Below, one piece after another: positions 1 to 64,000 of a DNA stretch of 64,000 nucleotides. Made by a program: the position numbers and the translations under genes. Source of the DNA: a virus (taxonomy: Duplodnaviria; Heunggongvirae; Uroviricota; Caudoviricetes). Where the stretch lies: the IMG/VR virus record IMGVR_UViG_2609460060_000003, positions 1-64,000 of that record. The stretch is one strand, 5' to 3'. The notes below the pieces were generated by a model. The model did no database searches, had not been told where the DNA came from, and worked only from the letters and a program-made list of their open reading frames with translations. The stretch's first letter is position 1; the number at the start of each line of letters is the position of its first letter.

Positions 1-1
1 A

Positions 2-2057
<2,056 letters not shown>

Positions 2058-2070
2058 CTACCAAAAATAA

Positions 2071-2088
2071 CCCCGGCAGCTGCCGGGG
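2071..2088. terminator. Bidirectional intrinsic terminator between convergent pro and lysis genes
   Basis: Perfect palindrome CCCCGGCAGCTGCCGGGG with an A-run upstream and T-rich tract downstream. Confidence 0.6.
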
Positions 2089-2104
2089 TTCTCGTTAACT
2101 ATTA

Positions 2105-2362
2105 TCACCTTCGCCTGCGTGCCATATATTTGCGCACCGCGCGGCCTGGACAATCTGAAGCTGTTTCTTTCTGCTGCATCAATCTCGCAGCCATGCTCAA
2201 AAATGTCAGGCACAGCCGAAGCCCGGCATACAATAGCGGTTCCAGTGGCCACGTCTCATTGAGCACATATACCGCCATGAAAATCGAGTCAAAAACTATC
2301 GCCGCCAGCGATAACTTCATTGTCGAAAGTCGGCGGAGCTGCCGGAGTTTATTCATTGACAA
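2105..2362 (-). CDS. Small membrane protein downstream of the endolysin (lysis accessory candidate)
   Basis: 85 aa, one hydrophobic segment (LSLAAIVFDSIFMAVYVL), basic C-terminus; overlaps the lyz stop by 14 nt. Confidence 0.35.
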   Translation of the reverse strand: MSMNKLRQLRRLSTMKLSLAAIVFDSIFMAVYVLNETWPLEPLLYAGLRLCLTFLSMAARLMQQKETASDCPGRAVRKYMARRRR

Positions 2363-2906
2363 GCCCCGTCAGGCAAAGCTGGCGTTCTTTTTCACGGCGA
2401 ATCTTTAAACCTCGCAGGGGCACGCCGTTACTGTTCACGAAATCAGGGAGATGGTTACACATATTCACCCATTCCCCTTTCTGCGCCCACTTGTGGATGG
2501 ACGTTTCTACTCGCATGCCTCGCGCTTTGCTGTAGTAGGTCCGTAAGCTATTGCATCCCATATTGAATGCCGCGCTTGTCATTGCACTGAAGGCATTATC
2601 GGGCATGTCTTTGCCCCGGAAGTGCTGATTAATACAGCGTTCAGCGATCAGGATATTCTTTTCCCAATCAGCGGCGATTTGCTGGTCGGTTTTTCGCACA
2701 CCCGGCGTTACCCCGTGTGTATTACCGATCCCGTCAGTCCATACCCCCGCCGGGCACATGTATGGATCACGTCGGCAACCTTCAGCGTTACCAATCAGCT
2801 CAAGCCCCGCCTGGTTGGTTCGCACATTGCCATTACCCATCACGATGGTAATCATCACCGCGATAGCGCAAATTGCACCGCCTCCTGCGGCTGTTTTTCC
2901 CTTCAT
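2349..2906 (-). CDS. lyz: SAR-type endolysin (lysozyme)
   Basis: Begins MKGKTAAGGGAICAIAVMITIVMG (Gly/Ala-rich signal-anchor-release segment) followed by a lysozyme-like domain; GAGG RBS 7 nt upstream of ATG at 2906; the longer track ORF from 3005 rejected as the start. Confidence 0.85.
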   Translation of the reverse strand: MKGKTAAGGGAICAIAVMITIVMGNGNVRTNQAGLELIGNAEGCRRDPYMCPAGVWTDGIGNTHGVTPGVRKTDQQIAADWEKNILIAERCINQHFRGKDMPDNAFSAMTSAAFNMGCNSLRTYYSKARGMRVETSIHKWAQKGEWVNMCNHLPDFVNSNGVPLRGLKIRREKERQLCLTGLVNE

Positions 2907-3039
2907 AAAGACCTCATAAGCGAATTTTTTACGCTCCAGGACAAACACCCATTCACAGCCAATACCGACTGACTCGATCCCTTTAGAAGGCACAGGATAA
3001 TGCAAATCACTTGTTAGCTACGTTTCAAAGATATACATT

Positions 3040-3056
3040 ATTGCTCTAATTAATTT
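3040..3056. promoter_or_regulatory. C1 repressor operator-like site (ATTGCTCTAATTAATTT) between divergent lyz and ssb
   Basis: One mismatch to the P1 C1 operator consensus ATTGCTCTAATAAATTT. Confidence 0.5.
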
Positions 3057-3075
3057 ATTTTATTAGGTAAGATAA

Positions 3076-3564
3076 GTGGCACAACGCGGTGTAAACAAAG
3101 TCATCCTGATTGGTACCCTGGGGCAAGACCCGGAGATCAGGTATATACCAAATGGCGGAGCGGTCGGAAGACTCAGCATCGCAACGAATGAATCATGGCG
3201 CGACAAGCAAACGGGCCAACAGAAAGAGCAAACAGAATGGCATAAAGTCGTTTTGTTCGGAAAACTTGCTGAAATTGCGAGTGAGTATTTACGAAAAGGT
3301 TCTCAGGTCTACATCGAAGGGAAACTTAAAACCCGTAAGTGGACAGATGACGCCGGTGTAGAACGTTACACGACGGAAATTATCGTCAGCCAGGGCGGCA
3401 CCATGCAAATGATCGGCGCTCGCCGCGACGATTCACAATTCTCAAATGGCTGGGGGCAGTCAAACCAACCTCAAAACCACCAGCAATACAGCGGTGGCAG
3501 TAAACCTCAGAGCAACGCCAATAGCGAACCTCCAATGGACTTTGAAGACGATATTCCATTTTGA
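3076..3564 (+). CDS. ssb: Single-stranded DNA-binding protein
   Basis: GTG start; OB-fold N-terminal region closely resembling E. coli SSB, Gly/Gln-rich linker and acidic tail ending DFEDDIPF. Confidence 0.95.
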
Positions 3565-3797
3565 GAGGGCTGAAAGTTGCTCGATTACTTAAAAATAACT
3601 TTACCTAATTGGTGTAAAAAAATGGGCGCAACAAAGCGCCCCAACAATAGAGTTTCAAATTAATAAAAAGGTAATAAATAACATGAAGTTAAATTGAGAA
3701 GAGGCAATTTTATTGCCTCTTCAAAGGTGGCATGAGGGTGCCACCTATATGCGGGCAGTGACATCACTCCCTTCCCGCATATTCTTACCTACCAAAA

Positions 3798-4910
3798 TTA
3801 GAATTGGTAGGTCATACCAACAGCAACGATGTTGTCGGTTGCAACCTCAGATCTTTTGGTAAATTCACTTTCATCAATCAGGTTGATCTTGTAGTCAACG
3901 AAAGCGGACATATTTTTGTTGAAGTAATAAGTCGCACCCAAGTCGATGTATTCAACCAGATCCTGGCTGCCGAACGCACCAATATTTTCACCGCGAGAGT
4001 GCAGATAAGCGATGGACGGACGCAGGCCGAAATCAAACTGGTATTGAGCAACAGCTTCAAAGTTTTTCGCCTTGTTCGCGATAAAGTCATCACCGAAGAC
4101 AGTCATATTCTGAGTTTCAGAATAAGTTGCAGCCAGGTAAATGTTATTTGCGTCATATTTCAGGCCAGTAGCCCATACTTCAGCAGTTTTACCAGAAGCA
4201 TTCAGAGGATCCTTTTTAGCATAGGATACCTGCCCATCAGTACGATCAGATTTTGCATAGGTTGCACCAACGCCAAATCCTTCATAATCGTAAGTAGCAG
4301 ACAGACCAAAGCCATCACCATTAGATTCAACTACGTCACGGCCTTTCCAGTTGTTCACTTTTGCAGCACTATCATTTTTACCTTGATACTGCAAAGCAAA
4401 GTTCAGACCATCAACCAGGCCGAAGAAATCATTGTTACGGTAGGTGGCTACGCCAGTAGCACGCTGGGTCATAAATACATCGGTCTGAGTCCAGGTATCT
4501 CCACCAAACTCAGGCAGCACGTCAGTCCAAGCGCCAATATCATAAGCTACACCATAGTTGCGACCATAGTCGATTGAACCATAATCAGCAAAACGGAGGC
4601 CAGCAAATGCAAGACGAGTTTTATCTTTATCAGAGCCCTCAGATTCAGTACGGTTACCTTTAAATTCGTACTCCCACTGACCAAAACCGGTTAACTGGTC
4701 ATTAATCTGAGTTTCACCTTTGAATCCCAGACGAGCATAAGTCTTATCTCCGTCATCACTAGCTGAAGAAGAGAAGTAATGTTTTGCGTTAACTTTGCCG
4801 TACAGATCCAGTTTATTACCGTCTTTGTTGTAGATTTCAGCTGCTTGCGCAGACATTGCCATCAGGACAGATGCTGCAACCGCAGAGAGTGCCACTGTGA
4901 TTTTTTTCAT
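3798..4910 (-). CDS. OmpC/OmpF-family general porin (phage-plasmid borne)
   Basis: Signal peptide ending AQA, mature start [17 protein letters not shown], porin motifs (PEFGGD, YDYEGFG), C-terminal ...MTYQF; AAGGG RBS. Confidence 0.9.
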
Positions 4911-5022
4911 TTTTTTTGCCCTTTAGATTGAACTTTTCAGTAGAAAAGAAGTCACTGCGGACAAATGTTTATCTTTTTTGGATTCGTGTTTCAAGTTTTG
5001 CAAATAAAAATCAAGGTATTTT

Positions 5023-5038
5023 TGTGATCAAAATCACA
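5023..5038. promoter_or_regulatory. CRP-like palindrome TGTGA-N6-TCACA in the porin upstream region
   Basis: Exact match to the CRP half-site consensus with 6-bp spacer, about 115 bp upstream of the porin ATG. Confidence 0.3.
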
Positions 5039-5651
5039 AATAATAGCCTTGAAAACCCAATGGACTATTAGAAAAAACTCAATTCACAGAATAAAAATTG
5101 ACAAAATAGATCAAAAAACAATCAAAAATAAGCACAAAAGACAAACAATTAAATTATCACAAAAATAATAACTGTCAAAAATAGATAGCCTGTTAATTAA
5201 CAGGGCTTTAATGGATGTAGACTTGAAATCTACTTAAAAATTAGAATCAAATTAATTACTGCCGATTGGGTATTAAATTGAATCTATATTGTGAGAGTTA
5301 AAGACGATGTGTTTTAGTTATAAATGTTATTCCCTAAAATGGAGCGGTCTCATCGAATCCTGATTAATAACGAGCTAAGCTAATTCATTTTAGTATGTGT
5401 ATATCTTTACCCTCTGAATATGCAATAAAGAAGAGATATTAAACAATATGTAGCTTCAGGATTGACTCTGGAAGAATTAAAAGATCGACTAAAGTGTTCA
5501 ATATGTGGTGAGCGAAACGCAAAAATTAATTTTTTTTGATCTAACATATTAGGTAACGGCTTGCTTCCATAACCTAAAGCAAGCCACTACGCGTTTACTT
5601 TAAGTACACAATTAACATATCAGAACAGATTATTTTTGCACAATCAGGGAG

Positions 5652-5963
5652 TTAATATACGATCTGGTCTACATGATCACCAAAATCATCATCGTCGTCG
5701 TCATCATCGCCACCATCTACTGCTGGCCAATCAACAAACCAGCCAGCGTAAAGATGCAGCGTTCGGAGAACATCACTTGCGGGAGCATCAAGGGTGTTAA
5801 CGAATCCCATATAGCTATTGGGATTTGCCCCAGCTATGGCTTCAGCGATCATGTCCTCGGTAATGTCACCGGAGATAATGCTTAAACGCCCGGAAACTTC
5901 TTCATTATCATCAAATTCGATAATGGCATCTCCGCCTAATGGCGCTGCGATTTTAATCTGCAT
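5652..5963 (-). CDS. Hypothetical acidic protein, distal gene of the dar operon
   Basis: 103 aa with a run of eight Asp near the C-terminus; start overlaps the ddrB stop. Confidence 0.45.
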   Translation of the reverse strand: MQIKIAAPLGGDAIIEFDDNEEVSGRLSIISGDITEDMIAEAIAGANPNSYMGFVNTLDAPASDVLRTLHLYAGWFVDWPAVDGGDDDDDDDDFGDHVDQIVY

Positions 5964-8940
5964 TATTTAGCTCCTTTGCCACACCTAATAACAGTTCCAG
6001 CAATCCGTCACCATTCATCAGTGATGCGGCAGCGGCCTCTTTGTCATGATACAACTGAAGAGCCATAGAGAATACTTCCGTTGCTGACGTTTTGGAAATA
6101 GTCGGTGATTTCTGCCGAATTTTCCCGGTGTTACTTACTGAGGCTGGCGGGTATACCTTCGCCATATAAATATTACTCAATCGAGATCTGAAGCACCATT
6201 CAGGCTTGCCACGCCCACCGATATTAACGAAAGATGGCTTATCCCCTTCAACATTGGCCTTCAGGAATGACCGGGCTTTCTCTAACAAACCAGGGTTACT
6301 GTACTCAAGATGATGACCCAGCTCGTGCCACAGTGCACTTGCATTTTCATCGTTCAAATTGACAGCAACAACACCATTAAGATTTGCATATGCCCTTCCC
6401 TGGTGGTGAACCACCTTTGATAAGGTCGAAATTTTACCGCCGGTCAGGCGATAAATATCAGCAAGTTCCTTGCGCAGGTCTATCCCACCATTCTGTCCAG
6501 CGCGGGCTTCTTCCACTTCTTCCGTGATAAAAGAGTCGGCCCACTCAAGAGCTTTTTCTTCAGATACGGATGAGTTTGCGATCGCACTGTTCATGGCAGA
6601 TAACACTTTCTCGTGGACCGAACCCATTCTTCGCTGATTCATTTGCCAGCGTGTCTGCGGGTTATATGAGAATCGCTTAAGTAGTTGGTCAAGCTGCTCA
6701 AGTTCTTCTTCACTGACATACCTTTTAGCCTCACCAATAATGCCAGGGAGAATATTGCCGTTAGGATTAAACGCTCGCGAAAGGAAGAGTTTCAGCGCCC
6801 CCATGCCCTCCGATGCTTCAATATCACCAATAACCCGGTTAACAATGGCCGCACTCTTCGGATTAGCATCCGCCAACGCTCTGGCTACAATTTGCAGGGA
6901 CGATACGACCTCACGCTGCATATCAGTCCTGATCTCATCAATAAACTCTGGCGTTATGCCGTACTCTTTAAGGATATCCCTGCCTTCCGCCGTTACCCCA
7001 TCGATATCACCGACATGTTTATTAACCCGACTTTGCAATGCCTTAAATGCCTTCAGAATTCCACGGGCATCATCCACTTTACTAACGGCCTTCCTGAATG
7101 CTGGCAAGAAGTCAGAGTTAACCTCATTTTGTTGATCGGCCCACTGAATGGAGGCTTCTTTCATCTCGTCCAGAGTCAGATCACCCAACGCGGTATGGTC
7201 TGTGAATATGAGCGACAACCTCTGAACCATTTCTGCCAATGGTGATGCCGAATGCGCCGCGCTAAGGAATGCTTTCACCCTGGTTGGGCGAATGGAAAAC
7301 CAGTCAATAGCTGGTGGCATATCTCCGTTTTTTATCGCCTGCGCTATCTCATCAAAGCCGTCGCGCCCAAGGGAGGATGCGTGATTTAACAATCCGCGAA
7401 GTAACGAATTGCTGATACCGAATAATCGGCACCATTTTTTTACGTCGGCAACAGGCATTCGGACAAAATGCGCAAGCACTTGTACAAGCTGCTCATCCTG
7501 GGGATCGGTGCGGGATAGCAGCCTGATCAGATGAATAATGTCTTTGATGCCGGATGCCCGATGTAATAGCAAGCTGGTATATGGAGCAACACCGTTGTAA
7601 CTACCGCCGGAAGCTGACTCGAAAAGACCGCCGGATATCCCTTGCATACCTTCGTTTTCCAGTTCCTGAGATACCTGGCGAAGGATATCCTGTAACGACA
7701 CATCACCGCCGCCAAACATATCCCCGAGCGCCTGGCCCTGGTGCTGTAACTCATCATTGATACGTTGCGCCATCAACTTAAAGGCGGTGGCCATACGCTT
7801 CGCGCTACGGTTATTCGCGACGATAAACAACGCGAGTGCTTTCACTTCCGGGGCCGTTTCGCTGAACATATCCCCCTGAGCAATAACATCGGTAATATGT
7901 TGGCCTGACTCCTTCGATTGTCTTACCAGGTCTACCGCATCTTTCAATGCAGCCAGCGCCTTTTTATCGAGGCTATCCGCTGTTTCAATGCTATCAACGA
8001 TAGTTGTCACAGCCTGCTTGTGCGCTTCTCCTGATAAAGCCTGCATCTGGACAAAATCATTGGCCGCCGCATTAAGCGCCGTCAGAACATTACGCATATC
8101 CGGATCAGGTTCTTCTGCAACCATCCTTACCAAGCGCGCATCCTTATATGCCTTGGCAAAGATCGCGTTTTGTATCCGGTCAACAAGTTGCCGTGTTGGT
8201 CGCCCATCTTCAGTTACAAGTCCAGCCGCCTGTGTGGCACCAACTTGCGTCATAAATCCGCGAATAAACGCGTCATTACTGCGGCTAAGCAGATCTCCGC
8301 TTTCTGACGGGTTAAAAAGCGCCATCATCGCCGGTGTTATGCTGTCGGCATCAACAAAAGCCTTTTCACTGGCTGCCATTTCCTGAAGATCAGAAATATT
8401 TGAGTCCTTGGCAAACTGAACGCGGTCAACCTTAGTTAACCGGCGGCGCACCAGTACCGGAGCCGTCATTGATTCAACCTTTTCAGGTCGTATGCCGAAT
8501 TCGGTCGCATGATCAATCAGGTACTCACGATACCGATCCGCATTGCCGTCCTGATAGGCTTTGATGATCCCCATGGTCCGTCCATTACCTGACTCAACGG
8601 CATTATCCTCACCAATTATCGGCGCGCCATGGCTGGATAAACCGGAATCAGTAAGCTGAGCAGGCCGCAAATCTTTGGATATCTGGTTAACCTGAAGAAG
8701 GCTGGATGCGCGGGTCCGGTCGCGCGGCTGAAGTTCCTGGGGATAGTCAGGATTAATTTTCCCATCCAGAGTATTGGATACCAAAAGAGCTGAGGCATCG
8801 ACGATATCAAACGCTGTTTTTACCTCGTCTCCCTTCGCTGTCACCACATACGAAACCCGCCCATAATCGGGCAGGTTCTTTAGCAGCTCGATCAGCGTTT
8901 CTATGCTGGTGGCCATTACCACCTGATCGCTTAAGCTCAT
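5953..8940 (-). CDS. ddrB: Large Dar-operon protein (DdrB-like), contains an HExxH motif
   Basis: 995 aa immediately downstream of ddrA in the lydA-darA operon order; WHELGHHLE motif near the C-terminus. Confidence 0.55.
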   Translation of the reverse strand: MSLSDQVVMATSIETLIELLKNLPDYGRVSYVVTAKGDEVKTAFDIVDASALLVSNTLDGKINPDYPQELQPRDRTRASSLLQVNQISKDLRPAQLTDSGLSSHGAPIIGEDNAVESGNGRTMGIIKAYQDGNADRYREYLIDHATEFGIRPEKVESMTAPVLVRRRLTKVDRVQFAKDSNISDLQEMAASEKAFVDADSITPAMMALFNPSESGDLLSRSNDAFIRGFMTQVGATQAAGLVTEDGRPTRQLVDRIQNAIFAKAYKDARLVRMVAEEPDPDMRNVLTALNAAANDFVQMQALSGEAHKQAVTTIVDSIETADSLDKKALAALKDAVDLVRQSKESGQHITDVIAQGDMFSETAPEVKALALFIVANNRSAKRMATAFKLMAQRINDELQHQGQALGDMFGGGDVSLQDILRQVSQELENEGMQGISGGLFESASGGSYNGVAPYTSLLLHRASGIKDIIHLIRLLSRTDPQDEQLVQVLAHFVRMPVADVKKWCRLFGISNSLLRGLLNHASSLGRDGFDEIAQAIKNGDMPPAIDWFSIRPTRVKAFLSAAHSASPLAEMVQRLSLIFTDHTALGDLTLDEMKEASIQWADQQNEVNSDFLPAFRKAVSKVDDARGILKAFKALQSRVNKHVGDIDGVTAEGRDILKEYGITPEFIDEIRTDMQREVVSSLQIVARALADANPKSAAIVNRVIGDIEASEGMGALKLFLSRAFNPNGNILPGIIGEAKRYVSEEELEQLDQLLKRFSYNPQTRWQMNQRRMGSVHEKVLSAMNSAIANSSVSEEKALEWADSFITEEVEEARAGQNGGIDLRKELADIYRLTGGKISTLSKVVHHQGRAYANLNGVVAVNLNDENASALWHELGHHLEYSNPGLLEKARSFLKANVEGDKPSFVNIGGRGKPEWCFRSRLSNIYMAKVYPPASVSNTGKIRQKSPTISKTSATEVFSMALQLYHDKEAAAASLMNGDGLLELLLGVAKELNNAD

Positions 8941-8952
8941 CCCTGTTACGCC

Positions 8953-9318
8953 TTATGCTGCCTCTTTAATGTTGGCGGCTATCCATGCCGCCGTGTGCTG
9001 TTTAACCTGGTCCAGGTCGATGTATGTGCCAACATATTGACTCAAATCCTGCAAGGTACCGATAAATGCATCGGTGCTCTGATCGACGAATTTATCAGCC
9101 AGGAAATCAGCAACCAGTTTTGGCACACCATCATGTACCGCAGGTTGTTTTTCCTCGCCACTACTGCCGCCGGACACACCGTACCCCATCTGTTGCATGA
9201 TCTGGTCAATTTCATCGCTGATATCCAGCAACTCCATGCCACTAGCGGTAGCCGCTTTGGACATCAGAGCATCCAACTTATCGCTGAGATCCATTAACTC
9301 AATAGCTGATAGTGTCAT
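8953..9318 (-). CDS. ddrA: DdrA-like small protein of the dar operon
   Basis: 121 aa; start overlaps the darA stop; position between darA and ddrB. Confidence 0.5.
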   Translation of the reverse strand: MTLSAIELMDLSDKLDALMSKAATASGMELLDISDEIDQIMQQMGYGVSGGSSGEEKQPAVHDGVPKLVADFLADKFVDQSTDAFIGTLQDLSQYVGTYIDLDQVKQHTAAWIAANIKEAA

Positions 9319-11234
9319 GCCGCTACCCCCGCTTTCTGGATTGCTACCAGCAGATCAGCCAGGTGGCGAGCAGCGCCATTAACCAGCTCTTCGTTTTCCT
9401 CAAAACGCCCGGCAGCCTGAAGGGCTGCAATCGCTTCCCGGACATTACCCCGGGCGTTACGGATCTCCGCCATGTCAGTGCTTTGCATATCCATCACGTT
9501 ATTGAGATATTCAATGGCTTTATTAGCCTCTGCATCTGCTTCGCTAACCGTTTCATCAGGCTGTGCCGGGGCAGGTTCTGGCTGAGTAATCTCACCGACT
9601 TCGGCCTGCAATGCATTGATCATGCTCTGCACCATTTTCTCGGTGCCAGCGCCCCCCGGAAACGCAATATTGGGGAAAGTTTTTTGAAACTGAGTTTTCA
9701 GCATTACGCGGAACTCGTCTGGTGAGCTGGTGGCCAGATCCAGAGCTTTTTGTGCATATTTGCCAAACGGACCATTAGTAAGTGTCTTCGCCAGGAAGTC
9801 GAAAGAATCCTCGCGAGGCAATAACTTCAGGTCGTACTCACTCATTTGCTGATCAGAAAGCGGGGTATCGTAAGTAGCAATGCCGTAGCGTGCATATTCA
9901 TAATACGGGTCACCTTCATCAGGGCGCGGCAGAATTGCTTTGTTACCTTCAGGTATTGCGCCAGGGGCCGCCGGACGCATTTGCAAGGCATATCGATATG
10001 CACCTACAGAGACTTCTGGTTCAGGCGAAGAGCTACCGGTATCCTCCGCTGGTTCAGGTTCGACGTTTTCCGGTTTATGTTCTTCTGGTTGGACCAGATA
10101 TTCCGATACATTACCCGCTTTATAGGCTTTAAACAGCTTGCCGATCGCATCTGCCATGTCCACACCCTGTATGGATTTAGCCTTGATCATGTACACGCTG
10201 CCATCCGAATCGGTTAACTGGATATACCCTTCGCCGTCCTCAATGAATTGCTTCATTGATGCTCCATTACTGAGCGTCACTTCCCCGTTCATATGCATAC
10301 GATTTTTGATACTGGCAAGGCGATCCGTCAGCGCGCGCGAGTGCCCACCAGTCATCCCCGCTGGATCAATGGTATCGCGCCCACCTGTGCGATTGAGCTG
10401 ATCAATCTCCGTCTGCAAACGCTCATTCTCTTCATAAAGAGAATCCGCTTCCGATGCAACAGCGTTAATTTTCTGCTCCAGATCTACCTTCTGCCCTTCT
10501 ACCGCTGCCACCTGATCCGCGAGGTCGCTCATGGCATCCTCTTTCTGGTCACTGTCAGCCTGTAGTTGGGTTATTTCATCAACCAGGGCTTTTTTCTTCT
10601 TCTGCGCACGCTGGAATTTTGCCGAGTTTTTCTCTGCAAGGTTGGCAAGTTTCATGGTGACCTGCGCCAGCGTCATATCACGTCCACTCATCGGAGCAAC
10701 GGTATGAGTAACGTCTTTTTTATTCAGTAAGAACTGGAAAGCAATCAGCGTATCGCTATTGGTGATCCGGTTTTCCGCTGTCGGGCTATGAAACAGAATG
10801 CTGATAGTCTGACCATCACTGAGCGGAATAATGGCTGGCAGGACCGGCAGCCCGTTAACGTTACGTGCCCGGCCAATTTCAGCCCCGCCGATCGCGCGCG
10901 CGCCGTTCTGGGCCACATCCCCCGTTTTATCACTCCCCGCAGAGATTCCGGTACCATTCAGCTTCTGGTTCAATGCCCGGACAAATGCCTGCATGGTCCG
11001 GTGTAACTGCAAACGAGTAGAACTAATCGCCTCCAGTAAATCCGTAGCACACCAGTGGATCGGCGTGTCATAGAAGAACGTAGCCTCGATTTCCTCCAGG
11101 GTGTTGGATTCCGTCATCAGATAGCGGTCCTCACCGGCCATTAATGCGCGATATTCATCATCAGTCACTGGCGGGGGAAGCACGTCAAGCCCAGGCTTGA
11201 TCGTCACCCCTTTATTGATATTGAACTGTTCCAT
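9315..11234 (-). CDS. darA: DarA-like anti-restriction virion protein precursor
   Basis: 639 aa ORF at the expected operon position with the size of P1 DarA; start overlaps the hdf stop (TAACATG). Confidence 0.65.
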   Translation of the reverse strand: MEQFNINKGVTIKPGLDVLPPPVTDDEYRALMAGEDRYLMTESNTLEEIEATFFYDTPIHWCATDLLEAISSTRLQLHRTMQAFVRALNQKLNGTGISAGSDKTGDVAQNGARAIGGAEIGRARNVNGLPVLPAIIPLSDGQTISILFHSPTAENRITNSDTLIAFQFLLNKKDVTHTVAPMSGRDMTLAQVTMKLANLAEKNSAKFQRAQKKKKALVDEITQLQADSDQKEDAMSDLADQVAAVEGQKVDLEQKINAVASEADSLYEENERLQTEIDQLNRTGGRDTIDPAGMTGGHSRALTDRLASIKNRMHMNGEVTLSNGASMKQFIEDGEGYIQLTDSDGSVYMIKAKSIQGVDMADAIGKLFKAYKAGNVSEYLVQPEEHKPENVEPEPAEDTGSSSPEPEVSVGAYRYALQMRPAAPGAIPEGNKAILPRPDEGDPYYEYARYGIATYDTPLSDQQMSEYDLKLLPREDSFDFLAKTLTNGPFGKYAQKALDLATSSPDEFRVMLKTQFQKTFPNIAFPGGAGTEKMVQSMINALQAEVGEITQPEPAPAQPDETVSEADAEANKAIEYLNNVMDMQSTDMAEIRNARGNVREAIAALQAAGRFEENEELVNGAARHLADLLVAIQKAGVAA

Positions 11235-11235
11235 G

Positions 11236-11838
11236 TTAATTTCCTGCTTTCAGTTGCTTAAGACGGCGTTTGAGTTCGCCATTTCGGGCCTTTTCGTTAT
11301 TGAGTCGGCCTGTCTCCTTATCCAGCTTCGCCCGCAAATCAGTGATCTGCTGTTGATTGAAAGACACCGAATTCTGCGCGGACTTATAAGCGGCAACCAC
11401 CTGAGCATTCCGCTGTTTTGCTTCTTGCAGGCGCTGAAAGTTGGATTTAACTGCCGGTTTCTTGTCTACCGGATTGGCAACACGCTTCGCTTTGGCGATC
11501 AGTGATTTCTGGAATTTTGCGGAGTTTTTGCGGGCCGCCTGTCCCATAACGGTACCAAGCGTCTTGATATCCGGCGACTGAGCGTTAGGAATAGCTTTTC
11601 CATTCAGTTTCACAGACGATATATCGCCAGTATCGTTTACCTGTATGGCAAGAATTTGTCCGTCGTTAAGAACCAGCTTTGCGGTTTTAACTTTAACGCC
11701 ATCTTTCGTTGTTGCGCGGTTGCTGGAGTCAACCTCAATTACCGTAACCCCGGTTTTATTGATCGCCGCGATAAGGGATTTCAGCCCCTTTTCATTAACC
11801 TGGTCAAAATCGACCGTTGCATACTTATTTTTCGTCAT
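11236..11838 (-). CDS. hdf: Hdf-like protein (dar operon)
   Basis: Second ATG (11838) has an AGGA RBS at good spacing; located between lydB and darA. Confidence 0.5.
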   Translation of the reverse strand: MTKNKYATVDFDQVNEKGLKSLIAAINKTGVTVIEVDSSNRATTKDGVKVKTAKLVLNDGQILAIQVNDTGDISSVKLNGKAIPNAQSPDIKTLGTVMGQAARKNSAKFQKSLIAKAKRVANPVDKKPAVKSNFQRLQEAKQRNAQVVAAYKSAQNSVSFNQQQITDLRAKLDKETGRLNNEKARNGELKRRLKQLKAGN

Positions 11839-12268
11839 CTGACACATCCTGTGCGAGATTTATTACGTAACTTCTGCGGATTTGCTGAGTAACAGGGAAA
11901 ATCCGATACAACGGGTTAATGAACGAGTCACCATGCGTAACCATGACGTTGAAATGCCACAGCCGTTCTCCTTTACCCATATATTCAGTGGGTATGTACA
12001 ACCATTCACTGTTTTCGCCCTGTTCAGCCGACGTCAGACAACGTTGTTCGCCTTCAATCACTGTCGTTGGCTTCTGAACATCGCGGATCCAATATCTGAC
12101 CGTTGCGCCGCGCAAAAACGGGAATTTAGACCGGTATTTGAACGGCACCCGGATGAAGCCCTGTTTAACTTCCACATCACCAAGTTCTAAATGCGTGATG
12201 TCCTTGCGTTTTAGCAAATAGCGATCGGCTAAGGCTAACGCAAGAACGCATACACCCCAGCCAATCAT
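11825..12268 (-). CDS. lydB: Antiholin-like protein LydB
   Basis: 147 aa; start overlaps the lydA stop (ATGA); position after the holin gene. Confidence 0.55.
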   Translation of the reverse strand: MIGWGVCVLALALADRYLLKRKDITHLELGDVEVKQGFIRVPFKYRSKFPFLRGATVRYWIRDVQKPTTVIEGEQRCLTSAEQGENSEWLYIPTEYMGKGERLWHFNVMVTHGDSFINPLYRIFPVTQQIRRSYVINLAQDVSDDEK

Positions 12269-12594
12269 TTCCCACCTCCCTTTTTCACCAAACTTGTAAG
12301 AACATTCAGAATGCTATCGATATTCACTCGTTTCATCCCTGAAATCACCTCATGACCGTTATTGCTGGCTATCGTTACCATTAAGTACGTAATTGATAAC
12401 TCCCAGCCCTCGTGTTGCCCCAATAGGTACGCCACCGCGCCAGCTGTCACTGCAACAAAGATCTCCGTAACCAATCCCAACAAATTGCCAGACTGGCGAC
12501 CATCTCGGACATCCATCAGGAACGTGCCTATCCCACCAATTACTGAAAGCAGGAGCGCAATAGCAACTGGAGCTAATTCCTGTGTGTCAAGCAC
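12265..12594 (-). CDS. lydA: Holin LydA
   Basis: 109 aa with hydrophobic transmembrane segments and a charged C-terminus; AGGAGG RBS. Confidence 0.7.
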   Translation of the reverse strand: MLDTQELAPVAIALLLSVIGGIGTFLMDVRDGRQSGNLLGLVTEIFVAVTAGAVAYLLGQHEGWELSITYLMVTIASNNGHEVISGMKRVNIDSILNVLTSLVKKGGGK

Positions 12595-12661
12595 AAGTTC
12601 CCTCCTACGTTGTCAGGAGGTAATGGTATGCAAAGTAACTTCTCAACCGGTCATGTTGCTT

Positions 12662-12695
12662 GACATCCTCCACGTCCTTTAGAGCGTGGAGGATG
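12662..12695. other. 12-bp-stem hairpin immediately 5' of the intron-like element
   Basis: ACATCCTCCACG / CGTGGAGGATGT arms with a 10-nt loop; the next base begins GTGCG. Confidence 0.6.
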
Positions 12696-13550
12696 TGTGC
12701 GCCCAGCATGGGCGCGATCTTGGAGGTGAAAGCCCTCCCGCGAGCTGACCACAGCGAGCGAAATGAAGTGCAACTGCGTGAGGGCGACCGGGCGTGGGGA
12801 GGAAGCACGGAATGAACCCGTGAGCCGATGAACGAGAATCGGATATGAGGCGCGATGGAGCAAGGCGAGCAGGCACATCACTGCGAAGCTTTCGTGGTCA
12901 AGTCGAAGTCGCGCAGATCCGACGGTTGTGCGGGGAAGGATCGCGTTCTTACCTGGGGAGTTCTCGCCTCATGCCTGAAAGGGCAACGTCGTAAGACGGA
13001 GCGAGAAGTCAGCAGAGGCCGTAGTAGTCAGGACTCCGACGAAGGGCCGAACGAGAAGGAAAGCCAGAAGATATGACTCTTGACAGGACATTGCGTCAGA
13101 AGCCGAGGAAGCCCGGTACGGACCCGCATGCCGGGTGGTGTGGCAGGGGCGCAGCCCTTGTGCTCCCCCCTATGCCGATCAAGCAGAACATTGTGCTGGG
13201 CCTCTGACGCAGCTCCTTGATGGTCTTGGCATCGTGCTTAAGTGGATTGGTGTCGTCCCTGATAGGATCATGGAGGCAGAATGAAACTCAAAAATCCGGG
13301 ATAGCACGCAAAACAGGCTGCACAAAAAGCGCAGGTTGCGTAGGAGTGAAATCCCGCTCCCAAAAAATGGTGCAGAAGTTGCGGCAGTGGTCATCCGACG
13401 CACTGGAAAATAACAAACCCGCCGTGACCAGAATCGGAGGCCTGAGGGAGTGACCGAAAAACCGGACAACCCAGGCAGCAAATACCCGCTGGATGAGGCA
13501 TGGTTCCGGCAGATAATACCGAAAACCGCCAGACACACTGGATAATCAGT
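12696..13550 (+). mobile_element. Group II intron-like structured RNA segment (no intact reverse-transcriptase ORF; 3' boundary uncertain)
   Basis: Starts GTGCGCCCAGCATGGGCGCG (group II 5' GUGYG signature); GC-rich and GNRA-rich; CCGTAGTAGTCAGGACTCCGACGAAGGGCC resembles a domain II/III region; only short Arg/Pro-rich ORFs on both strands. Confidence 0.45.
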
Positions 13551-13599
13551 AGAAATAATCCATTAAAGTTATTATAATAATTGGTCACATTATTATATT

Positions 13600-14163
13600 A
13601 TGCTGAACAATAGAAATATGACTATTAATGAACTTAAAGACTGTATTCACTATGAAGTAATTGGTAGCGAGCGTCCTTTCTCTTGGCGAAAAGCAATTGT
13701 TCGCGCAATAAAACATAGAAGAGTTCGTTATTTATTTTGGTGGCGCATATCAAAATATCTTTTTGATAAAGGCGGATACAGGCGAAAGGTTGCAGGGAAA
13801 ATAGAACGCTTCATTCTTGACAAATACAATGTAACCGTTCCCTTAACGGTAAATATAGGGAAAGGGTTTGACATATCTTATCTCAATGGCGTTGTTATCG
13901 CTCACAAAGTCACAATCGGTGAAAATTGTTCAATTAAGCCCGGAGTAACTATTGGACTTCGCGGGGAATTTAATGACATGGATATTGTTATAGGAGATAA
14001 TGTGACCATTGGTTGTAATGCCACCATTCTTGGTGGCAAAGTGCGTATAGGAAACAATGTCACAATAGGTGCTCATGCATTGGTATTGCATGATATTCCT
14101 GATGATTCAACATTCATCACTAAATTTCAGTCTGAAGTTATCTGCTCGTCCTCCCGCACATAA
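13600..14163 (+). CDS. Hexapeptide-repeat (left-handed beta-helix) acetyltransferase, WcaB/CysE-like
   Basis: Tandem [LIV]-G-x4 repeats ([16 protein letters not shown]...[33 protein letters not shown]); AT-rich coding sequence; 3' end overlaps convergent tfa by 37 nt. Confidence 0.8.
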
Positions 14164-14744
14164 CCCTGATTCATCAGCTCTGGCCATACGATATCCGGAG
14201 CTGTACTGGTATCAATTCGACTCACTAATACTCTGTATTTTCTCCAGGAGTCCAGTTGTGAATTTTCCTCGTTTGTTGCTATTTCAAGATTAACTGCGTC
14301 CTGCAGAATTGCGATGTTATCTGTTGCCTCCTGGATCAACCTTGCCTTTTTCTCTTCCGCTTCCCGTATCCGAAACAGTTTTTCTGCTTCCTCATCCTTC
14401 ACCCAGGATACGCCGTCCCACTTCTGATACTCCCCTGCTGGCGACAACCAGGTGACATTCTCTGGTAGCGGTCCGGGTTCAGAAATAAACAACGCGTCCC
14501 CCGATGCCACCTCATAGACCGTTTTACCACGATGGTCTTCAACAATATTCCACGATTCATTTTCACTGTTGAAAACTGCCACAAAGCCAGTAGGAATTTC
14601 CGGTGGGGCGATATCTGTAGAATTAGCTGGCAGCCCTGTATGAGGTGGAATATATGCGTCATCTTCACCAATAAACTCATTAGTTCCGGCCAGCAGGTTA
14701 TAAATTTTTACTGTACGTGATTGTTCACTCATTCTGAATGCCAT
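14127..14744 (-). CDS. tfa: Tail fibre assembly protein (lambda Tfa-like)
   Basis: [51 protein letters not shown] is near-identical to the lambda Tfa N-terminus as recalled; start overlaps the tail-fibre stop (TAATG). Confidence 0.9.
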
Positions 14745-17700
14745 TATGCAAGCCTCACAATATAATTAAATGCGATGTTTTTAACGGTGTTTTCCGCGTT
14801 ACCAGCAGCATTAACGGTGATGGTATGTCCATGTGAACCAATCGCAACAGAGTGCGTATGAGCGCCAATACCAACTGTATGTGCATGCGCCCCTGCACTT
14901 GCAGCAGTGCCTGATACTGAGTGGGTGTGTGCACCAGAAGAAGGCACTGTTCCATTCCCCACGACCGTGCCACTTGATGAACCATCAAGCCAGTCGAAAT
15001 TCATACCTCCACTGTTTGGTCTCCTTAATGGAACGGTATGAGTATGTGCGCCAGCACTATTTGCAGTACCAGATACATTGTGGGTATGTGCACCTGTGTT
15101 ATTCGTTGGTTTAGTACCGTAATCAAACGACGATGTGGTTTTCGTCCCCAAATCCGTACTGGATGCGCTGGCGCTGTGGGTGTGCGATTTAATGCCGTCC
15201 TGTTCCTGAGACAATACGGCCCGACCACTGGCAGGTTTGCCCTTAATCGTCCAGCCACGCATATCAGGGATCACGCCTGACGGATAAGCCGCTGCAAGTT
15301 TCGGGTAGGCAGATTTGTCAAAAGCCTGCCCCTGCATCAGGGCATAGCCAGACGGAACGGTATCTGATGGCCACGGGATTGGTGCGCCGACTGGGTAGCT
15401 TTCTGGTGGAAGATTTTTCGAGGTATAAACTTCTGCCCAGTCTTCCTCAAAACCATAACCGTCTCTTGAAGAACGGTAGAACAGACCACCATTTCTGTAA
15501 TGCGCCTTCATCTGCAGGGTCCGGCAACTTCCGAATCCGGTATAGAAGTTAACCAGAATATAGCTGTCGCCAGAGCGGGTGACATTGTAAGCGCCTGATT
15601 CGGCATTCCAGGGAACGCCACCATCCGCATCGGCATATGTATCCGTTGACCCTCTGGCAAAAGCAGCCACATGCGCGGCGGTTAAAGTGATATCAGTAGA
15701 ACCATCAAATGGAACACCGGATATTTTTCTTGCAGTCTGAAGTTTTGTAGCAGTTGCAGCATTACCGTTCAAACTACCATTGATGCCGCCAGTAACATTG
15801 AGTCCATTACCGATCGTAACAGCACCATTGGCATTGTTAATGATAAGCGGCCTTAACCTATTATAGGTTCCTAGGCTGTTACCCGAATCGGTCAACATGA
15901 AATATGTGTTTGAACCATCGTTTCGGATAAAGAATCCGTAGTTTCCGTAGGCAATGCGCAGACCATTCGCCGATTTGGAAATAATCTCGCCAGCAGCAGT
16001 TAATCCGCCAGTTAACGCTCCTCCAGATAGTGGTAAAGCTCCGACATCAGCCGCAGTAGGCTTGTTTTTAGTGTTATACGCTCTGCGCCATCCTGGTGAA
16101 TAGCTCGTCCCGTTAAACACATAGACAAACTCCGCATTAGTGAGTGCGCCAGAGACACCTGTCGTTGTTGCCGTTGTTATACGAATCGTATAATTGTTTG
16201 AGCTACTGCCGTTATTAAATACCTCAATAACTGCGCCAGCCAGTGGAATAATGCCGCATCCTGTTTCGCTGTCTGGTATGGATGCACTATTTGCATACGC
16301 CCAGGCACAACGCGCTATCCATGCTTTTGCATTAAAAGCACCATTATCTCGTAGCAGAGTCACTAATTGCTCTGTTGTTATTGAAGCTCCATTATCACCT
16401 GTTACAAGCCAACCAGTAGGAGATGCCGGGCAACCAATATTTGCTGGTGACAGTGAAATATTCGCAGAACCGTCAAATGAAACCCCATTAATGGTACGCG
16501 CTGTTAGCAATTTGGTAGCCGTAGCTGCATTACCGGTTGTGTTCTGGTTACCAGCAATGTTTACACCCGGCAGATTGATATTGGCGGAGCCATCGAATGA
16601 TACGCCGCCTATTGTGCGTGCTGTTTGCAGTTTTGTTGCAGTTGCAGCATTGCCAGTAGTGCTCTGATTACCTGTTTTATTCACACCTGGCAGGTCGATG
16701 TTTGCGGTACCATTAAATGAAACGCCACCAATGGTTCTTGCCGTTTGTAATTTCGTGGCAGACGCCGCATTTCCTGTTGTGTTCTGGTTGCCCGTTGTAT
16801 TTACGCCCGGTATGGAGTCTTTCGATGTATAGACCTGTGCCCACTCAGACCATGCCGCATCTGTGTTATCTCTTCGGGAGCGAATGAAAACTGGCGCATG
16901 TGCACCGCTCGTACCACTCCAGCCAATAAGCAACTCGCCCTCACCAGCAGCACTCGCACCTTTCATGTGCAATACGTTGCCATACGTGGTCGGGTAGCTA
17001 TTGTTGTACGCCTCGTACATTTGAATGCCAGCAGTGCCTTGAGTAGAGCCGCTTAACGCCGTAACTCGGCCACGAGATACCAATGTATTAATGTTGATAT
17101 CGCCTGAGCCATCAAACTTAACACCGTTGATGTTTCTTGCCGTCGCAAGTTTTGTCGCGGTAGCAGCATTCCCCGTGGTGTTCTGGTTACCTGTTGTATT
17201 TACACCTGGAAGATTGATATTGGCCGAGCCATCAAATGCCACACCGCCAATCGTGCGTGCTGTTTTCAATTTCGTCGCGGTGTCGGCGTTCCCTGTCAGC
17301 GCCCCGGTGATCCCGCCGTTGAAAGTCTGGCGCGCACTCCATGTGTTAGCCGTGCTCAACAGGGGGATCTTTTCACCGCTGGTACCGAGTTCTCTTAAAC
17401 CAAGGTATTGGATAACGGCCAGTGTGCTTGTTTTAGCCAGAATATCGCGACCGACTGACGTTAAATCAGTCTGCGCTACCGTATCCTTACCAGTGAAATA
17501 AGGCAGTTTGTTTGCACCAGTCGCAAGGGCAGCGAGCGCGGTTAAAGTTGCATCCAGAGGCTGTTTGCCTGCCAGCGCATTTGTCATTGTTGTCGCAAAG
17601 TTCGGGTCATTGCCCAGTGCTGCTGCAAGCTCATTCAGAGTATCAAGAGCTTCAGGTGATGAGCCGACCAATGCAGAGATAGCAGCTCTTACATAAGCGG

Positions 17701-18763
17701 TCGTAGCAATCTGCGTGTTATTCGTACCCTGTGCAGCGGTAGGCGCAGTAGGTATTCCCGTTAATGCAGGACTTGCTAAAGGAGCTTTAAGAGCCAGAGC
17801 ATTGTTGATAGTTGTGCTGAAATTCGGGTCGTTATTGATCGCAGCAGCTATTTCTTTAAGCGTATCCAGTGTGCCAGGTGCACCGTTGATAAGTGCCGTT
17901 ATAGCTGCCTTAACAAAGGCTGTATTTGCGATCTGCGTGCTGTTTGTACCTTGCGCTGCCGTCGGCGCGGTTGGCGTTCCTGTCAGACTCGGGCTTTCTA
18001 TTGGCGCTTTGGTATCAGCCAGCTCTTTTACAGACTTAACGGCTTTAGGGGTAGCCGCCATTGTTTCGCTGTCGCTGTTAGTTGCGCTACTGAGCTGAAC
18101 TAATCCCTTTTGTGTTGTGCTTGCATCCTGCGCCGTATACTTGCTTTTAGCCAGATCGTAGGCTTTTTTAACTGCCAGCGAACTCGCAGCAACATCACTT
18201 CTGGTACTGGTTACAGAGTCTGAAATATCAATGCCGATCGTGCGGTTGATACGCTTGGATGTATCAATCATCTCCTGGGTAATGGCAGATACACCAGCAG
18301 GGATATTCACCGTACAAACAAGCAGCTCCCCATCTCCTAACTGATATGAATCGGTATAGGTTCTGGAAACAAATTCAGCCGCATGAATATGTGACGCGGT
18401 ATTCACCTGATAGGTATCTTCTCCAAGGAGGTATCTTCCCTTCAGCACAATTGCATATTTCTTGCCTGCACTAAGTGCAAGAGAAATATCCTTACGTTGC
18501 TGAATAGTTACCTGGTAGAATTCACCAATATCCACCGACGCCGCGCCTGCGGTTTTATCACCATCCACTGAGGTGATTAACAGGTTCATCCCACCGCCAG
18601 GCTTAGGTAAGAAACCGGCATAAAATCCCGGGTCAACAATCCCCCTGAATTTTCGGTTTAGCGCGGCTGACAGATATGGTTCGTGGTATTGCACATCAGC
18701 CACCAGAGCCAACGACTCGGGTGATGGGTAAGTAACCGATGTGACAACTGTAACGTCATTCAT
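14744..18763 (-). CDS. Tail fibre protein (P1 S-like N-terminal part with lambda Stf-like distal part)
   Basis: 1339 aa from ATG 18763 (AAGGA RBS); at least six ~24-aa repeats [28 protein letters not shown]; followed by tfa. The track ORF from 18850 overlaps the upstream gene and is rejected as the start. Confidence 0.85.
17390..17415. other. Relic DNA-invertase crossover site (cix/gix/hix-like) inside the tail fibre gene
   Basis: TTCTCTTAAACC-AA-GGTATTGGATAA: 26 bp, two 12-bp half sites around a central AA, matching the Hin/Gin/Cin recombination-site pattern; no second copy and no invertase gene in the window. Confidence 0.5.
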
Positions 18764-18774
18764 CAAGCATATCC

Positions 18775-19209
18775 TTATGCTGTAGTCGTGTTTATGGCCA
18801 TAACTGCGGTATATGTTTTGCCCACATACAGCGAGTCTTCCTGGACACAAATAATGGCGATTGGCTTGTTCTCGTTATCCAGAACAACCAGAGTGTTGAA
18901 TGGGTAGTTTTTCCCTTCCTGCAACTGGCTTTGATCAAGGTCCATTCGGACAGTTATTATCCCGCCTGAGTAGGTTGGGACGAGGTTGATGGTGCAAAAT
19001 TGACTGGTCAGTTCTGCCAGATCGAAAGCCTTTGGCAGTTCTCCAATCTCATAAGTGCCATCTCCTTTCTTAGTAACCAGTGAACTGGTACCGAAAACGG
19101 CCTTGCTGATTAAAAATCGAGAGCCTTTGTTAATGGACGATTCAGCGCGCCGCTGATAGTAATAGTCCAACAACTGACTCTTATAGAGGTTTGTTGAGAC
19201 GTCAGACAT
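18775..19209 (-). CDS. Tail fibre-associated protein (P1 R-like)
   Basis: 144 aa immediately upstream of the tail fibre gene; stop overlaps its RBS. Confidence 0.45.
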
Positions 19210-19287
19210 GATTTTCCCTAATCAATGTTGTGAAGCCTCATTGTAAGAGAAGTAACTTGTCACCCCGCCCTGCGGACGGGGTGATTG

Positions 19288-20127
19288 TCAGGCGTCGCTA
19301 TCCAGCAACAAATCATCTGCGCGTGTGCGATCAAACGTAGGTGTCGCTTTCACAATAGTGCCACCAGGCGTTGCGGTGATCGGGGCGCTAATCGACGTAA
19401 CTCCAGTAAGCGAAGTTGTATCCGAAGTTTCAAACCAGCAGAATGCTTTTTCGGTATCAGAAATCTCGTTCAAAGTGATCATGTCGGCCTGTTCATTTAC
19501 AACAACCGACAAATAGAGCGTAAGCCCATCAAACACTATATGCAGTGGCAGTAGAGGCTTTACGAACTGATTAAACTTTCTGAGAATTTCTTCTGTAATT
19601 GCGGACTGATCTATCGTGCCAGTAATCCCCATTGTCCGGGCCAGGTCGTTTATGGGAATACTGATCATCCCTCTGGAAGTCAGAAACATCTCGCCGAATG
19701 TGCCGCCGGTAGTCTCCAGTGTGCTTTCTGGTATTAGAACCGTGCCATAGGGATGACGCTCAAGGTCCACCGGTGCATATATCGGATCCCATAAAACAGA
19801 AATACCGTTAAATTCGCGGTAAATTGTCTGGTTTATAGGGCGTTCAGTCCCCTTAAAGTGAATCTCATCAAGACGCTGTTGTAACAACATCGGAACGGAA
19901 GATGAGTTCGACGTTCTGATAGTAAAGAACTGGCCAAGTTCATTTGTCCTGGTCTCCAGATCCTCCTTGCTCATGGAAAAAATAGACTTCCGGTTGGTAA
20001 TTCGCTCCAACCATGGGTCAACAAAGGTATCCATCATTGACTGAACCAAATCAGCCAATGATTTATAAAGTAATGACTTTTGCTTAGCTGATGTAAGCCG
20101 GTTATTAAACCAGGAACGCTGCATCAC
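19288..20127 (-). CDS. Baseplate protein (P1 gp16-like)
   Basis: 279 aa in the tail/baseplate block; stop overlaps the next gene. Confidence 0.4.
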   Translation of the reverse strand: MMQRSWFNNRLTSAKQKSLLYKSLADLVQSMMDTFVDPWLERITNRKSIFSMSKEDLETRTNELGQFFTIRTSNSSSVPMLLQQRLDEIHFKGTERPINQTIYREFNGISVLWDPIYAPVDLERHPYGTVLIPESTLETTGGTFGEMFLTSRGMISIPINDLARTMGITGTIDQSAITEEILRKFNQFVKPLLPLHIVFDGLTLYLSVVVNEQADMITLNEISDTEKAFCWFETSDTTSLTGVTSISAPITATPGGTIVKATPTFDRTRADDLLLDSDA

Positions 20128-21557
20128 TCCTCCTCATACGAAATATTAAAGGTGGAGTTTTCTGTATCCAGATAAACGAAATCGTAAAAGCCGTTGGACT
20201 CATTCCACTCGACAAATTCCAGATAAAAGTCGCGGAAATAACCCAGCGTTTCGATAAATGCCCAAACGTCTTTTTTCTTGATTAGGATGTACTTGCCGAC
20301 ACGGTTCGGATCAAAGAAAGTTGAGTCACGCCCAAATTTTGTTTCCAGTGCCGACTTCAGCTCATCAGTCACGTTCTCAATGGTCAGGCTTGCCGATATC
20401 CGCCCAGTGATGGTGATCTTAAAGGGGAGTTTTCTGACCTCTTTATACGAGAATTTCTTGTTCAACTCATTCGGCACCTTCTTAAAGGCAGCCAGGATCA
20501 TTTCTTCAAGCTCTGACTGGCTTTTGTTTGGATGCCATCCTGAAATAAATATCTTATTGATATTCCGAACATTATAAGCACCATCTAATTTCTCTTGCTG
20601 GCCTTCGCCCCATGCCTTTACCCAGGACAGTCCCGGGATGTTACGCACCAGAAAATACGTATAGTCCCCGCCCCATACGACCTGATCATCATAGGCAAGG
20701 TAATATTGTGCACGGTTACGTGTGATCTCCGTTGTTTCGGCATCGGTACCTGCGGTTATAGGTGTCGTTGTCTTAACTGAAATCAAATTAGCTAAATTAG
20801 CCGCAGAATCGACAGGCGTCAGGTTTTGGCCAGCAACCAGGGTTATATCGCCGTTGGTGCACCATACCTTAAGCGTAATGGTCGAGCCTTCTGGCGGTAT
20901 TTGCCCAATTAGCCCATCACCGAATCGAACCCCCAACTGCTCGGATGGTTTATAAAACTCAACGTAGACCTGGCTTTTACTACCGGCTAACCGGAACATA
21001 GTGCTGGAAGACCACTGCGTGGTCTTACCATCGGTCGTCACGAATACTTCCAGCTTATAGCAGACAGCAGTGAGAGCCTTTGATAACACGACTTCCAGAA
21101 ATTCTTTGGCTGCCGTAACGGTATATGTCACCTCCTGGATTTCCAACTGTGCCACTTCTACCGTACCGGTGCCGTCAACCAACCTGCATACATCCATAGT
21201 CATGTAAGGGTACTGGTCGTCAGATATTAAAGGCATGTTTTTGGGGATTACCGCTGGGGCATCTTCACTTGTGGCGGTGATCTCAATCATCCCCGATGAC
21301 GGTGTTGGCTTGGTACCAACGTAACTATTCGTTTCTGCCGCTGCCAGGATAGAGGAACGCCGCGTCGCGGTCGATATAAAGCCTTCAGCCAGCGCCGCAT
21401 CGGCATACTGAAAGCACCTGTAGACAATCTGGGTAATAAACAATGTCAGCATCGAGACAAATTGAGAGCCGACAAACTTCGACCAGAATGAATCTTTCTC
21501 GACAAGCTCTTCAAACTCTGCACGAATACTGTCTTTAGTCGGTGTTGTTTTACTCAT
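20124..21557 (-). CDS. Baseplate protein (BplA-like)
   Basis: 477 aa, translationally coupled to flanking tail genes. Confidence 0.45.
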   Translation of the reverse strand: MSKTTPTKDSIRAEFEELVEKDSFWSKFVGSQFVSMLTLFITQIVYRCFQYADAALAEGFISTATRRSSILAAAETNSYVGTKPTPSSGMIEITATSEDAPAVIPKNMPLISDDQYPYMTMDVCRLVDGTGTVEVAQLEIQEVTYTVTAAKEFLEVVLSKALTAVCYKLEVFVTTDGKTTQWSSSTMFRLAGSKSQVYVEFYKPSEQLGVRFGDGLIGQIPPEGSTITLKVWCTNGDITLVAGQNLTPVDSAANLANLISVKTTTPITAGTDAETTEITRNRAQYYLAYDDQVVWGGDYTYFLVRNIPGLSWVKAWGEGQQEKLDGAYNVRNINKIFISGWHPNKSQSELEEMILAAFKKVPNELNKKFSYKEVRKLPFKITITGRISASLTIENVTDELKSALETKFGRDSTFFDPNRVGKYILIKKKDVWAFIETLGYFRDFYLEFVEWNESNGFYDFVYLDTENSTFNISYEEE

Positions 21558-21913
21558 AGCACCACGTCCTGTGTGATAGTTATATCCCTGATACGAATGG
21601 ATATTTTCAACTTATCAAAAGCATCTCCCTCGGCTACTGACAAGCCAGAAATCGGTATGTCAGGTAAATCTACCGTCAGTTTTTGCAACAGCATTGCCTC
21701 AACCGCAATTTGAACATGCGACAAGTTGGTCGGTTCGTGTTTAAACTGCGGTAAAACATTGCCCCATGACGGATCTCCGTATACCTCACCCTGATAAGTG
21801 TTTAGCCACTCATATAAACGAGCGCCCCAGGCCTCCTCCTGGGACTCATACGTTTTTACGCCGGATAACTCCAGCGTCAGTAAAGGATCAATTTCATTAT
21901 TGTTGGCCATCAA
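21554..21913 (-). CDS. Small tail morphogenesis protein
   Basis: 119 aa, overlaps both neighbours by 4 nt. Confidence 0.4.
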   Translation of the reverse strand: MMANNNEIDPLLTLELSGVKTYESQEEAWGARLYEWLNTYQGEVYGDPSWGNVLPQFKHEPTNLSHVQIAVEAMLLQKLTVDLPDIPISGLSVAEGDAFDKLKISIRIRDITITQDVVL

Positions 21914-24900
21914 TCAACTCTCGCGTAGTCATTCATCAACGGATCATCAATTGACAGTGGCACCGTGCGCATAACGCCCGGTTGAGGCGTGCTGACCTTT
22001 ACGACAGTTCCCTGGCCTTTCGCCGAGTCTTTAGTGTGCTCTTCAATCCTGGCAAGCAATGAGGTCATCTGCGCAAACAGCCGCTTCGTTTCACCATCAA
22101 GTGAAACGGTATTATCAGCCAACTGCATTGTCGGCTTGGCACCGGAGCCGCCAAGGTCACTAATAACCTGTCCGTCTATCTGCATACGACCGGTTGGTTG
22201 CTGCAAATCGTTGGCGGCAGTCGTCACCTGGGACGTGGAGGCTGGTTCAGGAGAATTATTTGAGCGCATTCCCCGGGCATTAATGAGTTTGTCATACAGT
22301 CCATCAATCCCCATTTGTGCGCCGAGCTGGTCAAAGTAACTTGAGTTGTTGGCCACCGGACGTGCCTCTTCAACTGGCATAGGTGTATCAACATACACAT
22401 TGCCAGCAGCCGTTGCGGTCCCCTTCCCTCGTGCACGTTCTTCGAGCGTTCCCTGAACAACTTCCCGACGCATCCCCCGGCCATTCAGGAATTTGCTGGC
22501 CAGATCGTTCACCCCCGTAAGTTCACCAATCCGGTCTACTAATCCCCCTTTTTCAAACGGGTTTTCGCCAGGGGTAAACGCCAGGCCCGTAGACTGATCA
22601 ACAAAGGCGTTTTCAGGAAGGTTATCCATTCTTGGTGATTGGCCACTTTGTTGCGGTCTTCCTCCTTGTGTTCCTGCTCTAGGTGTATAGATTTCACCAC
22701 CTAAATAGCGAGCACGATGAGTATTGACCTTGATCGCGTACTCACGGTTTTCTTTCGATAAGTCACCTGTGCCTTTTTTCCACTTATTAATAGTGCCAAA
22801 CCCAGCGTTATATGCAGTGATGGCCTCGTTTAAGTCTCCATTGGCTTGCTTCAGATACTTGCTCATGAGAAGAGCCGCAGCTTCTGCCGATTTTTCCGGA
22901 TTAAAAGAATCTTCCCGGGATAATCCAGTTTCCTCACGAGCAACGCGCGTAAACTGGAACATCCCGAGTGCGCCACCACTTAACTTTCCATCTGGTGATC
23001 TTGTAAGCGGAGACTTTGCGTTAGGATCCCCTCCTGATTCAGTTGCAGCAATCGCGTAAAGAGTGCCTTCAGGAAGACCATATTTATTCTCTAGTTCAGC
23101 AAAATACGGAGCTAACTTATCGAGATTTGCCTTACCTTCAGCGCCAAGGCTTCCGACTTTTACATCTAAGTTGCCATTATTGTAGGTATCAGCAGCTTTC
23201 TGAATGTCATTCCCAGTGCCGGTGGTATTACGCGACGATGATGACGAGCTATTTTGTCCAATAGCTGAATCAATTTTCCGCACCGCGCTATTGCCCATTT
23301 CTACGGCATTTGCATTGATAATCTGATTGGCAGTTTCTTTAACTGTTTTATTGCTATCTTTCGCCGTGTCCAGTGCCGCATTTATCACGCGGGTAGCAAT
23401 ATTAGTCTGTTTAGCATCGGATTCAGTTTTAGAATCAGATGTCTCCTGGTGGCTATTAACCGGAGCTTTTAACTCTGGAGTGATTTCTTTTGCATTAGCC
23501 TCGCCGATCGGATTGGGTATTTTTGATACAATCATTGCCGCAGGGGTATTTTTAACGGCATCAACCGCTGCATCTAATGCTTTACCGGGTAAATTTTTAA
23601 CCCCATCCCAAATATTACCAGCCGCCTCTTTAATGTGTTTCCCTGGGTTCTTAATGAAGTCAATTGCACTATCAATTGCATCACTGAAAACCTGTTTCAG
23701 GTTATCGACAGTAAAGAAGTCTTTGATGGCATCCAGCTTTTCAAGCAACTTATTAGATGTATCGCTAAACCATGCTGAAACAGCATCACCAATCTTTGCT
23801 GTGTAATCATCGAACTTGGTAGAAATGGTGTCGCCAAGGTTAGAAATATATGTTTCTAAGTTGGTAACCCCGCTATCAATGGCCTGGGCAATACTTTCCG
23901 TCGAAAATGATTGCAACATATTGCCGATATCCTCAAATCCAAGTGATTTGAGAACATCACCAATAGCACTGCTAATACCAGATACCAGTCCCCCCAAATC
24001 AAGAACATTGGCTAACGTATAAGCGGCTTTTTGCTGGAATGATGGATCTTGTCCTGATTTAAGCCCAAACGCTCGACGTTGCGCTTCTGTATCATTCCAA
24101 CCGGTTACCGCATCATAAATACCTCCAGCCACTGTGCCGACTAGGGGAATTGCGCGTAACGCCCCTTTACCAACTGCCTTTAATCCAAGTTTACCTGCTG
24201 CCCGGGCAGCCAAATCTCCGCCTTCATGGGCGAGAGTCTTCTTGCCCCCACCGCGTAGCATTCCTACGAGTCTCTTTGCCCCCAGAGCGCCAAAAGCGAG
24301 TGCTCCAGCTTTTTTCAGCATGCCACGCCCCATTAACAACGACGCGACGCCACCGGCCCCCTTCCCTAACAGGCTAAATAGTTTAGACAGCAAGCCGCCC
24401 TTCTTTTTCCCGGTGTTTTTGGCTATCTGATCAAGGGCGCTGAGAATCTTGTCATTGCCCTCTTTAATTTCGCTGGTCTGCTCCTGAAGTTCCTGAACCG
24501 TCCGTTTTTGGGTGTTAACCTGAACGACATCGGCACTATTTTGCGATTTACGCCTAAAAAAACCTTTTCTACGGCTGTTATCGTCATTGCCACGAATCAC
24601 ATCGGCAATAGACTTTCTGGCACCATTAAGCGATCCACCAACTTCTTTTGATATCCCGCCAAGCTCCTTCCCTGCTGCCCACAATGGACCAGCAACGGCA
24701 TAACCTAACGCATCAACGGCACGAGTCTCTGAAGGGTTACCTATGCCTTCAGCTACTTTTGACAGTTTTTTTAATAAACCTGATTCAGCATTTAGACGCT
24801 CATCATCCTCTTTGCGCCTGGCCTTTTCAGCACGTTCAGCACGGGCATCTTCCGCTGCGGCCTTACTCCCTGACTTTCCAATAAAACGACCACGCGCATC

Positions 24901-25644
24901 GCGTTGGTTTTGGCTTTTTTGCGCACCGCCTTTTTGATCGAACATTTCGCGAGCGTGTTCGGCTGCTTCGGTCCGTTGTGCCTTTATATCCTCTGGTATA
25001 GCCTTCCTGCGTCGTTTTTTACCCTTTGGTGTAGTTGATTTGGCCTGCTGTTCCTGTTGAGCAATGCCCTCCTGAACTACACGAGAAACGTCCCCTAAAT
25101 TAAGCCGTTTCATTGCGTCAACAATAGGGTCTACTGATGGCGCATTGGCCACAAAGTCTGGCCGGGAATTTTCGATTGTTCGATTTAATGCCGACACACT
25201 GCGAGATACTGGGTCAACCGTTGCAACGCGTTCCCCTTTCAAATCACGAGCGAGTTTAACCGTTTCTAACCGCTGTGCTTTAACATCCTCTGTTATTGCC
25301 TCTCTTCGTCTATTTGGGGGATTGTGCGCTGTTGGTGCAGCCTGCTGTGCACGGTTAGTGACTTTGTCCTCCCGTATACGAGAAACGTCCCCTAAATTAA
25401 GCCGTTTTATTGCGTCAACAATAGGGTCCACTGATGGCGCATTGGTCACAAAGTCAGGACGTGAATTTTCGATTGTGCGATTTAATGCCGACACACTGCG
25501 AGAGACAGGATCAACAGTTGCAACTCGTTCCCCTTTCAAATCTTCAACAGCTTCCCGAATACCTGCAAGCTCTTCCAGCTCTTTCGCGCTGGCGGTTTCA
25601 ACTGTCCTTATAACATCGTCAATATTGGCGTTTTTTCTTTCCAT
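21910..25644 (-). CDS. sit: Tape-measure-like structural protein with lytic transglycosylase domain (Sit-like)
   Basis: 1244 aa; internal duplicated segment (VATVDPVSRSVSALNRTIENSRPDF twice); SLT-like motif ATESGGDPNAKS...GALGMFQF; Gly/Ala-rich segments. Confidence 0.8.
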   Translation of the reverse strand: MERKNANIDDVIRTVETASAKELEELAGIREAVEDLKGERVATVDPVSRSVSALNRTIENSRPDFVTNAPSVDPIVDAIKRLNLGDVSRIREDKVTNRAQQAAPTAHNPPNRRREAITEDVKAQRLETVKLARDLKGERVATVDPVSRSVSALNRTIENSRPDFVANAPSVDPIVDAMKRLNLGDVSRVVQEGIAQQEQQAKSTTPKGKKRRRKAIPEDIKAQRTEAAEHAREMFDQKGGAQKSQNQRDARGRFIGKSGSKAAAEDARAERAEKARRKEDDERLNAESGLLKKLSKVAEGIGNPSETRAVDALGYAVAGPLWAAGKELGGISKEVGGSLNGARKSIADVIRGNDDNSRRKGFFRRKSQNSADVVQVNTQKRTVQELQEQTSEIKEGNDKILSALDQIAKNTGKKKGGLLSKLFSLLGKGAGGVASLLMGRGMLKKAGALAFGALGAKRLVGMLRGGGKKTLAHEGGDLAARAAGKLGLKAVGKGALRAIPLVGTVAGGIYDAVTGWNDTEAQRRAFGLKSGQDPSFQQKAAYTLANVLDLGGLVSGISSAIGDVLKSLGFEDIGNMLQSFSTESIAQAIDSGVTNLETYISNLGDTISTKFDDYTAKIGDAVSAWFSDTSNKLLEKLDAIKDFFTVDNLKQVFSDAIDSAIDFIKNPGKHIKEAAGNIWDGVKNLPGKALDAAVDAVKNTPAAMIVSKIPNPIGEANAKEITPELKAPVNSHQETSDSKTESDAKQTNIATRVINAALDTAKDSNKTVKETANQIINANAVEMGNSAVRKIDSAIGQNSSSSSSRNTTGTGNDIQKAADTYNNGNLDVKVGSLGAEGKANLDKLAPYFAELENKYGLPEGTLYAIAATESGGDPNAKSPLTRSPDGKLSGGALGMFQFTRVAREETGLSREDSFNPEKSAEAAALLMSKYLKQANGDLNEAITAYNAGFGTINKWKKGTGDLSKENREYAIKVNTHRARYLGGEIYTPRAGTQGGRPQQSGQSPRMDNLPENAFVDQSTGLAFTPGENPFEKGGLVDRIGELTGVNDLASKFLNGRGMRREVVQGTLEERARGKGTATAAGNVYVDTPMPVEEARPVANNSSYFDQLGAQMGIDGLYDKLINARGMRSNNSPEPASTSQVTTAANDLQQPTGRMQIDGQVISDLGGSGAKPTMQLADNTVSLDGETKRLFAQMTSLLARIEEHTKDSAKGQGTVVKVSTPQPGVMRTVPLSIDDPLMNDYARVD

Positions 25645-25725
25645 GATCTTATCGCCTACCGTTTCGGTTTAAGTTTTTCTTCCAGTTTCTCCAACAGGAA
25701 AAACGCATAGGATTCAGTAAGCCTT

Positions 25726-26607
25726 TCAGCGTCCTGAATCGGTATACCCCCATACAAAACCAGGTTGGACACTAAGGTCTGATAGCTTTTCAATCCCCAC
25801 CTGTGGAATGAAGTCGGTAGCCCGAAAGGGCACCCACAGACGGGTATATGCACCCTCTGTGGACTCCTTTTTATCCTGATTTGGGCATTTATGCGGCGGG
25901 AGACGAAGACGCATTTCACCTTTATCGATGTAGCACGGTAAACCATGTTCGAGCTTTTCATGAGCCAGTCGGATGTGTGCCGCCAGCTTCATAAATTCAG
26001 TATCAATGGCCATCCGTTTAATCGTTTCATAACGACGCTCAGCCTGATCTTCACGAGTACCGCTAACATCGTTATAAAGCTCACACTGATAAGCGAATTC
26101 CCAAAAACGCAAATCAACGATCGCTTCTTTGAATTCCGCGTCGTCTTCAGGTGGCAATGCTGCACGGCGCATCTCCAGCATTTCCATTGCCCAACCATCA
26201 AGCGGCACGATACGCCATTGATAAGGTACTCCCTCTACAGACACCTCAATATCGTCAATGAAAGGTTCCACTTCCAGGACCTGGATATCTTCAGCCAGAG
26301 CATTCATATCGCAATCGTAATAATGCTCTTTACCGCAATGTTTACAGGTGTAGGTGAATGTCTCGACCGGTGTTTCACGGGAGCCGGTAAATATCCACCA
26401 TAACGCGGTAATCCGGTCCTGCGCCGTCCATGTCAGGGGATCATGTTTCGCGGGTTCAGCAAGCAAGGCTTTTAAATACGCCGTTGTCTGTTGTTCTTGT
26501 TCCTCCGGTGTTATCGAGTTGAAACGCATCGCATCAGCAATATTTGGCTGACGGAACTGGATCAATTCAGTTGGCCGCGATGGTAGCGGGAAAAGAGGTA
26601 AAAGCAT
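25726..26607 (-). CDS. Tail assembly protein upstream of sit; 3' end overlapped by a second ORF in another frame
   Basis: 293 aa ORF; ORF 25656..25961 in the +1 frame ends 12 nt before the sit start. Confidence 0.4.
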   Translation of the reverse strand: MLLPLFPLPSRPTELIQFRQPNIADAMRFNSITPEEQEQQTTAYLKALLAEPAKHDPLTWTAQDRITALWWIFTGSRETPVETFTYTCKHCGKEHYYDCDMNALAEDIQVLEVEPFIDDIEVSVEGVPYQWRIVPLDGWAMEMLEMRRAALPPEDDAEFKEAIVDLRFWEFAYQCELYNDVSGTREDQAERRYETIKRMAIDTEFMKLAAHIRLAHEKLEHGLPCYIDKGEMRLRLPPHKCPNQDKKESTEGAYTRLWVPFRATDFIPQVGIEKLSDLSVQPGFVWGYTDSGR

Positions 26608-26621
26608 CCTTGCTCCTTAAT

Positions 26622-27233
26622 TCAAAGAGAAAAGCTAAAGCCCAGAAGGGAAGCCAAAGAACTTGAGGATTGGTTAAACGTGCTGTGCAATGCGAAGGTC
26701 ATTGGGAATGACTTAAATTCAGTAACCTGATCTCGCGCATAGGTGACATCGCCGGTAGTGACCGGGAATACCGTCATCTCATTTTCCAGTTTGGTTAAGC
26801 CGGAAGACAGCAACCGATAAATACGCACATTGAGCAAATATTTAGACGGTATATTCCCGGTACCGTCCGGATTGATCACCCGACTTTTTGCCGTCTTAAA
26901 CCAGTCCAAAACGAGGCCATCAACGGTATCCCTGACCATCATTGTTATCTGCCCAGGCGAACGCTCCGTTGGTTGAAGGATATTCCCTCCGCCGATTTTA
27001 ATCGTTTCATATTCGATGCTGTAATCGTGGTAGGTAATGTCTTTGGCAAAGAAGTCTGCCCCCTCCAGTCCATCAACTTCGACAGAGAACTGCCATCCTT
27101 GCGCGAACAGCATTTTGTTCATGATGATTGACGTCAGCTTACCAACTTCCCGCTCACCAACGCCGGAGCCAAATAATGTCGTCGTTAATGCCGAAGATAC
27201 ATAAGACTTTACTGAAGCAACATTAAGCCCCAT
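26622..27233 (-). CDS. Tail tube / baseplate structural protein
   Basis: 203 aa in the tail block. Confidence 0.4.
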   Translation of the reverse strand: MGLNVASVKSYVSSALTTTLFGSGVGEREVGKLTSIIMNKMLFAQGWQFSVEVDGLEGADFFAKDITYHDYSIEYETIKIGGGNILQPTERSPGQITMMVRDTVDGLVLDWFKTAKSRVINPDGTGNIPSKYLLNVRIYRLLSSGLTKLENEMTVFPVTTGDVTYARDQVTEFKSFPMTFALHSTFNQSSSSLASLLGFSFSL

Positions 27234-27243
27234 ATCAGCCCCC

Positions 27244-27834
<591 letters not shown>

Positions 27835-27890
27835 TTAACAGATTCTACGAGTTGTCATTTGTGACAGTATGCTCGCAATCGTAGTGATTA

Positions 27891-28430
27891 CTACCACCAA
27901 CTGCTAGCTTTCTTCTCTCTAGCTTTTCCTTCGCTTTGCAGTAAATCTTTACTTCCTGTAGAAATATTTCTATTTGCATCAGCCTCAGACTGAATTACAT
28001 CTGTCTTAGCTGCTCTCTCCTTCAACTCCTGCTCTATAAAATCGTTTTCTCGCTGGACACGAGCCGCTTTTGCTTGCAGTTCGAGTTTCATGCTTTCGAG
28101 TTGCAGCTTGCGAAGCTCATCCTCATAAGCTTGATCTCGCTTCTTGTCATTTGCTAGCTCGGCTTCTCGTTTCGCTCTACGTTCATTTTCTGCAGCAACA
28201 CGCTGTTTTTCGCGTGCAGCAGCGGCAGATGCTGCTTTTTCTCTTCTAATACGTTCAGCTTGTGCTTGTTGGCGAATAAGTTCTTTTCTGGCATCCTCAG
28301 CTTGCTGCTCTTTAGCTCGCCCTTCATTTTCCGCTTGAGCAATAGCAGCAATTTGACTTTGCAACGAGTTAGCCAAGGCAGTGCCTACACTAAACGTAGA
28401 AAAGATTAGAAATAAAATAATTTTATTCAT
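27891..28430 (-). CDS. Secreted Ala/Glu/Arg/Lys-rich alpha-helical protein (TolA domain II-like); candidate superinfection exclusion factor
   Basis: Signal peptide MNKIILFLIFSTFSVGTALA; mature part is charged repetitive coiled coil. Confidence 0.5.
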   Translation of the reverse strand: MNKIILFLIFSTFSVGTALANSLQSQIAAIAQAENEGRAKEQQAEDARKELIRQQAQAERIRREKAASAAAAREKQRVAAENERRAKREAELANDKKRDQAYEDELRKLQLESMKLELQAKAARVQRENDFIEQELKERAAKTDVIQSEADANRNISTGSKDLLQSEGKAREKKASSWW

Positions 28431-28433
28431 AAA

Positions 28434-28955
28434 TTATTTCTTTTCTGGACAAGTAGCATTTGGCTGAATTCGAGTTTCATTATCTTTAGTTGAAATAAGC
28501 ACAGCAAGCCCCGTTGTAAACTGGCATGCTTTACCAACTTGAGTTGAAGTGAACACCTTAGTTCCTTCTTTATAAGTCAGTGAAACACCTTCAACAATTG
28601 TTTTATCACTAACCAAAGAACCAGCCGCTGCACCAAGAGCCGCACCACCAGTACCGCCAGCTACAGCACCCAGTGTCGATGTGCCTTTAACATTATAACC
28701 GGCAACGCCCCCAGCAACAGCTCCCAGTACCGCACCAAATGTCTGTGCCGCTTCTTTATTAGCTTTATTATCAACTTTCACTTTAGCTGGAAGCACAGAG
28801 ATAATATTGACTGTCTTTGTTTCCTGCTTCGAATTCAATTGAGCGGTATCATAAACATCGGCAGCATAATCAGCACCGCTAGATTGACACCCAGAAAGAA
28901 GAATTGCAGATACAACAAGAGCGCATAAAGTATACTTTTTAGACATAAGAATCAT
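28434..28955 (-). CDS. Glycine-zipper outer-membrane lipoprotein (SlyB/Pcp-like)
   Basis: Lipobox LLSGC; GAVLGAVAGGVAGY...GAVAGGTGGAALGAAAG glycine zipper. Confidence 0.6.
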   Translation of the reverse strand: MILMSKKYTLCALVVSAILLSGCQSSGADYAADVYDTAQLNSKQETKTVNIISVLPAKVKVDNKANKEAAQTFGAVLGAVAGGVAGYNVKGTSTLGAVAGGTGGAALGAAAGSLVSDKTIVEGVSLTYKEGTKVFTSTQVGKACQFTTGLAVLISTKDNETRIQPNATCPEKK

Positions 28956-29236
28956 CCCAGAAAAACAAAAACCGGCGAGAAGTTACCACGAGAACGGAAA
29001 GTAAACAAGAATACTCCCATTGACTTATATCAATTAATCAACTTTTTATAAGCTATCCCTAACTTATTGTGTATAGCTGAAAAGTCAGAGACAAGTTCAC
29101 CATCTGCATTATTTCTTAAGTTAATAGTTTATTGCTAACTTAATTTATGCATCGACTATTGATATCCATCTTAAAGTTACAATATCCCTCTGCATTATTT
29201 TTCATCACAAATAATATATCTATTGCACGACACTAA

Positions 29237-29253
29237 TCTGCTCTAATAAATTT
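29237..29253. promoter_or_regulatory. C1 operator-like site upstream of the c4/icd/ant promoter
   Basis: TCTGCTCTAATAAATTT, 15/17 match to the operator consensus. Confidence 0.5.
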
Positions 29254-29291
29254 GTATTTTTAAGTCGCGAATGCTATCTTTTCGCATCATA

Positions 29292-29320
29292 TTGACCTTT
29301 TAATCGTTCAGGCTTATAGT
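29292..29320 (+). promoter_or_regulatory. Sigma-70 promoter of the immI (c4-icd-ant) transcript
   Basis: TTGACC, 17-bp spacer, TATAGT. Confidence 0.6.
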
Positions 29321-29439
29321 TTCGCCGTCGTAGCAAATTCTGCGACCGGGTTTAGCAGCCTGAATGATTGTGCGGACAGCCGCAGATATCCGATATTGCG
29401 GTATTTTTGTGTCCGTAAAACCGCGTTACGCCCAAATTA

Positions 29440-29515
29440 TGGTGGGGCGTGATGGGGAGGCTTCGGCCTGCTGGTTTCACAATCGCCAGTCTGCTAACCC
29501 CGTCACGTCCTGCCA
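29440..29515 (+). ncRNA. c4: c4-type antisense repressor RNA (approximate boundaries)
   Basis: Contains CACAATC and CTGCTAA, complementary to the motif GTTTAGCAGC...GATTGTG that occurs upstream (29350-29372) and again over the icd RBS (29519-29556). Confidence 0.5.
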
Positions 29516-29567
29516 CCTGTTTAGCAGCGGGTAGCAGGTTGTTAAACCTGATTGTGAGGCCGTAACT

Positions 29568-29789
29568 ATGGTTAATGCCAATCCTTGCGCACGCCAAGAA
29601 TTCATCTGGCGTTTCTATTCCTGCAAAAAACACCACTATCACTTCGTCATCGCAGCAACAGAAGACGAAGCACGCTCTCAATTGCCTGATGGCCCCTGCA
29701 TTTTTACTGCCCGTTTTTCAACTAACTCGCGCAATTCACTTAGTTACTGGAACCTCCCCTTCTCTGCCGACGTTCAGGGGGGTTTATGA
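29568..29789 (+). CDS. icd: Icd-like small protein
   Basis: 73 aa; its RBS (GAGG) lies inside the c4 target motif; position matches P1 icd. Confidence 0.55.
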   Translation: MVNANPCARQEFIWRFYSCKKHHYHFVIAATEDEARSQLPDGPCIFTARFSTNSRNSLSYWNLPFSADVQGGL

Positions 29790-29980
29790 AAAAACCTCTC
29801 GTCACCCGTAATGAAATAGCCGAAGCGATCGCCCTGCATACAACCTGTATGCCGACACGGGAGATCCCCGGCGCAATTGCCAACTATTTCATGATAACCA
29901 GGCGTTTTTATACCCGAACAGATAAGGCTGTGATCAACAAGCTACTGATAGCCGAGATCAGGGATTATTTGATTGAATAA
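29786..29980 (+). CDS. Hypothetical protein translationally coupled to icd
   Basis: ATG overlaps the icd stop (ATGA); 64 aa. Confidence 0.35.
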   Translation: MKKPLVTRNEIAEAIALHTTCMPTREIPGAIANYFMITRRFYTRTDKAVINKLLIAEIRDYLIE

Positions 29981-30034
29981 GGACGTCTACGTTACGCAAC
30001 AGTGGCAGCAGAAATAAGAAAGGAGGCACATAGA

Positions 30035-30820
30035 ATGACCGGTAAAAATTTGAATATTGAAAAACCAGCACCTGTTGCTTCAGCTACGCCAGCACCAGCC
30101 GTGAATGTCATCCCCAACATCGGAGACACAATCGACAGCCAAACATTGTTGAAGATGGTCAATGAGGCACGGAAATTATGTAGCGAAAAACCAGTTCGCA
30201 ACAATGATTTCATTGCCAGAGTTAAGGATGAGCTTGAAGGAGAAACCTACGAAATTTTCGTAGGTCAAAAAAACGGCGCAGAAATAGATATTATAACCAT
30301 GACCTACAAACAAGCCCTGCGAGTTGCCGCGCGCGAGTCAAAAGCGGTCCGCCGTTCGCTGATCGACAAACTGGAAGAATTACAGCAGGCAAACTCCCCT
30401 ACCCCATCGATCCCCCAGACATTACCAGAAGCCCTACGCCTGGCTGCCGAGTTAGCAGAACAGAAAATGCAGTTGGAACAACAGCTGGTGGCCGCAGCCC
30501 CTAAAGTCGATTTTGCCGACCGGGTATCAGTGGCCAATGGAATCCTGATCGGGAACTTTGCAAAGGTCGTTGGACTTAAGCAAAACGCCCTTTTCTCATG
30601 GTTGCGCCAGAACGGCATTCTCATGGCTTTTGGTGCGCGCAAAAACGTACCGCGCCAGCAGTACATTAACGCCGGGTATTTCACGGTGAAAGAAGTGGTG
30701 CTGGATGATGAAAATGGCTACCAGATACGGCTGACGCCCCAATTAACGGGTAAAGGCCAGCAGTGGTTAACTCGCAAGCTACTTGATGCTGGTTTGTTAA
30801 AACCAGTAGCAATAGGTTAA
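30035..30820 (+). CDS. Antirepressor (Ant-like, KilAC-type C-terminal domain)
   Basis: ATG 30035 with AGGAGG RBS; the C-terminal ~130 aa are paralogous to the C-terminus of the downstream KilA-like protein. Confidence 0.7.
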   Translation: MTGKNLNIEKPAPVASATPAPAVNVIPNIGDTIDSQTLLKMVNEARKLCSEKPVRNNDFIARVKDELEGETYEIFVGQKNGAEIDIITMTYKQALRVAARESKAVRRSLIDKLEELQQANSPTPSIPQTLPEALRLAAELAEQKMQLEQQLVAAAPKVDFADRVSVANGILIGNFAKVVGLKQNALFSWLRQNGILMAFGARKNVPRQQYINAGYFTVKEVVLDDENGYQIRLTPQLTGKGQQWLTRKLLDAGLLKPVAIG

Positions 30821-30897
30821 CAAAAGAAAAAACCTGCCAGCAAACTGGCAGGTTTCTGAGCAGATCGACCAACCCGATCTGGATCGAGTCAGAAAAA

Positions 30898-30914
30898 TTT
30901 GCTCTAATAAATTT
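30898..30914. promoter_or_regulatory. C1 operator-like site upstream of kilA
   Basis: TTTGCTCTAATAAATTT, 16/17 match. Confidence 0.55.
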
Positions 30915-30983
30915 CGTTTTCTAAGTGCAAAGAATCACCATTTCGAGCTGGTGATTGAAGGTTGATGCAAATTTGGAGAAAAA

Positions 30984-31784
30984 ATGCAACAAACATTCAA
31001 TGCGGATATGAATATATCAAACCTTCATCAAAATGTCGATCCTTCAACCACTCTGCCTGTTATTTGTGGTGTTGAAATTACGACCGACCGCGCTGGCCGT
31101 TACAACCTTAATGCTCTACACAGAGCGAGCGGACTCGGTGCCCATAAAGCGCCAGCTCAATGGCTAAGAACGCTGTCAGCCAAACAGCTCATCGAAGAGC
31201 TTGAAAAAGAAACTATGCAGAATTGCATAGTTTCGTTCGAAGGCCGTGGCGGCGGCACTTTTGCCCATGAATTGCTCGCAGTGGAGTACGCAGGTTGGAT
31301 TTCTCCCGCGTTTCGGCTGAAGGTAAACCAGACATTTATCGACTATCGAGCTGGAAGATTACAACCTGCTATTCCGCAGAGCCTCCCAGAAGCTCTCCGT
31401 TTGGCTGCTGACCTGGCAGAGCAAAAGCAACGGCTGGAGCAAAAAATGCTGATGGATGCACCTAAAGTCGAATTCGCCGAACGCGTTGCTACCGCCAGCG
31501 GGGTTCTAATCGGCAACTATGCCAAAGTGCTCGGCCTGGGCCAAAACTATCTCTTCACCTGGTTGCGTGATAACGGAATTCTGATCGCAACCGGTGAACG
31601 CAGGAACGTCCCCAAACAAGAATACATATCCCGTGGGTATTTCACCCTTAAAGAAACCGTGATCGATACAAGCAATGGAAGCAGGATTTCTTTCACGACT
31701 CGTATAACCGGCAAAGGTCAGCAGTGGCTGATGAAGCGATTGCTTGATGCTGGTGTGCTGGTACCTGTCGCGGCAACGCGCTAA
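30984..31784 (+). CDS. kilA: KilA-like protein (KilA-N domain plus KilAC-type C-terminal domain)
   Basis: 266 aa; N-terminal region with the KilA-N pattern, C-terminal antirepressor-like domain; followed by repL. Confidence 0.7.
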   Translation: MQQTFNADMNISNLHQNVDPSTTLPVICGVEITTDRAGRYNLNALHRASGLGAHKAPAQWLRTLSAKQLIEELEKETMQNCIVSFEGRGGGTFAHELLAVEYAGWISPAFRLKVNQTFIDYRAGRLQPAIPQSLPEALRLAADLAEQKQRLEQKMLMDAPKVEFAERVATASGVLIGNYAKVLGLGQNYLFTWLRDNGILIATGERRNVPKQEYISRGYFTLKETVIDTSNGSRISFTTRITGKGQQWLMKRLLDAGVLVPVAATR

Positions 31785-31813
31785 CAGACGTAGTAAGAAC
31801 CACCAGCATTGTA

Positions 31814-32659
31814 ATGCTGGCTAAAGTCACTTTCCTGAGCTGTATAACGATGAGCGATTTTACTTTTTCTGGCTATGAATTGGCCTGCTTTGTAACACAC
31901 TCCGGTCTATCCCGTAGCGCCGGGCATATCCTGTCGCAATGTGCAAATCTAGCGGCAACAACCAGTGAATACTTCATTCACAAGCCTCACCGCCTGATCG
32001 CGGCAGAAACTGGTTATAGCCAATCAACCGTCGTTCGTGCATTCCGTGAAGCTGTAAACAAAGGAATTCTGTCTGTAGAGATTGTTATCGGCGATCACCG
32101 TGAACGTCGCGCTAACCTGTACCGGTTTACACCATCCTTTTTGGCCTTCGCACAACAAGCCAAAAATGCGCTGATTGAAAGCAAATTAAAGATCTCTTCA
32201 GCGGCAACCAAGGTTAAAGCTGTTCTCGCTAAGACATTGGCTTTATTTAATTTTTTATCCACACCCCCATGTCAAAATGATACCCCCTCCCCCTGTCAGG
32301 ATGACGTGGCAATAAAGAATAAGAAGTCACAAGTTAAAAAAACAAAAAGATCAGTTTCCGGCGGTGCCGGAACGAGCAGACTCAAAAAATTGACTTCATG
32401 GATCGCTGAGGCAAAAGCAAAGGCTGACAATCTGCGGTTATCCAAAAAGCGCGCTCAAAAACATGAGTTCAAGCAGAAAGTAGAGGCGGCAGCGCGGAAA
32501 TATGCTTACCTGAAGAACAAGCGTTCTCCTGATATTGGCGGGGTATCAAACTTCGATAATTTGCCGCATTGCATGACGGTAAACGAAGCTCTTAATGCGG
32601 TTTTAGCCAAAAATAAAGATAACGAACAATGGGGTATACCGGCAGGATTCAGAGGGTGA
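31814..32659 (+). CDS. repL: Lytic replication initiator RepL-like protein
   Basis: 281 aa directly downstream of kilA; start may instead be the internal ATG at 31850. Confidence 0.55.
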   Translation: MLAKVTFLSCITMSDFTFSGYELACFVTHSGLSRSAGHILSQCANLAATTSEYFIHKPHRLIAAETGYSQSTVVRAFREAVNKGILSVEIVIGDHRERRANLYRFTPSFLAFAQQAKNALIESKLKISSAATKVKAVLAKTLALFNFLSTPPCQNDTPSPCQDDVAIKNKKSQVKKTKRSVSGGAGTSRLKKLTSWIAEAKAKADNLRLSKKRAQKHEFKQKVEAAARKYAYLKNKRSPDIGGVSNFDNLPHCMTVNEALNAVLAKNKDNEQWGIPAGFRG

Positions 32660-32709
32660 TAGATTGCTCTAATCTGGAGTCACCTGGCGTTTTCAGTTTG
32701 AGGTCGGAG

Positions 32710-32955
32710 ATGCAATCTGATTTTTTACAGTTAGCGATCGCTTTTGCAGGATATGTTTGTATTGGCTTCTGTGTATACATGTTCAGCCGAAAAATGCTTG
32801 TCGATATCGACCGCAAAGAACAAGCAGAGGAGATCTTAGTATGGATTTTCTTTGGCGCGGTCTGGCCATTAGGGATCATGTTTGCTGCAACATTTCTTCT
32901 GATGTGGATATTCACCCTTCCAGGTGATTTCTATAGAAAAAAAGCCAGACATTGA
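32710..32955 (+). CDS. Small membrane protein
   Basis: ATG 32710 with GGAG RBS; two hydrophobic segments. Confidence 0.4.
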   Translation: MQSDFLQLAIAFAGYVCIGFCVYMFSRKMLVDIDRKEQAEEILVWIFFGAVWPLGIMFAATFLLMWIFTLPGDFYRKKARH

Positions 32956-33078
32956 TACAATCGTTGCGGGTGCTTGAGGCTATCTGCTTCAGGCATTACC
33001 CGAAAAGCAGATAGAAGAAAGCCCCAGATAACATTACGCGTCCTGCAAGACGCTTAACATTAATCTGAGGCAATATCT

Positions 33079-33285
33079 ATGCTTAGCATACGTAGATTAG
33101 CCTCTTACCGACCAAAAGGTCAAGGAGAAGCAGGCTATGAAGCAGCAAAAAGCGATATTAATCGCTCTGATCGTCATCTGTTTAACCGTCATTGTGACGG
33201 CACTGGTAACGAGGAAAGACCTCTGCGAGGTACGAATCCGAACCGGCCAGACGGAGGTCACTGTCTTCACAGCCTACGAATCTGA
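33079..33285 (+). CDS. mok: mok-like overlapping frame of the hok module
   Basis: 68-aa ORF beginning 58 nt upstream of hok and overlapping it in a different frame. Confidence 0.4.
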   Translation: MLSIRRLASYRPKGQGEAGYEAAKSDINRSDRHLFNRHCDGTGNEERPLRGTNPNRPDGGHCLHSLRI

Positions 33286-33292
33286 AAGGTAA
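33137..33292 (+). CDS. hok: Hok/Gef-family type I toxin
   Basis: MKQQKAILIALIVICLTVIVTALVTRKDLCEVRIRTGQTEVTVFTAYESER matches the Hok pattern (TM helix, TRKxLCE, AYES); GGAG RBS; below the track 60-aa cutoff. Confidence 0.85.
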   Translation: MKQQKAILIALIVICLTVIVTALVTRKDLCEVRIRTGQTEVTVFTAYESER

Positions 33293-33364
33293 GAGACCTG
33301 GCGGGGAGAGATCCTCGCCACTCTTCGTGTGTCAGGTATCCTCAATGCACCCTTTCCTCTCCAA

Positions 33365-33392
33365 ATAAAAAAGCTCCCGAAGGAGCTTTAAA
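33365..33392. terminator. Bidirectional intrinsic terminator
   Basis: AAAAAAGCTCC-CGAA-GGAGCTTTAAAAT hairpin with flanking A/T runs between hok (+) and the convergent gene (-). Confidence 0.6.
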
Positions 33393-33408
33393 ATACAAGG
33401 GATGACTC

Positions 33409-33918
33409 TTAATCCCACTCAATCCAGTTGTAGACGATACGAAGTGACGGGCGCACAGCGGCAGTCACATCTTCGGTACTAAAGTCGATTGCATCACTGT
33501 AGATTTTGCAGTCCAACATTTCAATTGTTGTAGCAGCTTTTGTCACAGCGTTAACCCCGGAAGATTTGGATTCAGGGGTAGCAGCCATCGTGATATCAAC
33601 ATAGTCCTTCGCCGCAATGCGATCTTTAATGAACTGAAGAATATCGCCTTCGATAGTCTCCACGCACTGGACCTGGATTTCCCCAGAGTTTCGAATTGGA
33701 CCGTGCTGGTTGAACTTCACACCATTCGGACCATAGTCCTCCACATCCTCGCGGGTCATTTCAGGAATTTGCGACGTGCGAACCAGTACGCTGATATCTT
33801 CATGGCCTGCAAAAGTGAGCTGGAATTCAGAAGATACCAGTCGTTCGCCTTTGGCCGCGTTGGCAGTATAGCGGCCCTTAATAAATTTACGGTTTCCCTT
33901 AGTGTTATTGTGCCCCAT
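33409..33918 (-). CDS. Tail tube-like structural protein
   Basis: 169 aa adjacent to the sheath-like gene block. Confidence 0.35.
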   Translation of the reverse strand: MGHNNTKGNRKFIKGRYTANAAKGERLVSSEFQLTFAGHEDISVLVRTSQIPEMTREDVEDYGPNGVKFNQHGPIRNSGEIQVQCVETIEGDILQFIKDRIAAKDYVDITMAATPESKSSGVNAVTKAATTIEMLDCKIYSDAIDFSTEDVTAAVRPSLRIVYNWIEWD

Positions 33919-33929
33919 ATAAAATCCTT

Positions 33930-34511
33930 TTACTGGAACGCCCGAACAATATCGGAGCTGTTATATATCGAAGAACCGGTCAACTGGAGGTTGACGGTGT
34001 TTTTCAGGAAATGTCCATTGCTGTCCCTGGGCGCATCGAGATCGAAACTTATGTCCTGGATAGCGACATCAATGATGTTGATCCGGCGACCAATGTTTAG
34101 CGTCACACGCTCCGGGATTCGACCACCAATACTGGCATCTTTAAGTTCCGGGCTAATCATCGCTGACAATGCGGCGATAGCTCCTGAAACCTCCGTGAAT
34201 GGGTCAAACAAAGCGATGAAAGTTACTGGCAGCGTGAAAGTCGGCGGTGTTCCCCCCTCCCAAACCATTAAGCTGTTCCAACGGGCCACCGACGTTGTTT
34301 CAGTACCAACCTGCGCAAAACCACTGAAAGCACCAGCAACAGACCCCATGGACATACCGGTAAACGGCGCTTCCCAATTCTGGGCCATGTTCATTGCTGC
34401 CCCCTGGCTGATATATCCGGTAACCTGGTACTGAGAGTTCGTTAAAGTAACTTTCAGAAATGGCGATACACCGTCAGCCTGGCTGTAAACCCCATAAGGT
34501 ATAGGTGCCAT
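33930..34511 (-). CDS. Structural protein (hypothetical)
   Basis: 193 aa in the structural block. Confidence 0.35.
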   Translation of the reverse strand: MAPIPYGVYSQADGVSPFLKVTLTNSQYQVTGYISQGAAMNMAQNWEAPFTGMSMGSVAGAFSGFAQVGTETTSVARWNSLMVWEGGTPPTFTLPVTFIALFDPFTEVSGAIAALSAMISPELKDASIGGRIPERVTLNIGRRINIIDVAIQDISFDLDAPRDSNGHFLKNTVNLQLTGSSIYNSSDIVRAFQ

Positions 34512-34546
34512 TCAAGTTAAAGGCCGGAGTTCTCCGGCCTCCTCCT

Positions 34547-35362
34547 TTAGCCAAGGCGCTTACGGCGCAGTTTCATTGACTTTTTGCGGGCAAGTTTTGC
34601 CGCGCCGGTCTGGGCTTTTCGACGCGCTTTTTTCAGCGCCGATTTTTGAGCCGCAGTCAGACGTTTTTTACGCAGGCGTTTACGGATGAGTTTGATCTCA
34701 CCGTTACGAACAACCTTCTTAAATGCTTCAGTCAGCATTTCATCAGAAGTGCCAGCAACAACAAACGCCGCTTCCAGTTCGTCGCGGTCGTCGCTATCTA
34801 AACCAGCGATAGAGGCACCAACATCAGCAGCAGCGTCGTCGTCTTCATCGTCAGCCAGTGCTTCGATCAGGTCATCATCTACACCGCATGCTGCGAGGAA
34901 GTCAGCAACATTTGCCCATGCTTCGTTATAGGCATCGTCCTGTTCTTCTGTAACTTCGGCGTCGTCGTCATCAGAGATACCAGCGATAGCCTGAACGAAA
35001 CCATCAAGGGAGTCGAAAGTCAGATCACCGCTATCAGCCCAGGCGAAAACGGCGTCGGCCGCATCACTCAACGCATTCTGCATAGCACTTCGATTTGCAG
35101 CTTCCAGAATCATCTGGTGCGCCTGTTCGACGGTCCATTCTTTACCGTCTTTCCCTTCCAGGATTTGCTCAGGAGCCGGGGCAGATGGAACGTTATCGTT
35201 AGTCTGTGCCGCCGGTTCCGGATTATTATTAATAACCGGATCTGTTGGCGGTTCGGCGCTTGCTCGGGCAGACTCCATCAGCTGCACAGGATCAGAGTTC
35301 AAAGCGAAACGGGACAGTCCATTCCCCAAAAATGCCCCGGATTGAAAAAAGTTTTTGCTCAT
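34547..35362 (-). CDS. Highly acidic protein with basic C-terminal tail (virion/internal protein candidate)
   Basis: 271 aa, long Asp/Glu-rich stretches, KR-rich C-terminus. Confidence 0.4.
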   Translation of the reverse strand: MSKNFFQSGAFLGNGLSRFALNSDPVQLMESARASAEPPTDPVINNNPEPAAQTNDNVPSAPAPEQILEGKDGKEWTVEQAHQMILEAANRSAMQNALSDAADAVFAWADSGDLTFDSLDGFVQAIAGISDDDDAEVTEEQDDAYNEAWANVADFLAACGVDDDLIEALADDEDDDAAADVGASIAGLDSDDRDELEAAFVVAGTSDEMLTEAFKKVVRNGEIKLIRKRLRKKRLTAAQKSALKKARRKAQTGAAKLARKKSMKLRRKRLG

Positions 35363-35371
35363 TGTATTCCC

Positions 35372-36961
35372 TTACTTAATAAGCAGCGGTACGCCCTGGA
35401 TACGACGGGCTACGCCAGTCGGGCAGCAGGCCCAGACTACTTCCCATTTATCGAATTCCGCCTGCGTAACTTTCAGCACATACGGTTCTGTACCGTCAGC
35501 ATCAGGATCACGAGGAGCCACCAGAGCGCCGGAGGCGACAAAGCGATCTAAAAGTTTGGTCATCCCTTTAGTCAGGCCAGCCGCAGTAATACCGTCCGGG
35601 CTATGCTTCATCTGTCGGGCTAACTGGACAAAGAAACGGCTGATTGCATTCATCAGGGATGGGACGTGCTGGAAGTGCAGATAGTTATCCTGCGTGCAGC
35701 AAGTTAAAGCATCGTCGATGATCATCTGGCCAGAGGTGCCAACAGATACTTTATTGAGACGGCCCTTGACCATTGCTTCTTCGTCCGGGGTATCTTCCGG
35801 ATACAGCGGTTGAATTGACGCACGAGCAATGACGGCACGTTCTTCACCAGCCGGTGAGTAATGCCAACCGCCGACATCAGAGTTTTTCTTGACGCCATGA
35901 GCTTTCGCCGCATACGCCACGCCAGACAGACCAAAGACCACACGGGATTGGGTCCATTTGTCTTTGCAGGAGAACGGGTAGTGATAGACAGAACAGCTTA
36001 CATAATCGGTACCAAGTAAACCGGTACCCTCAACAGCTGTTAGTGCTTCTGCGTACCTTAATGTCGGTTTGACATCAAAGAAGCCATCAATCAGGCGATC
36101 TGCACAGATTTTACCTAATGCGGTGATAGCCGCATTGTCATAGCAGCCCAGGCCAAGAACAGCGGTGTACATGTACGGCGCATTGTTCAGCACTTTCACC
36201 GCACGCAGGTACGCAGCGGTTGAGATTTTCGACTGATCACCGTTGGTACCACCAGTGAACGCCAACGATTTTTTGTTTGTTACTTTCGCTGTAGAAATCA
36301 GATCTTCATTAACAACCGCGCGCAGATATTTAGAACGAGCTTCCAGAGCCGTAGGCAGATAACACAAGCGGCCCATGTCATCTTTCGCTTCTTCCGCCAA
36401 AGACACAGTGTGTGTCTCCAGGGTCGTTACCACACCAAGCGAAGTCGTCTGGGTCAGTTTTAAGATGAAGCGTTCATTACTCGCGCTGTCCGCTGTTGCC
36501 GTTTCGATGGTTAACTCACGGGTAGGTGAAATACACGGATCACCATCATCAACGTAGATAGCAAAGGCTTCGCCGCTATCAAGTTCAATTTCAGAACCGT
36601 ATGGCAACGCACTGTAAGCCGGTTCGCCTGATTCATCGAACATAATAATCGGGAACTTCGCATCATCCGGAACAGCACGGACAACATAACCAGACGTTTG
36701 CTGAATAGCTTCGTACACATGGCGAATTGGTTCGAACTGTGAGCCGGAAGACGGCTTCAGCGGTTCGCCGAGAACATCTTCGTAATTGGACTCAGTAACC
36801 GCCAGAACAGTAAACGGCTTGCCACGCGCAAATACGCCAATACCAGCCCACAAGCTGCTATTTAATGCAACACCGGTAGATAACGTCGCATCGGCATTGA
36901 TCGGGCTAACCGCGACGCCGGATGCATTACCTAATGACTGTTGAATTGAATATTGAGACAT
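35372..36961 (-). CDS. Tail sheath-like protein
   Basis: 529 aa, size and position consistent with a contractile tail sheath gene. Confidence 0.45.
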   Translation of the reverse strand: MSQYSIQQSLGNASGVAVSPINADATLSTGVALNSSLWAGIGVFARGKPFTVLAVTESNYEDVLGEPLKPSSGSQFEPIRHVYEAIQQTSGYVVRAVPDDAKFPIIMFDESGEPAYSALPYGSEIELDSGEAFAIYVDDGDPCISPTRELTIETATADSASNERFILKLTQTTSLGVVTTLETHTVSLAEEAKDDMGRLCYLPTALEARSKYLRAVVNEDLISTAKVTNKKSLAFTGGTNGDQSKISTAAYLRAVKVLNNAPYMYTAVLGLGCYDNAAITALGKICADRLIDGFFDVKPTLRYAEALTAVEGTGLLGTDYVSCSVYHYPFSCKDKWTQSRVVFGLSGVAYAAKAHGVKKNSDVGGWHYSPAGEERAVIARASIQPLYPEDTPDEEAMVKGRLNKVSVGTSGQMIIDDALTCCTQDNYLHFQHVPSLMNAISRFFVQLARQMKHSPDGITAAGLTKGMTKLLDRFVASGALVAPRDPDADGTEPYVLKVTQAEFDKWEVVWACCPTGVARRIQGVPLLIK

Positions 36962-37021
36962 AACTTTCCCTGTTATGCGCCCCGCACGGGGGCGCTATGT
37001 TAAACGGAGAACTTCCCCTGA

Positions 37022-38749
37022 TTACTCAGAGTCACCGGCATCAATCGTGTCGCCGCTTATGAAGTTAAGCCCGCCTTTTTTGGCCATTGTCAGCGTTACA
37101 CGAGTGAAGTAATCAGCGCCGTTGCGTGGGTGCATATCGTTGATAGCCGAACCCCACAGCGTGGTACGGTTGACCAGCGCCGGAGTGGTCGGATGCTGGA
37201 ACGGGATGGCCGGGACAGCATCACCAGTCACGAAGCCTGCTTTACCCGGATTTTCATCACGGACGTAGCACAGCACATCCATCGAGCTGAACTGAATGTT
37301 CTCTGTCGTTAAGTTCTTACAAATACCAGCAGGTACTTCGTACACTTTCACGTTACCGAACAGGGTACCGATGTAGTGAACATACGGAGTCTGGATATAG
37401 TCTTCGGCTGGCTGGAAGAAATCCTTCGGCAACTGTTTGAAGAAAGATGCTGCATCAGCACCAGCAAACATCCCCATCGCACCAGAAGATTTAACGCGCT
37501 CAATAATGTCGCGATATACAGTCTGGAATTTGCCACGAATGATGGTTGCCCATACATCAAAGGACTGGTTAACCGGCAGAGCGATGTCAAAGGTGTCGGT
37601 CGCAAGAGTACGCCAGATCATGATGCGAAGACGCAGCATATCCTGTTCATGAGACAGGTATTCCTTCAGGGTGCGGAACTGTAGGGAACCCAGGTCCAGA
37701 CCAAATTCACGCTGTGCTTCATACGCCGCCTGTACCGTGTGCTCAGCCGCGATAACGAACTGGCTTGGGAACAGGGTGTATTTCTTCATTTCGTGGTTGA
37801 TCAGCGGGATCAGCTCAGGAGCGGCTTCAATATTGATTTCCGTCTCAATTGCGATCTCAGTGCCTTTATCCGGCGCTTTGGAGAACGACAGGGCAATCTG
37901 ACCAATGTTGTAGTTCAGAGAGCAGGTAACAGTGATTTGCTCACCAGCAGCATTAGTAAACGAGTGAAGTAGGCTGCCGGAACCGTTATCAACAACAGAC
38001 TTAATACGGTTAACGTAGATATTAGTGCGACCTTTTCGGATTGGTACATTCTGGCCTTCGAAGTCTTCCATCTTGAAGGTTGCGGTTTTGCTGGTGCCAT
38101 CGGAGCTTGCCACCAGCACATAGCGGCGGCGTAACTGGCTGTACACACCGACGGATTGCATGTCCAGAACATCACCAGCAGCATAAGAACCAAAAGAGGA
38201 ACCTGCCACGTTAAAGACTTCATAGATGTCGGACTGGTCACGCGTAACCGGAATGAAGGTACACGCATCAGCGGTAGCTGCCCCCAACTGAACAGGCAGG
38301 ATCATCGCGAGGAATAAAGGCAGACGCATAACACCGTCAGAAACGCTCATCATCTCTGCTGCGACGGATTCCAGCATCGCTTTATTAGTGGCATCCATGC
38401 TATTGCGGGTGGACTCAATCAGGCAGTTTTCCAGCGTCTGGTGGCAGGAGGCCAGAATTTCCGGACGCGGCATAGATTTATGTGCTGCGGCGTAGTCAGC
38501 CAGTGCACTTGCCCACGCTGTAGCGATTTGAGCGGTGGCATTATCAGAGATACCCGCAAAAACCGGGTCTTTACGTGCAGCTTCAAGGATAGATGCGGCA
38601 CGCGCGGCATCATCTTTAATGAATTGGTTATCAGTACCGAACTGCGCAGTGCTTGCCCAGCCAAGCACAGCTTTAGAGCGTTTTGCGATATCTGCAATAC
38701 GATTCTGGTATTCGCGTAAGTTACTCAATTTACTCTTCCTTAAACACAA
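37022..38749 (-). CDS. Major capsid protein candidate
   Basis: 575 aa, located next to parS as the P1 major head gene is (recalled). Confidence 0.4.
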   Translation of the reverse strand: MCLRKSKLSNLREYQNRIADIAKRSKAVLGWASTAQFGTDNQFIKDDAARAASILEAARKDPVFAGISDNATAQIATAWASALADYAAAHKSMPRPEILASCHQTLENCLIESTRNSMDATNKAMLESVAAEMMSVSDGVMRLPLFLAMILPVQLGAATADACTFIPVTRDQSDIYEVFNVAGSSFGSYAAGDVLDMQSVGVYSQLRRRYVLVASSDGTSKTATFKMEDFEGQNVPIRKGRTNIYVNRIKSVVDNGSGSLLHSFTNAAGEQITVTCSLNYNIGQIALSFSKAPDKGTEIAIETEINIEAAPELIPLINHEMKKYTLFPSQFVIAAEHTVQAAYEAQREFGLDLGSLQFRTLKEYLSHEQDMLRLRIMIWRTLATDTFDIALPVNQSFDVWATIIRGKFQTVYRDIIERVKSSGAMGMFAGADAASFFKQLPKDFFQPAEDYIQTPYVHYIGTLFGNVKVYEVPAGICKNLTTENIQFSSMDVLCYVRDENPGKAGFVTGDAVPAIPFQHPTTPALVNRTTLWGSAINDMHPRNGADYFTRVTLTMAKKGGLNFISGDTIDAGDSE

Positions 38750-38865
38750 GGCACTTGTGTGAATCCCTTTTCGGAAGAGATTTTATTGAAAGTCACTTGT
38801 TGACTTTCTCGTGACAAGCAATTTTTTTATTTTTTTCGGGAGTAGGGGAGGAAGGTAAAATCCAA

Positions 38866-38950
38866 GGTGAAATCGTGGCGATTTCACCTTGAAATTTTAG
38901 ATGGATTTACTTTAAAAACAGTTGGTTAATAGTGAAATTTGAATGGCGAA
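38866..38950. promoter_or_regulatory. parS: parS partition site
   Basis: Heptamer ATTTCAC/GTGAAAT boxes and hexamer TGGCGA boxes (GTGAAATCGTGGCGATTTCAC ... AGTGAAATTTGAATGGCGA) around an AT-rich spacer, immediately downstream of parB. Confidence 0.65.
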
Positions 38951-38953
38951 AGT

Positions 38954-39955
38954 TTAAGGCTTCGGCTTTTTATCGAGGCTCTTTCTAAGGATATGCCCAA
39001 TCATCCTGTCGAGTTCTTCCTGTAGCTCTTTTGAAAGTCGATTAAACTCATAAGAAAATGCACGGCCTTTCACGCGCTTCCTTGCAAAGCGATCCTTGTC
39101 CTCAAATTTCCATAATTCAGTAACTACGGACTTATCTTTAGAACCTTTATCCGTGAGTAGTGAGGCTTCCTTTGTTATCAAGCGCAGGATTTTATTTTTA
39201 ACTTCATCTTCGGCCATTTCTTCAATGGATAAGATGTCGTTTATTTCCGGGGATATGTTTTGAATAAGCTGATCAAACTCTAAATTCTTGTTCCCCATTT
39301 CGTCGCCAACAGCACAAAGCGTTTTGTAGTCCGAAAAGGTTAATTCCGACTGAACAGGGAAAAGGGCGACTAATTCTTCCGGAGCACTCGCTGCCTGGAG
39401 AGCACGCGTGACCTTCGCCTGAGACAGCCCTTCTTTGGCTGCAATATCCTTCTGACTCATCCCATCATTTTTCATTCGCATCAAACGCAGACCTATTTCT
39501 CGAATGCTGTGCTGCAATGCTGTCTGAACGTCTTTCGCTAAATTTTGCGCTTCCTGAACGCTGATCTCCTGGTCCGTGACTAAAACCCGCAACCCTACGT
39601 TCTCTAAGATGGCAGAAGCTCGACGCCGGGAACCATCCAAAATTTCAATTTTCCCTGTAGCCCGTCTAACACCTATTGCAGGGTAAAATTGCTGATGCTT
39701 AATAGTGCTTCGGATACTTTTTAATGATTTTGGCGTAAGAGATGCCTGGTCACGCCCGTTGTTATGCTGATCAACAAAGGTATCGCTTTCTACCTGGTTC
39801 GGAGGTATTACCTCTTCAATAAATGTGGCCTGGCGACCAGTTGATAACTTGAATACCTGCTCGACTCGATCGCCAGAGGCTGAAGAACTATCAAATCCGC
39901 TTAATATTGAAGGATTAAGGGTTCGCCCAATTGTTGGTCTGTTTTTCTTTGACAT
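38954..39955 (-). CDS. parB: Partition protein ParB
   Basis: 333 aa; ParB-type HTH region; downstream of parA and upstream of parS. Confidence 0.9.
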   Translation of the reverse strand: MSKKNRPTIGRTLNPSILSGFDSSSASGDRVEQVFKLSTGRQATFIEEVIPPNQVESDTFVDQHNNGRDQASLTPKSLKSIRSTIKHQQFYPAIGVRRATGKIEILDGSRRRASAILENVGLRVLVTDQEISVQEAQNLAKDVQTALQHSIREIGLRLMRMKNDGMSQKDIAAKEGLSQAKVTRALQAASAPEELVALFPVQSELTFSDYKTLCAVGDEMGNKNLEFDQLIQNISPEINDILSIEEMAEDEVKNKILRLITKEASLLTDKGSKDKSVVTELWKFEDKDRFARKRVKGRAFSYEFNRLSKELQEELDRMIGHILRKSLDKKPKP

Positions 39956-39971
39956 GGGGGGTTCTTACTCC

Positions 39972-41168
39972 TCAGTTAGATCTGATAAATTCAATACGGT
40001 CAAAAACTGCTTTAGCAAAATCTTCCGCGGCAATTCGCGCGTTCTTCAATGCATCAGCACTACCAACATACGTTGCCGGGTTAGCTGAAATAACAGTGTC
40101 AAAAGACTCGCCGCAACGTTCAAAACCGTCAAGGCGAGGGAGGACGACATCGAGCATATCCCCACCGAACACTTCTTTAGCCAGGCTATGGCAATACTTA
40201 TGATCTGCCTTGTTACTCAACTTGGACATAAAACCAATGTTAGTCGCAAGCTGGCACTCGCAGCCTTCATCCGAAATGAGTTTTACCAACTCAGGAAGGC
40301 GGGCAACGTATTTAAGCGATGAGTGGAAATCGACAGTTGCTGGCGGCAGAGGTGTAAACAGTATATTGGCCGAGGCCAAAGCATTTTTCAGGAAGGCGTC
40401 AAGGTGAGGACCACTATCAACGAGGATAAAGTCATAATCGCTCTTCAGCTTATCAATCACATTTTCTTTCAGGACAGCATGGATGTTCTGACCCGGTAGA
40501 TGCTCATTGCACAGCTCTCTCCAATCGGATGCAATAAAGGCATCGTCAATCGACGCAGGCATAACGTCAACCCCAGGTACAACAGAAGGAACAATAAACT
40601 CCTCTAACAGCTCTTCACGGCTTACATTCTGCAACATAGCCTGTGCAGATGTTGCGTTTACGATACCAATAGAGTGTTTATGGCTTAAAAACATCGTTGC
40701 TGAAGATTGCGGATCAAGGTCAATAACCAGAATCCTTAAATCTTCCATCAGAAGATGAGGGTGAGCACGCATTGCATGCGCCAGAGAAACCGTCGATACA
40801 GTTTTAGACACACCGCCTTTAAGATTGGAGATGAAAATCACATACGCTTCGCTGTAGCGATCCCGGTATTTTGGCACTCCGCGATGTTCATATATGTCAA
40901 TGATGTTCTGAATTGACATCGCATATTTCATTGAAGAGCCAGCAGGGCGTTTATCGAAAACATAACCCTTTTCTTCCATTTCACTTACGGCATAGTCAAC
41001 GTTCGCTCGAGTCAGTAGAGGCAGTTTTGCCAGTGCCGCTTTCGCATAGACCTGGTAAAACTCGTTCGCGTGTAGCTCATCCTTTTGCAACTGTACTTGT
41101 TCAGTCAGAACATTGAGCATTCTGTTTGCTCTTTGAGCAACCTTGTGAAGCTGGCTGGAATCACTCAT
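39972..41168 (-). CDS. parA: Partition ATPase ParA
   Basis: 398 aa; Walker A KGGVSKT; N-terminal DNA-binding extension typical of type Ia ParA. Confidence 0.9.
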   Translation of the reverse strand: MSDSSQLHKVAQRANRMLNVLTEQVQLQKDELHANEFYQVYAKAALAKLPLLTRANVDYAVSEMEEKGYVFDKRPAGSSMKYAMSIQNIIDIYEHRGVPKYRDRYSEAYVIFISNLKGGVSKTVSTVSLAHAMRAHPHLLMEDLRILVIDLDPQSSATMFLSHKHSIGIVNATSAQAMLQNVSREELLEEFIVPSVVPGVDVMPASIDDAFIASDWRELCNEHLPGQNIHAVLKENVIDKLKSDYDFILVDSGPHLDAFLKNALASANILFTPLPPATVDFHSSLKYVARLPELVKLISDEGCECQLATNIGFMSKLSNKADHKYCHSLAKEVFGGDMLDVVLPRLDGFERCGESFDTVISANPATYVGSADALKNARIAAEDFAKAVFDRIEFIRSN

Positions 41169-41307
41169 CGAAAGTCATCCTTTATGCTGTATTTTTGAAT
41201 TTAATTAAAAATGCTGCATAAAATAATAATGTATGCGTAGATGCTTGTACATAGCATTCTCTGCATGTTTGGTTCATTTTGCACGATAGAGAGTTGCAAG
41301 GAGGGCA

Positions 41308-41329
41308 CAAAAAAGCCCCGTTCAGGGGC
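41308..41329 (-). terminator. Intrinsic terminator after the T5orf172-domain gene
   Basis: On the minus strand GCCCCTGAACGGGGC followed by TTTTTT. Confidence 0.6.
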
Positions 41330-41336
41330 ATCAGTG

Positions 41337-42146
41337 TTATTTGTTAAGAGCTGCGAATAATCGTTCGAAATCGATAGTATCTATAGCACGCGTAAGCGCC
41401 GGAAGTTCAGCCTCAAAGCACCCGTTTCGATCGTAAAAGAAGGGACCGAAGAGCGAGGCATGTTGGATTCTACTTCGCCCCAGTCCGGACACACAGTTAA
41501 GCCCATTACCGGCTAAAAGGCTAAAAAACTTCTCTGGATTATCGTGGTAAAGCTGGGAATCAATGGTGGCGGTTAACTCTTCCATAGGGAAGCACACCCG
41601 CCCTGTCTCCCAGGGATATTTAGTCCGAAGCGTAAACATCGCTTTCAGCAATTCACATTGAGCGCGGATCGCGTCAGGTTCATAGCCAGATATGGAGACA
41701 TAAGCCACATCCCTCATTCCTGCGTCATCTTTGAAAGTCACGATAGAAGTAACATCCAGTTCTTTTTCGAAAGAGCGAGCAGCATCTACTGGACGCTGAA
41801 GTAAATCATTCGACTTAATCCGCTCGAGAATCCCTCCCCACATATCATTTAGATATTCGATATGAGCCAAAACCTTATCAAGACACTCTCGTGTAAACCA
41901 TTCAGTATGCCCGCCACCGGCGCTTTTCTCCCACGGCGCATTCCAGGGGAAAAAGGTTGCGTGTAAAGCCCGCTCAAGATTAACTATTGCCAAACGCGTA
42001 CCACGATAGACCCGTGAAAGCGCAAAATCGGGATTCACTTGTAGCCCTTTAAACCGTGCCAATGGACCACATGAAATGCCGATTTTAAAAGTATCTCCGT
42101 TCTCCGGCACCAGAACGTAGAGGTAGTGTTGTTTCTCTTCTTGCAT
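41337..42146 (-). CDS. T5orf172 (GIY-YIG-like) domain protein with C-terminal domain of unknown function
   Basis: N-terminus HYLYVLVPENGDTFKIGIS...LERALHATF...HTEWF matches the T5orf172/MUG113 domain pattern; sits between the incA iterons and the parA promoter; has its own terminator. Confidence 0.6.
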   Translation of the reverse strand: MQEEKQHYLYVLVPENGDTFKIGISCGPLARFKGLQVNPDFALSRVYRGTRLAIVNLERALHATFFPWNAPWEKSAGGGHTEWFTRECLDKVLAHIEYLNDMWGGILERIKSNDLLQRPVDAARSFEKELDVTSIVTFKDDAGMRDVAYVSISGYEPDAIRAQCELLKAMFTLRTKYPWETGRVCFPMEELTATIDSQLYHDNPEKFFSLLAGNGLNCVSGLGRSRIQHASLFGPFFYDRNGCFEAELPALTRAIDTIDFERLFAALNK

Positions 42147-42174
42147 ATCAATACCACTGCTTGATGAGAACCGC

Positions 42175-42440
42175 GCAAATGTTGACTATGCGCGAAAGTT
42201 AATGTGAATAGTTGACTATGCGCGATGTGACTACAGTCAAAAGTTGACTGTAGTCGATTTAACTCCACCAAAAATCGACTATGTAAGATATTGTCGGGAG
42301 AAACGTTGACTATACGCGATGAAATGACCCTAAAAGCCATCTCAATAGCAGCTTGCAGAATATTGACGCCAGCAAAAATCCACCAGCGTCAACGAATGTC
42401 GCCTATAGTCAACTTCTCGCTATCGCATATAGTCAATATT
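42175..42440. repeat. incA-type iteron array (RepA binding sites, copy-number control)
   Basis: About nine copies of GTTGACTATGCGCG-like cores in both orientations. Confidence 0.65.
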
Positions 42441-43323
42441 ATGGATTGCGCTTATGGATCTGGAAGCCGATTTTCCTGCCGTTTTTTATCTCTGAAAATT
42501 TAAGATATTCAATAGCTTCCAAATCTTTCATGGCTTTTCTGATAACGCTATTTTGCACGCTAACGGATGATTTGAGATTAAGCCTCGCTCTAAGGCGCTC
42601 AATGCTGACAGGTGCCGGGTTGGCGGGTAGAGCCTCAAAGAATGTATACAGTACCTTGGCCGTCTCTTTGCGCCCTAGTTTATCCAGCATCTTCAGCTTC
42701 AGGATTCGCTTATAGTCAACATAGTAAAGTTCAGATAGCTGTTTCTGCGGCTGGATCTCGATAACATCAAGCTCGGTATTCAGGCTGCTATATGCCAACA
42801 AGTTGACGTTAATGTTATTGAGATGACCTTTTGCCGCCGGGAAGCGGAATTTGACAACTGTCTGCTGAATGCGTGTCAGAGAGTCATCAATACTTTTACG
42901 GAACGCCTTTGAAAGGCGCTTACGTGGATAGCCGCATCGATCGGCAAACTCGGAGAATGGCAGGGTGATTATGCCGTCATCATCAGGTGCGTAGTCAAAC
43001 AACGCGGAGGTTATGCCCACCCACACCTTAAAATCAGTATCCATATCCAGGCGTGGACCATGAATTTCAATTCCCTCATAGCCTTCCTGCTCAACAATTT
43101 TGAGGCTTGATAGTTCTTCAGTTGCGTTCGTTGTGTTTGTTGTAACTGACGATCCGCGACGTAGCGCCACATTGGTAGATTTTAAGGTTGGCACAAACAC
43201 ACCTAAGCGCAACAAAGCGATGGGTTGTATAGTGCTGTTGTTATTGGGCTTCAGGCTGTGGATTTCTCCTGTATTTCCTGCAACTTCTTCAACGCTAAGG
43301 AAGCCTTTACTTTCTTCCGGCAT
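42439..43323 (-). CDS. repA: Plasmid replication initiator RepA
   Basis: ATG 43323 with GGAG RBS (the track ORF starts at an upstream TTG, 43359); flanked by iteron arrays on both sides. Confidence 0.8.
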   Translation of the reverse strand: MPEESKGFLSVEEVAGNTGEIHSLKPNNNSTIQPIALLRLGVFVPTLKSTNVALRRGSSVTTNTTNATEELSSLKIVEQEGYEGIEIHGPRLDMDTDFKVWVGITSALFDYAPDDDGIITLPFSEFADRCGYPRKRLSKAFRKSIDDSLTRIQQTVVKFRFPAAKGHLNNINVNLLAYSSLNTELDVIEIQPQKQLSELYYVDYKRILKLKMLDKLGRKETAKVLYTFFEALPANPAPVSIERLRARLNLKSSVSVQNSVIRKAMKDLEAIEYLKFSEIKNGRKIGFQIHKRNP

Positions 43324-43359
43324 CACGGTTTCTCCATGTGTGGCGCGGCCTGACGTCAA

Positions 43360-43620
43360 TTTGGATGGCTGTTATCAACAGCTGTGAATATTCAGACTCT
43401 AAAATCGCTTACAGTCAATGTTTCTGTCGCGTATAGTCAACAATAAATCGCGTGCAGTCAACAATAAATCGTGCACAGTCAACATAAAATCGCGTATAGT
43501 CAATGTTGATCCCATTTCAGGCCAGTAATGACGCGGCTTACAGCGATCCGGGATCTTCTTTGGATCTTCCTAGGTTCTCTTTAGGATCTGTTTATTGGAT
43601 CTATGCTGTGGATAAGTTGA
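43360..43620. other. Plasmid replication origin (oriR): DnaA box-like sites, five incC iterons, GATC cluster
   Basis: TTATCAACA near 43386; five AGTCAA-core iterons at ~21-bp period (43402-43505); five GATC within 43545-43601; perfect DnaA box TGTGGATAA at 43608-43616. Confidence 0.7.
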
Positions 43621-43658
43621 ATAAACCGGCCAACAAAGCCGGTTGGAAGGAAGTCATA

Positions 43659-44051
43659 TTATTCTACGCTTTCGATAAGAAGACCATGTTCATAACATTT
43701 AAGCTCATCGCCTTCATACAGGAATTGGTATCCAACACCACCATCTTCATGGACATTAGGGAATAACTCATAACTCACTGAAGAGCAAATCACACCAATG
43801 CAGCGATCAACTCCTTCTCGTTCTTCAGTGCTGAAAAAATCCTCTTCGGTAAGAACATGAGTACATTGCTCATCAGCATAGGTCGGAAATACATGCTCAA
43901 TGCAATCCGGGTGTTTTAAACCAAGCTGATCGGCAAGCTCGAAAGCACGACGGTATTGTTCAGATCCTGGCTTGCCAACAGTGATTTGCTCAATTTTGTA
44001 GATTGAAGTCGCTTTGTTGATAGTTTGCTTTACTGTTACTTTATCAGACAT
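43659..44051 (-). CDS. Hypothetical protein
   Basis: 130 aa ORF adjacent to the origin. Confidence 0.35.
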   Translation of the reverse strand: MSDKVTVKQTINKATSIYKIEQITVGKPGSEQYRRAFELADQLGLKHPDCIEHVFPTYADEQCTHVLTEEDFFSTEEREGVDRCIGVICSSVSYELFPNVHEDGGVGYQFLYEGDELKCYEHGLLIESVE

Positions 44052-44062
44052 AAAAATCCCTT

Positions 44063-44314
44063 TTAGTTACCGCTAATAGCTCGGTTGTAATCATTAACGT
44101 TGCGATTCTTCCTGTTAATCCCCATCAGCATCGTTTCTGTATCGAGGATATACGCTGGCAGATCATCAAAATATTCACTGCTAAACTCTGGCATCCTGCA
44201 CATAAATGCACTTTTGGGGGCAGGGTGGTTAACCTTTGTCGGCGTCGGCGTTAAATTCGCTGATCGACTCCCGGAGCAACCGCTGAGTGTCAGCAGGAAT
44301 ACGCTGGCGAACAT
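44063..44314 (-). CDS. Outer-membrane lipoprotein, o-spanin (Rz1-like) candidate
   Basis: Internal start MFASVFLLTLSGC (lipobox), Pro-rich mature region; begins inside the upstream i-spanin-like gene in another frame and extends past it. Confidence 0.45.
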   Translation of the reverse strand: MFASVFLLTLSGCSGSRSANLTPTPTKVNHPAPKSAFMCRMPEFSSEYFDDLPAYILDTETMLMGINRKNRNVNDYNRAISGN

Positions 44315-44678
44315 TACCCGCCGCAACCAGTTGTTTCTGAACTTCAGCTTTTCGTTCCATTTGCCTGTCAGCATACTTGGCTTGTTCTGATTCATTTTTC
44401 ACTTCCTGGCTGTGAAAATGTTGCTCTGCTTTGTTCATCGTCTCAATGGTCTGGTTAAGATCCATTATTGACTTATCACGTTCCTTAACAGCCTGATCAA
44501 GACTGCCAATTTTCTCCATGGCTTGCTTTAGCTGATGACGTTCCCATGCAAACCCAGCACCAACAAGTGCGCAAATCAGAACAAGAACACCAGTAGCAGC
44601 AAGTTTCTCCTTCAAAGACAAAGCTGTTTTTAACGTAGAAAAGAATGACATGTCTTCCTCCTGAAGAAAAATTATCAA
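44229..44678 (-). CDS. i-spanin (Rz-like) candidate
   Basis: N-terminal TM helix (ATGVLVLICALVGAGFAW) followed by a charged coiled coil; overlapped by the lipoprotein gene. Confidence 0.45.
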   Translation of the reverse strand: MIIFLQEEDMSFFSTLKTALSLKEKLAATGVLVLICALVGAGFAWERHQLKQAMEKIGSLDQAVKERDKSIMDLNQTIETMNKAEQHFHSQEVKNESEQAKYADRQMERKAEVQKQLVAAGNVRQRIPADTQRLLRESISEFNADADKG

Positions 44679-44690
44679 TGAAGTCCTTTG

Positions 44691-45536
44691 TTACTGTGCC
44701 GCTTTGTTTAATTCATCAAGAACAGAATCAGGAACCAAAGCGGCGACTGCGCTGGATGTGCTGGTCTTATTTGCTGATGCTTCCGCAAGCGCGGTACCGA
44801 TAGCATGGTTATAAGCAGTTATGGCTACGTTGGCGCTTTCCTTCGCTCGTTCATACTGCTGTTGTAACGCAGTTGTGGGCGCTGTTGTCTGGTTGAAAAC
44901 AACCCCAAACTGTTCAGTTGCTACTTTCAGAGATTCAATTTGCTCTTCTGTTAGTGCTGGTGGGGGAGTGGCAGTGCCGCCGCCTGAACCAGAGCCTGAC
45001 GAGCTTCCTGAGCCAGTGTTAAGGGTCTGGTTAATCTCCCCCATAGCAGCGACTAAACTTGATGTATTAAGCGCGTTAACAGCGTCCTCAAGCGATTTAG
45101 TAATATTCACATCACCAATGGCAATAGAGATCGGCAGTTCTGAAACTTCTCGCTCATTAGCACGGCAGTAAACATCCCAACCAATATCGAGTTGAAGCAG
45201 CATTGACAGATCTGCATAACCAGCCAACAGGTCCGCGTGCTTAGTTGCCAGTTCTCCAATGTTCGTTAAGCCGGTTGTGGTTGTTCTGATCGTTGAAACA
45301 TAGCTGGTAATAGTGTCGGGATAGACAATTGTATCCAGAATTAATCCGGTCAATTCTTCTGCAAGCAGTTTTGCTGTGTTAGCACTGTTTCGTGCCGATG
45401 TTATGGCACCAGGTGTTTTCATCCCACCGGCGGCGGCCAATTTTTTATATGCGGATAACTGGTAGTCTTTTTCCAGCATGATATCTCCTAACTTACCTGA
45501 ACCAGGCCGTCTCCGGCTGCAACGGTAGAGCCGCAT
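44691..45536 (-). CDS. Hypothetical protein with Gly/Ser-rich linker
   Basis: 281 aa; GSGSSSGSGSGGG linker. Confidence 0.35.
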   Translation of the reverse strand: MRLYRCSRRRPGSGKLGDIMLEKDYQLSAYKKLAAAGGMKTPGAITSARNSANTAKLLAEELTGLILDTIVYPDTITSYVSTIRTTTTGLTNIGELATKHADLLAGYADLSMLLQLDIGWDVYCRANEREVSELPISIAIGDVNITKSLEDAVNALNTSSLVAAMGEINQTLNTGSGSSSGSGSGGGTATPPPALTEEQIESLKVATEQFGVVFNQTTAPTTALQQQYERAKESANVAITAYNHAIGTALAEASANKTSTSSAVAALVPDSVLDELNKAAQ

Positions 45537-45772
45537 GAAACAGGATCACCAACGCATACGATCCCTTTCCCGTTGACGGTAAACCATGCCCTGGTTGATA
45601 TAGCTTGCCCGCCGTGCGTGCTGTTCCCATCGGTATGCTGTGCATATTGCTTACCATCAACTAACACTTCGACTCCGTTGACTTTAAGTAGTGGTTCACT
45701 CTCTACAGGAGGCCTGGATGGGAATCCTCCGTGCCCCGAACAAATGCTGTCTTTTGTTGCAATATTTGCCAC
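45488..45772 (-). CDS. PAAR-motif protein (spike tip)
   Basis: 94 aa with CSGHGG and GDPVSCG motifs typical of PAAR domains. Confidence 0.55.
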   Translation of the reverse strand: MANIATKDSICSGHGGFPSRPPVESEPLLKVNGVEVLVDGKQYAQHTDGNSTHGGQAISTRAWFTVNGKGIVCVGDPVSCGSTVAAGDGLVQVS

Positions 45773-45853
45773 GTTATCACCAATGATTTGCTCTGATTTT
45801 TATTATTTTAACTTAGGTTGTTTGTGGTCTACATGGCGTTTACTTATTACAAA

Positions 45854-45870
45854 ATTGCTCTAATAAATAT
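45854..45870. promoter_or_regulatory. C1 operator-like site upstream of the hrdC-dmt operon
   Basis: ATTGCTCTAATAAATAT, 16/17 match. Confidence 0.55.
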
Positions 45871-45941
45871 TGTTTTTTATGTCGTGTTTTCGGTACCATT
45901 CAGCCATCGCCCTTCAATGGGCATTTGTTTGGAGTCGTCAG

Positions 45942-46226
45942 ATGCAGATGGAGCTAATAAGCCGCAAGGAGTTCGATAGCCGTGTAACCAGCGGTGAACT
46001 CGACAACTTGCAGGCTATCAAGGTGAAAGAAGGCTTTTGCCTCATTGGGAATCAGAGCGGAACAAATCGCGTTTTTATGCTTCGCCGTACGGATTTGAAG
46101 CCATTTGTCTGGAAGAACGAAATTGGTCCCAGCTCATACGCTCAAACGAGGGGGTGCCACAACCTGGCCTTTTTCTACAAAGACGAGCTTTCTGTGGTTG
46201 ATATTCAAGGGTTACAACATGTTTAA
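45942..46226 (+). CDS. Hypothetical protein, first gene of the operator-controlled operon
   Basis: Internal ATG 45942 chosen; stop overlaps the hrdC start. Confidence 0.4.
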
Positions 46227-47124
46227 GCACTGGAAAAACATTACTATTTATAAACTTTCTCGTGAGGCGGATCTGACCGACTTAGAAGATAAAAAGAAAA
46301 TGATCCTTTTCACGCCATGCGGTAGTCAGGATATGGCCAAGTTCGGTTTTGTATCGCCATTTGGTGATAATTCCGAAGTTATCGCTATGCATGGAAATGG
46401 TTTTATCCTTGTTGAAGCAAAGCGCGAAACAAAAATTCTTCCCCCGCCGGTTATCCAGCGAGCTATTCAAGAAAAAATTGAAAAACTTGAGCAAGAACAA
46501 GCGCGTAAACTGAAGAAAACAGAGAAGGACTCCCTGAAAGACGAAGTTCTACATTCTCTTCTGCCACGGGCTTTTTCAAAGTTTTCTGTTATCCAGGCGA
46601 TCTACGACGGTTCAACTAAACGTATCTATATCAATGCCAGCGCGCGGCAGGCAGAGGATATGCTCGCGCTTATGCGTAAGTCTCTGGGGTCTCTTCCTGT
46701 TGTTCCCCTGAGTGTTGAAAATCCCATTGAATTAACGCTGACCGACTGGGTACGTGATGGTAGTGCTCCACAGGGATTTCAAATGGGGGATGCGGCAGAA
46801 CTTAAGGCAGTGCTTGAGGATGGCGGTATTGCCCGAGTGAAAAAGCAGGATTTGGGAAGCGATGAAATTTCCACACACTTGGAAGCAGGCAAGCTCGTCA
46901 CTAAGTTGGCACTCGACTGGCAGAACCGCATTAAATTTACACTGGACCATAACTTCAGCCTTACCAGCGTCAAATTTGCGGATGAATTGCTTGAGCAGAA
47001 CTCTGATATTGATAGTGAAGATGTTGCGCAGCGACTGGACGCAGATTTCTTCCTGTTGACCAGTGAAATTTCGTGCCTGGTTGATGCTCTGGTAAATGCC
47101 CTTGGTGGAGAGGCTAAGCAGTGA
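46219..47124 (+). CDS. hrdC: RdgC-family recombination-associated protein homologue
   Basis: Strong similarity to E. coli RdgC as recalled ([54 protein letters not shown]); ATG 46219. Confidence 0.85.
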
Positions 47125-49709
47125 AAGAGCTGTGCTATGGATCTGTTTGCAGTGGAATTGAAGCCGCGAGTATTGCCTGGGAACCGTTGGGTATGCGTCC
47201 GGCGTGGTTTGCTGAAATCGAGCCTTTTCCATCTGCCGTTCTTGCGCACCGCTGGCCCCATGTCGCCAACCTTGGCGACATGACAAAACTTGCCAAAAAA
47301 GTCCTGGCTGGGGAAATCGAATCCCCTGATGTGCTCGTCGGGGGAACACCTTGTCAGGCATTCAGTATCGCTGGATTACGTGGTGGGCTTGATGATGAGC
47401 GTGGCGCGCTAACTTTAAAGTATGTGGAGCTTGCAAATGCAATTGACGACAAACGGGCTGAGTCATTTCTCAAACCAGCCGTTATCGTCTGGGAAAATGT
47501 CCCAGGAGTCTTGTCATCGGCAGATAACGCCTTCGGATGTTTCCTTGCCGGATTGGCTGGAGAAGATGCGCCATTTGAACCAGGTGATCGACCTGAATCA
47601 GGAAAAAGTAACGCGTTCTGGCGGTGGGATGGCAAAACCGGTTGCCATGCTCCAAAGTGGCCGCAGTGTGGTTGTATTTATGGACCGCAGCGAAAGGTGG
47701 CCTGGAGAATCCTTGATGCCCAATACTTCGGAGTGGCACAACGACGCCGACGCGTGTTTGTTGTCGCAAGTGCTCGAACAGACCTCGATCCCGCAACGGT
47801 ACTTTTTGAGTTCGAAGGCGTGCGCCGGGATATTGCGCCGAGCAGAGGCGAGGGGAAGGAAGTTGCCGGAAATGTTGGAAATGGCATTAAAAGCGGGAGC
47901 CATTGGGATAACCCTGTAAATCCGCACCCGACACTTAACCAGTCACACAATACTGGCGGGATCGGCGCAAGTAACCAGGAGATTTTTGCGCAGCGCGGAA
48001 GTGGGCTTGTTGGTGCTTATCGAATGGTTGCATTTGGCGAATATGCTGATGATGAGACTGCTTCTACTGTCAAGGCCAGAGATTTTAAAGATGCAACCGA
48101 TTTAGCAGTTTTCAGTAGTACTGGTGCTGGTATTTGGCGTGAAGGTGCAGGCACTCTTCGTGCCAGATCACAAGAAAGTCACGAACATCTGGCAGTGATG
48201 GCTATTCATGGAACACAAGATCCTGATGTTAATTGTGAATTGGCACATACTATTGGTCGTAACCATGGTCAAGAAAATGCAGTCGTAGCTTTTTCCTGCA
48301 AAGATTATGGACAAGATGTTTCTATTGAATGTTCTCCGACTTTACGATCTGGTAATGCTGTTAATAGCAATCCAAATGCAGGATGCCCACCAGCTGTTGC
48401 GTATTCGCTACAACATGCACAAATTGGGCGAAAAGATGATGCTGGACCGCAGGGTAAAGGGTGGCAAAAAGAGATAAGTTTTACTCTTGATTCCCGCGCT
48501 ACAGCTGACGCCGTTGCGTTATCTTTTGGGGGGCAGAAAAGTATTGAAAAAGGCAATTTAGGTGAGAATGGTTACTTACCTCATATGATGAGTGTTCGCC
48601 GTCTTACCCCTGTTGAATGTGAAAGGCTGCAAGGTTTTCCTGATGGGCATACGTTGATCCCTACGGAAAAGCGTAAAAAAGTTTCTTCAGATGAACTGGC
48701 ATACCTTCGCAATAACTATCCTGATTTAAGTGAAGAAGAGGCCGCGATGCTTGCAGCTGACGGACCGCGTTACAAAGCGATCGGCAATAGTATGGCGATA
48801 CCAGTAATGCGCTGGATTGGCGATCGGATTGCCAAGGCTGCATGTCGGCAGAAGGAAGGGAGTGAAACAAAAGAGCGAAAAGTTAAACCAGCGGCAGAAT
48901 TCGAACGGTCCATATTCAAATGGGCTGGTGGAAAATTTGGTGTTCTGGAACAAATCTTTCGCTATTTGCCAGAAGGGAAGCGCCTGATTGAACCTTTCGT
49001 TGGTGGCGGAGCTGTCTTCATGAATGCCGGATACCAGGAAAATCTGCTAAATGATGTGAATGCTGACCTGATTAACTTTTACAAGACTTTGCAACGTGAG
49101 GAACGTTCACTTATCACTCTGGCGCATCGGTTTTTCCAGGACTACAACACACAGGAAGGATACCTGGCAGTACGGAGTGCGTTTAACAAACAAGTCTATG
49201 ATGATTTACATCGCGCAGCGGCGTTTTTGTTCCTGAACCGACATTGTTTTAACGGATTGACGCGTTACAACCAGGCCGGTGAGTTCAATGTCGGTTATGG
49301 GAAGTATAAAACTCCGTATTTCCCATTACAGGAGATGGAAGCCTTCCTCGGTGCGGAAGGGCGGTCTGAGTTTGTATGCGGTGATTTTGCAGCGGTGATT
49401 GAAGCTGCCGGAGAAGGTGATGTCATCTTTTGCGATCCGCCGTATGAACCGCTTCCAAATACAGAGGGATTCACGAACTATTCCGGTCATGACTTTAAGT
49501 TTGAAGAGCAAAAACGCCTGGTGTCTCTGTTGACGGATGCTCATCGTCGAGGTGCAAAGGTTCTCATTACTAACAGTGGCGCGCCAAACATCAGAGAGCT
49601 TTATCATGACAGTGGCTTCAGAGTGGAACATCTTTTTGCCAGACGTTCTGTGTCTTGTAAGGGGGACACTCGAGGTGTAGCTCATGACGTTTTGGGTATA
49701 TTGCTCTAA
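47121..49709 (+). CDS. dmt: Bifunctional DNA methyltransferase (C5-cytosine MTase-like N-terminal domain with PCQ motif; Dam-like N6-adenine MTase C-terminal domain with DPPY motif)
   Basis: [12 protein letters not shown] (m5C motif IV) in the N-terminal part; WAGGKFGVL...DPPYEPL in the C-terminal part. Confidence 0.85.
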
Positions 49710-49729
49710 TAAATTTATTAGTGTAATAT
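49700..49729 (+). promoter_or_regulatory. Perfect C1 operator overlapping a promoter (TTGCTC-N17-TAATAT)
   Basis: ATTGCTCTAATAAATTT exact consensus at 49700-49716, overlapping the dmt stop. Confidence 0.6.
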
Positions 49730-49890
49730 CGCCTCAATGAATCGTGATTTATAGAGCGATTTAGCTGTTAGCCGCGACAGGCGCGGCGGTAAGCATGGCT
49801 GGGCCTAGTCCTCCCAGACAAACCACCGAGTTGCCAGGTTGACCATGCGCCTAAGTGGCAACGCCGAAGTGCGTTACGAGCTTCCAGTTT

Positions 49891-49917
49891 GCCCATCTTC
49901 GGGTGGGCGTTTTTTTC
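49891..49917 (+). terminator. Intrinsic terminator about 180 nt downstream of the operator-promoter
   Basis: GCCCATC-TTCG-GGTGGGC followed by TTTTTTT. Confidence 0.65.
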
Positions 49918-50382
49918 AGGGTTTTCGTCATGGTTAGCGACTTTGCGGCGGTTTAGAAACTGACCATTAAAGTAAATGCAAACGATGATCTGATGATGGT
50001 AGCGGCCTAAGAAACCAGATGCCACGGGGTATGAGTCGTCCCCCGTCAAAAAAATCGACCGCAGAGTGTCCCCGTCTGTGTATTAGGGAACGGGGAGGCA
50101 CAACAGGTAAGGGCGCTGGTGTGATTAACCAGATGAACGAGAAGGGGCCATCTGTTGGTCAGCGTCCTTTCCTGTTGCGTTTTCTTTTCAGCGTAACAGC
50201 GGTGCTTAACAGCACTTTGGGTACAGTTCCACGAATTTACGGGTATATCCCGTCATGCTGAAGGCGCTAATCACGCTGGAAGCCAGGGTTGTGCATCCCC
50301 TGTTACCGAATTGCAGCCAGGGCGCGGTGCGCCGAAAAGCATACGGAGGTGGAAGCCCTCGCCGGAGACGTACCCGGCAAGT

Positions 50383-50457
50383 GATGGTGTAGCTCAGCGG
50401 TAGAGCAGTTGGCTGTTAACCAACTGGTCGGTGGTTCGAATCCACCCACCATCGCCA
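50383..50457 (+). tRNA. tRNA-Asn (anticodon GUU)
   Basis: Cloverleaf folded by hand: acceptor GATGGTG/CACCATC, D-arm GCTC-AGCGGTA-GAGC, anticodon loop CTGTTAA, T-arm GGTGG-TTCGAAT-CCACC, encoded CCA. Confidence 0.85.
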
Positions 50458-50462
50458 CTTTA

Positions 50463-50549
50463 GGGGAGTTAGTCCGTAGGGGTAGCGGGGTAGACTGTAA
50501 ATCTACTGTCATTGCGACTCGGGTGGTTCGACTCCATCACTCCCCACCA
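50463..50549 (+). tRNA. tRNA-Tyr (anticodon GUA), class II with long variable arm
   Basis: Perfect 7-bp acceptor stem GGGGAGT/ACTCCCC, anticodon stem-loop GTAGA-CTGTAAA-TCTAC, variable-arm hairpin, T-loop TTCGACT, encoded CCA. Confidence 0.7.
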
Positions 50550-50553
50550 AATT

Positions 50554-50629
50554 GCCGGTTTAGCTCAGTTGGTAGAGCGCCTGCCTTGTAAGCAGGATGT
50601 CAGCGGTTCGAGTCCGTTAACCGGCACCA
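50554..50629 (+). tRNA. tRNA-Thr (anticodon UGU)
   Basis: Acceptor GCCGGTT/AACCGGC, D-arm GCTC-AGTTGGTA-GAGC, anticodon loop CTTGTAA, T-loop TTCGAGT, encoded CCA. Confidence 0.85.
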
Positions 50630-50720
50630 ACACAACAGGTAAGGGTATTTTGCGACGTCGGAGATCGCCGTGCTTGGCAGAGGGTTCGAATCCCTACGAA
50701 GTACCCTTACCGTTGTGATG
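50630..50720 (+). other. tRNA-like / long-hairpin element (non-canonical; contains a T-arm-like GAGGGTTCGAATCCCT)
   Basis: CACAACAGGTAAGGGTA pairs with TACCCTTACCGTTGTG about 55 nt downstream; no canonical cloverleaf could be folded. Confidence 0.3.
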
Positions 50721-51360
50721 AAGTGCAGCTCTTTGAAGCAACCAGAAGATAAGCATCTGGCTTCACAACATAAACCGCAGGAACGACCAATAAACGGTAG
50801 TCCGTATGGAGAACACCCCGTTGAGGAAGAGGCCTGGCCGGAACCGTAACCGGCACTACAACGTTGAGAACACTGGCGTAACGGGGTCATATCCCAATCT
50901 ACGAATAAATGTTGCGTTGCAGCGTGACAACCAGTGTTCTCAACATTGTGGTGAATGCACAGGCTGATGTGCCGCAACTACAGTAGTGCGCGCTTTGCGG
51001 GGCTTGCTACAACCCTGTGTCGGAGTTCAGCACCGACCATCACAGTTTGATTCTCTGGCATGAGCATAACGCTGAAATAAGTCCAGTCTGGTGCGGCCCG
51101 ATCACCCGCCGTTAGCTCCACGAAACGGAGCACGTAACAGGTAAGAGCATTCTCCTGTAACGGGTTCATATCCCAATCTACAGGTCCACCAGGAATGCTC
51201 TTTCCGTTGCGGTGAATGCGGCTAAGCGCACGCGGAACAGTTAAAACAATCCTCCTTAATGGTTAAACATTCCGGCGTTAATTGTTAACTGGTTAACGTC
51301 ACCGGGAGGCACTCGGCACCGCAATCTAATAAATATGTCACTTTTATTGAGGGATAACCA

Positions 51361-51795
51361 ATGTTCGGTAAATTGTTCGGCAAGAAAGTCGCTTCTGCAA
51401 AAGTAGAGCTGAAAAAAGTTGAGAATCGCGATCTGATGGAGGCCATCATCGGTGGCTGTTTGTTGGTGTCTGCCGCTGATGGTGAAATCGAAAAAGAAGA
51501 AACAGCGAAACTTGATCAGCTTGTCCGCTCTAATCCGCGTCTTAGTCATTTTGGTAACGAAATTACTGCAACAATTACCCGCTTTACCGAGCAACTGGAA
51601 GCTGGCTTCCGTGTTGGTCGCATGAATATCCTTCGCGAAATTGAAGATATCAAAAACGATCCAAAAGAAGCGGAAGAAGTATTCGTTAACATGCTGACAA
51701 TTGCAGAAGCGGACGGTGAAATCGAGCCAGCAGAACACAAAGTACTGGAAGAAGTAGGCCGTCGTTTAGGTCTTCGTGTGGAAGATTATCTGTAA
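51361..51795 (+). CDS. tciA: TerB-domain protein (TciA-like)
   Basis: 144 aa with two AADGEIE repeats typical of TerB. Confidence 0.75.
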   Translation: MFGKLFGKKVASAKVELKKVENRDLMEAIIGGCLLVSAADGEIEKEETAKLDQLVRSNPRLSHFGNEITATITRFTEQLEAGFRVGRMNILREIEDIKNDPKEAEEVFVNMLTIAEADGEIEPAEHKVLEEVGRRLGLRVEDYL

Positions 51796-51959
51796 TGGCA
51801 AGCAAGGCACGTATCGCAATCGCCATTGGTTTTCTCTTGCTGTCCGTGCTGGTGGATTTCACCAGCACAATCCTGTCAGTTTTATCGGACGGGGCGTTGG
51901 TGGCAGTAGCTGTAACATTGGTATGGCCGATATTAAAAACAGCTTCTAAGGATCAGTGA
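51795..51959 (+). CDS. Small membrane peptide (TciB-like), translationally coupled
   Basis: 54 aa, ATG overlaps the tciA stop (TAATG); two hydrophobic segments; below the track cutoff. Confidence 0.4.
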   Translation: MASKARIAIAIGFLLLSVLVDFTSTILSVLSDGALVAVAVTLVWPILKTASKDQ

Positions 51960-52066
51960 TGGGCTTCTGGGATTTTGCTGACAAGCATCCAATTGTTCTC
52001 GTTGTCATTGCTGGCATAGTTGTAGGCGGTATTGCTGGCGTCATAGAAGCACTCAGGAAACAGTAA
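51959..52066 (+). CDS. Small membrane peptide (TciC-like), translationally coupled
   Basis: 35 aa, ATG overlaps the upstream stop (TGATG); single TM segment. Confidence 0.35.
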   Translation: MGFWDFADKHPIVLVVIAGIVVGGIAGVIEALRKQ

Positions 52067-52069
52067 TCC

Positions 52070-64000: not shown

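Follow-up and report, generated by a model that had tools for sequence, protein, structure and literature searches.

What does a porin gene do in a P1-like phage-plasmid, at a site between ssb and the dar operon, and does it add one more channel to the envelope of the lysogen or exchange the channels that are already there? The initial annotation had suggested that a phage-encoded porin could alter permeability or act in receptor replacement or exclusion. Having analysed segment 3565–5651 of the window (the whole stretch of DNA under study, 64 kb long), we favour reading it as the nmpC cassette, with its porin gene, of P1-like phage-plasmids of the P7 type, and regard it as a module for lysogenic conversion that probably exchanges the major porins of the host rather than adding one. 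The key element is the 3′ untranslated region (3′UTR) of the porin gene, a relative of the small RNA IpeX that is predicted to shut down OmpF and OmpC, and so the element probably swaps the porins of the cell.

The Porin Segment Lies at the IS1 Position of the P1 Backbone

The segment is flanked by ssb and hxr and occupies the position of isaA-IS1-isaB in P1. The features that define the locus and its boundaries are as follows.

3076–3564, plus strand: ssb, the left backbone flank (Pfam SSB, E = 7e-40; 97.9% identical to P1 up to 3564)
3574–5098, minus strand: transferable porin unit (3′UTR small RNA, porin coding sequence and 188 bp of promoter region), common to IS-flanked chromosomal islands
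5431–5538, plus strand: 3′ remnant of isaB, its last 35 codons (RDIKQYVASGLTLEELKDRLKCSICGERNAKINFF and the stop), from comparison of the translation with P1 IsaB
5553–5590, minus strand: stable hairpin between isaB and hxr (fold −34.7 kcal/mol, z = −5.0), invariant across variants
5652–5963, minus strand: hxr (odaA in P7), last gene of the dar operon and right backbone flank (P1, P7 and JL22 annotation; PHROG 2292)

Homology to P1 breaks off precisely with the stop codon of ssb (3564) and picks up again at 5431, and the segment therefore replaces isaA, IS1 and the 5′ part of isaB. These breakpoints confirm the placement of the porin at the IS1 position of P1, which the initial annotation had given. 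In pEC17CM13 the whole of isaB is retained beside the same porin cassette. The concern that the segment could be host chromosome joined by misassembly is ruled out, as the same junctions recur in three phage genomes and in about 100 complete circular plasmids.

The porin is on the same strand as darA, ddrA, ddrB and hxr and directly downstream of them, an arrangement that would suit a lytic-cycle product made by read-through from the dar late operon, for example one modifying the dying cell or decoy vesicles. We consider such a role very improbable, given the very stable and invariant hairpin at 5553–5590 that stands between hxr and the cassette. In the P1 record AJ000741 a terminator is annotated under the stretch that matches this hairpin; the dar late operon probably terminates at the hairpin, which would shield the porin from late transcription. 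Another terminator-like site is found at 5204–5189, again between hxr and the porin, and the porin unit has a conserved promoter region of its own and functions in lambdoid prophages and chromosomal islands.

The Cassette Encodes an Intact NmpC Porin

Two features describe the coding sequence.

3798–4910, minus strand: porin gene nmpC (P7 type), 370 amino acids, stop codon at 3798–3800 (ORF list, Pfam and full-length alignment)
4842–4910, minus strand: signal peptide, with cleavage before AEIYNK (alignment of the mature PDB chain)

The product matches the Pfam Porin_1 profile (PF00267) over its full length (residues 29–370, profile positions 1–337 of 337, E = 3e-148) and scores 530 bits with the NCBIfam OmpC subfamily model (cut-off 484); with the NCBIfam PhoE and OmpF equivalog models its scores lie below their cut-offs. 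Mature porin chains from the PDB begin to align at residue 24, which fits a 23-residue signal peptide ending in AQA, and both the PEFGG motif of loop 3 (LPEFGGDTW) and the C-terminal YQF are present and aligned. The description of this gene as a complete OmpC/OmpF-family porin with a signal peptide, porin motifs and a C-terminal Phe is therefore upheld, and truncation or frameshift, raised at the outset as a possible objection, was not seen in a full-length alignment with 11 relatives. From its 60–62% identity to the solved OmpC and OmpF, the protein would be expected to form a trimeric, 16-stranded β-barrel diffusion channel.

The alignment of porins that had been proposed as a way to find the source places the lambdoid-phage porins nearest, with Lc (PA-2) and NmpC (DLP12/434) at 80–85% amino acid identity and OmpC, OmpN, OmpF and the yddG-linked porin at 60–67%. 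Individual values are 96% to P7 NmpC, 85% to DLP12-type NmpC, 81% to PA-2 Lc, 62% to OmpC and 60% to OmpF. The porin is an ordinary and already annotated gene, nmpC of the P1-like phage-plasmid P7 (GenBank AF503408, “NmpC precursor”), and the porin gene of P1-like plasmids has already been called nmpC (PMC6906374). P7, JL22, phi456 and pSvP1 carry this same gene at the same ssb-odaA/hxr locus; between P7 NmpC and the window protein, which is the JL22/phi456 allele, there are scattered substitutions and one short indel stretch, and nothing essential differs. In DLP12 (cryptic, qsr′) and PA-2, in contrast, the porin gene is flanked by Q and the lysis genes, in a lambdoid context; the window gene has ssb and hxr as its neighbours, in a P1-like plasmid prophage.

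The Upstream Region Is Composite and Carries a Conserved CRP Site

Upstream of the porin we mark the following features.

4911–4959, minus strand: putative 5′UTR, from invariant columns across P7-type, island and DLP12/PA-2 upstream regions
4919–4924, minus strand: Shine-Dalgarno AAGGG
4951–4959, minus strand: invariant block CGCAGTGAC
4966–4994, minus strand: candidate σ70 promoter TTGAAA-17-TAAACA (−35 at 4989–4994, −10 at 4966–4971)
5023–5038, no strand assigned: CRP palindrome TGTGA-N6-TCACA, TGTGATCAAAATCACA (unique in the window; conserved in P7-type and island copies)
5099–5430, no strand assigned: AT-rich spacer of about 27% GC outside the porin unit, with matches in P1-like plasmids only, at 86–100% identity

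The stretch 4911–5651 (741 bp) had been described as an AT-rich upstream region of about 740 bp without ORFs. Both properties stand, as its GC content is 0.27–0.35 compared with about 0.5 in the backbone, and we find no credible ORF in it (the longest are 51 amino acids, with a TTG start, and 46 amino acids); it is not, however, a single regulatory region but a composite of the 188-bp promoter part of the porin unit, 332 bp of AT-rich DNA, the 108-bp isaB remnant and the isaB/hxr hairpin. The A-rich repeats reported there fare similarly, in that the region is A-rich but holds no repeat family beyond short two-copy matches. A small upstream protein was considered and rejected, since the ORFs are short and the longer ones start at TTG, with one corresponding to the isaB remnant and another lying antisense to it; the gene annotated as gp17 in JL22, a 39-amino-acid TTG ORF at 5049–5168, is unsupported. 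In the spacer there is no ORF, RNA structure signal or Rfam match, and a distant BLAST search over E. coli genomes and plasmids gave no match to it in E. coli chromosomes; its block 5265–5340 is unusually conserved. The AT-rich surroundings could make the cassette a target for H-NS silencing.

The perfect CRP-type palindrome noticed initially proves to be unique, TGTGA-N6-TCACA occurring once in the 64 kb where 0.04 occurrences are expected by chance. Its centre is 120.5 bp upstream of the porin ATG, and it aligns with the annotated CRP site of PA-2 lc (J02580, 1363–1383), the centre of which is 119 bp from the lc ATG. The CTTGAAA that includes the −35 element is invariant in all nine aligned porin upstream regions; the −10 element TAAACA is weak and below the consensus scan, so the promoter at 4966–4994 remains a candidate. 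Provided that it is the promoter, the CRP site would be centred at −71.5, one of the class I spacings (near −61.5, −71.5 and −92.5). Upstream of −64, the homology that can be aligned between the window and DLP12/PA-2 is limited to the CRP half-site and CTTGAAA.

No divergent micF-like RNA had been noticed in the upstream region, and our searches agree. Across 4911–5651, Rfam gave no credible micF- or micC-like match at E values up to 10, only weak hits to eukaryotic snoRNA, U6 and lncRNA models, and no structured RNA was detected on either strand of 5180–5400 (fold z from +0.6 to −1.95). An IpeX-type RNA sits downstream of the porin instead.

The Porin 3′UTR Is a Diverged Homologue of IpeX

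We divide the region downstream of the porin stop codon, terminator included, as follows.

3616–3797, minus strand: IpeX-like 3′UTR, running from just after the porin stop codon through the terminator U-run (homology to the DLP12/PA-2 nmpC/lc 3′UTR)
3747–3782, minus strand: stem-loop SL1
3725–3746, minus strand: stem-loop SL2
3698–3722, minus strand: stem-loop SL3
3642–3697, minus strand: single-stranded linker
3624–3641, minus strand: terminator stem (terminator-like site predicted at 3641–3624)
3616–3623, minus strand: U-run

The hairpins that had been noted downstream of the porin are real: besides the terminator-like site, the 3′UTR has a predicted folding energy (RNAfold) of −67.5 kcal/mol with z = −6.6, and the DLP12-type 3′UTR folds alike (z = −9.3). 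Over its full length the window 3′UTR is 64% identical to that of the DLP12/PA-2 porins, with the linker block conserved. DLP12 nmpC and PA-2 lc, which belong to the same porin subgroup, likewise have three hairpins, a conserved linker and a terminator in the 3′UTR, a 19-nt longer linker being one difference between the two types. A covariance model built from the P7-type copies (R1) recovers the DLP12-type copies at 54–92 bits (E values of 1e-9 to 1e-17). Under this model, 93.8% of the cells are paired, compared with 33–49% in slid controls, and 14 pairs are changed on both sides, compared with 0–3 in the controls, so that all four helices are supported; with about three clades and an alignment fitted to the model, few independent compensatory events lie behind this covariation.

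By homology and shared fold, 3616–3797 is a previously unannotated, diverged homologue of IpeX. In DLP12 and PA-2 we take the ipeX locus itself to be the interval from the porin stop codon to the terminator, and the mature IpeX is a processed transcript of about 167 nt. The annotated MG1655 record has no ipeX feature, and no curated family for IpeX is found among the Rfam 15 matches. The sole Rfam match on the 3′UTR is GcvB (RF00022), an assignment that we reject, as it scores 30.5 bits against a gathering threshold of 42 and the context is wrong, this being a porin 3′UTR. As a separate observation, scanning an 18-nt pattern over 596 Gb of genome contigs returned matches that are nearly all due to chance, only one in E. 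albertii being real; the same pattern was useful in viral contigs.

The literature on the mechanism of IpeX is inconsistent. Secondary sources describe the RNA as a product of the phage porin transcript that represses OmpC and OmpF (PMC12197685, PMC5069750, PMC7177473), and some reviews state that it acts without complementarity to ompC (PMC3617542, PMC10690425). The latter statements give some weight to a simpler account of the cassette as a porin gene only, in which the 3′UTR hairpins serve as a terminator and as protection from 3′ exonucleases, nothing acts in trans and any complementarity to ompF or ompC is inherited or due to chance; structured 3′UTRs are, moreover, common. We regard this account as unlikely. 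The most conserved part of the 3′UTR is the unpaired linker, while the stems vary by compensatory change, and across recombinant contexts the 3′UTR is conserved above the coding sequence (92% compared with 77% in CE12-1, and 100% compared with 94% in P7). Furthermore, the homologous DLP12 element is the very one described as a repressor of OmpC and OmpF.

The Linker Is Predicted to Pair with the ompF and ompC Initiation Regions

Within the linker, one stretch stands out as a candidate for target recognition.

3665–3690, minus strand: candidate seed AACUUCAUGUUAUUUAUUACCUUUUU, unpaired in the predicted fold

All five aligned P7-type variants share its core, AACUUCAUGUUAUUUAUUACC, without change, and 18 of the 21 core positions are invariant across both clades. 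Pairing was predicted for the linker and the seed alone and compared with shuffles and a background set, since whole-molecule predictions gave meaningless full-length duplexes. The window seed is predicted to form a duplex of −23.4 kcal/mol with ompF mRNA (−14 to +10) and of −17.5 kcal/mol with the ompC start region, and the DLP12-type seed one of −24.0 kcal/mol with the ompC Shine-Dalgarno region. When the whole linker is used against ompF, none of 300 shuffles matches its predicted duplex, and ompF is the best-ranked target against 144 unbiased background initiation regions. Neither the cassette's own initiation region nor ompN was found to pair with the seed in these linker and seed predictions. 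One strong background duplex, at the locus that we label L084, was rejected as a retrieval artefact.

These values bear on whether the porin gene acts alone. Pairing of low complexity with AU-rich initiation regions comes easily to a linker that is itself AU-rich, and one unbiased background region reaches −22.7 kcal/mol; against this, the two mRNAs already known as IpeX targets are precisely those whose Shine-Dalgarno sequence and start codon are covered by the predicted pairing, and ompF outperforms each of the 300 shuffles. We therefore retain the trans-acting, porin-replacing reading, in which pairing of the linker with ompF and ompC is a prediction that conflicts with the statements of the two reviews cited above (PMC3617542, PMC10690425).

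The window seed departs from that of DLP12/PA-2 at a few positions, and with these changes the ompF initiation region takes over from the ompC Shine-Dalgarno region as the best predicted target. It is conceivable, and we put it forward tentatively, that P7-type phage-plasmids carry an IpeX variant in which the seed has moved from this ompC site to the ompF site, and that lysogeny reprogrammes the outer membrane under catabolite control, with OmpF and OmpC going down and the plasmid porin going up. If this were true, sensitivity to porin-dependent phages, colicins and β-lactams would be altered, and recombination of porin allele and small RNA type as separate modules would permit target switching. 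The analysis also offers a base-pairing model for IpeX that is directly testable.

A Proposed Mechanism of Porin Exchange

With a porin and a small RNA aimed at the porins of the host, the cassette resembles a complete module for porin exchange, and porin replacement or exclusion is the best supported of the predicted functions, in line with the role first suggested. We infer the steps from expression in the lysogen to phenotype as follows. In the lysogen the cassette would be transcribed from its own weak promoter, probably activated by cAMP-CRP bound at 5023–5038 in a class I arrangement, and transcription would stop at the Rho-independent terminator at 3616–3641. The porin mRNA would yield a functional general porin of the NmpC/Lc/OmpD group, and the 3′UTR of about 180 nt would be freed as an IpeX-type small RNA that lowers the synthesis of OmpF and OmpC. 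The cassette's own porin mRNA would escape repression because it has no matching site, and the plasmid porin would come to dominate the outer membrane.

Linkage of a porin gene to a small RNA that represses a competing porin is also seen in ompC-micF and ompN-micC. There the RNA is encoded by a divergent gene upstream of the porin, whereas the RNA of the window is the porin's own 3′UTR, on the same transcript.

P1 adsorbs to the lipopolysaccharide core, and the benefit would therefore lie in keeping out colicins and other phages that use OmpC or OmpF and in altered permeability, not in self-exclusion. The plasmid-prophage family that hosts the cassette is widespread in livestock and clinical E. 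coli, often with resistance genes, and many P7-type phage-plasmids carry mcr-1 or blaCTX-M. If the small RNA works as predicted, phage and colicin receptors, antibiotic entry routes and antigenicity would be altered in such strains, changes that genome surveillance currently ignores.

The Cassette Is Variably Present and Its Porin Unit Is Shared with Chromosomal Islands

Segment 3565–5651 is 100% identical at the nucleotide level to JL22, phi456 and many E. coli plasmids, and 95% identical to P7, the 3′UTR of P7 nmpC being 100% identical to that of the window. Taking as P1-like the 488 PLSDB plasmids that have the adjacent hxr-ddrB segment, we find the cassette in 131 (about a quarter), 32 of these having it only in part, and it is missing from the remaining three quarters or so. 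P1-like plasmids have eight recognised variable regions, of which this is one (PMC9603915). A copy disrupted by IS10 has been described in pSvP1 (PMC6906374), and we find further disrupted copies, with ISVsa5 in MMC-J-0085 and with IS5 in K-12; the cassette is therefore dispensable and may be costly.

This patchy presence, the disrupted copies and the low GC content (27–35%) at a variable hotspot would also be expected of silent cargo, a recombination remnant from a lambdoid prophage or an IS-flanked island that is silenced by H-NS and has no role in the lysogen. We find this rather improbable, as the ORF is intact, with 96–100% conservation among about 100 plasmids that come from several hosts and continents, and conservation extends to the promoter elements, CRP site, seed and terminator. 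The amino acid differences from Lc and NmpC are concentrated in a small number of variable stretches, unlike the scatter of a decaying gene.

Chromosomal relatives lie in E. coli islands of Santai, CE12-1 and MMC-J-0085, which share a 1.5-kb porin unit including the P7-type 3′UTR and the CRP site (93% identity in the Santai chromosome, 79% in the CE12-1 and MMC-J-0085 islands). These islands differ from the plasmid locus in being chromosomal and IS-bounded, the Santai copy lying between ISEc16 and a TnpB remnant, and in the CE12-1 island an Lc-like coding sequence is joined to a P7-type 3′UTR. Salmonella OmpD and the yddG-adjacent porin of E. coli O157 belong to the same broad general-porin group, and annotation pipelines often name the phage-plasmid gene ompD; in our comparison, which covered the E. 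coli yddG-locus porin, that porin is 67% identical to the window porin in amino acids and non-orthologous.

The cassette encodes a complete porin at the P1 IS1 position

The segment at 3565-5651 occupies the entire gap from ssb to hxr, and its sole substantial ORF encodes a protein of 370 aa.

Features of the cassette and its flanks (window coordinates)
3076-3564, plus strand: ssb, left flank of the gap
3616-3797, minus strand: IpeX-like 3′UTR of the porin gene
3665-3690, minus strand: candidate seed, P7 type
3798..4910, minus strand: porin gene
4911-5098: part of the porin unit
4994-4966: candidate promoter TTGAAA-17-TAAACA, with a weak −10
5099-5430: AT-rich DNA found only in P1-like plasmids, variants 86-100% identical
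5431-5538: isaB remnant, still coding for the last 35 residues of IsaB
5539-5651: P1 isaB/hxr intergenic region
5652-5963, minus strand: hxr, right flank of the gap

Pfam Porin_1 matches the protein end-to-end (profile positions 1-337/337, E 3e-148), and the NCBIfam OmpC subfamily model is passed with 530 bits (cut-off 484), with scores under the cut-offs of both the PhoE and OmpF equivalog models. The mature chains of solved porins begin to align at residue 24, consistent with a signal peptide; the PEFGG motif is present, as is the Phe at the C-terminus. No truncation or frameshift was seen in a 12-sequence alignment. The complete OmpC/OmpF-family porin moron read by the initial annotation is thus correct, and it is already known and annotated. 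By amino-acid identity the nearest relative is P7 NmpC (96%), followed by intact DLP12-type NmpC (85%), Lc of phage PA-2 (81%), the E. coli O157 porin adjoining yddG (67%), OmpN (63%), OmpC (62%) and OmpF (60%). Relatives are encoded in 42 phage records, 36 of them at 80-90% identity and almost all of these from lambdoid phages.

Phages JL22 and phi456 and many E. coli plasmids (90-100 kb) carry the 2,087 bp at 100% identity, a recurrence that excludes misassembly from the host chromosome; phage P7 matches at 95%, its gene being annotated nmpC, "NmpC precursor". In PLSDB the cassette is matched in 131 plasmids, in 99 of which at least 80% of it is covered, and against the 488 plasmids with the adjacent hxr-ddrB segment this places it in roughly one quarter of P1-like plasmids. 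Homology to P1 breaks off precisely at the stop codon of ssb (3564) and restarts at 5431, so that isaA, IS1 and the 5′ portion of isaB are replaced, in agreement with the IS1 position assigned earlier. The locus counts among the eight variable regions recognised in P1-like phage-plasmids (PMC9603915). In plasmid pEC17CM13 (pEC17CM13_2, 2958-3800), the same cassette borders immediately on an isaB that is complete and retains its upstream region, indicating that the window and P7 lost ~610 bp more, and that the cassette had displaced isaA (with the IS1 site) before part of isaB was deleted. This plasmid and another variant P1-like plasmid carry ~150 bp extra between ssb and the porin terminator, relative to window 3589-3591.

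A mobile unit of 1.5 kb (3574-5098), made up of the 3′UTR, the CDS and the adjoining 188 bp upstream, occurs at 93% identity in the E. coli Santai chromosome, flanked by ISEc16 and a TnpB remnant, and at 79% in two further IS-rich islands. The cassette could be silent cargo at a recombination hotspot, which we consider quite improbable. Between P7 and the window the 3′UTR is 100% identical and the CDS 94%, and an island in E. coli CE12-1 joins an Lc-like porin CDS to a P7-type 3′UTR; sRNA type and porin allele seem to recombine as separate modules.

The porin 3′UTR resembles the sRNA IpeX

We take ipeX to be the interval from the nmpC stop codon to the nmpC terminator. Chromosomal matches to our query continue beyond the porin stop codon into the 3′UTR (window 3666-3797), and the downstream hairpins that the initial annotation had pointed out are, as judged from sequence and predicted fold, an IpeX homologue. 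Identity to the 3′UTRs of DLP12 nmpC and PA-2 lc is only 64%; the layout is common to all: one long hairpin is followed by a second of 8 bp that has a CCCUCA loop, then by a third, by a single-stranded, AU-rich linker and by a terminator that is GC-rich and has a U-run. The predicted folds have z-scores of −6.6 (window) and −9.3 (DLP12). When a covariance model was made from five P7-type copies, it recovered DLP12-type copies as well as those of E. albertii and of a third variant (54-92 bits), and found one copy within the window. Over a 30-sequence alignment, which was fitted to the model and holds only about three clades, 93.8% of cells pair, versus 33-49% with slid partners, and both-sided changes occur at 14 pairs, versus 0-3 in slid controls. 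IpeX is described as arising from a phage porin transcript and as a repressor of OmpC and OmpF that PA-2 carries too (PMC12197685, PMC10690425, PMC7177473, PMC5069750).

The only Rfam match on 3616-3802 (minus strand) is GcvB, at 30.5 bits against a threshold of 42 (E 3.6e-4). We rejected homology to GcvB on this sub-threshold score and take the match as a likeness of layout (hairpins, linker, terminator). In E. coli CE12-1, 3996-5441 aligns with window 3617-5071, the Lc-like CDS at 77% nucleotide identity and the P7-type 3′UTR at 92%.

A conserved linker is predicted to pair with ompF and ompC

The 3′UTR might act as terminator and stabiliser only, a reading that we regard as rather unlikely; conservation within the element is highest in the unpaired linker block AAC-U--UGUUAU-UAUUACC. 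The P7-type form of this block does not differ among the five P7-type variants aligned, including CE12-1, whose CDS is only 77% identical. The P7-type seed (3665-3690) is predicted to pair with ompF mRNA from −14 to +10, a stretch that includes both the start codon and the Shine-Dalgarno sequence (−23.4 kcal/mol), and with the same interval of ompC, chiefly around the start codon (−17.5 kcal/mol). The DLP12-type seed would favour the ompC Shine-Dalgarno region from −29 to −5 (−24.0 kcal/mol) over ompF from −14 to +10 (−18.6 kcal/mol). None of 300 dinucleotide shuffles of the whole linker reached the energy of the P7-type/ompF or DLP12-type/ompC duplex, and neither seed type has predicted pairing with ompN or the cassette's own initiation region. 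Among 145 unrelated initiation regions, the only one to beat ompF with the P7 seed owed its score to an artefact of locus extraction. The strongest unbiased background, at −22.7 kcal/mol, is the initiation region of a 233-aa ORF of unknown function (window 62587, plus strand), a pairing that is probably due to chance.

The predicted pairing agrees with base-pairing regulation described for IpeX (PMC5069750), and conflicts with reviews that deny IpeX complementarity (PMC10690425, PMC3617542). Our literature search found no paper combining ipeX with P7, P1-like elements or phage-plasmids. A diverged IpeX-type sRNA in this cassette thus appears to be unreported, as does its putative conserved seed, with complementarity to the initiation regions of ompF and ompC, although the precedent of PA-2 and DLP12 means that specialists would not be surprised. 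The seed offers a testable pairing model.

The upstream region is composite

The ~740-bp AT-rich upstream region is as initially described (4911-5651, 741 bp, no ORF >51 aa, GC 27-35% against ~50% in the flanks) and is composite; the "A-rich repeats" proved to be no real repeat family. In nine aligned upstream regions, CTTGAAA and, within the presumed 5′UTR, CGCAGTGAC do not vary, and the alignment also shows the CRP site. The perfect palindrome noted earlier at 5023-5038, TGTGATCAAAATCACA, is indeed the sole perfect CRP-type palindrome in 64 kb (0.04 expected by chance). It is perfect in the P7 type and two islands, and DLP12 and PA-2 keep one half-site. It aligns with the CRP-binding site annotated at 1363-1383 in the PA-2 lc record J02580, the centres lying 120.5 bp (window) and 119 bp (PA-2) from the respective ATG. 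If TTGAAA-17-TAAACA is the promoter, the CRP centre would lie at −71.5, as in class I promoters. Through a perfect 12-nt inverted repeat (5017-5028/5156-5167; TATTTTTGTGAT/ATCACAAAAATA), another CRP-like half-site comes to lie upstream of the palindrome, at a distance of 127 bp; the repeat may be chance in AT-rich DNA.

The spacer at 5099-5430 is without ORF, Rfam match or fold signal. Within it, block 5265-5340 is 93-97% invariant in four P1-like variants (neighbours 73-87%), likewise with no ORF, fold signal or Rfam match.

The dar late operon lies upstream of the porin and shares its strand; the porin could be made late by read-through from that operon, which we hold to be highly unlikely. 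A 15-bp hairpin at 5553-5590, just downstream of hxr (fold z −5.0, minus strand), is invariant in P1, P7 and other variants and is without a canonical U-run; the matching stretch is annotated as a terminator in the P1 record AJ000741. It probably ends the dar late operon and probably insulates the porin from late transcription. The hxr gene itself is labelled "possible repressor; homolog of Xre" in P1 and named odaA, "unknown protein function", in P7; it has no Pfam or NCBIfam family and only matches PHROG 2292 (unknown function), so that the repressor label looks weak.

A proposed porin replacement

Together, these features suggest that a CRP-dependent promoter would transcribe the cassette, giving an mRNA from which the porin would be made and the 3′UTR set free as an IpeX-type sRNA. 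This sRNA would block translation of ompF and ompC and spare the plasmid's own porin, so that host porins would be replaced by the plasmid porin. P1 adsorbs to the LPS core, and the benefit is therefore likely to be shielding of the lysogen from other phages and from colicins, in both cases those dependent on OmpC or OmpF, with altered permeability in addition. The long-standing account of PA-2 lysogens parallels this benefit.

The motif CAGUGGC (ACAGTGGC, 4888-4894, porin codons 6-8) is invariant across all aligned porin genes and is complementary to what we take to be the 5′ end of RybB. Given this complementarity, and since nmpC mRNA is a RybB target (PMC3333887), host envelope-stress control may still act on the plasmid porin via RybB.

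Follow-up and report, generated by a model that had tools for sequence, protein, structure and literature searches.

We asked what the GC-rich block of ∼860 bp is that stands, in a P1-like phage-plasmid, where P1 carries lydC and cin, and whether it is still a working element. A sequence-only reading of the window (the whole stretch of DNA analysed here, 64,000 nt) had described the block as an intron-like RNA of group II with no credible ORF. The identity of the window is that of a P1-like phage-plasmid: darA, hdf, lydB and lydA lie on the minus strand and reach 12594; 14127-18850 is occupied by the tail-fibre genes S and U. Elsewhere in the window, Rfam models matched the P1 C4 antisense RNA, the sok antitoxin RNA and tRNAs. 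The homology to P1 (12600-12661 is 96.9% identical to P1 31189-31252) breaks off at ∼12661, shortly beyond the late promoter LPdar. In P1 itself the next features are lydC, cin and the invertible C segment; the P1 alignment and annotation thus bear out the place that had been assigned to the block. Its GC content (0.52-0.62 across 12600-13500, compared to 0.34-0.50 on either side) and its ORFs, the longest of which (73-119 aa) gave no Pfam match, also agree with the earlier description. The block is two unrelated things, an intron and then a fragment of a tail gene, which are arranged as follows (L005 is a full-length relative of the intron from E. coli, L016 a P1-like plasmid):

12623-12641, minus strand: LPdar, a P1 late promoter and the last feature of the P1 backbone (transferred by alignment from the L001 annotation at 4024-4042; match at L001 4001-4064)
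12697-13179, plus strand: class C (IIC) group II intron of 483 nt with its ORF deleted (Rfam; 97.8% identity to L005 5028-6860 to either side of the deletion; L016 lacks precisely these bases)
12778-12948, plus strand: core of domain I, matched by Rfam RF02001 group-II-D1D4-3 (96.9 bits, gathering score 32; E 1.9e-18 in a search of the whole window)
12966-13047, plus strand: domain II, J2/3 and domain III, Rfam RF01998 group-II-D1D4-1 (46.8 bits, gathering 35)
13180-13545, plus strand: part of a P2-like tail tape measure gene, with a frameshift (74.7% DNA identity over 13184-13532 to a prophage gene; tblastn E 2e-17)
13530-14163, plus strand: module shared with P2-like prophages, with a promoter-like site (13550-13578) and a hexapeptide acetyltransferase gene (13600-14163) (95.4% identity to L009 from 13530)

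The group II 5' signature that had been noticed on the base directly after the hairpin stem, GTGCGCCCAGCATGGGCGCG, indeed begins at 12697. Its first bases, GTGCG (12697-12701), agree with the GUGYG consensus of the 5' boundary, and the same start follows directly upon the 5' exons of L003, L004, L005 and L010; at the other end the intron closes with ...CTATGCCGAT. The Rfam covariance scan that the sequence-only reading had called for placed RF02001 and RF01998 above gathering, and these matches are far beyond chance, so that the domain I-III ribozyme fold of class C is present. The motif CCGTAGTAGTCAGGACTCCGACGAAGGGCC, which had been likened to a domain II/III region, falls within the RF01998 match. 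RF02001 scored 103.6-105.5 bits on the full-length relatives, ∼7 bits more than on the window copy, and 95.5-104.1 bits among the ORF-less copies, while the RF01998 score of the window copy equalled that of full-length L005. A class C intron of a phage has likewise been reported to match these two models (PMC12350094). Class C introns are defined by a small ribozyme, a protein without an endonuclease and the targeting of stem-loops (PMC4424553; PMC1702495); we assign the intron to this class because of its small ribozyme, the CGC triad in its intact relatives, their endonuclease-less protein and the stem-loop targeting. The suggestion of a bacterial class C group II intron was therefore right, as the domain I-III matches and the full-length class C relatives agree on it. 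Three options had been left for its state: ORF-less and decayed both apply, whereas an unrelated structured RNA does not, because the group II models match.

The remaining part of the block has another origin. The tape measure match covers approximately residues 713-840 of a 1,016-aa protein in two frames, with in-frame stops, and to judge from this alignment 13180-13545 is not intron; it reads as an unrelated pseudogene fragment of 366 bp. A frameshifted coding gene had been named beforehand as something that would speak against an intron, and the tape measure gene is such a case for the 3' 366 bp only. Thus, of the ∼860 bp that had been called intron-like, the description stands for 12697-13179 (∼56% of the block) and fails for 13180-13545. 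The prophage module that starts at 13530 also holds a tail-fibre assembly gene, and its acetyltransferase gene was identified by Pfam (Hexapep, E 5e-14). As the GC-rich and ORF-free block lies upstream of this gene on the same strand, we considered whether all 860 bp could be a leader or structured regulatory RNA of the acetyltransferase gene, unrelated to group II introns. However, the module begins with its own promoter-like site and is found in many prophages that do not have the block, and the MFE z-scores, which did not discriminate between the intron (-1.2) and the tape measure fragment (-1.5), were unremarkable for both. The strong group II covariance matches, the homology to L005 and the identity of the 3' part as a tape measure gene fragment refute the leader explanation in practice, and we give it next to no credence.

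We then compared the intron with L005 (NZ_CP169399.1 2049097-2050929, on an E. coli chromosome, beside yedK), which carries ltrA (CDS 5405-6775; WP_000186915.1) coding for a protein of 456 aa that has RVT_1 and GIIM domains but lacks an endonuclease domain. A full-length intron occurs in just 3 of 5,426 complete E. coli genomes. Two alignments connect the window with L005: 12669-13116 aligns with L005 5001-5448 (97.8% identity) and 13111-13182 aligns with L005 6793-6863 (94.4% identity). They overlap by 6 nt, GCCCGG, a sequence that the full-length intron has in two places, codons 15-16 of ltrA and domain V; the overlap therefore indicates a 1,344-bp deletion between the two GCCCGG repeats. 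The features around the junction are these:

13073-13116, plus strand: what is left of the gene for the intron-encoded protein (IEP), an ATG and ∼14 codons (MTLDRTLRQKPRKP), within the 5' portion of domain IV (alignable with the beginning of L005 ltrA)
13109-13138, plus strand: domain V, damaged, AAGCCCGGUACGGACCCGCAUGCCGGGUGG compared to CCGCCCGGUGCGGACCCGCAUGCCGGGUGG in full-length copies (homologous to what follows directly upon the stop codon of ltrA in L004, L005 and L010)
13111-13116, plus strand: deletion junction with the GCCCGG microhomology (the 6-nt overlap of the two L005 alignments)
13146-13179, plus strand: domain VI hairpin (13146-13173) and the 3' end ...GCCGAU (aligned with L004, L005, L010 and L011)

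Across the junction the ORF-less form reads GAAGCCCGGTACGG. With the RT/maturase gene, of which only the ∼14 codons were spared, the deletion took domain IV in its 3' half and, from domain V, two basal pairs that include the first base of the catalytic triad. The ORF that starts at 13073 (44 aa, no Pfam match) now runs into domains V and VI. The RT/maturase that belongs to a class C intron is thus reduced in the window copy to the ATG and the codons after it, in agreement with the earlier statement that no reverse-transcriptase frame survives.

Domains V and VI, which could not be placed by eye in the sequence-only reading, were located by homology at 13109-13138 and 13146-13173. The undamaged domain V opens CCGCCCGGUGCGG..., and the deletion exchanged its first two bases, so that CCGCCCGG of the full-length copies is AAGCCCGG in the window copy. 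As a result, both basal pairs are gone, and in place of the CGC triad stands AGC, whose first base is unpaired. In addition, a G-to-A change next to the bulge (UGCG to UACG), common to all ORF-less copies, gives an A/C mismatch. What remains of domain V are the bulge and seven pairs of the lower helix, compared to nine lower pairs in full-length L005, and the hairpin folds with -13.9 kcal/mol in the window and -20.4 kcal/mol in the full-length form; the intact domain V of class C introns is therefore missing from the window copy. In domain VI one pair is broken by a G-to-C change, which is again common to all ORF-less copies; the presumed branch A lies within CUAU (assigned by eye), and the 3' end after the hairpin, ...CUAUGCCGAU, ends at 13179. 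The Rfam model of domains V and VI (RF00029) scored 17.4 bits at 13107-13179 (E 1.6; gathering 40), and on the retrieved full-length relatives it likewise gave no match at the gathering level, so the low score is uninformative. We rejected the possibility that domains V and VI are absent, to which this score might point, because the homology to the segment behind the ORF of full-length introns locates both.

How did the intron come to this site? The sequences that meet its two ends are the following:

12660-12696, no strand: 5' exon, consisting of the left arm, the loop and 12 of the 15 right-arm bases of a 40-bp palindrome, TTGACATCCTCCACG-N10-CGTGGAGGATGT^CAA
12692-12696, plus strand: IBS1, GATGT, with which the 5' exon ends (complement of ACATC, 12875-12879, of the EBS1 loop)
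13180-13182, no strand: CAA, the last three bases of the palindrome or IS609-type right end and the start of the 3' exon (IBS3 = C); L016 reads GGATGTCAAGCAG

A perfect 12-bp inverted repeat (12663-12674 and 12685-12696) encloses a 10-nt loop; the 12-bp stem had been recognized correctly beforehand, with coordinates (12662-12695) that were off by one. The reverse strand of 12660-12674 is exactly CGTGGAGGATGTCAA, and the intact site is a perfect 40-bp palindrome, TTGACATCCTCCACG-N10-CGTGGAGGATGTCAA, with the intron three bases inside the right arm. The putative EBS1 loop spans 12872-12884 inside domain I and pairs with the 5' exon in the window and in L005 alike (EBS1/IBS1 ACAUC/GAUGU). In two further relatives EBS1 covaries with the 5' exon: it is CAUA/UAUG in Pseudomonas (L003) and AAC/GUU in Sinorhizobium meliloti (L004), where the introns lie a few bases after typical terminators (...CCGCCAAGAGGCGGTTTTTTTGTATG and ...CCCCGCCACAGCGCGGGGTTTTCTGTT, respectively, each followed by GTGCG). 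The inverted repeat (a 12-bp stem here, 15 bp in the empty allele) and the short EBS1-IBS1 pairing confirm that the intron sits at a stem-loop, the class C habit that the earlier reading had invoked.

The palindrome itself is related to the end of a transposon: in its loop and right arm it agrees with the right end of IS609/insQ (the intron-less L012 and L013 terminate with ...CGTGGAGGATGTCAA), whereas its left arm differs from the imperfect right end of IS609 and makes the palindrome perfect. No tnpA or tnpB is adjacent to the palindrome in the window. Both full-length E. coli introns examined, L005 at yedK and L010 at traG, sit at GGATGT^CAA inside IS609-type ends, and CAA stands directly 3' of the intron in the window, L005, L010 and the relic L011, with unrelated sequence beyond it; L011 has also kept an apparent stub of the IS609 left end. 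The perfect palindrome occurs, with identical boundaries and without an IS or intron, in a P1-like plasmid with a different tail module (L019), in a prophage just after a LexA-family repressor gene (L018) and in a contig of Parasutterella muris (L023), the last of which was the only match when species-representative genomes were scanned for it. We had considered that the hairpin could be the stub of an IS609 deleted in place, and dropped this idea because the same 40-bp unit with identical boundaries is found elsewhere without IS or intron.

A P1-like plasmid with the same locus (NZ_CP033848.1, L016) matches the window at 12500-12696 (99%) and at 13179-13700 (93.9%), with nothing between. It lacks exactly 12697-13179 and reads GGATGT/CAAGCAG across the site (...CTTGACATCCTCCACGTCCTTTAGGGCGTGGAGGATGT/CAAGCAGAAC...), which gives the precise presence and absence at the target that is characteristic of a mobile class C intron. 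Compared at the sequence level, L016 is read most simply as the unoccupied site. Because L016 has the locus and lacks just the intron, retrohoming is the probable way in which the intron arrived: an RNA-protein particle of the intron would have reverse-spliced into the DNA stem-loop and then been copied into DNA. Reverse splicing into a DNA stem-loop is the usual route for class C introns without an endonuclease.

We also considered the opposite case, in which no insertion occurred here at all: an IS609::intron composite would have arrived whole by transposition or recombination and been trimmed afterwards, and L016 would be a later precise loss. The full-length introns of L005 and L010, at GGATGT^CAA in IS609 right ends with unrelated DNA beyond CAA, fit this course of events, as does the left-end stub of L011, and from these three the composite does seem to move as a unit; yet the hairpin in the window is the perfect 40-bp palindrome and not an imperfect IS609 right end, and this palindrome is known without the intron, with identical boundaries, in four unrelated contexts. 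L016 could be a precise loss, and the divergence of the alleles does not polarise the event, but such a loss needs splicing and reverse transcription, or recombination with an empty allele. We regard the arrival of a composite as highly improbable, and insertion of the intron into the palindrome remains our preferred reading.

Next, we determined how the ORF-less form is distributed. It is present in 35 plasmid records (the same count with or without the flanks in the query), in 34 of the 5,426 complete E. coli genomes and in three IMG/VR contigs, all with the same P1-like flanks. The plasmid and E. coli counts of the ORF-less junction equal the counts for its flanks, and in plasmids, E. coli genomes and IMG/VR the junction was not found outside this one locus. 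A megablast search of 50,697 phage records did not find the intron, the sole match being 62 nt of the P1 backbone. None of the listed ORF-less hosts among the E. coli genomes (the host of the window not included) has a full-length copy, and in these hosts the cognate protein on which an intron dependent on help in trans would rely is therefore missing from the genome. The main phage transcripts in the region of the intron run on the opposite strand, and no promoter-like site was found upstream of the intron on its own strand in the region scanned; the nearest such sites, at 13530-13578, are downstream of it.

To compare the rates of divergence, we used four divergent ORF-less copies, which differ from the window by 1.5-3.5% in the intron and by 1.9-2.2% in the adjoining pseudogene. 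They have 6-nt and 2-nt deletions in domain I and single-base indels in domain VI. For the direction of the individual substitutions, the rows other than L014 were used. The sequence constraint expected of a functional ORF-less intron was not seen in this small sample: the ORF-less copies show no sign of constraint and appear to diverge at least as fast as the neighbouring pseudogene, an argument for neutral decay that consists of a few dozen substitutions in four copies.

We asked whether the intron could instead still be a working ribozyme or non-autonomous retroelement, spliced and delivered in trans by the RT/maturase of a full-length copy. Some features do count against inactivity. Domains I-III have suffered little, domain IV has kept its 5' part, the usual place of maturase binding, together with the start codon, domain V still has its bulge and seven lower-helix pairs, and the new triad AGC is the one usual in other intron classes. 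On the other hand, domain V is without two basal pairs and has a mismatch by its bulge, a pair of domain VI is broken and indels are accumulating in domain I among the copies. The precise polymorphism at a canonical target, where EBS1 and IBS1 pair over 5 bp, would also suit a mobile element, and because a full-length copy was not found in any P1-like plasmid, what inserted could have been the ORF-less form itself; still, it was seen at a single locus only and the cognate protein is encoded in just 3 of the 5,426 genomes. Action in trans on ORF-less introns has been documented in bacteria (PMC4424553) and proposed for phage (PMC12350094). Taken together, we consider it unlikely that this intron is still served in trans.

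The intron in the window is most likely a non-autonomous, inactive remnant. The explanation that we hold with good confidence is that a class C intron, which probably retrohomed into the IS609-type palindrome, was deprived of its ORF and of the basal part of its catalytic domain by a single microhomology deletion and has been passed on passively at the same locus ever since. The deletion of 1,344 bp may have occurred through slippage, illegitimate recombination or template switching of the reverse transcriptase, and it would have happened once, before the P1-like lineage spread. The intron would now be in neutral drift, neither spliced nor mobile. The tape measure fragment would have come with the P2-like tail-fibre and acetyltransferase module that replaced lydC, cin and the invertible C segment.

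Finally, we compared the intron with known systems. Its nearest relative, L005, is 97.8% identical in domains I to IV (5' part) and 94.4% identical in domains V-VI and agrees with it in the right arm of the hairpin, in EBS1 and in the insertion point, GGATGT^CAA; it differs from the window copy in that it has kept the 456-aa RT/maturase and an intact domain V (CGC triad, nine lower pairs) and lies in an imperfect IS609 hairpin. With the terminator-targeting IIC introns of the B.h.I1 type (Bacillus halodurans; PMC1702495; PMC4424553) the window copy shares the small ribozyme, the insertion at a stem-loop and the short EBS1-IBS1 pairing, and L005 also shares with them a protein without an endonuclease domain. 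In contrast to that type, the stem-loop in the window is not a terminator (it has no T tract) but a palindrome related to a transposon end, the insertion is inside the stem, the ORF is absent and domain V is damaged. The IIC-attC introns such as S.ma.I2 (PMC4424553; PMC3001079) likewise use one family of recombination-site hairpins repeatedly on mobile DNA; here, however, the target is an IS609-type hairpin and not an integron attC site, and no outward promoter was detected in the intron. ORF-less introns of bacteria and phages (PMC4424553; PMC12350094) resemble it in having ribozyme domains without a protein gene and full-length relatives in the same species, whereas functional ones have an intact domain V and usually a cognate protein in the genome; in the window domain V is clipped, and the hosts generally have no full-length intron. 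In IStrons (PMC4227781) an intron ribozyme also stands at the end of an IS200/IS605-family element and is apparently carried along, as in L005, L010 and L011, but their ribozyme is of group I, is at the other end and forms an integrated unit, while here a group II retroelement lies 3 nt from the right terminus of the IS.

The open-access literature gave no account of this E. coli intron lineage or of class C introns at IS609 ends, and none of an intron in P1-like plasmids outside integron cassettes. For a long time group II introns were believed to be all but missing from phages, and bacteria seldom carry ORF-less ones. The copy in the window is an ordinary decaying relic, and the element probably has no role for the biology of the plasmid. 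What the locus offers is a natural example of the arrival of a retroelement and its subsequent decay, in which a class C intron has entered a widespread family of P1-like phage-plasmids; the example is tidy because the empty-site allele is available and the deletion can be reconstructed exactly. As the Rfam model of domains V and VI stays below gathering even on the intact relatives examined, scans with covariance models miss such copies.

The most rewarding lead is the target, as the right-end hairpin of IS609 and the related 40-bp palindrome at phage module junctions have been used repeatedly by this lineage. A more far-reaching view, which we find unlikely, is that the lineage is specialised for IS609-type right-end hairpins and the 40-bp solo palindrome derived from them, hitch-hikes on IS609, and has in its ORF-less form a still-mobile mini-intron that reached the P1-like phage-plasmids through a reverse transcriptase working in trans; if this were true, IS609-type hairpins would join terminators and integron attC sites as the third kind of DNA stem-loop that is targeted. 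If the target preference is confirmed, it would widen the known range of class C targets.

The 40-bp perfect palindrome (TTGACATCCTCCACG-N10-CGTGGAGGATGTCAA) interrupted by the intron in the window recurs with the same ends in four or more unrelated settings, frequently where phage modules meet.

Copies of the 40-bp palindrome
12660-12696 + 13180-13182, window, split by the intron
1461-1500, L016, a P1-like plasmid from which the intron is precisely absent
2499-2538, L019, another P1-like plasmid, with a different tail module
2499-2538, L018, a prophage, after a LexA-family repressor gene
9174-9213, L023, a Parasutterella muris contig

The palindrome behaves as if it were self-contained and may be a mobile element or a hotspot of recombination. 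The right end of IS609 is identical to the loop and right arm of this palindrome. In both full-length E. coli relatives of the intron (L005, beside yedK; L010, beside traG), only 3 nt separate the intron from the right end of an element of the IS200/IS605 family (L005 3731-5027; L010 1971-3000), with the TnpB (insQ) gene immediately upstream. An intron in this position would lie at the edge of the element, which TnpB guide RNAs cross as they read outwards.

Pieces of the intron were also present on other plasmids and on the E. coli chromosome.

Partial copies of the intron
655-976, L007 (NZ_CP025895.1, 52-kb plasmid), mini-derivative flanked by a truncated ccdB and by sopA
4001-4400, L002 (IncF plasmid CP056614.1), 5' fragment near aggR/aaf genes
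about 3000-3228, L011 (E. coli chromosome), 3' remnant in the ygiV/parC interval

The first combines the palindrome with the initial ~180 nt of the intron and with domains V and VI (D5-D6; 83-91% identity); it is a second mini-derivative of the same intron, of independent origin and found on F-like plasmids, and is not long enough to form a ribozyme. The 5' fragment, which lacks the first 21 nt of the intron and is 96% identical, is carried by an enteroaggregative E. coli virulence plasmid, with IS66-family transposase genes about 1 kb downstream. At the ygiV/parC locus, the terminal ~225 nt of the intron (C-terminus of the protein, D5, D6 and CAA) come after a short stretch similar to the outer flank of an IS609 left end (TTATCCGGTGCGCCGTAA); this 3' piece is matched by ~1,400 E. 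coli records at 90-95% identity. Read from this single inspected locus, the remnant has the appearance of an ancient IS609::intron composite that was reduced by deletion and fixed in many lineages.

Elsewhere in the window (29314-29520, 32968-33142 and 50383-52142), Rfam identified the C4 antisense RNA of P1 immunity along with its a1/b1 targets, a sok antitoxin RNA from an addiction module of the hok/sok type, and four tRNA genes, a set that is as expected for a P1-type element.

Window 12662-14744 lacks lydC, cin and the invertible C segment; in their place it has the palindrome/intron, a fragment of a tape measure gene and two genes.

13600-14163, +, hexapeptide-repeat acetyltransferase (Pfam Hexapep, E 5e-14)
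14127-14744, -, P2-like tail-fibre assembly gene

The acetyltransferase gene overlaps the 3' end of the assembly gene by 37 bp. Its counterparts in other records carry the annotation serine acetyltransferase, and hundreds of E. coli prophages have it next to a tail-fibre assembly gene; a role in lysogenic conversion or receptor modification is possible. As cin and the invertible C segment have been replaced together with lydC, inversion-based tail-fibre switching should be lost in this P1-like plasmid.

What the first reader, a model, noticed from the sequence alone, without database searches (positions are those of the whole stretch)
13600..14163. Low-GC hexapeptide acetyltransferase converging on and overlapping the tail-fibre assembly gene
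A WcaB/CysE-like left-handed beta-helix acetyltransferase sits on the opposite strand where P1-type phages carry the alternative U'/Sv' genes, and its last 37 nt overlap the 3' end of tfa. Its AT-rich composition contrasts with the flanks, arguing for horizontal acquisition. Phage-borne hexapeptide O-acetyltransferases are known to modify host surface polysaccharide, so a role in receptor masking or seroconversion is plausible but not demonstrated.
Basis: partly seen in the sequence, partly recalled or inferred. Interest (0 to 1): 0.6.

Follow-up and report, generated by a model that had tools for sequence, protein, structure and literature searches.

The report
Tail-fibre-linked acetyltransferase-like prophage gene
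A small, AT-rich gene for an acetyltransferase-like enzyme travels between unrelated E. coli phages as one package with the tip of the tail fibre and its chaperone, probably to alter the cell surface of the lysogen, and unusually it has swapped the family's catalytic histidine for a tyrosine.

Summary
An intact ORF (13600-14163, +; conserved start 13618, 181 aa) overlaps the 3' end of tfa by 37 nt and has 38% GC against 48% for the window. It is a left-handed beta-helix (hexapeptide) protein with the serine-acetyltransferase fold. It fails the curated cut-offs for CysE, WcaB, EpsC and Vat, and lacks the serine-binding residues of CysE. It belongs to phrog_2154, function unknown.

The window is a P1-like phage-plasmid. 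P1's lydC, cin and the Sv'/U' half of the invertible segment are replaced by a dead group II intron fragment plus a 1.85-kb cassette: promoter, this gene, tfa and the fibre tip. The same cassette occurs at 85-95% identity in P2-like and lambda-like prophages. The gene is in 245 of 5426 complete E. coli genomes. Homologues down to 36% identity also sit convergent to tfa.

The otherwise invariant catalytic His (97 of 97 relatives) is Tyr in a monophyletic 12-sequence clade that includes this gene. That clade is under strong purifying selection (dN/dS 0.05-0.10).

Best reading: a lysogen-expressed envelope-glycan acyltransferase linked to fibre specificity, acting in receptor masking or superinfection exclusion. 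This function is inferred, not shown. It is a new variant of a known kind, of moderate interest.

The parts
13530..15376 (.). Mobile host-range cassette: promoter, acetyltransferase-like gene, tfa and the last ~210 codons of the tail fibre.
   Evidence: One 1847-bp block is 93.7-94.9% identical in the P2-like phage and prophages L001, L003 and L005. Window 13543-15775 is 84.7% identical in the lambda-like prophage L004, which sits next to bioA/ybhB.
13550..13578 (+). Sigma-70-like promoter: TAGAAA, 17 nt, TATAAT (10 of 12 matches).
   Evidence: Found by the consensus scan. Both hexamers are conserved (TATAAT or TACAAT) in all three phage backbones, and in the lambda-like alleles homology to the window starts essentially at the -35 hexamer (alignment A4). 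This is a prediction only; no transcript data were available.
13618..14163 (+). Coding sequence from the conserved start, 181 aa (the longest ORF starts at 13600, 187 aa). The product has an N-terminal four-helix subdomain and a C-terminal left-handed beta-helix.
   Evidence: (phrog_2154, E 7.5e-78).
13879..13881 (+). Codon TAT for Tyr94 (187-aa numbering; Tyr88 in the 181-aa product), at the position of the family's catalytic histidine (E. coli CysE His158).
   Evidence: Pairwise and profile alignments to serine acetyltransferase structures place it there. That column holds 97 His and 12 Tyr and nothing else, and the Tyr sequences form an exclusive clade.
14127..14744 (-). Tail fibre assembly gene tfa (205 aa), convergent with the acetyltransferase-like gene and overlapping it by 37 nt (14127-14163).
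   Evidence: Caudo_TAP at 2.8e-39; coordinates.
14744..15376 (-). C-terminal (distal) end of the tail fibre gene. It belongs to the shared cassette. The whole gene runs to about 18763-18850.
12697..13530 (+). Truncated group II intron, about 0.83 kb of the 5' end (context, not function). It fills the gap between the end of P1 homology and the cassette.
   Evidence: Rfam group-II-D1D4-3 at 96.9 bits and D1D4-1 at 46.8 bits. The sequence starts GTGCG at 12697. No domain V/VI model matched above gathering threshold anywhere in the window, and no long ORF is present. GC is 0.578.
12663..12696 (+). Perfect 12-bp stem-loop that ends directly at the intron's first base; probably the intron's former insertion target.
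   Evidence: Sequence read directly.
17393..17412 (.). The single remaining cix-like recombination site (cixR side). The partner site and cin are absent, so the fibre specificity is fixed.

Best explanation
The gene is a self-transcribed 'moron' that forms the third part of a mobile host-range cassette, together with the tail-fibre tip and the Tfa chaperone.

Its product is a soluble protein, probably trimeric, with the serine-acetyltransferase fold: a short helical subdomain followed by a left-handed beta-helix. The fold is shown. The rest is inferred, as follows.

1. The gene is transcribed from its own AT-rich promoter in the lysogen, antisense to the late fibre operon.
2. The protein uses an acyl-CoA to modify a cell-envelope glycan precursor at the cytoplasmic face. 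LPS core or another Und-PP- or lipid-linked sugar is the leading candidate.
3. The surface structure recognised by the fibre encoded next door is thereby altered. This would give superinfection exclusion or receptor masking, and possibly seroconversion.

In this clade the usual catalytic histidine is a conserved tyrosine. A clade-specific aspartate (D128) sits in the neighbouring active-site loop. The chemistry is therefore probably retuned rather than lost, for example through a Tyr/Asp-assisted mechanism or a base-independent transfer such as onto an amine.
For: Fold and family:
- Hexapep scores above its cut-off.
- The best profiles are EpsC, CysE and WcaB.
- An alignment profile matches serine acetyltransferase structures at E 1e-27 to 1e-30.

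The gene is real and selected: dN/dS is 0.05-0.10.

Moron features:
- GC is 0.38 against 0.48 for the window.
- The promoter-like site is conserved and marks the left edge of the cassette in three phage backbones.

Linkage to fibre specificity:
- The same block of fibre tip, tfa and this gene is found in P1-like, P2-like and lambda-like elements.
- Of 80 IMG/VR loci, 75 have a convergent ORF directly downstream, and 55 of those are Tfa-like. Most of these loci are near-identical alleles.
- Among 30 distinct downstream ORFs, 13 match Caudo_TAP, and several others match tail or baseplate families.
- Homologues at 36-53% identity in JL22, Hafnia phage yong2, phiNP and P0014 have the same arrangement.
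- Identities of the acetyltransferase-like protein and of Tfa co-vary, with rho 0.86.

Glycan target:
- The non-phage relative P0068 lies between a Wzy_C (WaaL-type ligase) gene and an MsbA-like ABC gene in a Pseudomonas LPS-core-type cluster.
- P0103 lies in a glycosyltransferase/EPS cluster.

Precedent: the prophage left-handed beta-helix enzyme NeuO O-acetylates the K1 capsule and protects against K1 phage (PMC3046976, PMC9659370).
Against: - No experiment exists for any member. phrog_2154 is of unknown function, and the papers that mention homologues call the role unknown or merely 'fitness' (PMC9603915, PMC6456863).
- The catalytic His, invariant in 97 of 97 relatives, is Tyr here. All left-handed beta-helix acyltransferases crystallised by 2011 used a histidine (PMC3046976), so acyl transfer is itself unproven.
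- The co-variation with Tfa is what physical linkage alone would produce.
- Some relatives are orphans with no tail or glycan neighbours.
- The protein has no signal peptide or membrane segment, so it could only act on cytoplasmic intermediates.
- The acceptor and the fibre's receptor are both unknown.
- No terminator or Shine-Dalgarno sequence was found.
Confidence: 0.45

Rival explanations
1. It is a pseudo-enzyme or repurposed binder. After the His-to-Tyr change, the protein no longer transfers acyl groups. It acts instead by binding something, for example CoA or acyl-CoA, a lipid-linked sugar, or the fibre/Tfa complex.
For: The Tyr replaces an otherwise invariant catalytic His (97 His, 12 Tyr). 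No alternative histidine is conserved within the clade. The CysE partner residues Asp143 and Asp157 are also replaced. Strong purifying selection shows that a function is retained.
Against: The rest of the beta-helix and the loops that the alignment to serine acetyltransferases places on the CoA-binding side are conserved as in the His-type relatives (invariant G, I, N and P columns). The nearest His-type relatives differ very little around the site. Known base-less members of this fold are still active transferases (my own knowledge: WlbB, QdtC). A clade-specific Asp128 appears in the active-site loop.
Confidence: 0.15
2. It is an intracellular anti-phage defence or counter-defence factor. 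It acylates a phage or host cytoplasmic molecule and does not act on a surface receptor.
For: Prophage accessory slots often hold defence genes (PMC9122126, for the P2 old/tin locus). The gene has its own promoter and foreign composition. The protein is cytoplasmic.
Against: PADLOC gives no meaningful match (best E 0.035). The papers on P2 hotspots do not mention acetyltransferases or this slot. The specific, deep linkage to tfa rather than to generic hotspots, and the relatives in LPS and EPS clusters, point to glycans.
Confidence: 0.12
3. It acetylates a small molecule (sugar, xenobiotic or antibiotic) in the manner of LacA, Maa or XAT enzymes, and has no link to phage adsorption.
Against: All of these scores are an order of magnitude below their cut-offs (for example Vat 23 against 300, LacA 33 against 347). 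The N-terminal helical subdomain and the best matches are of the serine-acetyltransferase type. The synteny with tfa would be left unexplained.
Confidence: 0.08
4. It is a genuine serine O-acetyltransferase, an auxiliary metabolic gene that boosts cysteine synthesis. This is what the database name implies.
For: RefSeq names it 'serine acetyltransferase'. Its closest solved structures are CysE enzymes.
Against: TIGR01172 scores 72 against a cut-off of 211, and PRK11132 scores 46 against 397. CysE residues D143, D157, H158, R192 and H193 are T, S, Y, M and D here. At 181 aa it lacks most of the CysE N-terminal domain. Its C-terminus is ...SSSRT, not the C-terminal Ile that docks into CysK (that requirement is my own knowledge).
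Confidence: 0.03
5. It is passive cargo. The gene merely hitch-hikes on the most frequently exchanged phage module and gives no benefit tied to the fibre.
For: The linkage alone explains the co-variation with Tfa. IS1 insertions disrupt the gene in some chromosomes (H61 and H88). Orphan copies exist.
Against: dN/dS of 0.05-0.10 across dS of about 0.6 shows selection on the protein. The convergent position next to tfa is kept down to 36% identity and across genera. JL22 pairs a tfa 78% identical in DNA with a homologue only 36% identical in protein, which suggests the slot is refilled with the same kind of gene.
Confidence: 0.07

Closest known systems
NeuO, the polysialic acid O-acetyltransferase of prophage CUS-3 (E. 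coli K1)
   Same: It is a prophage-borne, soluble left-handed beta-helix acyltransferase encoded by a temperate phage. It modifies the surface polysaccharide that phages use as receptor and protects against phage attack (PMC3046976, PMC9659370). That neuO lies beside the tailspike gene is from my own memory. This is the functional model for the present gene.
WcaB (colanic acid acetyltransferase) and EpsC-type CysE-like polysaccharide acetyltransferases
   Same: They are of the same branch of the fold and of similar size, and they are cytoplasmic enzymes acting on lipid-linked repeat units. They are the best NCBIfam matches after EpsC and CysE.
   Different: The scores are far below the equivalog cut-offs (WcaB 62.4 against 194.65; EpsC 81.1 against 150). 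From memory, WcaB keeps the His (motif IHHG). The gene context is a phage tail module, not a polysaccharide operon.
CysE serine O-acetyltransferase
   Same: It is the closest solved fold, covering both the helical subdomain and the beta-helix.
   Different: The catalytic and serine-binding residues are replaced, the N-terminal domain is shorter, and there is no CysK-docking C-terminus.
Phage O-antigen acetylases Oac (Sf6) and GtrC-type (acyltransferase-3 family)
   Same: These are lysogenic-conversion acetylation of the phage's own receptor, encoded by temperate phages (my own knowledge).
   Different: They are integral membrane proteins of an unrelated fold that act at the periplasmic side. 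The present protein is soluble.
Cor (phi80, N15, HK022) and Llp (T5): receptor-blocking genes encoded next to the receptor-binding protein
   Same: They show the same genetic logic, in which an exclusion function is genetically coupled to the adhesin whose receptor it masks (Cor is cited in PMC12373910; the rest is my own knowledge).
   Different: They are small outer-membrane lipoproteins that block FhuA directly, not enzymes.

Membership tests
Hexapeptide / left-handed beta-helix acyltransferase superfamily | Hexapeptide repeats scoring above the Pfam PF00132 gathering score | tested here: met
   51.7 bits against a cut-off of 27, E 5e-14.
Hexapeptide / left-handed beta-helix acyltransferase superfamily | Left-handed beta-helix fold | tested here: met
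Hexapeptide / left-handed beta-helix acyltransferase superfamily | Catalytic histidine on the loop protruding from the helix | tested here: not met
   Tyr94 occupies the position of CysE His158. Relatives have 97 His against 12 Tyr.
CysE serine O-acetyltransferase | Score above the equivalog cut-off (TIGR01172 210.65; PRK11132 397) | tested here: not met
   72.1 and 46.1 bits.
CysE serine O-acetyltransferase | Catalytic dyad His158/Asp143 and serine-binding residues Asp157, Arg192 and His193 | tested here: not met
   The aligned residues are Y, T, S, M and D (alignment to 8i04 and 6wye).
CysE serine O-acetyltransferase | C-terminal tail ending in Ile that binds CysK | tested here: not met
   The protein ends ...ICSSSRT. 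The requirement itself is from established knowledge, not from a tool.
WcaB colanic acid acetyltransferase | Score above the equivalog cut-off (TIGR04016 194.65; PRK10191 196) | tested here: not met
   62.4 bits for both models.
WcaB colanic acid acetyltransferase | Location in a wca/colanic acid cluster | tested here: not met
   The neighbours are tfa, the tail fibre gene and lydA.
Vat / CatB (XAT) antibiotic acetyltransferases | Score above the NCBIfam cut-offs (300-475) | tested here: not met
   22-25 bits.
NeuO-type phase-variable capsule O-acetyltransferase | 5' heptanucleotide VNTR (poly-psi) and a His/Trp active site | tested here: not met
phrog_2154 (phage protein family, unknown function) | Full-length profile match | tested here: met
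   E 7.5e-78, 261 bits; residues 5-186 align to profile positions 2-184 of 185.
Phage 'moron' (independently transcribed accessory gene) | Atypical base composition and insertion between or beside conserved phage genes | tested here: met
   GC is 0.38 against 0.48. The cassette edges were mapped in three backbones.
Phage 'moron' (independently transcribed accessory gene) | Own promoter and terminator; expression in the lysogen | tested here: inconclusive
   A conserved promoter-like site is present. No terminator was found on the + strand. Expression is not testable here.
Lysogenic-conversion receptor modifier | Chemical modification of an envelope glycan and reduced adsorption of the cognate phage | not testable with these tools
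   There is only indirect support: synteny with tfa and relatives in LPS and EPS clusters.

The most novel reading that the evidence does not exclude
The fibre tip, the Tfa chaperone and this protein form a portable unit combining adsorption with self-exclusion, used by P1-like, P2-like and lambda-like phages alike. In this reading, the clade with Tyr in place of the universal catalytic His is an active left-handed beta-helix acyltransferase with a new Tyr/Asp-based (or base-independent) mechanism. It modifies a conserved envelope glycan, such as the LPS core, which is the receptor of the co-transferred fibre.
Probability: 0.25. Interest if true: 0.7.

Novelty: new variant of a known kind. Interest (0 to 1): 0.45.

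Why it matters
If the inference holds, host-range modules of temperate coliphages carry their own receptor-modifying enzyme. Every exchange of a fibre tip would then also transfer immunity to phages that use the same tip.

That would bear on three things:
- how prophages shape phage susceptibility in about 4.5% of sequenced E. coli;
- how P1-like phage-plasmids, some of which carry resistance genes (JL22 carries blaCTX-M-55, PMC9603915), fix their host range;
- how phage-therapy cocktails are chosen.

The His-to-Tyr clade is also a natural test of whether this enzyme fold can work without its canonical base. At the least, the widespread RefSeq name 'serine acetyltransferase' is misleading for this family.

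Tried and rejected
- PADLOC defence models gave nothing meaningful.
- Antibiotic acetyltransferase models (Vat, CatB) scored far below their cut-offs.
- I looked for NeuO-like phase-variable repeats and found none.
- I looked for the rest of the group II intron (domains V/VI, reverse transcriptase). It is not in the window, and no near-identical full-length copy turned up in the plasmid collection.
- I looked for cin and lydC elsewhere in the window. Both are absent.
- Literature searches for a functional study of a tfa-adjacent hexapeptide or serine acetyltransferase found only two papers that list homologues without a function.
- I had recalled the P2 defence-hotspot work as possibly covering this slot. 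It covers the old/tin locus and does not mention acetyltransferases, so I make no such claim.
- The Rfam 'IS009' match inside tfa (75.9 bits against a gathering score of 117) is below threshold. I take it to be plain sequence homology of tfa genes, not an RNA gene.

Full report
**1. The observation**

The ORF 13600..14163 (+, 187 aa) exists and is intact. The gene on the opposite strand, 14127..14744, is a tail fibre assembly gene (Pfam Caudo_TAP, 2.8e-39). The two genes converge and share exactly 37 nt.

The ORF has 38.1% GC and 31.9% at third codon positions. For comparison, the window is 47.8%, tfa 46.3% and the fibre gene 49.0%. The 70 nt upstream of the ORF are only 24% GC.

The longest ORF is probably not the real one. 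In the lambda-like alleles a 1-nt deletion removes the first ATG. The ATG at 13618 is invariant and is the start used in RefSeq. The product is therefore most likely 181 aa.

**2. Where the window comes from and what was replaced**

The window is a P1-like phage-plasmid of E. coli. The 2.6 kb around the finding is 99.8-100% identical in dozens of E. coli plasmids, and 35 plasmid records carry the whole stretch.

Homology to P1 stops at 12661, just past lydA and its late promoter. It resumes at 17259, inside the constant part of the fibre gene S. P1's lydC, cin, cixL, Sv' and U' are missing. No cin is present anywhere in the 64 kb, and only one cix-like site remains (17393-17412). The host-range switch is therefore gone and the fibre specificity is fixed.

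Two things fill the gap:
- A dead group II intron fragment lies at 12697 to about 13530. It starts GTGCG directly after a perfect 12-bp stem-loop. Rfam domain I-IV models match at 96.9 and 46.8 bits. There is no domain V/VI match and no reverse transcriptase ORF.
- The block that contains the finding follows it.

**3. The gene is part of a mobile cassette**

Window 13530-15376 is one uninterrupted block. It comprises the upstream region, the acetyltransferase-like gene, tfa and the last ~210 codons of the fibre.

The block is 93.7-94.9% identical in three P2-like elements: a P2-like phage (vB_EcoM-613R2), a chromosomal P2-like prophage and a 47-kb phage-plasmid with P2-type baseplate genes. 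It is 84.7% identical (13543-15775) in a lambda-like prophage integrated beside bioA/ybhB.

The left edge of the shared block coincides with a promoter-like site, TAGAAA-17-TATAAT at 13550-13578. Its hexamers are conserved in all three backbones.

The gene occurs in 245 of 5426 complete E. coli genomes, at 219 chromosomal and 58 plasmid places. Nearly all of the 40 records sampled across the ranking are annotated next to a tail fibre assembly protein.

**4. The association with tfa is old**

- Of 80 IMG/VR loci encoding relatives (36-100% identity), 75 have a convergent ORF directly downstream, and 55 of these are Tfa-like. About half of the 80 loci are near-identical alleles, so these counts are not independent events.
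- Among 30 distinct downstream ORFs, 13 hit Caudo_TAP, and several of the others hit tail or baseplate families.
- The same arrangement is seen with distant homologues: P1-like phage JL22 (36% identity, inside an intact cin/C-segment region), Hafnia phage yong2 (52%), Citrobacter phage phiNP (40%) and a metagenomic P2-like contig (P0014, 53%).
- Identities of the two proteins co-vary (Spearman 0.86 over 36 distinct pairs). Physical linkage alone would also give this result.
- JL22 is a counter-example in the other direction. Its tfa is 78% identical in DNA to the window's, but its acetyltransferase-like protein is only 36% identical. This suggests the slot can be refilled with another gene of the same kind.

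**5. What the protein is**

The Pfam Hexapep match is above threshold. The best curated models are EpsC (81 bits against a cut-off of 150), CysE (72 against 211) and WcaB (62 against 195). All fail, and the Vat/CatB models score about 23 bits against 300 or more. The protein matches phrog_2154 over its full length (E 7.5e-78), a family of unknown function. PADLOC gives nothing.

The fold is thus that of serine acetyltransferase. The residues that make CysE a serine acetyltransferase are not kept, however: D143, D157, H158, R192 and H193 align with T, S, Y, M and D. The C-terminus is not CysK-docking. A metabolic serine acetyltransferase role is very unlikely.

**6. The unexpected feature**

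The family motif is IGxGLxIxHxxGIVI, and its His aligns with the catalytic His of serine acetyltransferases. In a 109-sequence alignment that column holds 97 His and 12 Tyr and nothing else. The 12 Tyr sequences, this gene included, form an exclusive clade in a neighbour-joining tree.

The clade is small. Only four 50%-identity clusters among 1.84 billion representatives reach E 1e-30. Of those, P0009 and P0010 are Tyr-type, P0025 is a fragment that does not cover the site, and P0121 is His-type. The clade is nevertheless internally diverse, down to about 52% identity.

Its E. coli alleles show dN/dS of 0.05-0.10 at dS up to 0.7. The Tyr is therefore an old, selected state and not a recent knockout.

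No replacement His is conserved in the clade. Clade-specific fixed residues include P114 and D128, and D128 aligns with CysE His193 in the active-site loop. I infer a retuned active site. A non-catalytic role cannot be excluded.

**7. What it probably does**

Relatives outside phages point to envelope glycans.
- A Pseudomonas luteola homologue lies between a Wzy_C (O-antigen-ligase-type) gene and an MsbA-like ABC gene. The same cluster holds glycosyltransferase, carbamoyltransferase and heptose-pathway genes.
- A Geobacter homologue lies in a glycosyltransferase/UDP-glucose dehydrogenase cluster.
- Other enterobacterial copies are orphans or sit at prophage or island ends.

Three things support the same reading: the moron-like anatomy, the linkage to the fibre tip, and the NeuO precedent. 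NeuO is a prophage beta-helix O-acetyltransferase that protects K1 strains from K1 phages (PMC3046976, PMC9659370).

On this basis the best-supported model is a lysogen-expressed cytoplasmic acyltransferase. It would modify a precursor of the glycan recognised by the neighbouring fibre, giving exclusion or receptor masking.

Shown here:
- the fold;
- selection on the protein;
- the cassette structure;
- the synteny;
- the residue replacements.

Inferred, not shown:
- expression in the lysogen;
- acyl transfer;
- the acceptor;
- the effect on adsorption.

The convergent overlap also predicts mutual antisense transcription with the late fibre operon. No + strand terminator was found. This prediction is untested.

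**8. Comparison with what is known, and novelty**

The literature I could search mentions homologues twice. For JL22 the authors state that the reason for its presence is still unknown (PMC9603915). For phiNP the gene is listed as 'fitness' cargo (PMC6456863). I found no functional study.

The kind, a phage-borne surface-glycan acetyltransferase coupled to the receptor-binding module, is known from NeuO and, in a different fold, from Oac and GtrC. This family differs in four respects: the serine-acetyltransferase fold, solubility, its three-part cassette shared across P1-like, P2-like and lambda-like phages, and in this clade the Tyr in place of the catalytic His.

I therefore rate it a new variant of a known kind with moderate interest (0.45). 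The gene itself is already annotated in hundreds of genomes, although the name it carries is probably wrong.

Noticed in passing
window 12663-13530 (+): A truncated group II intron. Its GTGCG 5' end at 12697 follows directly on a perfect 12-bp stem-loop (12663-12696), and Rfam domain I-IV models match. There is no domain V/VI, no reverse transcriptase ORF, and GC is 58%. The complete fragment occurs only in the same P1-like plasmids (35 records). Other plasmid records, in E. coli, Sinorhizobium and further genera, match only parts of it, at 79-96% identity.
   Followed up: partly
window 12661-17413: This P1-like element has lost lydC, cin, cixL and the Sv'/U' half of the invertible C-segment. 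One cix-like site remains (17393-17412), so the host-range switch is frozen. The related phage JL22 keeps cin and carries a His-type homologue of the acetyltransferase-like gene on the far side of Sv'/U' from cin, where the C-segment lies in P1.
   Followed up: partly
window 14744-18850 (-): The tail fibre gene is a three-part chimera. The P1 Sc-like N-terminus (from 17259 on) is 96% identical to P1. The central part has several copies of a motif of the type ...[32 protein letters not shown].... The C-terminal tip (14744-15376) is rich in HxH motifs and is shared with P2-like prophages.
   Followed up: partly
window 14203-14401 (-): There is a sub-threshold Rfam match to 'IS009' (75.9 bits; gathering score 117) inside tfa. 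It most likely reflects plain homology between prophage tfa genes rather than an RNA gene.
   Followed up: no
window 29314-29520, 32968-33142, 50383-52142: Other RNA features typical of P1-like elements are present: the C4 antisense RNA and its a1/b1 targets, a sok-type antitoxin RNA, and four tRNA matches.
   Followed up: no
L011 6001-6588 (Pseudomonas luteola contig RHRV01000001.1): A 35%-identical His-type relative overlaps by 4 nt the end of a Wzy_C (O-antigen-ligase-type) gene in an LPS-core-type cluster that also holds an MsbA-like ABC transporter and heptose-pathway genes. It may be the best non-phage clue to the acceptor.
   Followed up: partly
L106 5010-5537 (Streptococcus phage 9871): A 31%-identical relative lies directly after the last virion structural gene and before the holin, on the same strand, in phages isolated from dairy whey. 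Genes of this kind also close the tail module in Gram-positive phages, which a purely lysogenic-conversion role may not explain.
   Followed up: no
E. coli chromosomes NZ_CM180509.1 and NZ_CM173935.1 (hits H61, H88): IS1 insertions split the acetyltransferase-like gene in some chromosomal prophages. RefSeq names the same gene variously 'serine acetyltransferase', 'transferase', 'LbetaH domain-containing protein' and 'DapH/DapD/GlmU-related protein'.
   Followed up: no

Follow-up and report, generated by a model that had tools for sequence, protein, structure and literature searches.

Probable loss of the inversion switch from the tail-fibre locus of a P1-like phage-plasmid lineage, with one exact cixR copy left in place

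What does a 26-bp crossover site of the Cin/Gin/Hin type signify when it lies inside a tail-fibre gene with no inversion switch visible around it? Sites of the same class occupy the fibre constant/variable junction in the Mu G segment with Gin, in p15B Min and in e14 Pin, as here; those, unlike the present locus, function with two or more sites and an invertase of their own. The initial annotation of this locus described a fixed, mosaic host-range gene bearing a relic site, a central claim that survived all of the tests run. The switch (invertase, partner site, enhancer and alternative fibre) has been lost with one exact inversion-site copy left, and the host-range gene is fixed. The window, by which we mean the whole stretch of DNA analysed, is 64 kb of a replicon of ~97 kb, and maps to ~8.6–78.8 kb of the complete relative NZ_CP062860.1. 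For the ~33 kb outside the window, absence is read from this relative (98–99% identical) and not from the window's own molecule.

One cixR copy and the search for the rest of the switch

The fibre operon and its site comprise the following features:

19240–19258, minus strand: counterpart of the late promoter LPs, with 1 substitution relative to P1
18775–19209, minus strand: R, conserved first gene of the fibre operon
14744–18763, minus strand: S, a single, intact tail-fibre gene of 1339 aa from its ATG, with Phage_fiber_2, Gp34_trimer and Collar domains
17390–17415, no strand assigned: orphan crossover site, identical to P1 cixR, with core dinucleotide AA at 17402–17403
17259–17389, minus strand: 131-bp remnant of the terminal inverted repeat of the P1 C-segment, directly distal to cixR

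The sequence TTCTCTTAAACCAAGGTATTGGATAA at 17390–17415 matches the annotated cixR of P1 (AF234172) at 26 of 26 positions; the P1 record describes cixR as a region of Cin binding with crossover between AF234172 nt 36480 and 36481, equivalent to window 17402/17403. As the initial annotation had proposed, the site lies where the constant and variable parts of the fibre gene meet: it sits inside minus-strand S and codes for residues 450–458 (VIQYLGLRE) at the P1 Sc/Sv boundary, using the same codons as P1 cixR, and is a genuine P1 cixR. It is the sole match in the window at up to 3 mismatches (0 expected from 100 shuffles), and invertible relatives carry the same sequence as their own cixR. The adjoining remnant is ~97% identical to both P1 arms, cixL-proximal and cixR-proximal: P1 2878–3032 and P1 from 7001 onward both align to window 17259–17413, and past 17259 similarity to P1 falls to ~71%.

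The 26/26 identity is, by itself, no evidence of selection on a DNA site, because the flanks are ~96% identical to P1 (~1 difference expected) and the site codes for a conserved peptide. It could be argued that the lineage was never invertible, the 26 bp merely coding for a widely conserved fibre peptide and the resemblance to cix being incidental: at such flank identity the match is statistically unremarkable, and the non-invertible lambda Stf has a homologous peptide (VLEYLGAGE vs VIQYLGLRE). We consider this very improbable, as the full nucleotide identity to cixR runs 131 bp into sequence that is duplicated in P1 as the inverted repeat of the C-segment, a cin+ element shares the P1-family Sv allele that forms the shaft, and P1-like synteny on both sides flanks a clean lydC-to-Sv replacement in a group where cin+ elements are the majority.

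The remaining parts of a switch were sought in the window and in the complete relative. Searches by tblastn with P1 Cin returned only noise, both over the 64-kb window (E ≥ 3.5) and over the 97.5 kb of NZ_CP062860.1 (best E 5.6), in which no serine invertase is annotated and the sole annotated recombinase is a site-specific integrase located where P1 has cre. Neither sequence holds a second crossover site at up to 8 of 26 mismatches, the next-best 26-mers having at least 9. The identical scan recovered cixR and an inverted cixL in P1, MH422554 and JL22; three of the four cin+ relatives examined had both sites, and in the fourth the only counterpart of cixL was a degenerate site resembling it. 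A palindromic cix pattern with degenerate positions (TTN5AAACCNNGGTTTN5AA, 3 mismatches) gave 4 matches against 3.9 expected; as matches at chance level are useless for finding a partner, the search was made instead by counting mismatches to cixR and by scanning for the core pattern. The 72-bp recombinational enhancer of P1, which lies inside cin and was the only enhancer sequence used as a query, had a best ungapped match in the window of 36/72, which is chance level. Queries with P1 U, U', Sv and Sv' and with the window's Tfa all mapped to the single S–Tfa locus, giving no second Sv/U set, and repeat searches found no inverted repeats of note of at least 16 nt in 11500–19500 and no inverted copy of 17150–17500 anywhere. 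The complete relative likewise has no P1 enhancer, no second Sv/U set, no long inverted repeat and no lydC.

An invertase, two inverted sites, a P1-type enhancer and opposed alternative segments, by which membership of the Cin/Gin/Hin/Pin switches was judged, are thus all missing. These results by tblastn, site scan, locus mapping and repeat search agree with the initial annotation, which had reported no inverted partner, serine invertase or second Sv/U set and had proposed searching the full replicon, a check in which the near-identical complete relative yielded neither invertase nor partner site. A lone site with neither recombinase nor enhancer should not allow inversion. An intact switch whose invertase gene and partner site lie in the ~33 kb beyond the window is extremely improbable: the complete relative lacks Cin (E ≥ 5.6), a second site (at up to 8/26 mismatches) and any recombinase besides the integrase. 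Moreover, P1 carries cin, the enhancer and cixL directly left of the C-segment, where the window carries foreign DNA, and there is no alternative Sv/U here to invert.

Breakpoints, filling and the mosaic fibre

The locus is a P1-like (Punavirus) fibre operon, with LPs, R and S with its Sc part followed by gp16, bplA and sit in P1 order. Synteny with P1 holds on the left flank (darA–hdf–lydB–lydA) and on the right (R–16–bplA–sit), and 17259–26812 is 96–97% identical to P1 at the nucleotide level. Between the flanks, similarity to P1 ends at 12661, after lydA, and restarts at 17259, at a distance of 131 bp from cixR on its distal side. The P1 parts missing from the locus are lydC, cin, cixL, Sv', U' and U. 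This arrangement indicates that the switch was removed by replacement of a segment. Next to the left breakpoint the interval contains a stem-loop, followed by an ORF-less group II intron of 482 nt and a block of 350 bp; the rest of the filling codes for a hexapeptide acetyltransferase, for a Tfa of the lambda type and for a fibre tip of lambda/P2 type. The initial annotation had overlooked the acetyltransferase convergent with tfa, the stem-loop and the intron, as well as the loss of lydC.

12265–12594, minus strand: lydA holin, the P1 gene that borders the left breakpoint at 12661/12662 (P1's next gene, lydC, is absent)
12664–12695, no strand assigned: stem-loop at the left breakpoint, its 13-bp stem perfectly paired (−29.3 kcal/mol, z −5.3)
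12697–13178, plus strand: ORF-less group II intron of 482 nt, starting GTGCG and inserted exactly after the stem-loop
13179–13529, no strand assigned: deletion-scar block of 350 bp, seen only in the cin-less P1-like lineage and at full length in 37 PLSDB plasmids
13550–13578, plus strand: sigma-70-like promoter match TAGAAA-17-TATAAT upstream of the acetyltransferase (10/12 positions; a consensus match only, with the regional site count at chance level)
13600–14163, plus strand: hexapeptide-repeat (LbH) acetyltransferase (Hexapep), convergent with tfa, the two genes sharing 37 bp
14127–14744, minus strand: Tfa, a lambda-type tail-fibre assembly chaperone in place of P1 U (Caudo_TAP, E 2.8e-39)
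14744–15379, minus strand: fibre tip of the imported module, with amino-acid identities of 92% to the tip of H from a P2-like prophage and 68% to the C-terminus of lambda Stf

The intron and the cassette of acetyltransferase, Tfa and tip are the more interesting side observations of this locus. The stem-loop is absent from P1 and present in the intron-free sister plasmid NZ_CP033848.1, where the empty site was found; it is the insertion target of the intron. Intron domains I–IV are recognised by Rfam models RF02001 (96.9 bits, gathering score 32) and RF01998 (46.8 bits, gathering score 35). For D5/D6, RF00029 gives a full-length model match at 13107–13179 that is sub-threshold (17.4 bits vs a gathering score of 40, E 0.73) and ends at the 3' insertion boundary set by the empty site. 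Introns of other bacteria match its first 420 nt and, separately, its last 70 nt. No intron-encoded reverse transcriptase was found in domain IV, the one ORF of the 482-nt insertion (12855–13076, plus strand) being without a family match; this ORF and another at 13179–13538 (minus strand) had no match in Pfam, NCBIfam or PHROG and were taken to be non-coding. An initial reading of 12697–13182 as the 5' part of a truncated intron was dropped in favour of a complete-ended ORF-less intron once the empty site had been found. Pieces of the stem-loop and of the intron 5' part also occur in F-type plasmids as uninformative fragments.

The remainder of the filling resembles modules of temperate phages. 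Tfa scores 134.7 bits against Caudo_TAP (Pfam cut-off 22.1), lies directly downstream of a fibre with a lambda Stf-like C-terminus, and is 79% identical to lambda Tfa and 98.5% identical to the Tfa of a P2-like prophage, with P1 U matching at only 46% over 63 aa. An Rfam IS009 match inside tfa (75.9 bits vs a gathering score of 117) reflects plain tfa homology and no RNA gene. The acetyltransferase, in a region of 37% G+C and with a PGAP start at 13618, matches phrog_2154 over its full length (E 7.5e-78) and falls below the NCBIfam equivalog cut-offs for EpsC (81 vs 150), CysE (72 vs 211) and WcaB (62 vs 195); it belongs to the generic Hexapep and phage phrog_2154 families only, EpsC/CysE/WcaB being names in database annotation. 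The module as a whole, 13530–15379, is 93.7% identical to a P2-like chromosomal prophage.

The fibre itself consists of Sc (aa 1–454), a P1-family Sv allele extending to ~aa 986–1035, a short stretch, and, beginning with the Collar domain, a tip of lambda/P2 type (aa 1119–1339; 68% identity to lambda Stf, orf-314, over 246 aa); no tandem arrays were found in the gene by TRF. Residues 459 to ~1035 are 87% identical to S of MH422554, which lies in an intact cin+ invertible segment. Because these residues are still P1-family Sv, alignment of the fibre against P1 S and lambda Stf, as the initial annotation had suggested, places the mosaic junction not at cix but ~1.6–2 kb distal to 17390–17415. 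Formation of that junction by Cin at cix was rejected, as P1-family similarity crosses the site at both nucleotide and protein level. The description of the distal fibre and Tfa as lambda-like consequently holds for the last ~220 aa and for Tfa, while the rest of the variable part is P1-family Sv, and the nearest relatives of these modules are P2-like chromosomal prophages.

The invertases Gin, Cin, Hin and Pin complement one another, and they require a single supercoiled molecule that carries two sites in inverted orientation and an enhancer bound by Fis. It is conceivable, and in our view very improbable, that the orphan cixR is still a substrate for Pin/Cin-family enzymes that the host or another resident element provides in trans; its recombination with quasi-sites, or with sites of other elements, would then swap fibre modules. 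Nucleotide similarity of SJ46 to the window stops inside the site, at 17396, as expected from occasional module exchange there, and the complementation just described also counts for it. Against it, the second inverted site and the enhancer that such a reaction requires were not found here, and the junctions of this element (17258/17259, ~15380–15800 and 12661/12662) all lie away from the crossover point, which fits homologous or illegitimate recombination over site-specific exchange.

Proposed history and comparison with related switches

Taken as a whole, we regard it as highly probable that this is a P1-like LPs–R–S–Tfa operon whose ancestor had a Cin-type C-segment and lost the switch by cassette replacement, leaving a single chimeric fibre and an inert cixR. 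The ancestor would have been a P1-like phage-plasmid carrying an invertible segment of that type. Replacement would have deleted everything from the distal part of Sv to lydC, including U, U', Sv', cixL and cin together with the enhancer inside it, and brought in a cassette from the lambda/P2-prophage pool (tip, Tfa and convergent LbH acetyltransferase) along with the stem-loop and short block; the mini group II intron would have inserted later, after the stem-loop. Survival of cixR may be explained by its position inside a retained reading frame, where it codes for a conserved peptide. The outcome would be one fibre type, with a P1 proximal rod and shaft and a lambda/P2-type receptor-binding tip folded by Tfa.

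Comparison with known systems places this locus close to the P1 C-segment (AF234172), with which it shares the sequence and position of cixR in S, Sc, R, LPs, the flanking genes and 131 bp of inverted repeat, but from which it differs in having no cin, cixL, enhancer, Sv', U', U or lydC and another type of tip and chaperone. JL22 (ON018986; PMC9603915) likewise has a P1-like backbone, and one of its fibre arms ends with an stf tip of the lambda type, a tfa and an LbH acetyltransferase in convergent orientation, but it retains cin, cixL, Sv' and U' in a structurally intact switch. Its acetyltransferase–tfa–stf module occupies one arm of a segment that is still intact and cin+, which shows that the capture of a module and the loss of the switch are steps that can be separated. 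The two modules are distinct alleles, with Tfa of JL22 76% and its acetyltransferase 36% identical to those of the window; JL22 was for this reason rejected as a direct ancestor and is an analogy rather than a direct intermediate. P1, JL22, this element and NZ_CP033848, which lacks any cix, can be arranged as a series of graded switch decay.

In pSvP1, pTZ20_1P and pJIE250-3 (Venturini et al. 2019, PMC6906374) the switch is also presumed lost and the host range fixed, but through IS-mediated truncations and rearrangements or Min-type replacement, in contrast to the clean cassette replacement and intact fibre operon seen here. The lambda Stf–Tfa and P2-like H–G modules share the Collar-to-C-terminus tip and the Caudo_TAP chaperone, and in P2-like prophages the acetyltransferase follows tfa convergently, as here; unlike in those phages, the module is here grafted on a P1 Sc/Sv shaft of ~1100 aa. 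A more speculative proposal, which we consider unlikely, is that tip, Tfa and convergent, overlapping LbH acetyltransferase form one mobile cassette moving among P1-, P2- and lambda-like elements and coupling receptor recognition to receptor modification, the lysogen acetylating the surface structure bound by the tip; its capture would then have made phase-variable host range dispensable, so that the switch was discarded rather than merely broken.

Distribution and implications

The arrangement is not confined to one replicon; it is that of a lineage of at least 37 database plasmids, in a region whose variability and loss are already published. Twenty-four complete plasmids reproduce it at 99.7–99.8%, and the deletion scar occurs in 37 PLSDB plasmids. 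Inverted repeats often break short-read assemblies, and an invertible region might have been collapsed in assembly; here the reading frames are continuous, and the independent assembly of those 24 plasmids together with the scar in 37 excludes such an artefact, leaving it a negligible probability. Intact S, Tfa and acetyltransferase ORFs are found in two diverged sublineages (the window type and LR890336), and the arrangement is also present in the mcr-1 plasmid pHYEC7-mcr1 (KX518745). Among PLSDB records 565 bear Sc and 464 bear cin, unmatched sets that offer a crude guide to cin absence; cin+ elements are the majority of P1-like plasmids. A chimeric query of P1 cin and window 13530–19500 recovered no cin+ element with exactly this module among the best 60 PLSDB matches.

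The cin-less fixed-fibre state is common among sequenced plasmids and largely already described. Published surveys list lydC–cin–Sv'–U'–U–S as a variable region and report that cin or the C-segment is lost or altered (PMC9603915, PMC6906374). The fixed fibre is an ordinary finding, and the locus adds no new biological principle. Two observations on other elements count against a functional fibre in the proposed reading: the P7-like mcr-1 plasmid pMCR_SCKP-LL83, with a different, Min-type fibre region, gave no plaques (PMC5786510), and JL22 lysogenised without plaque formation (PMC9603915). P1-like phage-plasmids spread mcr-1 and ESBL genes, and their reach is set by the fibre. The practical value of the present result is modest, and lies in host-range prediction and vector use: this lineage should have a single tropism, conferred by a lambda/P2-type tip, as against the two alternating specificities of P1.

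An orphan crossover site and the missing parts of the switch

The 26-mer TTCTCTTAAACCAAGGTATTGGATAA at 17390-17415 is the sole match at up to 3 mismatches in the 64-kb window, where shuffles predict none, and is identical at 26/26 positions to the P1 sequence annotated as 'recombination site cixR; region of Cin recombinase binding' (AF234172); the annotated P1 crossover point falls at window 17402/17403. The peptide that it encodes, VIQYLGLRE (residues 450-458 of the tail-fibre protein S), is the P1 boundary between the constant (Sc) and variable (Sv) parts of the fibre. The initial annotation had placed a crossover site inside the fibre gene at roughly this junction, within an interval (14127-18763) corresponding exactly to S and Tfa, a lambda-type fibre assembly chaperone, and the comparison with P1 bears the placement out.

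Inversion by Gin, Cin or Hin depends on three elements: besides the recombinase itself, a pair of inverted sites whose core dinucleotides match and an enhancer, bound by Fis, on the same supercoiled DNA molecule. Similarity to P1 on the left of the locus (darA-hdf-lydB-lydA) ends at 12661 and restarts at 17259, running on through R, gp16, bplA and sit, and no counterpart of P1 lydC, cin (with the enhancer inside it), cixL, Sv', U' or U was found in the window. There, tblastn with P1 Cin returned noise (best E 3.5), queries with each missing P1 gene matched nothing but the one S-Tfa locus or lydA, a paralogue, and nothing resembled the P1 enhancer above chance (36/72). No meaningful inverted repeats were detected within 11500-19500, nor an inverted copy of 17150-17500 anywhere. 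As the window is part of a replicon, the complete relative NZ_CP062860.1 (97,512 bp; 98-99% identical over the aligned window) was also searched: as a whole it contains no Cin homologue (best E 5.6) and no second site at up to 8 mismatches in 26, and its annotation lists no recombinase except a site-specific integrase at the P1 cre position. Run as a positive control on three cin+ elements, P1, MH422554 and JL22 (ON018986), this mismatch scan detects cixR together with an inverted cixL (4 mismatches) in each. The earlier claim that invertase, partner site and second Sv/U set are missing is therefore upheld in the window by tblastn, mismatch scan and repeat searches, and the complete relative supplies neither invertase nor partner site elsewhere.

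Because only one of the elements needed for inversion remains, the orphan cixR is expected to be inert; its retention presumably reflects its coding role, since the encoded peptide is conserved even in lambda Stf, which is not invertible. In L008 (the cin+ P1-like plasmid NZ_CP062890.1), a cixL-like site at 3053-3078 has 9 mismatches to the inverse of cixR and a core dinucleotide of AT vs AA, and the annotation shows no S CDS between tfa and R; the switch of this plasmid may also be non-functional.

Anatomy of the replacement

Where P1 has lydC to U, the window carries a scar of foreign DNA in the left-to-right order of stem-loop, 482-nt insertion, unassigned block, acetyltransferase, Tfa and distal fibre.

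Features of the scar and fibre gene
12664-12695: stem-loop with a perfect 13-bp stem (-29.3 kcal/mol, z -5.3)
12697-13178: ORF-less group II intron, 482 nt, beginning GTGCG; two Rfam D1-D4 models well above threshold
13179-13529: unassigned block, only in this cin-less P1-like plasmid lineage
13600-14163, + strand: hexapeptide-repeat acetyltransferase, 37% G+C, promoter-like site upstream
14127-14744, - strand: Tfa, lambda-type chaperone, with a 37-bp convergent overlap with the acetyltransferase
13560-14400: stretch holding this acetyltransferase (LbH type) and the tfa 3' end that it overlaps convergently; the pairing recurs at 9089-10215 in L005 and 3579-4677 in L007, two compared sequences
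14744-18763, - strand: S fibre ORF, 1339 aa counted from ATG, start resembling P1 S, containing cixR

A full-length but weak, sub-threshold Rfam D5/D6 match ends at the 3' boundary of the insertion. The empty site is preserved in NZ_CP033848.1 (L012, about 5965-6005), which reads GGAGGATGT followed without interruption by CAAGCAGAAC, whereas in the window the intron separates the two halves. The scar is the same in this relative but for the missing 482 nt, which proves that the intron went in later, at a precise position after the stem-loop. Class C bacterial introns insert by targeting stem-loops, and this intron, with its demonstrable empty site, is a tidy example.

The acetyltransferase misses the curated cut-offs for CysE, EpsC and WcaB, which makes 'serine acetyltransferase' a weak name; the whole protein matches phage family phrog_2154. 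An Rfam IS009 match inside tfa (14203-14401, - strand) is sub-threshold (75.9 bits vs a gathering score of 117) and most likely reflects homology of tfa sequence rather than an sRNA.

Mosaic origin of the fibre and its relatives

Alignment to lambda Tfa gives 79% identity over 188 aa, with the N-terminal 60 residues nearly identical, as the initial annotation had stated, and the 218 C-terminal residues of the fibre, which form the tip and begin at the Collar domain, are 68% identical to the lambda Stf C-terminus. The description of distal fibre and Tfa as lambda-like stands as homology, but not as nearest kinship: window 13530-15379 is 93.7% identical in DNA to NZ_AP043644, where acetyltransferase, Tfa and H tip (95%, 98.5% and 92% identical in protein, respectively) lie between baseplate and tail-sheath genes, and the closest relatives of the imported module are P2-like chromosomal prophages, not lambda.

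Most of the rest of the fibre is P1-family sequence. Residues 1-1035 are 87% identical to S of the P1-like phage MH422554, where S sits in an intact cin+ invertible segment, and nucleotide similarity to this phage extends down to 15804. P1 itself is ~97% identical for 131 bp past cixR, in the terminal inverted repeat of its C-segment, and beyond that drops to a 71%-identical allele. Whilst cixR lies at the constant/variable junction, the junction between P1-family and foreign sequence, which the initial annotation had proposed to map relative to 17390-17415, lies 1.6-2 kb further along the gene, roughly at a domain boundary. Such a pattern suggests recombination of the homologous or illegitimate kind, not exchange by Cin. 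That cixR is exact, that part of the inverted repeat is kept and that the Sv allele is shared lead us to infer that the switch was lost rather than primitively absent.

Relatives show several versions of the locus. In JL22, lydC-cin-Sv'-U' is followed by acetyltransferase, tfa and a stf-tipped S, an analogous cassette that occupies one arm of a switch still structurally intact, with the acetyltransferase in the same position inside the invertible segment. Since its Tfa shares 76% and its acetyltransferase only 36% identity with the versions in the window, JL22 is ruled out as ancestor and represents a parallel case, showing that cassette capture can happen without loss of cin. LR890336 shares scar, acetyltransferase and Tfa with the window and keeps cixR, but has a shorter fibre (1181 aa); no cin was found in the region examined. 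In NZ_CP033848, likewise cin-less, the fibre is replaced from inside Sc and cixR is gone too; a macro-domain gene is inserted between its fibre and tfa (L012 7581-11386). IS100 interrupts the fibre region in two further relatives (CP059910, CP057381).

Elsewhere, the window encodes a tRNA cluster at 50383-50629 and 52070-52145 (Asn-Tyr-Thr plus Met (CAT)), with tRNA-Tyr (50463-50549) where the alignment to the otherwise collinear NZ_CP062860.1 is poor; the published tRNA list of a P7-like plasmid comprises Asn, Thr and Met only. NZ_CP062860.1 carries an IS1-flanked autotransporter insertion (12192-19807, vs window 3567-5431) missing from the window. The transglycosylase/tape-measure-like gene sit, longer in these plasmids than in P1, contains a 168-bp direct repeat (25078-25245 and 25375-25542, about 92% identical), noticed as cross-matches to NZ_CP062860.1.

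Distribution and implications

PLSDB contains 24 plasmids with the full arrangement, at 99.7-99.8% identity, and 37 with the scar-specific block (36 E. coli, 1 Klebsiella); in two of the plasmids IS100 splits the fibre. Scar-bearing plasmids include KX518745, the mcr-1 plasmid pHYEC7-mcr1. Sc is matched by 565 PLSDB records and cin by 464, unmatched sets that allow only a rough comparison. Among 54 P1-like phage-plasmids, lydC-cin-Sv'-U'-U-S is one of eight highly variable regions, and in JL22 a serine acetyltransferase gene and tfa stand in place of U and part of S; this phage-plasmid could be induced, produced virions and established lysogeny, but gave no plaques (Wang et al. 2022, PMC9603915). 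Cases in which cin is truncated or altered, or the C-segment absent, have been described, with switching 'presumably lost' (Venturini et al. 2019, PMC6906374), and in other P7-like plasmids a p15B Min-type region is present instead (PMC5786510). Both the system of which the feature is a relic and the variable region that holds it were already known, database copies are many, and the literature largely describes it; the additions made here are limited to the explicit orphan status of an exact cixR, the fibre block map and the scar anatomy.

With these refinements, the reading of the locus as a fixed determinant with a relic switch is supported. The fibre operon otherwise looks functional: it retains R and a counterpart of LPs, S is an unbroken frame with its cognate Tfa, and the ORFs are intact in diverged sublineages. 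The virion is predicted to carry one fibre type, in which a P1 shaft would bear a lambda/P2-type tip. Among 5426 complete E. coli genomes, 231 contain the convergent, overlapping acetyltransferase-Tfa pair, for the most part within (P2-like) prophages of the chromosome, and prophage-borne O-acetyltransferases are known to adjoin tailspike genes, e.g. NeuO of CUS-3. As the linkage with the receptor-binding tip recurs, one may speculate, by this analogy, that the enzyme serves a receptor-modifying, lysogenic-conversion function, and that tip, chaperone and receptor-modifying enzyme may form one cassette.

Follow-up and report, generated by a model that had tools for sequence, protein, structure and literature searches.

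In phages of the P1 family, a described system for comparison is simABC of P1 itself. References cited in PMC8546580 attribute superinfection exclusion to Sim, the simABC region is one of eight variable regions in P1-like phage-plasmids (PMC9603915), and P1 still forms plaques without sim (PMC10695390). Small outer-membrane lipoproteins are also carried as cargo by other mobile elements, as is the case for T5 Llp, phi80 and N15 Cor, lambda Bor and F-plasmid TraT.

The second point of comparison is a chromosomal gene pair, yfgH-yfgI. Escherichia coli YfgH, characterised only in a 2025 preprint, resides in the outer membrane, and its loss results in SDS/EDTA sensitivity, higher permeability and depletion of outer-membrane proteins; furthermore, its overexpression rescues knock-downs of membrane biogenesis genes, its pull-downs contain BamA, LptD, OmpF/C/A, LamB and TonB-dependent receptors, and it was modelled as SlyB-like rings (bioRxiv 10.64898/2025.12.22.696046). 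YfgI, which is unmentioned in that preprint, belongs to the DUF5384 family and has no known function. The sole hints for this family are a nalidixic acid-sensitive mutant – a yfgI knockout with 7% survival on nalidixic acid and near-normal survival on two other drugs (PMC3536626) – and regulation in S. Typhi, where the orthologous pair srgIL is induced by SdiA and AHL (PMC11619404). The nalidixic acid phenotype would be equally compatible with altered permeability, YfgI being exported. Literature searches on DUF5384, upf50.0/upf50.5, P7 superimmunity and phage-borne SlyB-like lipoproteins returned nothing relevant.

An allelic cassette in the sim slot

The window (the whole stretch of 64,000 nucleotides analysed here) comes from a phage-plasmid of the P1/P7 family (Punavirus). 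A query of 3 kb spanning the gene pair of interest is 99.8% identical to phi456, 99.2% to RCS47 and 98.8% to P7, whereas in P1 only the flanks match. Comparing the window with the P1 locus by blastn, we found that P1 homology stops at 27862 and restarts at 29239, leaving 1376 bp (27863-29238, minus strand) without a P1 counterpart. The corresponding gap in P1 measures 1513 bp and, according to the P1 annotation, is filled by simC-simB-simA and their predicted promoters. Given these borders and the sim genes filling the gap of P1, window 27863-29238 is an allelic cassette that stands in for P1 simABC. The annotations and blastn borders thus bear out the original prediction that the pair lies in the same place as P1 sim, between the tail genes and c4/icd/ant.

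Both borders fall on regulatory elements. The left one adjoins the -22 box of LPsit (27842-27861, minus strand; carried over from the P7 and P1 GenBank annotations), the late promoter of the pmgC-tub-pmgB-sit operon, which abuts the cassette and belongs to the P1/P7 backbone. An 18-nt inverted repeat (89% complementary; 27811-27857) covers LPsit and the start of pmgC; this, too, is a feature of the P1 backbone and is probably tied to late-promoter control. The right end of the cassette coincides with the C1 repressor operator Op51/Oc4 (29237-29253, plus strand; transferred by offset from the P7 annotation), which controls the c4-icd-ant (immI) operon; the c4 a1b1 targets (29314-29366) and C4 RNA (29435-29520) were located with Rfam.

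The cassette encodes two proteins on the minus strand. The first gene, for a YfgH-like lipoprotein of 173 aa (28434-28955; upf50.5 in P7), is followed after 3 nt (15 nt in K-12) by a YfgI-like DUF5384 gene of 179 codons (27891-28430; upf50.0 in P7). Both are already on record through the P7 genome annotation, which labels Upf50.5 an 'outer membrane lipoprotein of unknown function' and Upf50.0 a 'membrane protein of unknown function', adding for the latter a likeness to putative E. coli K12 membrane proteins.

Upstream of the lipoprotein gene lies a cassette-specific region of 283 bp with 32-36% GC (28956-29238, minus strand), which presumably holds the cassette's own promoter. A weak sigma-70-like site is found on the minus strand at 29222-29194, and the consensus scan that located it did not rise above chance. 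The upstream regions of two P1-like alleles of the cassette, otherwise diverged, have a 34-nt block in common and an identical ribosome-binding region. Within this block, at 29019-29034, lies the palindrome ATTGACTTATATCAAT (ATTGAT-N4-ATCAAT type), which is essentially unique in the window and is a candidate operator. The upstream regions of K-12 yfgH and of the cassette have no alignable similarity.

LPsit and the late tail operon follow immediately downstream of the cassette in the same orientation, and a scan for a terminator between the cassette and LPsit found none. This arrangement would suit a role in the lytic cycle, in which the cassette shares transcription with the neighbouring late operon, or is read through into it, and its products stabilise the outer membrane of the producer until lysis, or guard against lysis from without. 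We regard such a role as improbable: the cassette is interchangeable with sim, which plaque formation does not need, and with other cassettes, the annotation lists no late-promoter element ahead of the cassette, and the copies found in P2-like prophages (see below) point away from the tail genes and are preceded by a consensus sigma-70 promoter.

Relationship of the pair to chromosomal yfgH and yfgI

The likely translation start of the lipoprotein gene is at 28946. The signal sequence ends in a lipobox, AILLSG followed by Cys23 and QSS, and Cys23 (codon at 28887-28889) is invariant across 67 homologues. A glycine-zipper hairpin occupies residues 74-112 (about nt 28620-28736), with G74, G78 and G82 invariant, and the predicted model places helices at 64-84 and 94-114; the C-terminal beta domain has two invariant cysteines, and all family-invariant residues are kept. 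Aligned pairwise with YfgH of the K-12 lineage, the phage protein is 67% identical over 171 aa without a gap (E = 6e-73). SlyB (7ojf) was the sole significant structural match, and the hairpin and beta-domain fold agrees with it, the model itself being of low confidence overall (mean pLDDT 55.7; 70-80 in the beta domain). In good agreement with the original prediction of a SlyB/Pcp-like lipoprotein, lipobox, two-helix hairpin and a beta domain with two conserved cysteines are thus found in the phage protein just as in E. coli YfgH and SlyB. Pfam glycine-zipper models remained sub-threshold (18.2 versus 24.2 bits). TraT (PF05818) gave a weak match over the glycine-zipper region, 23.1 bits against a gathering cutoff of 31, and this lead was dropped as sub-threshold and without support from fold searches.

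The lipoprotein also has the same operon partner as YfgH. The DUF5384 protein scores 147.8 bits with Pfam PF17358 (gathering cutoff 25; E = 3e-43) and is 47% identical to E. coli YfgI, collinear across 179 aa (E = 9e-46), with a Smith-Waterman z of 33 against shuffles. It shares with E. coli YfgI and S. Typhi SrgL a signal peptide (codons at 28371-28430), an N-terminal conserved motif (SLQxQ..A.AQAE), a charged spacer and a C-terminal module, and with YfgI its length of 179 aa and its position directly downstream of the lipoprotein gene, even though only 47% of residues are identical. An alignment and entropy profile delimits the variable charged spacer to residues ~36-91 (nt 28158-28325) and the conserved module to residues ~92-179 (nt 27894-28157); all seven invariant residues (D104, A141, S148, A150, D151, R154 and G159) are kept. 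The predicted model is one unbroken helix of ~24 nm from residue 3 to residue 178 (pLDDT 87.6), and the composition is rich in Ala, Glu, Lys, Arg and Gln. The prediction of an exported helical protein was therefore correct.

Its further proposal, that this helix mimics TolA domain II, found no such backing. A mimic of this kind would titrate Tol partners and block Tol-dependent colicins or filamentous phage, and the physical likeness is there: both are long helices rich in Ala, Lys and Glu that could span much of the periplasm. Nevertheless, the Smith-Waterman score against TolA was 124 versus 113 +/- 9.7 for shuffled sequences (z = 1.15), with 44 of 300 shuffles scoring equal or higher; BLASTP with E. 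coli TolA gave E = 0.037 in a low-complexity part, and no TolA model was matched in NCBIfam or Pfam. TolA binds TolQR, TolB, g3p and colicins through its N-terminal anchor and domain III; the phage protein has a cleavable signal peptide in place of the anchor and is without domain III. We therefore rejected homology to TolA. By these alignments the likeness is physical and compositional, not evolutionary, and it falls in the least conserved, length-variable spacer, making a TolA mimic very unlikely.

The pairing itself is general. A DNA search found the chromosomal yfgH-yfgI locus, at about 69% identity, in 5420 of the 5426 complete E. coli genomes, and, with one representative genome per species, a YfgH-type gene immediately precedes the DUF5384 gene on the same strand in 78 of 80 species loci. 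The linked loci span the Enterobacterales, Pasteurellaceae, Pseudomonas, Aeromonadales, Vibrionaceae and a few others, and linkage of the two genes is obligate across Proteobacteria. The phage pair (173 and 179 aa) and E. coli YfgH/YfgI (172 and 179 aa) have the same gene order. Since order and lengths are the same, homology is full-length and the pairing holds across species, the phage carries a complete two-gene module, and the pair is almost certainly a phage copy of yfgH-yfgI. The original prediction had opposed to its exclusion idea both homology of the pair to housekeeping envelope proteins and lack of an exclusion phenotype; of these two, the former, clear homology to the chromosomal envelope genes yfgH and yfgI, is what we find. 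The phage lipoprotein differs from YfgH in sitting in an immunity-adjacent cargo slot and belonging to a separate, largely mobile clade; the divergence is greatest in the hairpin loop, and the upstream regions differ.

Comparison with known exclusion proteins, suggested at the outset, gave nothing of the kind. There was no homology to SimA/B/C (best BLASTP E = 0.07 over 30 aa), neither protein matched a Cor or Llp family in Pfam (E <= 1) or PHROGs (E <= 0.01), and neither matched a tail or exclusion PHROG. PADLOC models yielded 0 families for both proteins, NCBIfam nothing meaningful for the pair, and PDB sequence searches zero matches for either; neither resembles any other protein encoded in the window, Sit included. 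In contrast to Cor, Llp, Bor and TraT, which it resembles as mobile-element cargo, the phage lipoprotein is without a match to those families and has an obligate periplasmic partner as well as a host housekeeping orthologue.

Mobile relatives and polymorphism of the slot

In a neighbour-joining tree (without bootstrap) the window allele, a second allele with 80% protein identity, an island copy (78%) and prophage copies (about 68%) form one clade, and the chromosomal yfgI orthologues of Escherichia, Citrobacter and Salmonella, 46-48% identical, lie outside it. One member (P0016) looks chromosomal, so mobile copies make up most but not all of the clade. Integrase and transposase genes border the island copy. 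The prophage copies, one from E. coli (P0006; 24 or more contigs) and one from Salmonella (P0008), sit at the extreme end of P2-like myovirus prophages, whose chromosomal sites differ; there the pairs follow directly after the tail-fibre and fibre-assembly genes in opposite orientation. Both have a near-consensus sigma-70 promoter, TTGACA-16 nt-TATATT, some 45 nt ahead of the lipoprotein gene (L011:7140-7475, L014:8186-8437), a hallmark of autonomously expressed morons. Prophage ends after the tail-fibre genes are the classic site of exclusion morons such as cor, llp and P2 fun.

Between the window allele and either the 80% allele or a prophage copy (alleles 80% and 69% identical), dN/dS is 0.04-0.07, an approximate figure because dS is near saturation. 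Both genes are thus under strong purifying selection, with clear constraint. This bears on the possibility that the cassette is functionless DNA captured from a bacterial chromosome and hitch-hiking with the phage, for which one could cite the chromosomal homologues and the AT-rich region in a recombination hot spot. With such dN/dS values, ORFs intact in 166 plasmids, and mobile copies that group in a separate clade and have entered unrelated phages, we consider hitch-hiking scarcely credible.

Two further records deserve mention. Phage TL-2011b was rejected as an independent carrier: the end of its record (NC_019445 41360-44784; L004:1680-3425) holds yfgI, yfgH, yfgG and a pdeF fragment in K-12 order and is host flank (yfgG-yfgH-yfgI-pdeF). 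The prophage border has been drawn too wide, and host genes have thereby entered phage protein families. On pYLMB10c (NZ_CP073991; L005:1172-4270), a mobilisable 7.5-kb ColE1-type plasmid, a phosphoethanolamine transferase gene lies by YfgH-like and DUF5384 genes, the latter with an in-frame stop and probably a pseudogene; this plasmid is a further mobile context, linked to lipid A modification.

The sim slot is polymorphic: at least three types of cassette occupy it, in similar numbers. At a coverage of at least 80%, we counted 166 PLSDB plasmids with the window cassette, 137 with simABC and 81 with a third type (gp34/gp35 of phage Ro157c2YLVW), counts that mirror database sampling and clonal redundancy. 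All 166 copies of the window cassette are at least 99% identical, with both ORFs intact, and the DNA search found this allele plasmid-borne in 182 of the 5426 complete E. coli genomes. Every protein of all cassette types has an N-terminal export signal.

IncY P1-like plasmids carry the 80% allele, accompanied by an additional DUF559 gene. In pE2 (NZ_CP086663; L006:3356-4615) this gene lies between the cassette and pmgC and encodes 419 aa, with N-terminal membrane segments and a DUF559 domain; because this domain is endonuclease-like, the gene may be a defence gene sharing the sim slot. The gp35 of the third cassette type (L007:2898-3545) is an exported protein of 215 aa. Since its N-terminus is identical to P1 SimA, SimA (52 aa) looks like a truncated remnant. 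Furthermore, a 30-aa segment of gp35, with the motif VQGTLEERARG, is 63% identical (E = 9e-7) to Sit near residues 1055-1085, which suggests that gp35 may be a Sit mimic with a role in exclusion. Sit itself (sit, 21910-25644) contains in its N-terminal part a 212-nt direct repeat of 84% identity (25034-25245 and 25331-25542, minus strand) with a spacing of 297 nt (99 aa). The window's Sit, a putative tape-measure/injection protein, is 1244 aa long; its P1 counterpart, from a gene of 3423 nt, has about 1140 aa. The difference is consistent with one additional repeat unit.

Possible roles: envelope hardening and entry exclusion

The best explanation of the cassette is lysogenic conversion, with the two proteins remodelling or hardening the outer membrane of the lysogen; we give this reading a probability of about 0.5. 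The broader statement, that the pair has an envelope-remodelling role expressed in the lysogen, is likely. The mobile yfgHI copy would be accessory lysogenic-conversion cargo in the simABC slot of P1, a status argued for by the dispensability of sim, the variability of the slot, the cassette's own AT-rich upstream region and the promoter-bearing copies at prophage ends. After sorting to the outer membrane, the phage lipoprotein would, through its glycine-zipper hairpin, form rings around outer-membrane proteins and lipid patches like YfgH and SlyB, from whose literature its location, ring oligomers and binding of outer-membrane proteins are extrapolated. On the periplasmic side, the rod-like DUF5384 partner may serve the lipoprotein as tether or spacer. 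Transcribed in the lysogen from its own promoter, the module would provide the host with a second, phage-controlled outer-membrane stabiliser, and the envelope might thereby better withstand membrane-active agents, detergents or bile, and perhaps also incoming phage. What we infer is that the module is expressed in the lysogen, that rings form, that the two proteins cooperate, and what the benefit is.

Hardening is favoured by the full-length collinear yfgHI homology, general linkage, SlyB fold, invariant residues and low dN/dS, as well as by the published outer-membrane phenotypes of YfgH and the nalidixic acid phenotype of yfgI. It must be reconciled with several observations: the host already has its own yfgHI pair (67% and 47% identical), the promoter scan of the cassette is at the level of chance, the lipoprotein model is of low overall confidence, and replacement of the sim locus together with the tail-fibre-adjacent prophage copies points at least equally to a function directed at phages.

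The main rival is accordingly a dedicated superinfection-exclusion module that blocks entry as a functional analogue of Sim. Here the lipoprotein would cage or mask outer-membrane receptors, or stiffen the membrane at the site of penetration, and the rod would obstruct or misdirect the tail tube, the Sit transglycosylase or the DNA en route to the inner membrane, such that P1-like or other phages would adsorb yet fail to deliver their DNA. The genomic surroundings give this reading genuine, if indirect, support. The window cassette occupies the exact slot of simABC with identical borders and, just like simABC, is accessory and encodes exported proteins only. The polymorphism of the slot (166, 137 and 81 plasmids), export signals throughout all cassettes, and the segment that gp35 has in common with Sit, suggestive of slot products aimed at the infection machinery, point the same way, as do the strong promoter and location right behind tail-fibre genes of the prophage yfgHI copies. 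Moreover, the YfgH partners OmpF/C/A, LamB and TonB-dependent receptors are phage receptors, and the hairpin loop is the most variable segment of the mature lipoprotein. On the other hand, simABC comprises three genes rather than two, bears no sequence likeness to the pair, and is the only one of the two for which an exclusion phenotype is known; homology to SimA/B/C, Cor/Llp and PADLOC models is lacking. Chromosomal orthologues are present in nearly every E. coli, including phage-sensitive K-12, and the fold alone therefore does not exclude phage. Identity of at least 99% across 166 plasmids, and selection that is purifying rather than diversifying, likewise speak against an exclusion module. 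We consider dedicated exclusion possible yet doubtful. Equally tentative is its wider form, in which at least two unrelated temperate lineages, P1-like phage-plasmids and P2-like prophages, would have co-opted a SlyB-type nanodomain lipoprotein and a rod as a new class of entry exclusion that cages receptors or seals the penetration site, replacing Sim in most P1-like elements. Hardening and entry exclusion are not mutually exclusive, and that general membrane hardening, over dedicated exclusion of phages, is the main pay-off comes close to an even bet.

The yfgHI genes are an obligately linked pair that has been picked up repeatedly by mobile elements, and the cassette offers a handle on a poorly understood module. 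The window cassette is the commonest allele of P1-like phage-plasmids, which are frequent carriers of resistance genes. If it is expressed in lysogens, about 3% of complete E. coli genomes (182/5426) carry an extra, phage-controlled outer-membrane module, with possible effects on detergent or bile tolerance, antibiotic permeability or phage susceptibility. If the cassette does exclude phage, this would be a new exclusion mechanism and would explain the polymorphism of the sim slot.

The P7 annotation of the genes and the variability of the sim region were known previously. New here are the precise allelic relation to sim, the structural assignment, and the recognition of a complete yfgHI module in a mostly mobile clade that extends to P2-like prophages. 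Labels elsewhere differ: phi456 annotates the pair as 'minor tail protein' and 'tail tip protein', and PHROGs names the YfgH-like lipoprotein family (phrog_1277) 'DNA methyltransferase', the sole named PHROG label that we found. The latter also appears in phage records (NC_050152, NC_042128, NC_031129 and NC_019445, with OR339795 listed alongside). Both the methyltransferase and the tail labels are propagated misannotations.

Follow-up and report, generated by a model that had tools for sequence, protein, structure and literature searches.

The stretch of viral DNA analysed here (the 64,000 nucleotides at positions 1 to 64,000 of IMG/VR record IMGVR_UViG_2609460060_000003, hereafter the window) carries, between positions 29200 and 30900, the immI (secondary immunity) operon of a P1-like phage-plasmid (Punavirus) with P7-type specificity and a loss-of-function allele of ant1, an identification that we hold with very high confidence. 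Four reference records, P1 (NC_005856), P7 (AF503408), RCS47 (FO818745), and phi456 (OR339795), were aligned with the window, and each matched 29200-30900 as one collinear piece, with identities of 98.9% for phi456, 98.6% for RCS47, 96.1% for P7, and 93.3% for P1. The annotated operator, promoters, a1/b1, c4, a2/b2, icd, ant1, and ant2 of P1, P7, and RCS47 align base for base onto the window, and this anatomy is therefore read directly from the alignment. The order known from P1/P7 immI was recovered as well, that is, a C1 operator overlapping a promoter, then c4-icd-ant1/ant2, and then Op53-kilA-repL, with the ORFs and the Pfam domains in agreement with the alignment. Judged by its sequence, the element belongs to the P1/P7 immI family by every criterion tested save an intact ant1. 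An earlier note, made from the letters of the window, had already read the region as immI with an operator, a promoter, a c4 antisense RNA, and duplicated targets. The Rfam match to C4 and the alignment with P1/P7 bear this reading out, and the coordinates and sequence statements that the note gave for 29236-30035 all proved correct in the motif search, the ORF list, and the promoter scan. No evidence contradicting the immI identification was met, and the functional step is the uncertain part. The immI/c4 system found here is already known, both in Rfam and in the annotated P1/P7 records, and its architecture is without novelty.

The upstream edge of the operon is marked by the C1 repressor operator Op51, also named Op(c4) (TCTGCTCTAATAAATTT, 29237-29253, + strand), which is identical to the protein_bind feature of P7 and aligns with Oc4 of P1. 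It is the same operator that the earlier note had proposed. Two promoters are located on the same strand. P2c4 (formerly P51a, 29251-29280) overlaps the operator, with its -35 element at 29251-57 and its -10 element TATCTT at 29275-80; it was placed through the alignment from the annotation of NC_005856, and its stretch is identical to that of P1. P1c4 (formerly P51b, 29292-29320) is formed by TTGACC and TATAGT with a spacer of 17 nt, scores 10/12 in the consensus scan, and aligns with P1c4 of P1, which confirms the near-consensus promoter of the note. At the downstream edge, a GC-rich 13-bp hairpin lies past the ant stop codon (30828-30857; reported on the - strand by the terminator scan) and is a candidate terminator-like operon boundary. 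The next C1 operator, Op53 (ATTGCTCTAATAAATTT, 30898-30914, + strand), corresponds in the alignment to OrepL/Op(rep) as annotated in P1 and P7 and controls kilA and repL, which are found downstream of it at 30984-31784 and 31814-32659, respectively, when the P1/P7 annotation is mapped onto the window.

Within the 64 kb there are exactly two occurrences of the motif GTTTAGCAGC-N-GATTGTG (29350-29372 and 29519-29556), and the complement CACAATC-N-CTGCTAA is located between the two copies at 29478-29497. No such motif pair appeared in 100 dinucleotide-preserving shuffles, and 0 are expected by chance. The duplication, the intervening complement, and the covering of the icd ribosome-binding site by the second copy had been described in the earlier note and were all recovered at the same positions. 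The first copy holds the upstream c4 targets a1 (TTAGCAG, 29352-58) and b1 (GATTGTGC, 29366-73), which together span 29352-29373 on the + strand and on which Rfam, the motif search, and the transfer of the P1 annotation agree. The second holds the downstream targets a2 (TTAGCAG, 29521-27) and b2 (GATTGTGA, 29550-57), spanning 29521-29557 on the + strand according to the motif search, the P1 annotation, and the alignment. This second copy ends in GATTGTGAGG (29550-59), which contains GAGG 8 nt before the icd ATG at 29568, and b2 overlaps this icd Shine-Dalgarno sequence (GAGG, 29556-59).

The mature c4 antisense RNA is predicted as a 77-nt form at 29441-29517 (+ strand), based on Rfam and the misc_RNA annotations of P1 and P7. 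Among the checks that the earlier note had suggested for this region were an Rfam scan and an alignment with P1/P7 immI. In the Rfam scan of the whole window, C4 (RF01695) matched at 29435-29520 (+) over the full model 1-87 with 69.6 bits against a gathering score of 45, and c4-a1b1 (RF03163) matched at full length at 29314-29366 (+), upstream of c4, with 54.6 bits against a gathering score of 46.7, both above the gathering threshold; in the alignment, every annotated regulatory element was mapped. The 77-nt c4 folds at -44.9 kcal/mol (z = -5.7) into a structure that agrees with the Rfam consensus. In this fold b′ (CACAATC, 29478-84) occupies a hairpin loop and a′ (CTGCTAA, 29491-97) a single-stranded junction. 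The exposed b′ and a′ are complementary to both of the transcript's target pairs, the upstream one and the one that covers the icd ribosome-binding site. As the 77 nt are 100% identical to the c4 of P7, processing to an RNA of about 77 nt and repression of icd/ant in trans are expected for this element too. The 56-aa “transcriptional regulator” that overlaps c4 in gene calls is an annotation artefact.

Exact-pattern scans of IMG/VR and GTDB genomes yielded 96 related stretches, and 49 loci among them span the whole leader. These loci fall into four classes according to the bases of the a and b motifs. The P7 type (a AG / b AT), which includes the window, accounts for 31 of the 49, the P1 type (a GA / b TA) for 5, and two hybrids for the remaining 8 (a GA / b AT) and 5 (a AG / b TA). 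Across all four classes and in each of the 49 loci, a1 equals a2 and is the complement of a′, and b1 equals b2 and is the complement of b′. When the 237-nt leader was aligned across one representative per class, the majority of variable columns fell inside the six motif copies. The antisense pairing is strongly supported, since the complementarity is kept through compensatory changes and the variation is concentrated in the motifs; both the complementarity and the covariation are direct observations. The earlier note had let its c4 reading stand or fall with a C4 covariance-model match and complementarity conserved in related phages, and the reading stands, with the match present and the complementarity conserved in relatives via compensatory changes. 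The window equals P7 at all six a/b motif copies, and P1 differs by two bases in each. As the motif bases are identical to those of P7, P7-type immunity specificity is predicted, and a c4 of this class predicts to which other P1-like elements the plasmid is immune. As a more speculative reading, the four fully compensated classes may point to c4 specificity being a two-module code, naturally shuffled into all four combinations; no discussion of the natural occurrence of all four a/b combinations was found in the accessible literature.

The icd gene (29568-29789, + strand) encodes a cell-division inhibitor of 73 aa and aligns with the annotated icd of P1, P7, and RCS47. The exact protein is found on at least 1000 public contigs under Icd-like names, and a Pfam scan of Icd gave no family. 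The stop codon of icd and the start codon of ant1 overlap as ATGA at 29786-29789, unchanged in five of five aligned sequences and present at 80 of 81 scored loci; the exception (L041) is also the relative whose ant1 went unscored, apparently owing to an indel. Expression of ant needs icd (PMC8201110).

The ant1 reading frame extends over 29786-30820 (+ strand) with 345 codons including the terminal stop, the same 1035 nt as in RCS47 and phi456, and is a pseudogene. Its translation is interrupted once, at codon 65: a C→T change at 29978 has converted the Gln65 codon, CAA in P1, P7, RCS47, and phi456, to a premature ochre TAA (29978-29980, + strand). The positions 29786 and 30035 and the stop at 30818-30820 all share one frame. 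Thus, the apparent 64-aa ORF (29786-29980), joined to icd by the ATGA overlap, and the 261-aa ORF (30035-30820) lie on either side of this one codon. An intact ant1 would have about 344-348 aa with an in-frame ant2; here, the frame is conserved and TAA stands at codon 65. The same frame is marked by RefSeq as a pseudogene with “internal stop” in NZ_CP059910.1 (plasmid p3 of E. coli 181.1). Past the premature stop, ant2 is intact (30020-30820, + strand), with the Shine-Dalgarno sequence AAGGAGG at 30020-26 and an ATG at 30035, 54 nt beyond the TAA, which matches the ant2 start of P1, P7, and RCS47. Its 261 aa carry a KilAC/ANT domain (Pfam PF03374 at 8e-31), and the residues past the TAA are 98% identical to RCS47 Ant1/Ant2.

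Because the sequences are near-identical, we infer for this element the mechanism established in P1/P7, including the RNA processing, the translational repression, the coupling, and the effect of Ant1 loss. Transcription would start from P2c4 and P1c4, the first of which overlaps the C1 operator, and C1 bound there would limit it. The transcript would carry a1/b1, the c4 RNA, a2/b2, icd, and ant1/ant2 in this order. The c4 RNA would be excised from the leader as a structured RNA of 77 nt, and its b′ and a′ would pair with b2 and a2, masking the icd ribosome-binding site. Without icd translation, the ATGA-coupled ant1 would remain silent with no productive transcription into ant, and without the Ant1/Ant2 antirepressor, the C1 repression, and with it lysogeny, would be maintained. 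The antirepressor is an Ant1-Ant2 complex whose synthesis is repressed by c4 (PMC8546580, PMC8198154, PMC12197685), and in the proposed scheme this complex would bind and inactivate C1. In a CRISPRi screen, c4, icd, ant1, and ant2 were dispensable for lytic growth (PMC10695390).

The present element would produce no more of Ant1 than an N-terminal fragment of 64 aa, next to an Ant2 of 261 aa that is initiated separately; c4, icd, and ant2 are unaffected. Since antirepressor activity is ascribed to an Ant1-Ant2 complex, its loss or weakening is, by analogy, the most likely effect of the ant1 TAA, and the plasmid lineage is probably without a functional Ant1/Ant2 antirepressor. Low-level readthrough of the TAA may occur. 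A missing antirepressor could alter the inducibility and the superinfection behaviour of the lineage.

The genes downstream of icd were understood differently in the earlier note, which took the 64-aa ORF as a genuine extra gene coupled to icd and the 261-aa ORF as a separate, differently organised antirepressor, in departure from the P1 layout. The ORFs themselves were given with the right coordinates and lengths, but the extra gene turns out to be codons 1-64 of ant1, ended by CAA→TAA, and the separate antirepressor is ant2, in the same frame past that single TAA. The supposed departure from P1 is likewise mistaken, as ant1 overlaps icd by ATGA and ant2 uses an in-frame internal start exactly as in P1/P7; the layout seemed novel because a nonsense allele was taken for a gene boundary. 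It is true that the 64-aa ORF begins with an ATG within the icd overlap ATGA and ends in a regular stop, and that some assemblies call it as a hypothetical protein. Yet it lies in the ant2 frame, and a single base stands between it and an uninterrupted ant1 of 344 aa; codon 65 is CAA, and so read through, in all 100 relatives, and the DNA is 93-99% identical to and collinear with ant1 of P1, P7, and RCS47. RefSeq records an internal stop here, and the 64-aa fragment has no Pfam domain of its own, the Pfam scan having given no family. Given the shared frame and the single-base difference, the extra-gene reading was dropped as refuted by the alignment, and we give it almost no chance of being right; the 64-aa “hypothetical protein” of the gene callers is an annotation artefact. 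A nonsense codon of this kind might instead come from a sequencing or assembly error in a really intact ant1. In favour of an error, T at 29978 was found in 0 of 100 related loci, all of which have CAA (36-mer matches: 93 listed IMG/VR stretches, 3 GTDB, and 4 phage records), and of the matching records, about 480 from plasmids and 478 from complete E. coli genomes, NZ_CP059910.1 alone reached an identity of at least 99%, being the single 100% match in the roughly 480 complete plasmid records. However, an exact-sequence look-up found the exact 64-aa product called on 61 contigs in NCBI, ENA, and Logan assemblies (index: 116 blocks), and the carrier plasmid occurs there in at least two structural versions, with and without IS100. 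In three carrier places that were compared, identity with the window was 99.98-100% over up to 6.2 kb, and UWMZ01000003.1 among the carriers matched it at 100% along the 6.2 kb examined. Because the exact product is found on 61 contigs, a private mutation or a sequencing error was rejected, and we consider an error highly improbable. The ant1 TAA, seen directly in this many assemblies, is a real mutation that marks one near-clonal plasmid lineage.

For this real mutation, selection may be weighed against neutral decay. The ochre codon could have been selected by locking the plasmid state, or by leaving an antirepressor that is split or made of Ant2 alone and is regulated differently. The TAA allele has been maintained in a lineage represented by 61 contigs, ant2 remains intact and 98% identical to RCS47, and ant1 has been lost by other lesions, being cut elsewhere in four relatives (194, 207, 242, and 314 aa) and interrupted by an mcr-1 insertion in a P7-like Klebsiella plasmid (PMC5786510). 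These other truncations and the insertion also indicate that sporadic loss of ant1 is not unusual. On the other side, 73 of the 82 scorable genes of relatives (about 89%) retain an ant1 of the normal length of 344-349 aa (four others have 462-469 aa), and the 61 contigs may represent one successful host clone or a sampling bias, because the carriers are near-clonal, with 100% identity over 6.2 kb. On balance, we regard selection of the TAA as unlikely, and we are similarly doubtful that the ochre is a “domesticating” lesion providing a stabler plasmid (lysogenic) state or a changed superinfection response. If the TAA was selected, the lineage would be a natural Ant2-only experiment on the need for both Ant proteins. 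For the known immI operon with its loss-of-function ant1, the significance is slight beyond correct annotation, and the remaining mild interest lies in the persisting ant1-null lineage and in the four a/b combinations in nature.

In P7 (96.1% identity over 1.7 kb), the order and spacing of the elements are those of the window from the operator to ant2 and on through Op(rep)-kilA-repL, and the operator, the c4 RNA, and all six a/b copies are identical. The differences from P7 are codon 65 of ant1, which is CAA in P7 and TAA in the window, scattered substitutions in ant, and an ant1 frame that is 12 nt shorter in the window (1035 versus 1047 nt), with the window having the length of RCS47 and phi456. 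P1 (93.3%) shares the architecture and the mechanism, and its ant1 is intact. In contrast to the window, where a is TTAGCAG and b is GATTGTG, P1 has TTGACAG and GTTAGTG, differing at all three sites, and such base differences in a and b are the known basis of P1/P7 heteroimmunity. Upstream of the operon, P1 carries simABC, whereas the window, P7, and RCS47 carry two membrane or lipoprotein genes. RCS47 and phi456 (98.6-98.9%) have the same 1035-nt ant1 frame as the window, but with CAA at codon 65 and thus an intact ant1. The plasmid NZ_CP059910.1 matches the window at 100% across 5.3 kb of immI-kilA-repL, the TAA included; it differs from the window by an IS100 in the tail-fibre region, which the window lacks, and by a few SNPs in the tail-fibre gene.

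The natural specificity of c4, the 77-nt antisense RNA of the immI operon, was found to fall into four classes, in which the a bases are AG or GA and the b bases are AT or TA (window 29352-29557; related loci L001, L005, L007 and others). The 49 loci with a whole leader are distributed over these classes as 31, 8, 5 and 5. In each of the four, full compensation was observed among the upstream target sites (a1/b1), their complements within c4 (a′/b′) and the downstream target sites (a2/b2). The specificity sites are interleaved along the leader as a1, b1, b′, a′, a2, b2, and therefore a single crossover between P1 (GA/TA) and P7 (AG/AT) cannot yield either of the "hybrid" classes, GA/AT and AG/TA. 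An ORF of 56 aa (window 29364-29534, + strand) overlaps the c4 RNA and is labelled "transcriptional regulator" or "hypothetical protein" in many public records, for example as Orf29 of phi456; this annotation looks like a relic of the era when c4 was taken for a protein.

The allele of the antirepressor gene ant1 in the window, with a C→T change at 29978 that makes codon 65 a TAA stop, is shared by the related locus L104 (GCA_027837595.1). The two differ by a 1-nt indel within the 6.2 kb compared, which may represent an additional lesion of the operon or an assembly error. The icd product of L104 is called as 80 aa (about 2784-3026 of L104) rather than 73 aa, and the same indel may be the cause of this call. 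Just 3' of repL lies a hok/sok-type toxin-antitoxin module (window 32968-33292, + strand), consisting of a sok RNA match (Rfam RF01794, 32968-33142, 114.3 bits) followed by a Hok-like ORF of 51 aa (33137-33292).

Two Rfam matches to group II intron D1-D4 (window 12778-13047, + strand; 96.9 and 46.8 bits) sit in a stretch of ~1 kb without an annotated gene, flanked on one side by a holin gene and on the other by one for a serine acetyltransferase. They look like an intron fragment, because domain V/VI gave no Rfam match at E ≤ 0.1 and the stretch holds no ORF of at least 100 aa on the intron (+) strand. Some portion of window 13000-17000, a query that shares no more than the final 48 nt with the intron matches, was matched by 63 Sinorhizobium plasmids.

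The closest complete record, plasmid p3 of E. coli 181.1 (NZ_CP059910.1), carries IS100 (istA/istB) between its tail-fibre and tail-fibre-assembly genes, at a point equal to window ~14748-14752, where the window is without IS100. Beside this site, a 1.8-kb part of the tail-fibre gene is 99.6% identical between the two, not 100%. A cluster of four tRNA matches was also located on the + strand (window 50383-52142), at 50383-50454, 50463-50546 (long at 84 nt and weaker, 41.9 bits), 50554-50626 and 52070-52142; three tRNA genes have been described in P1.
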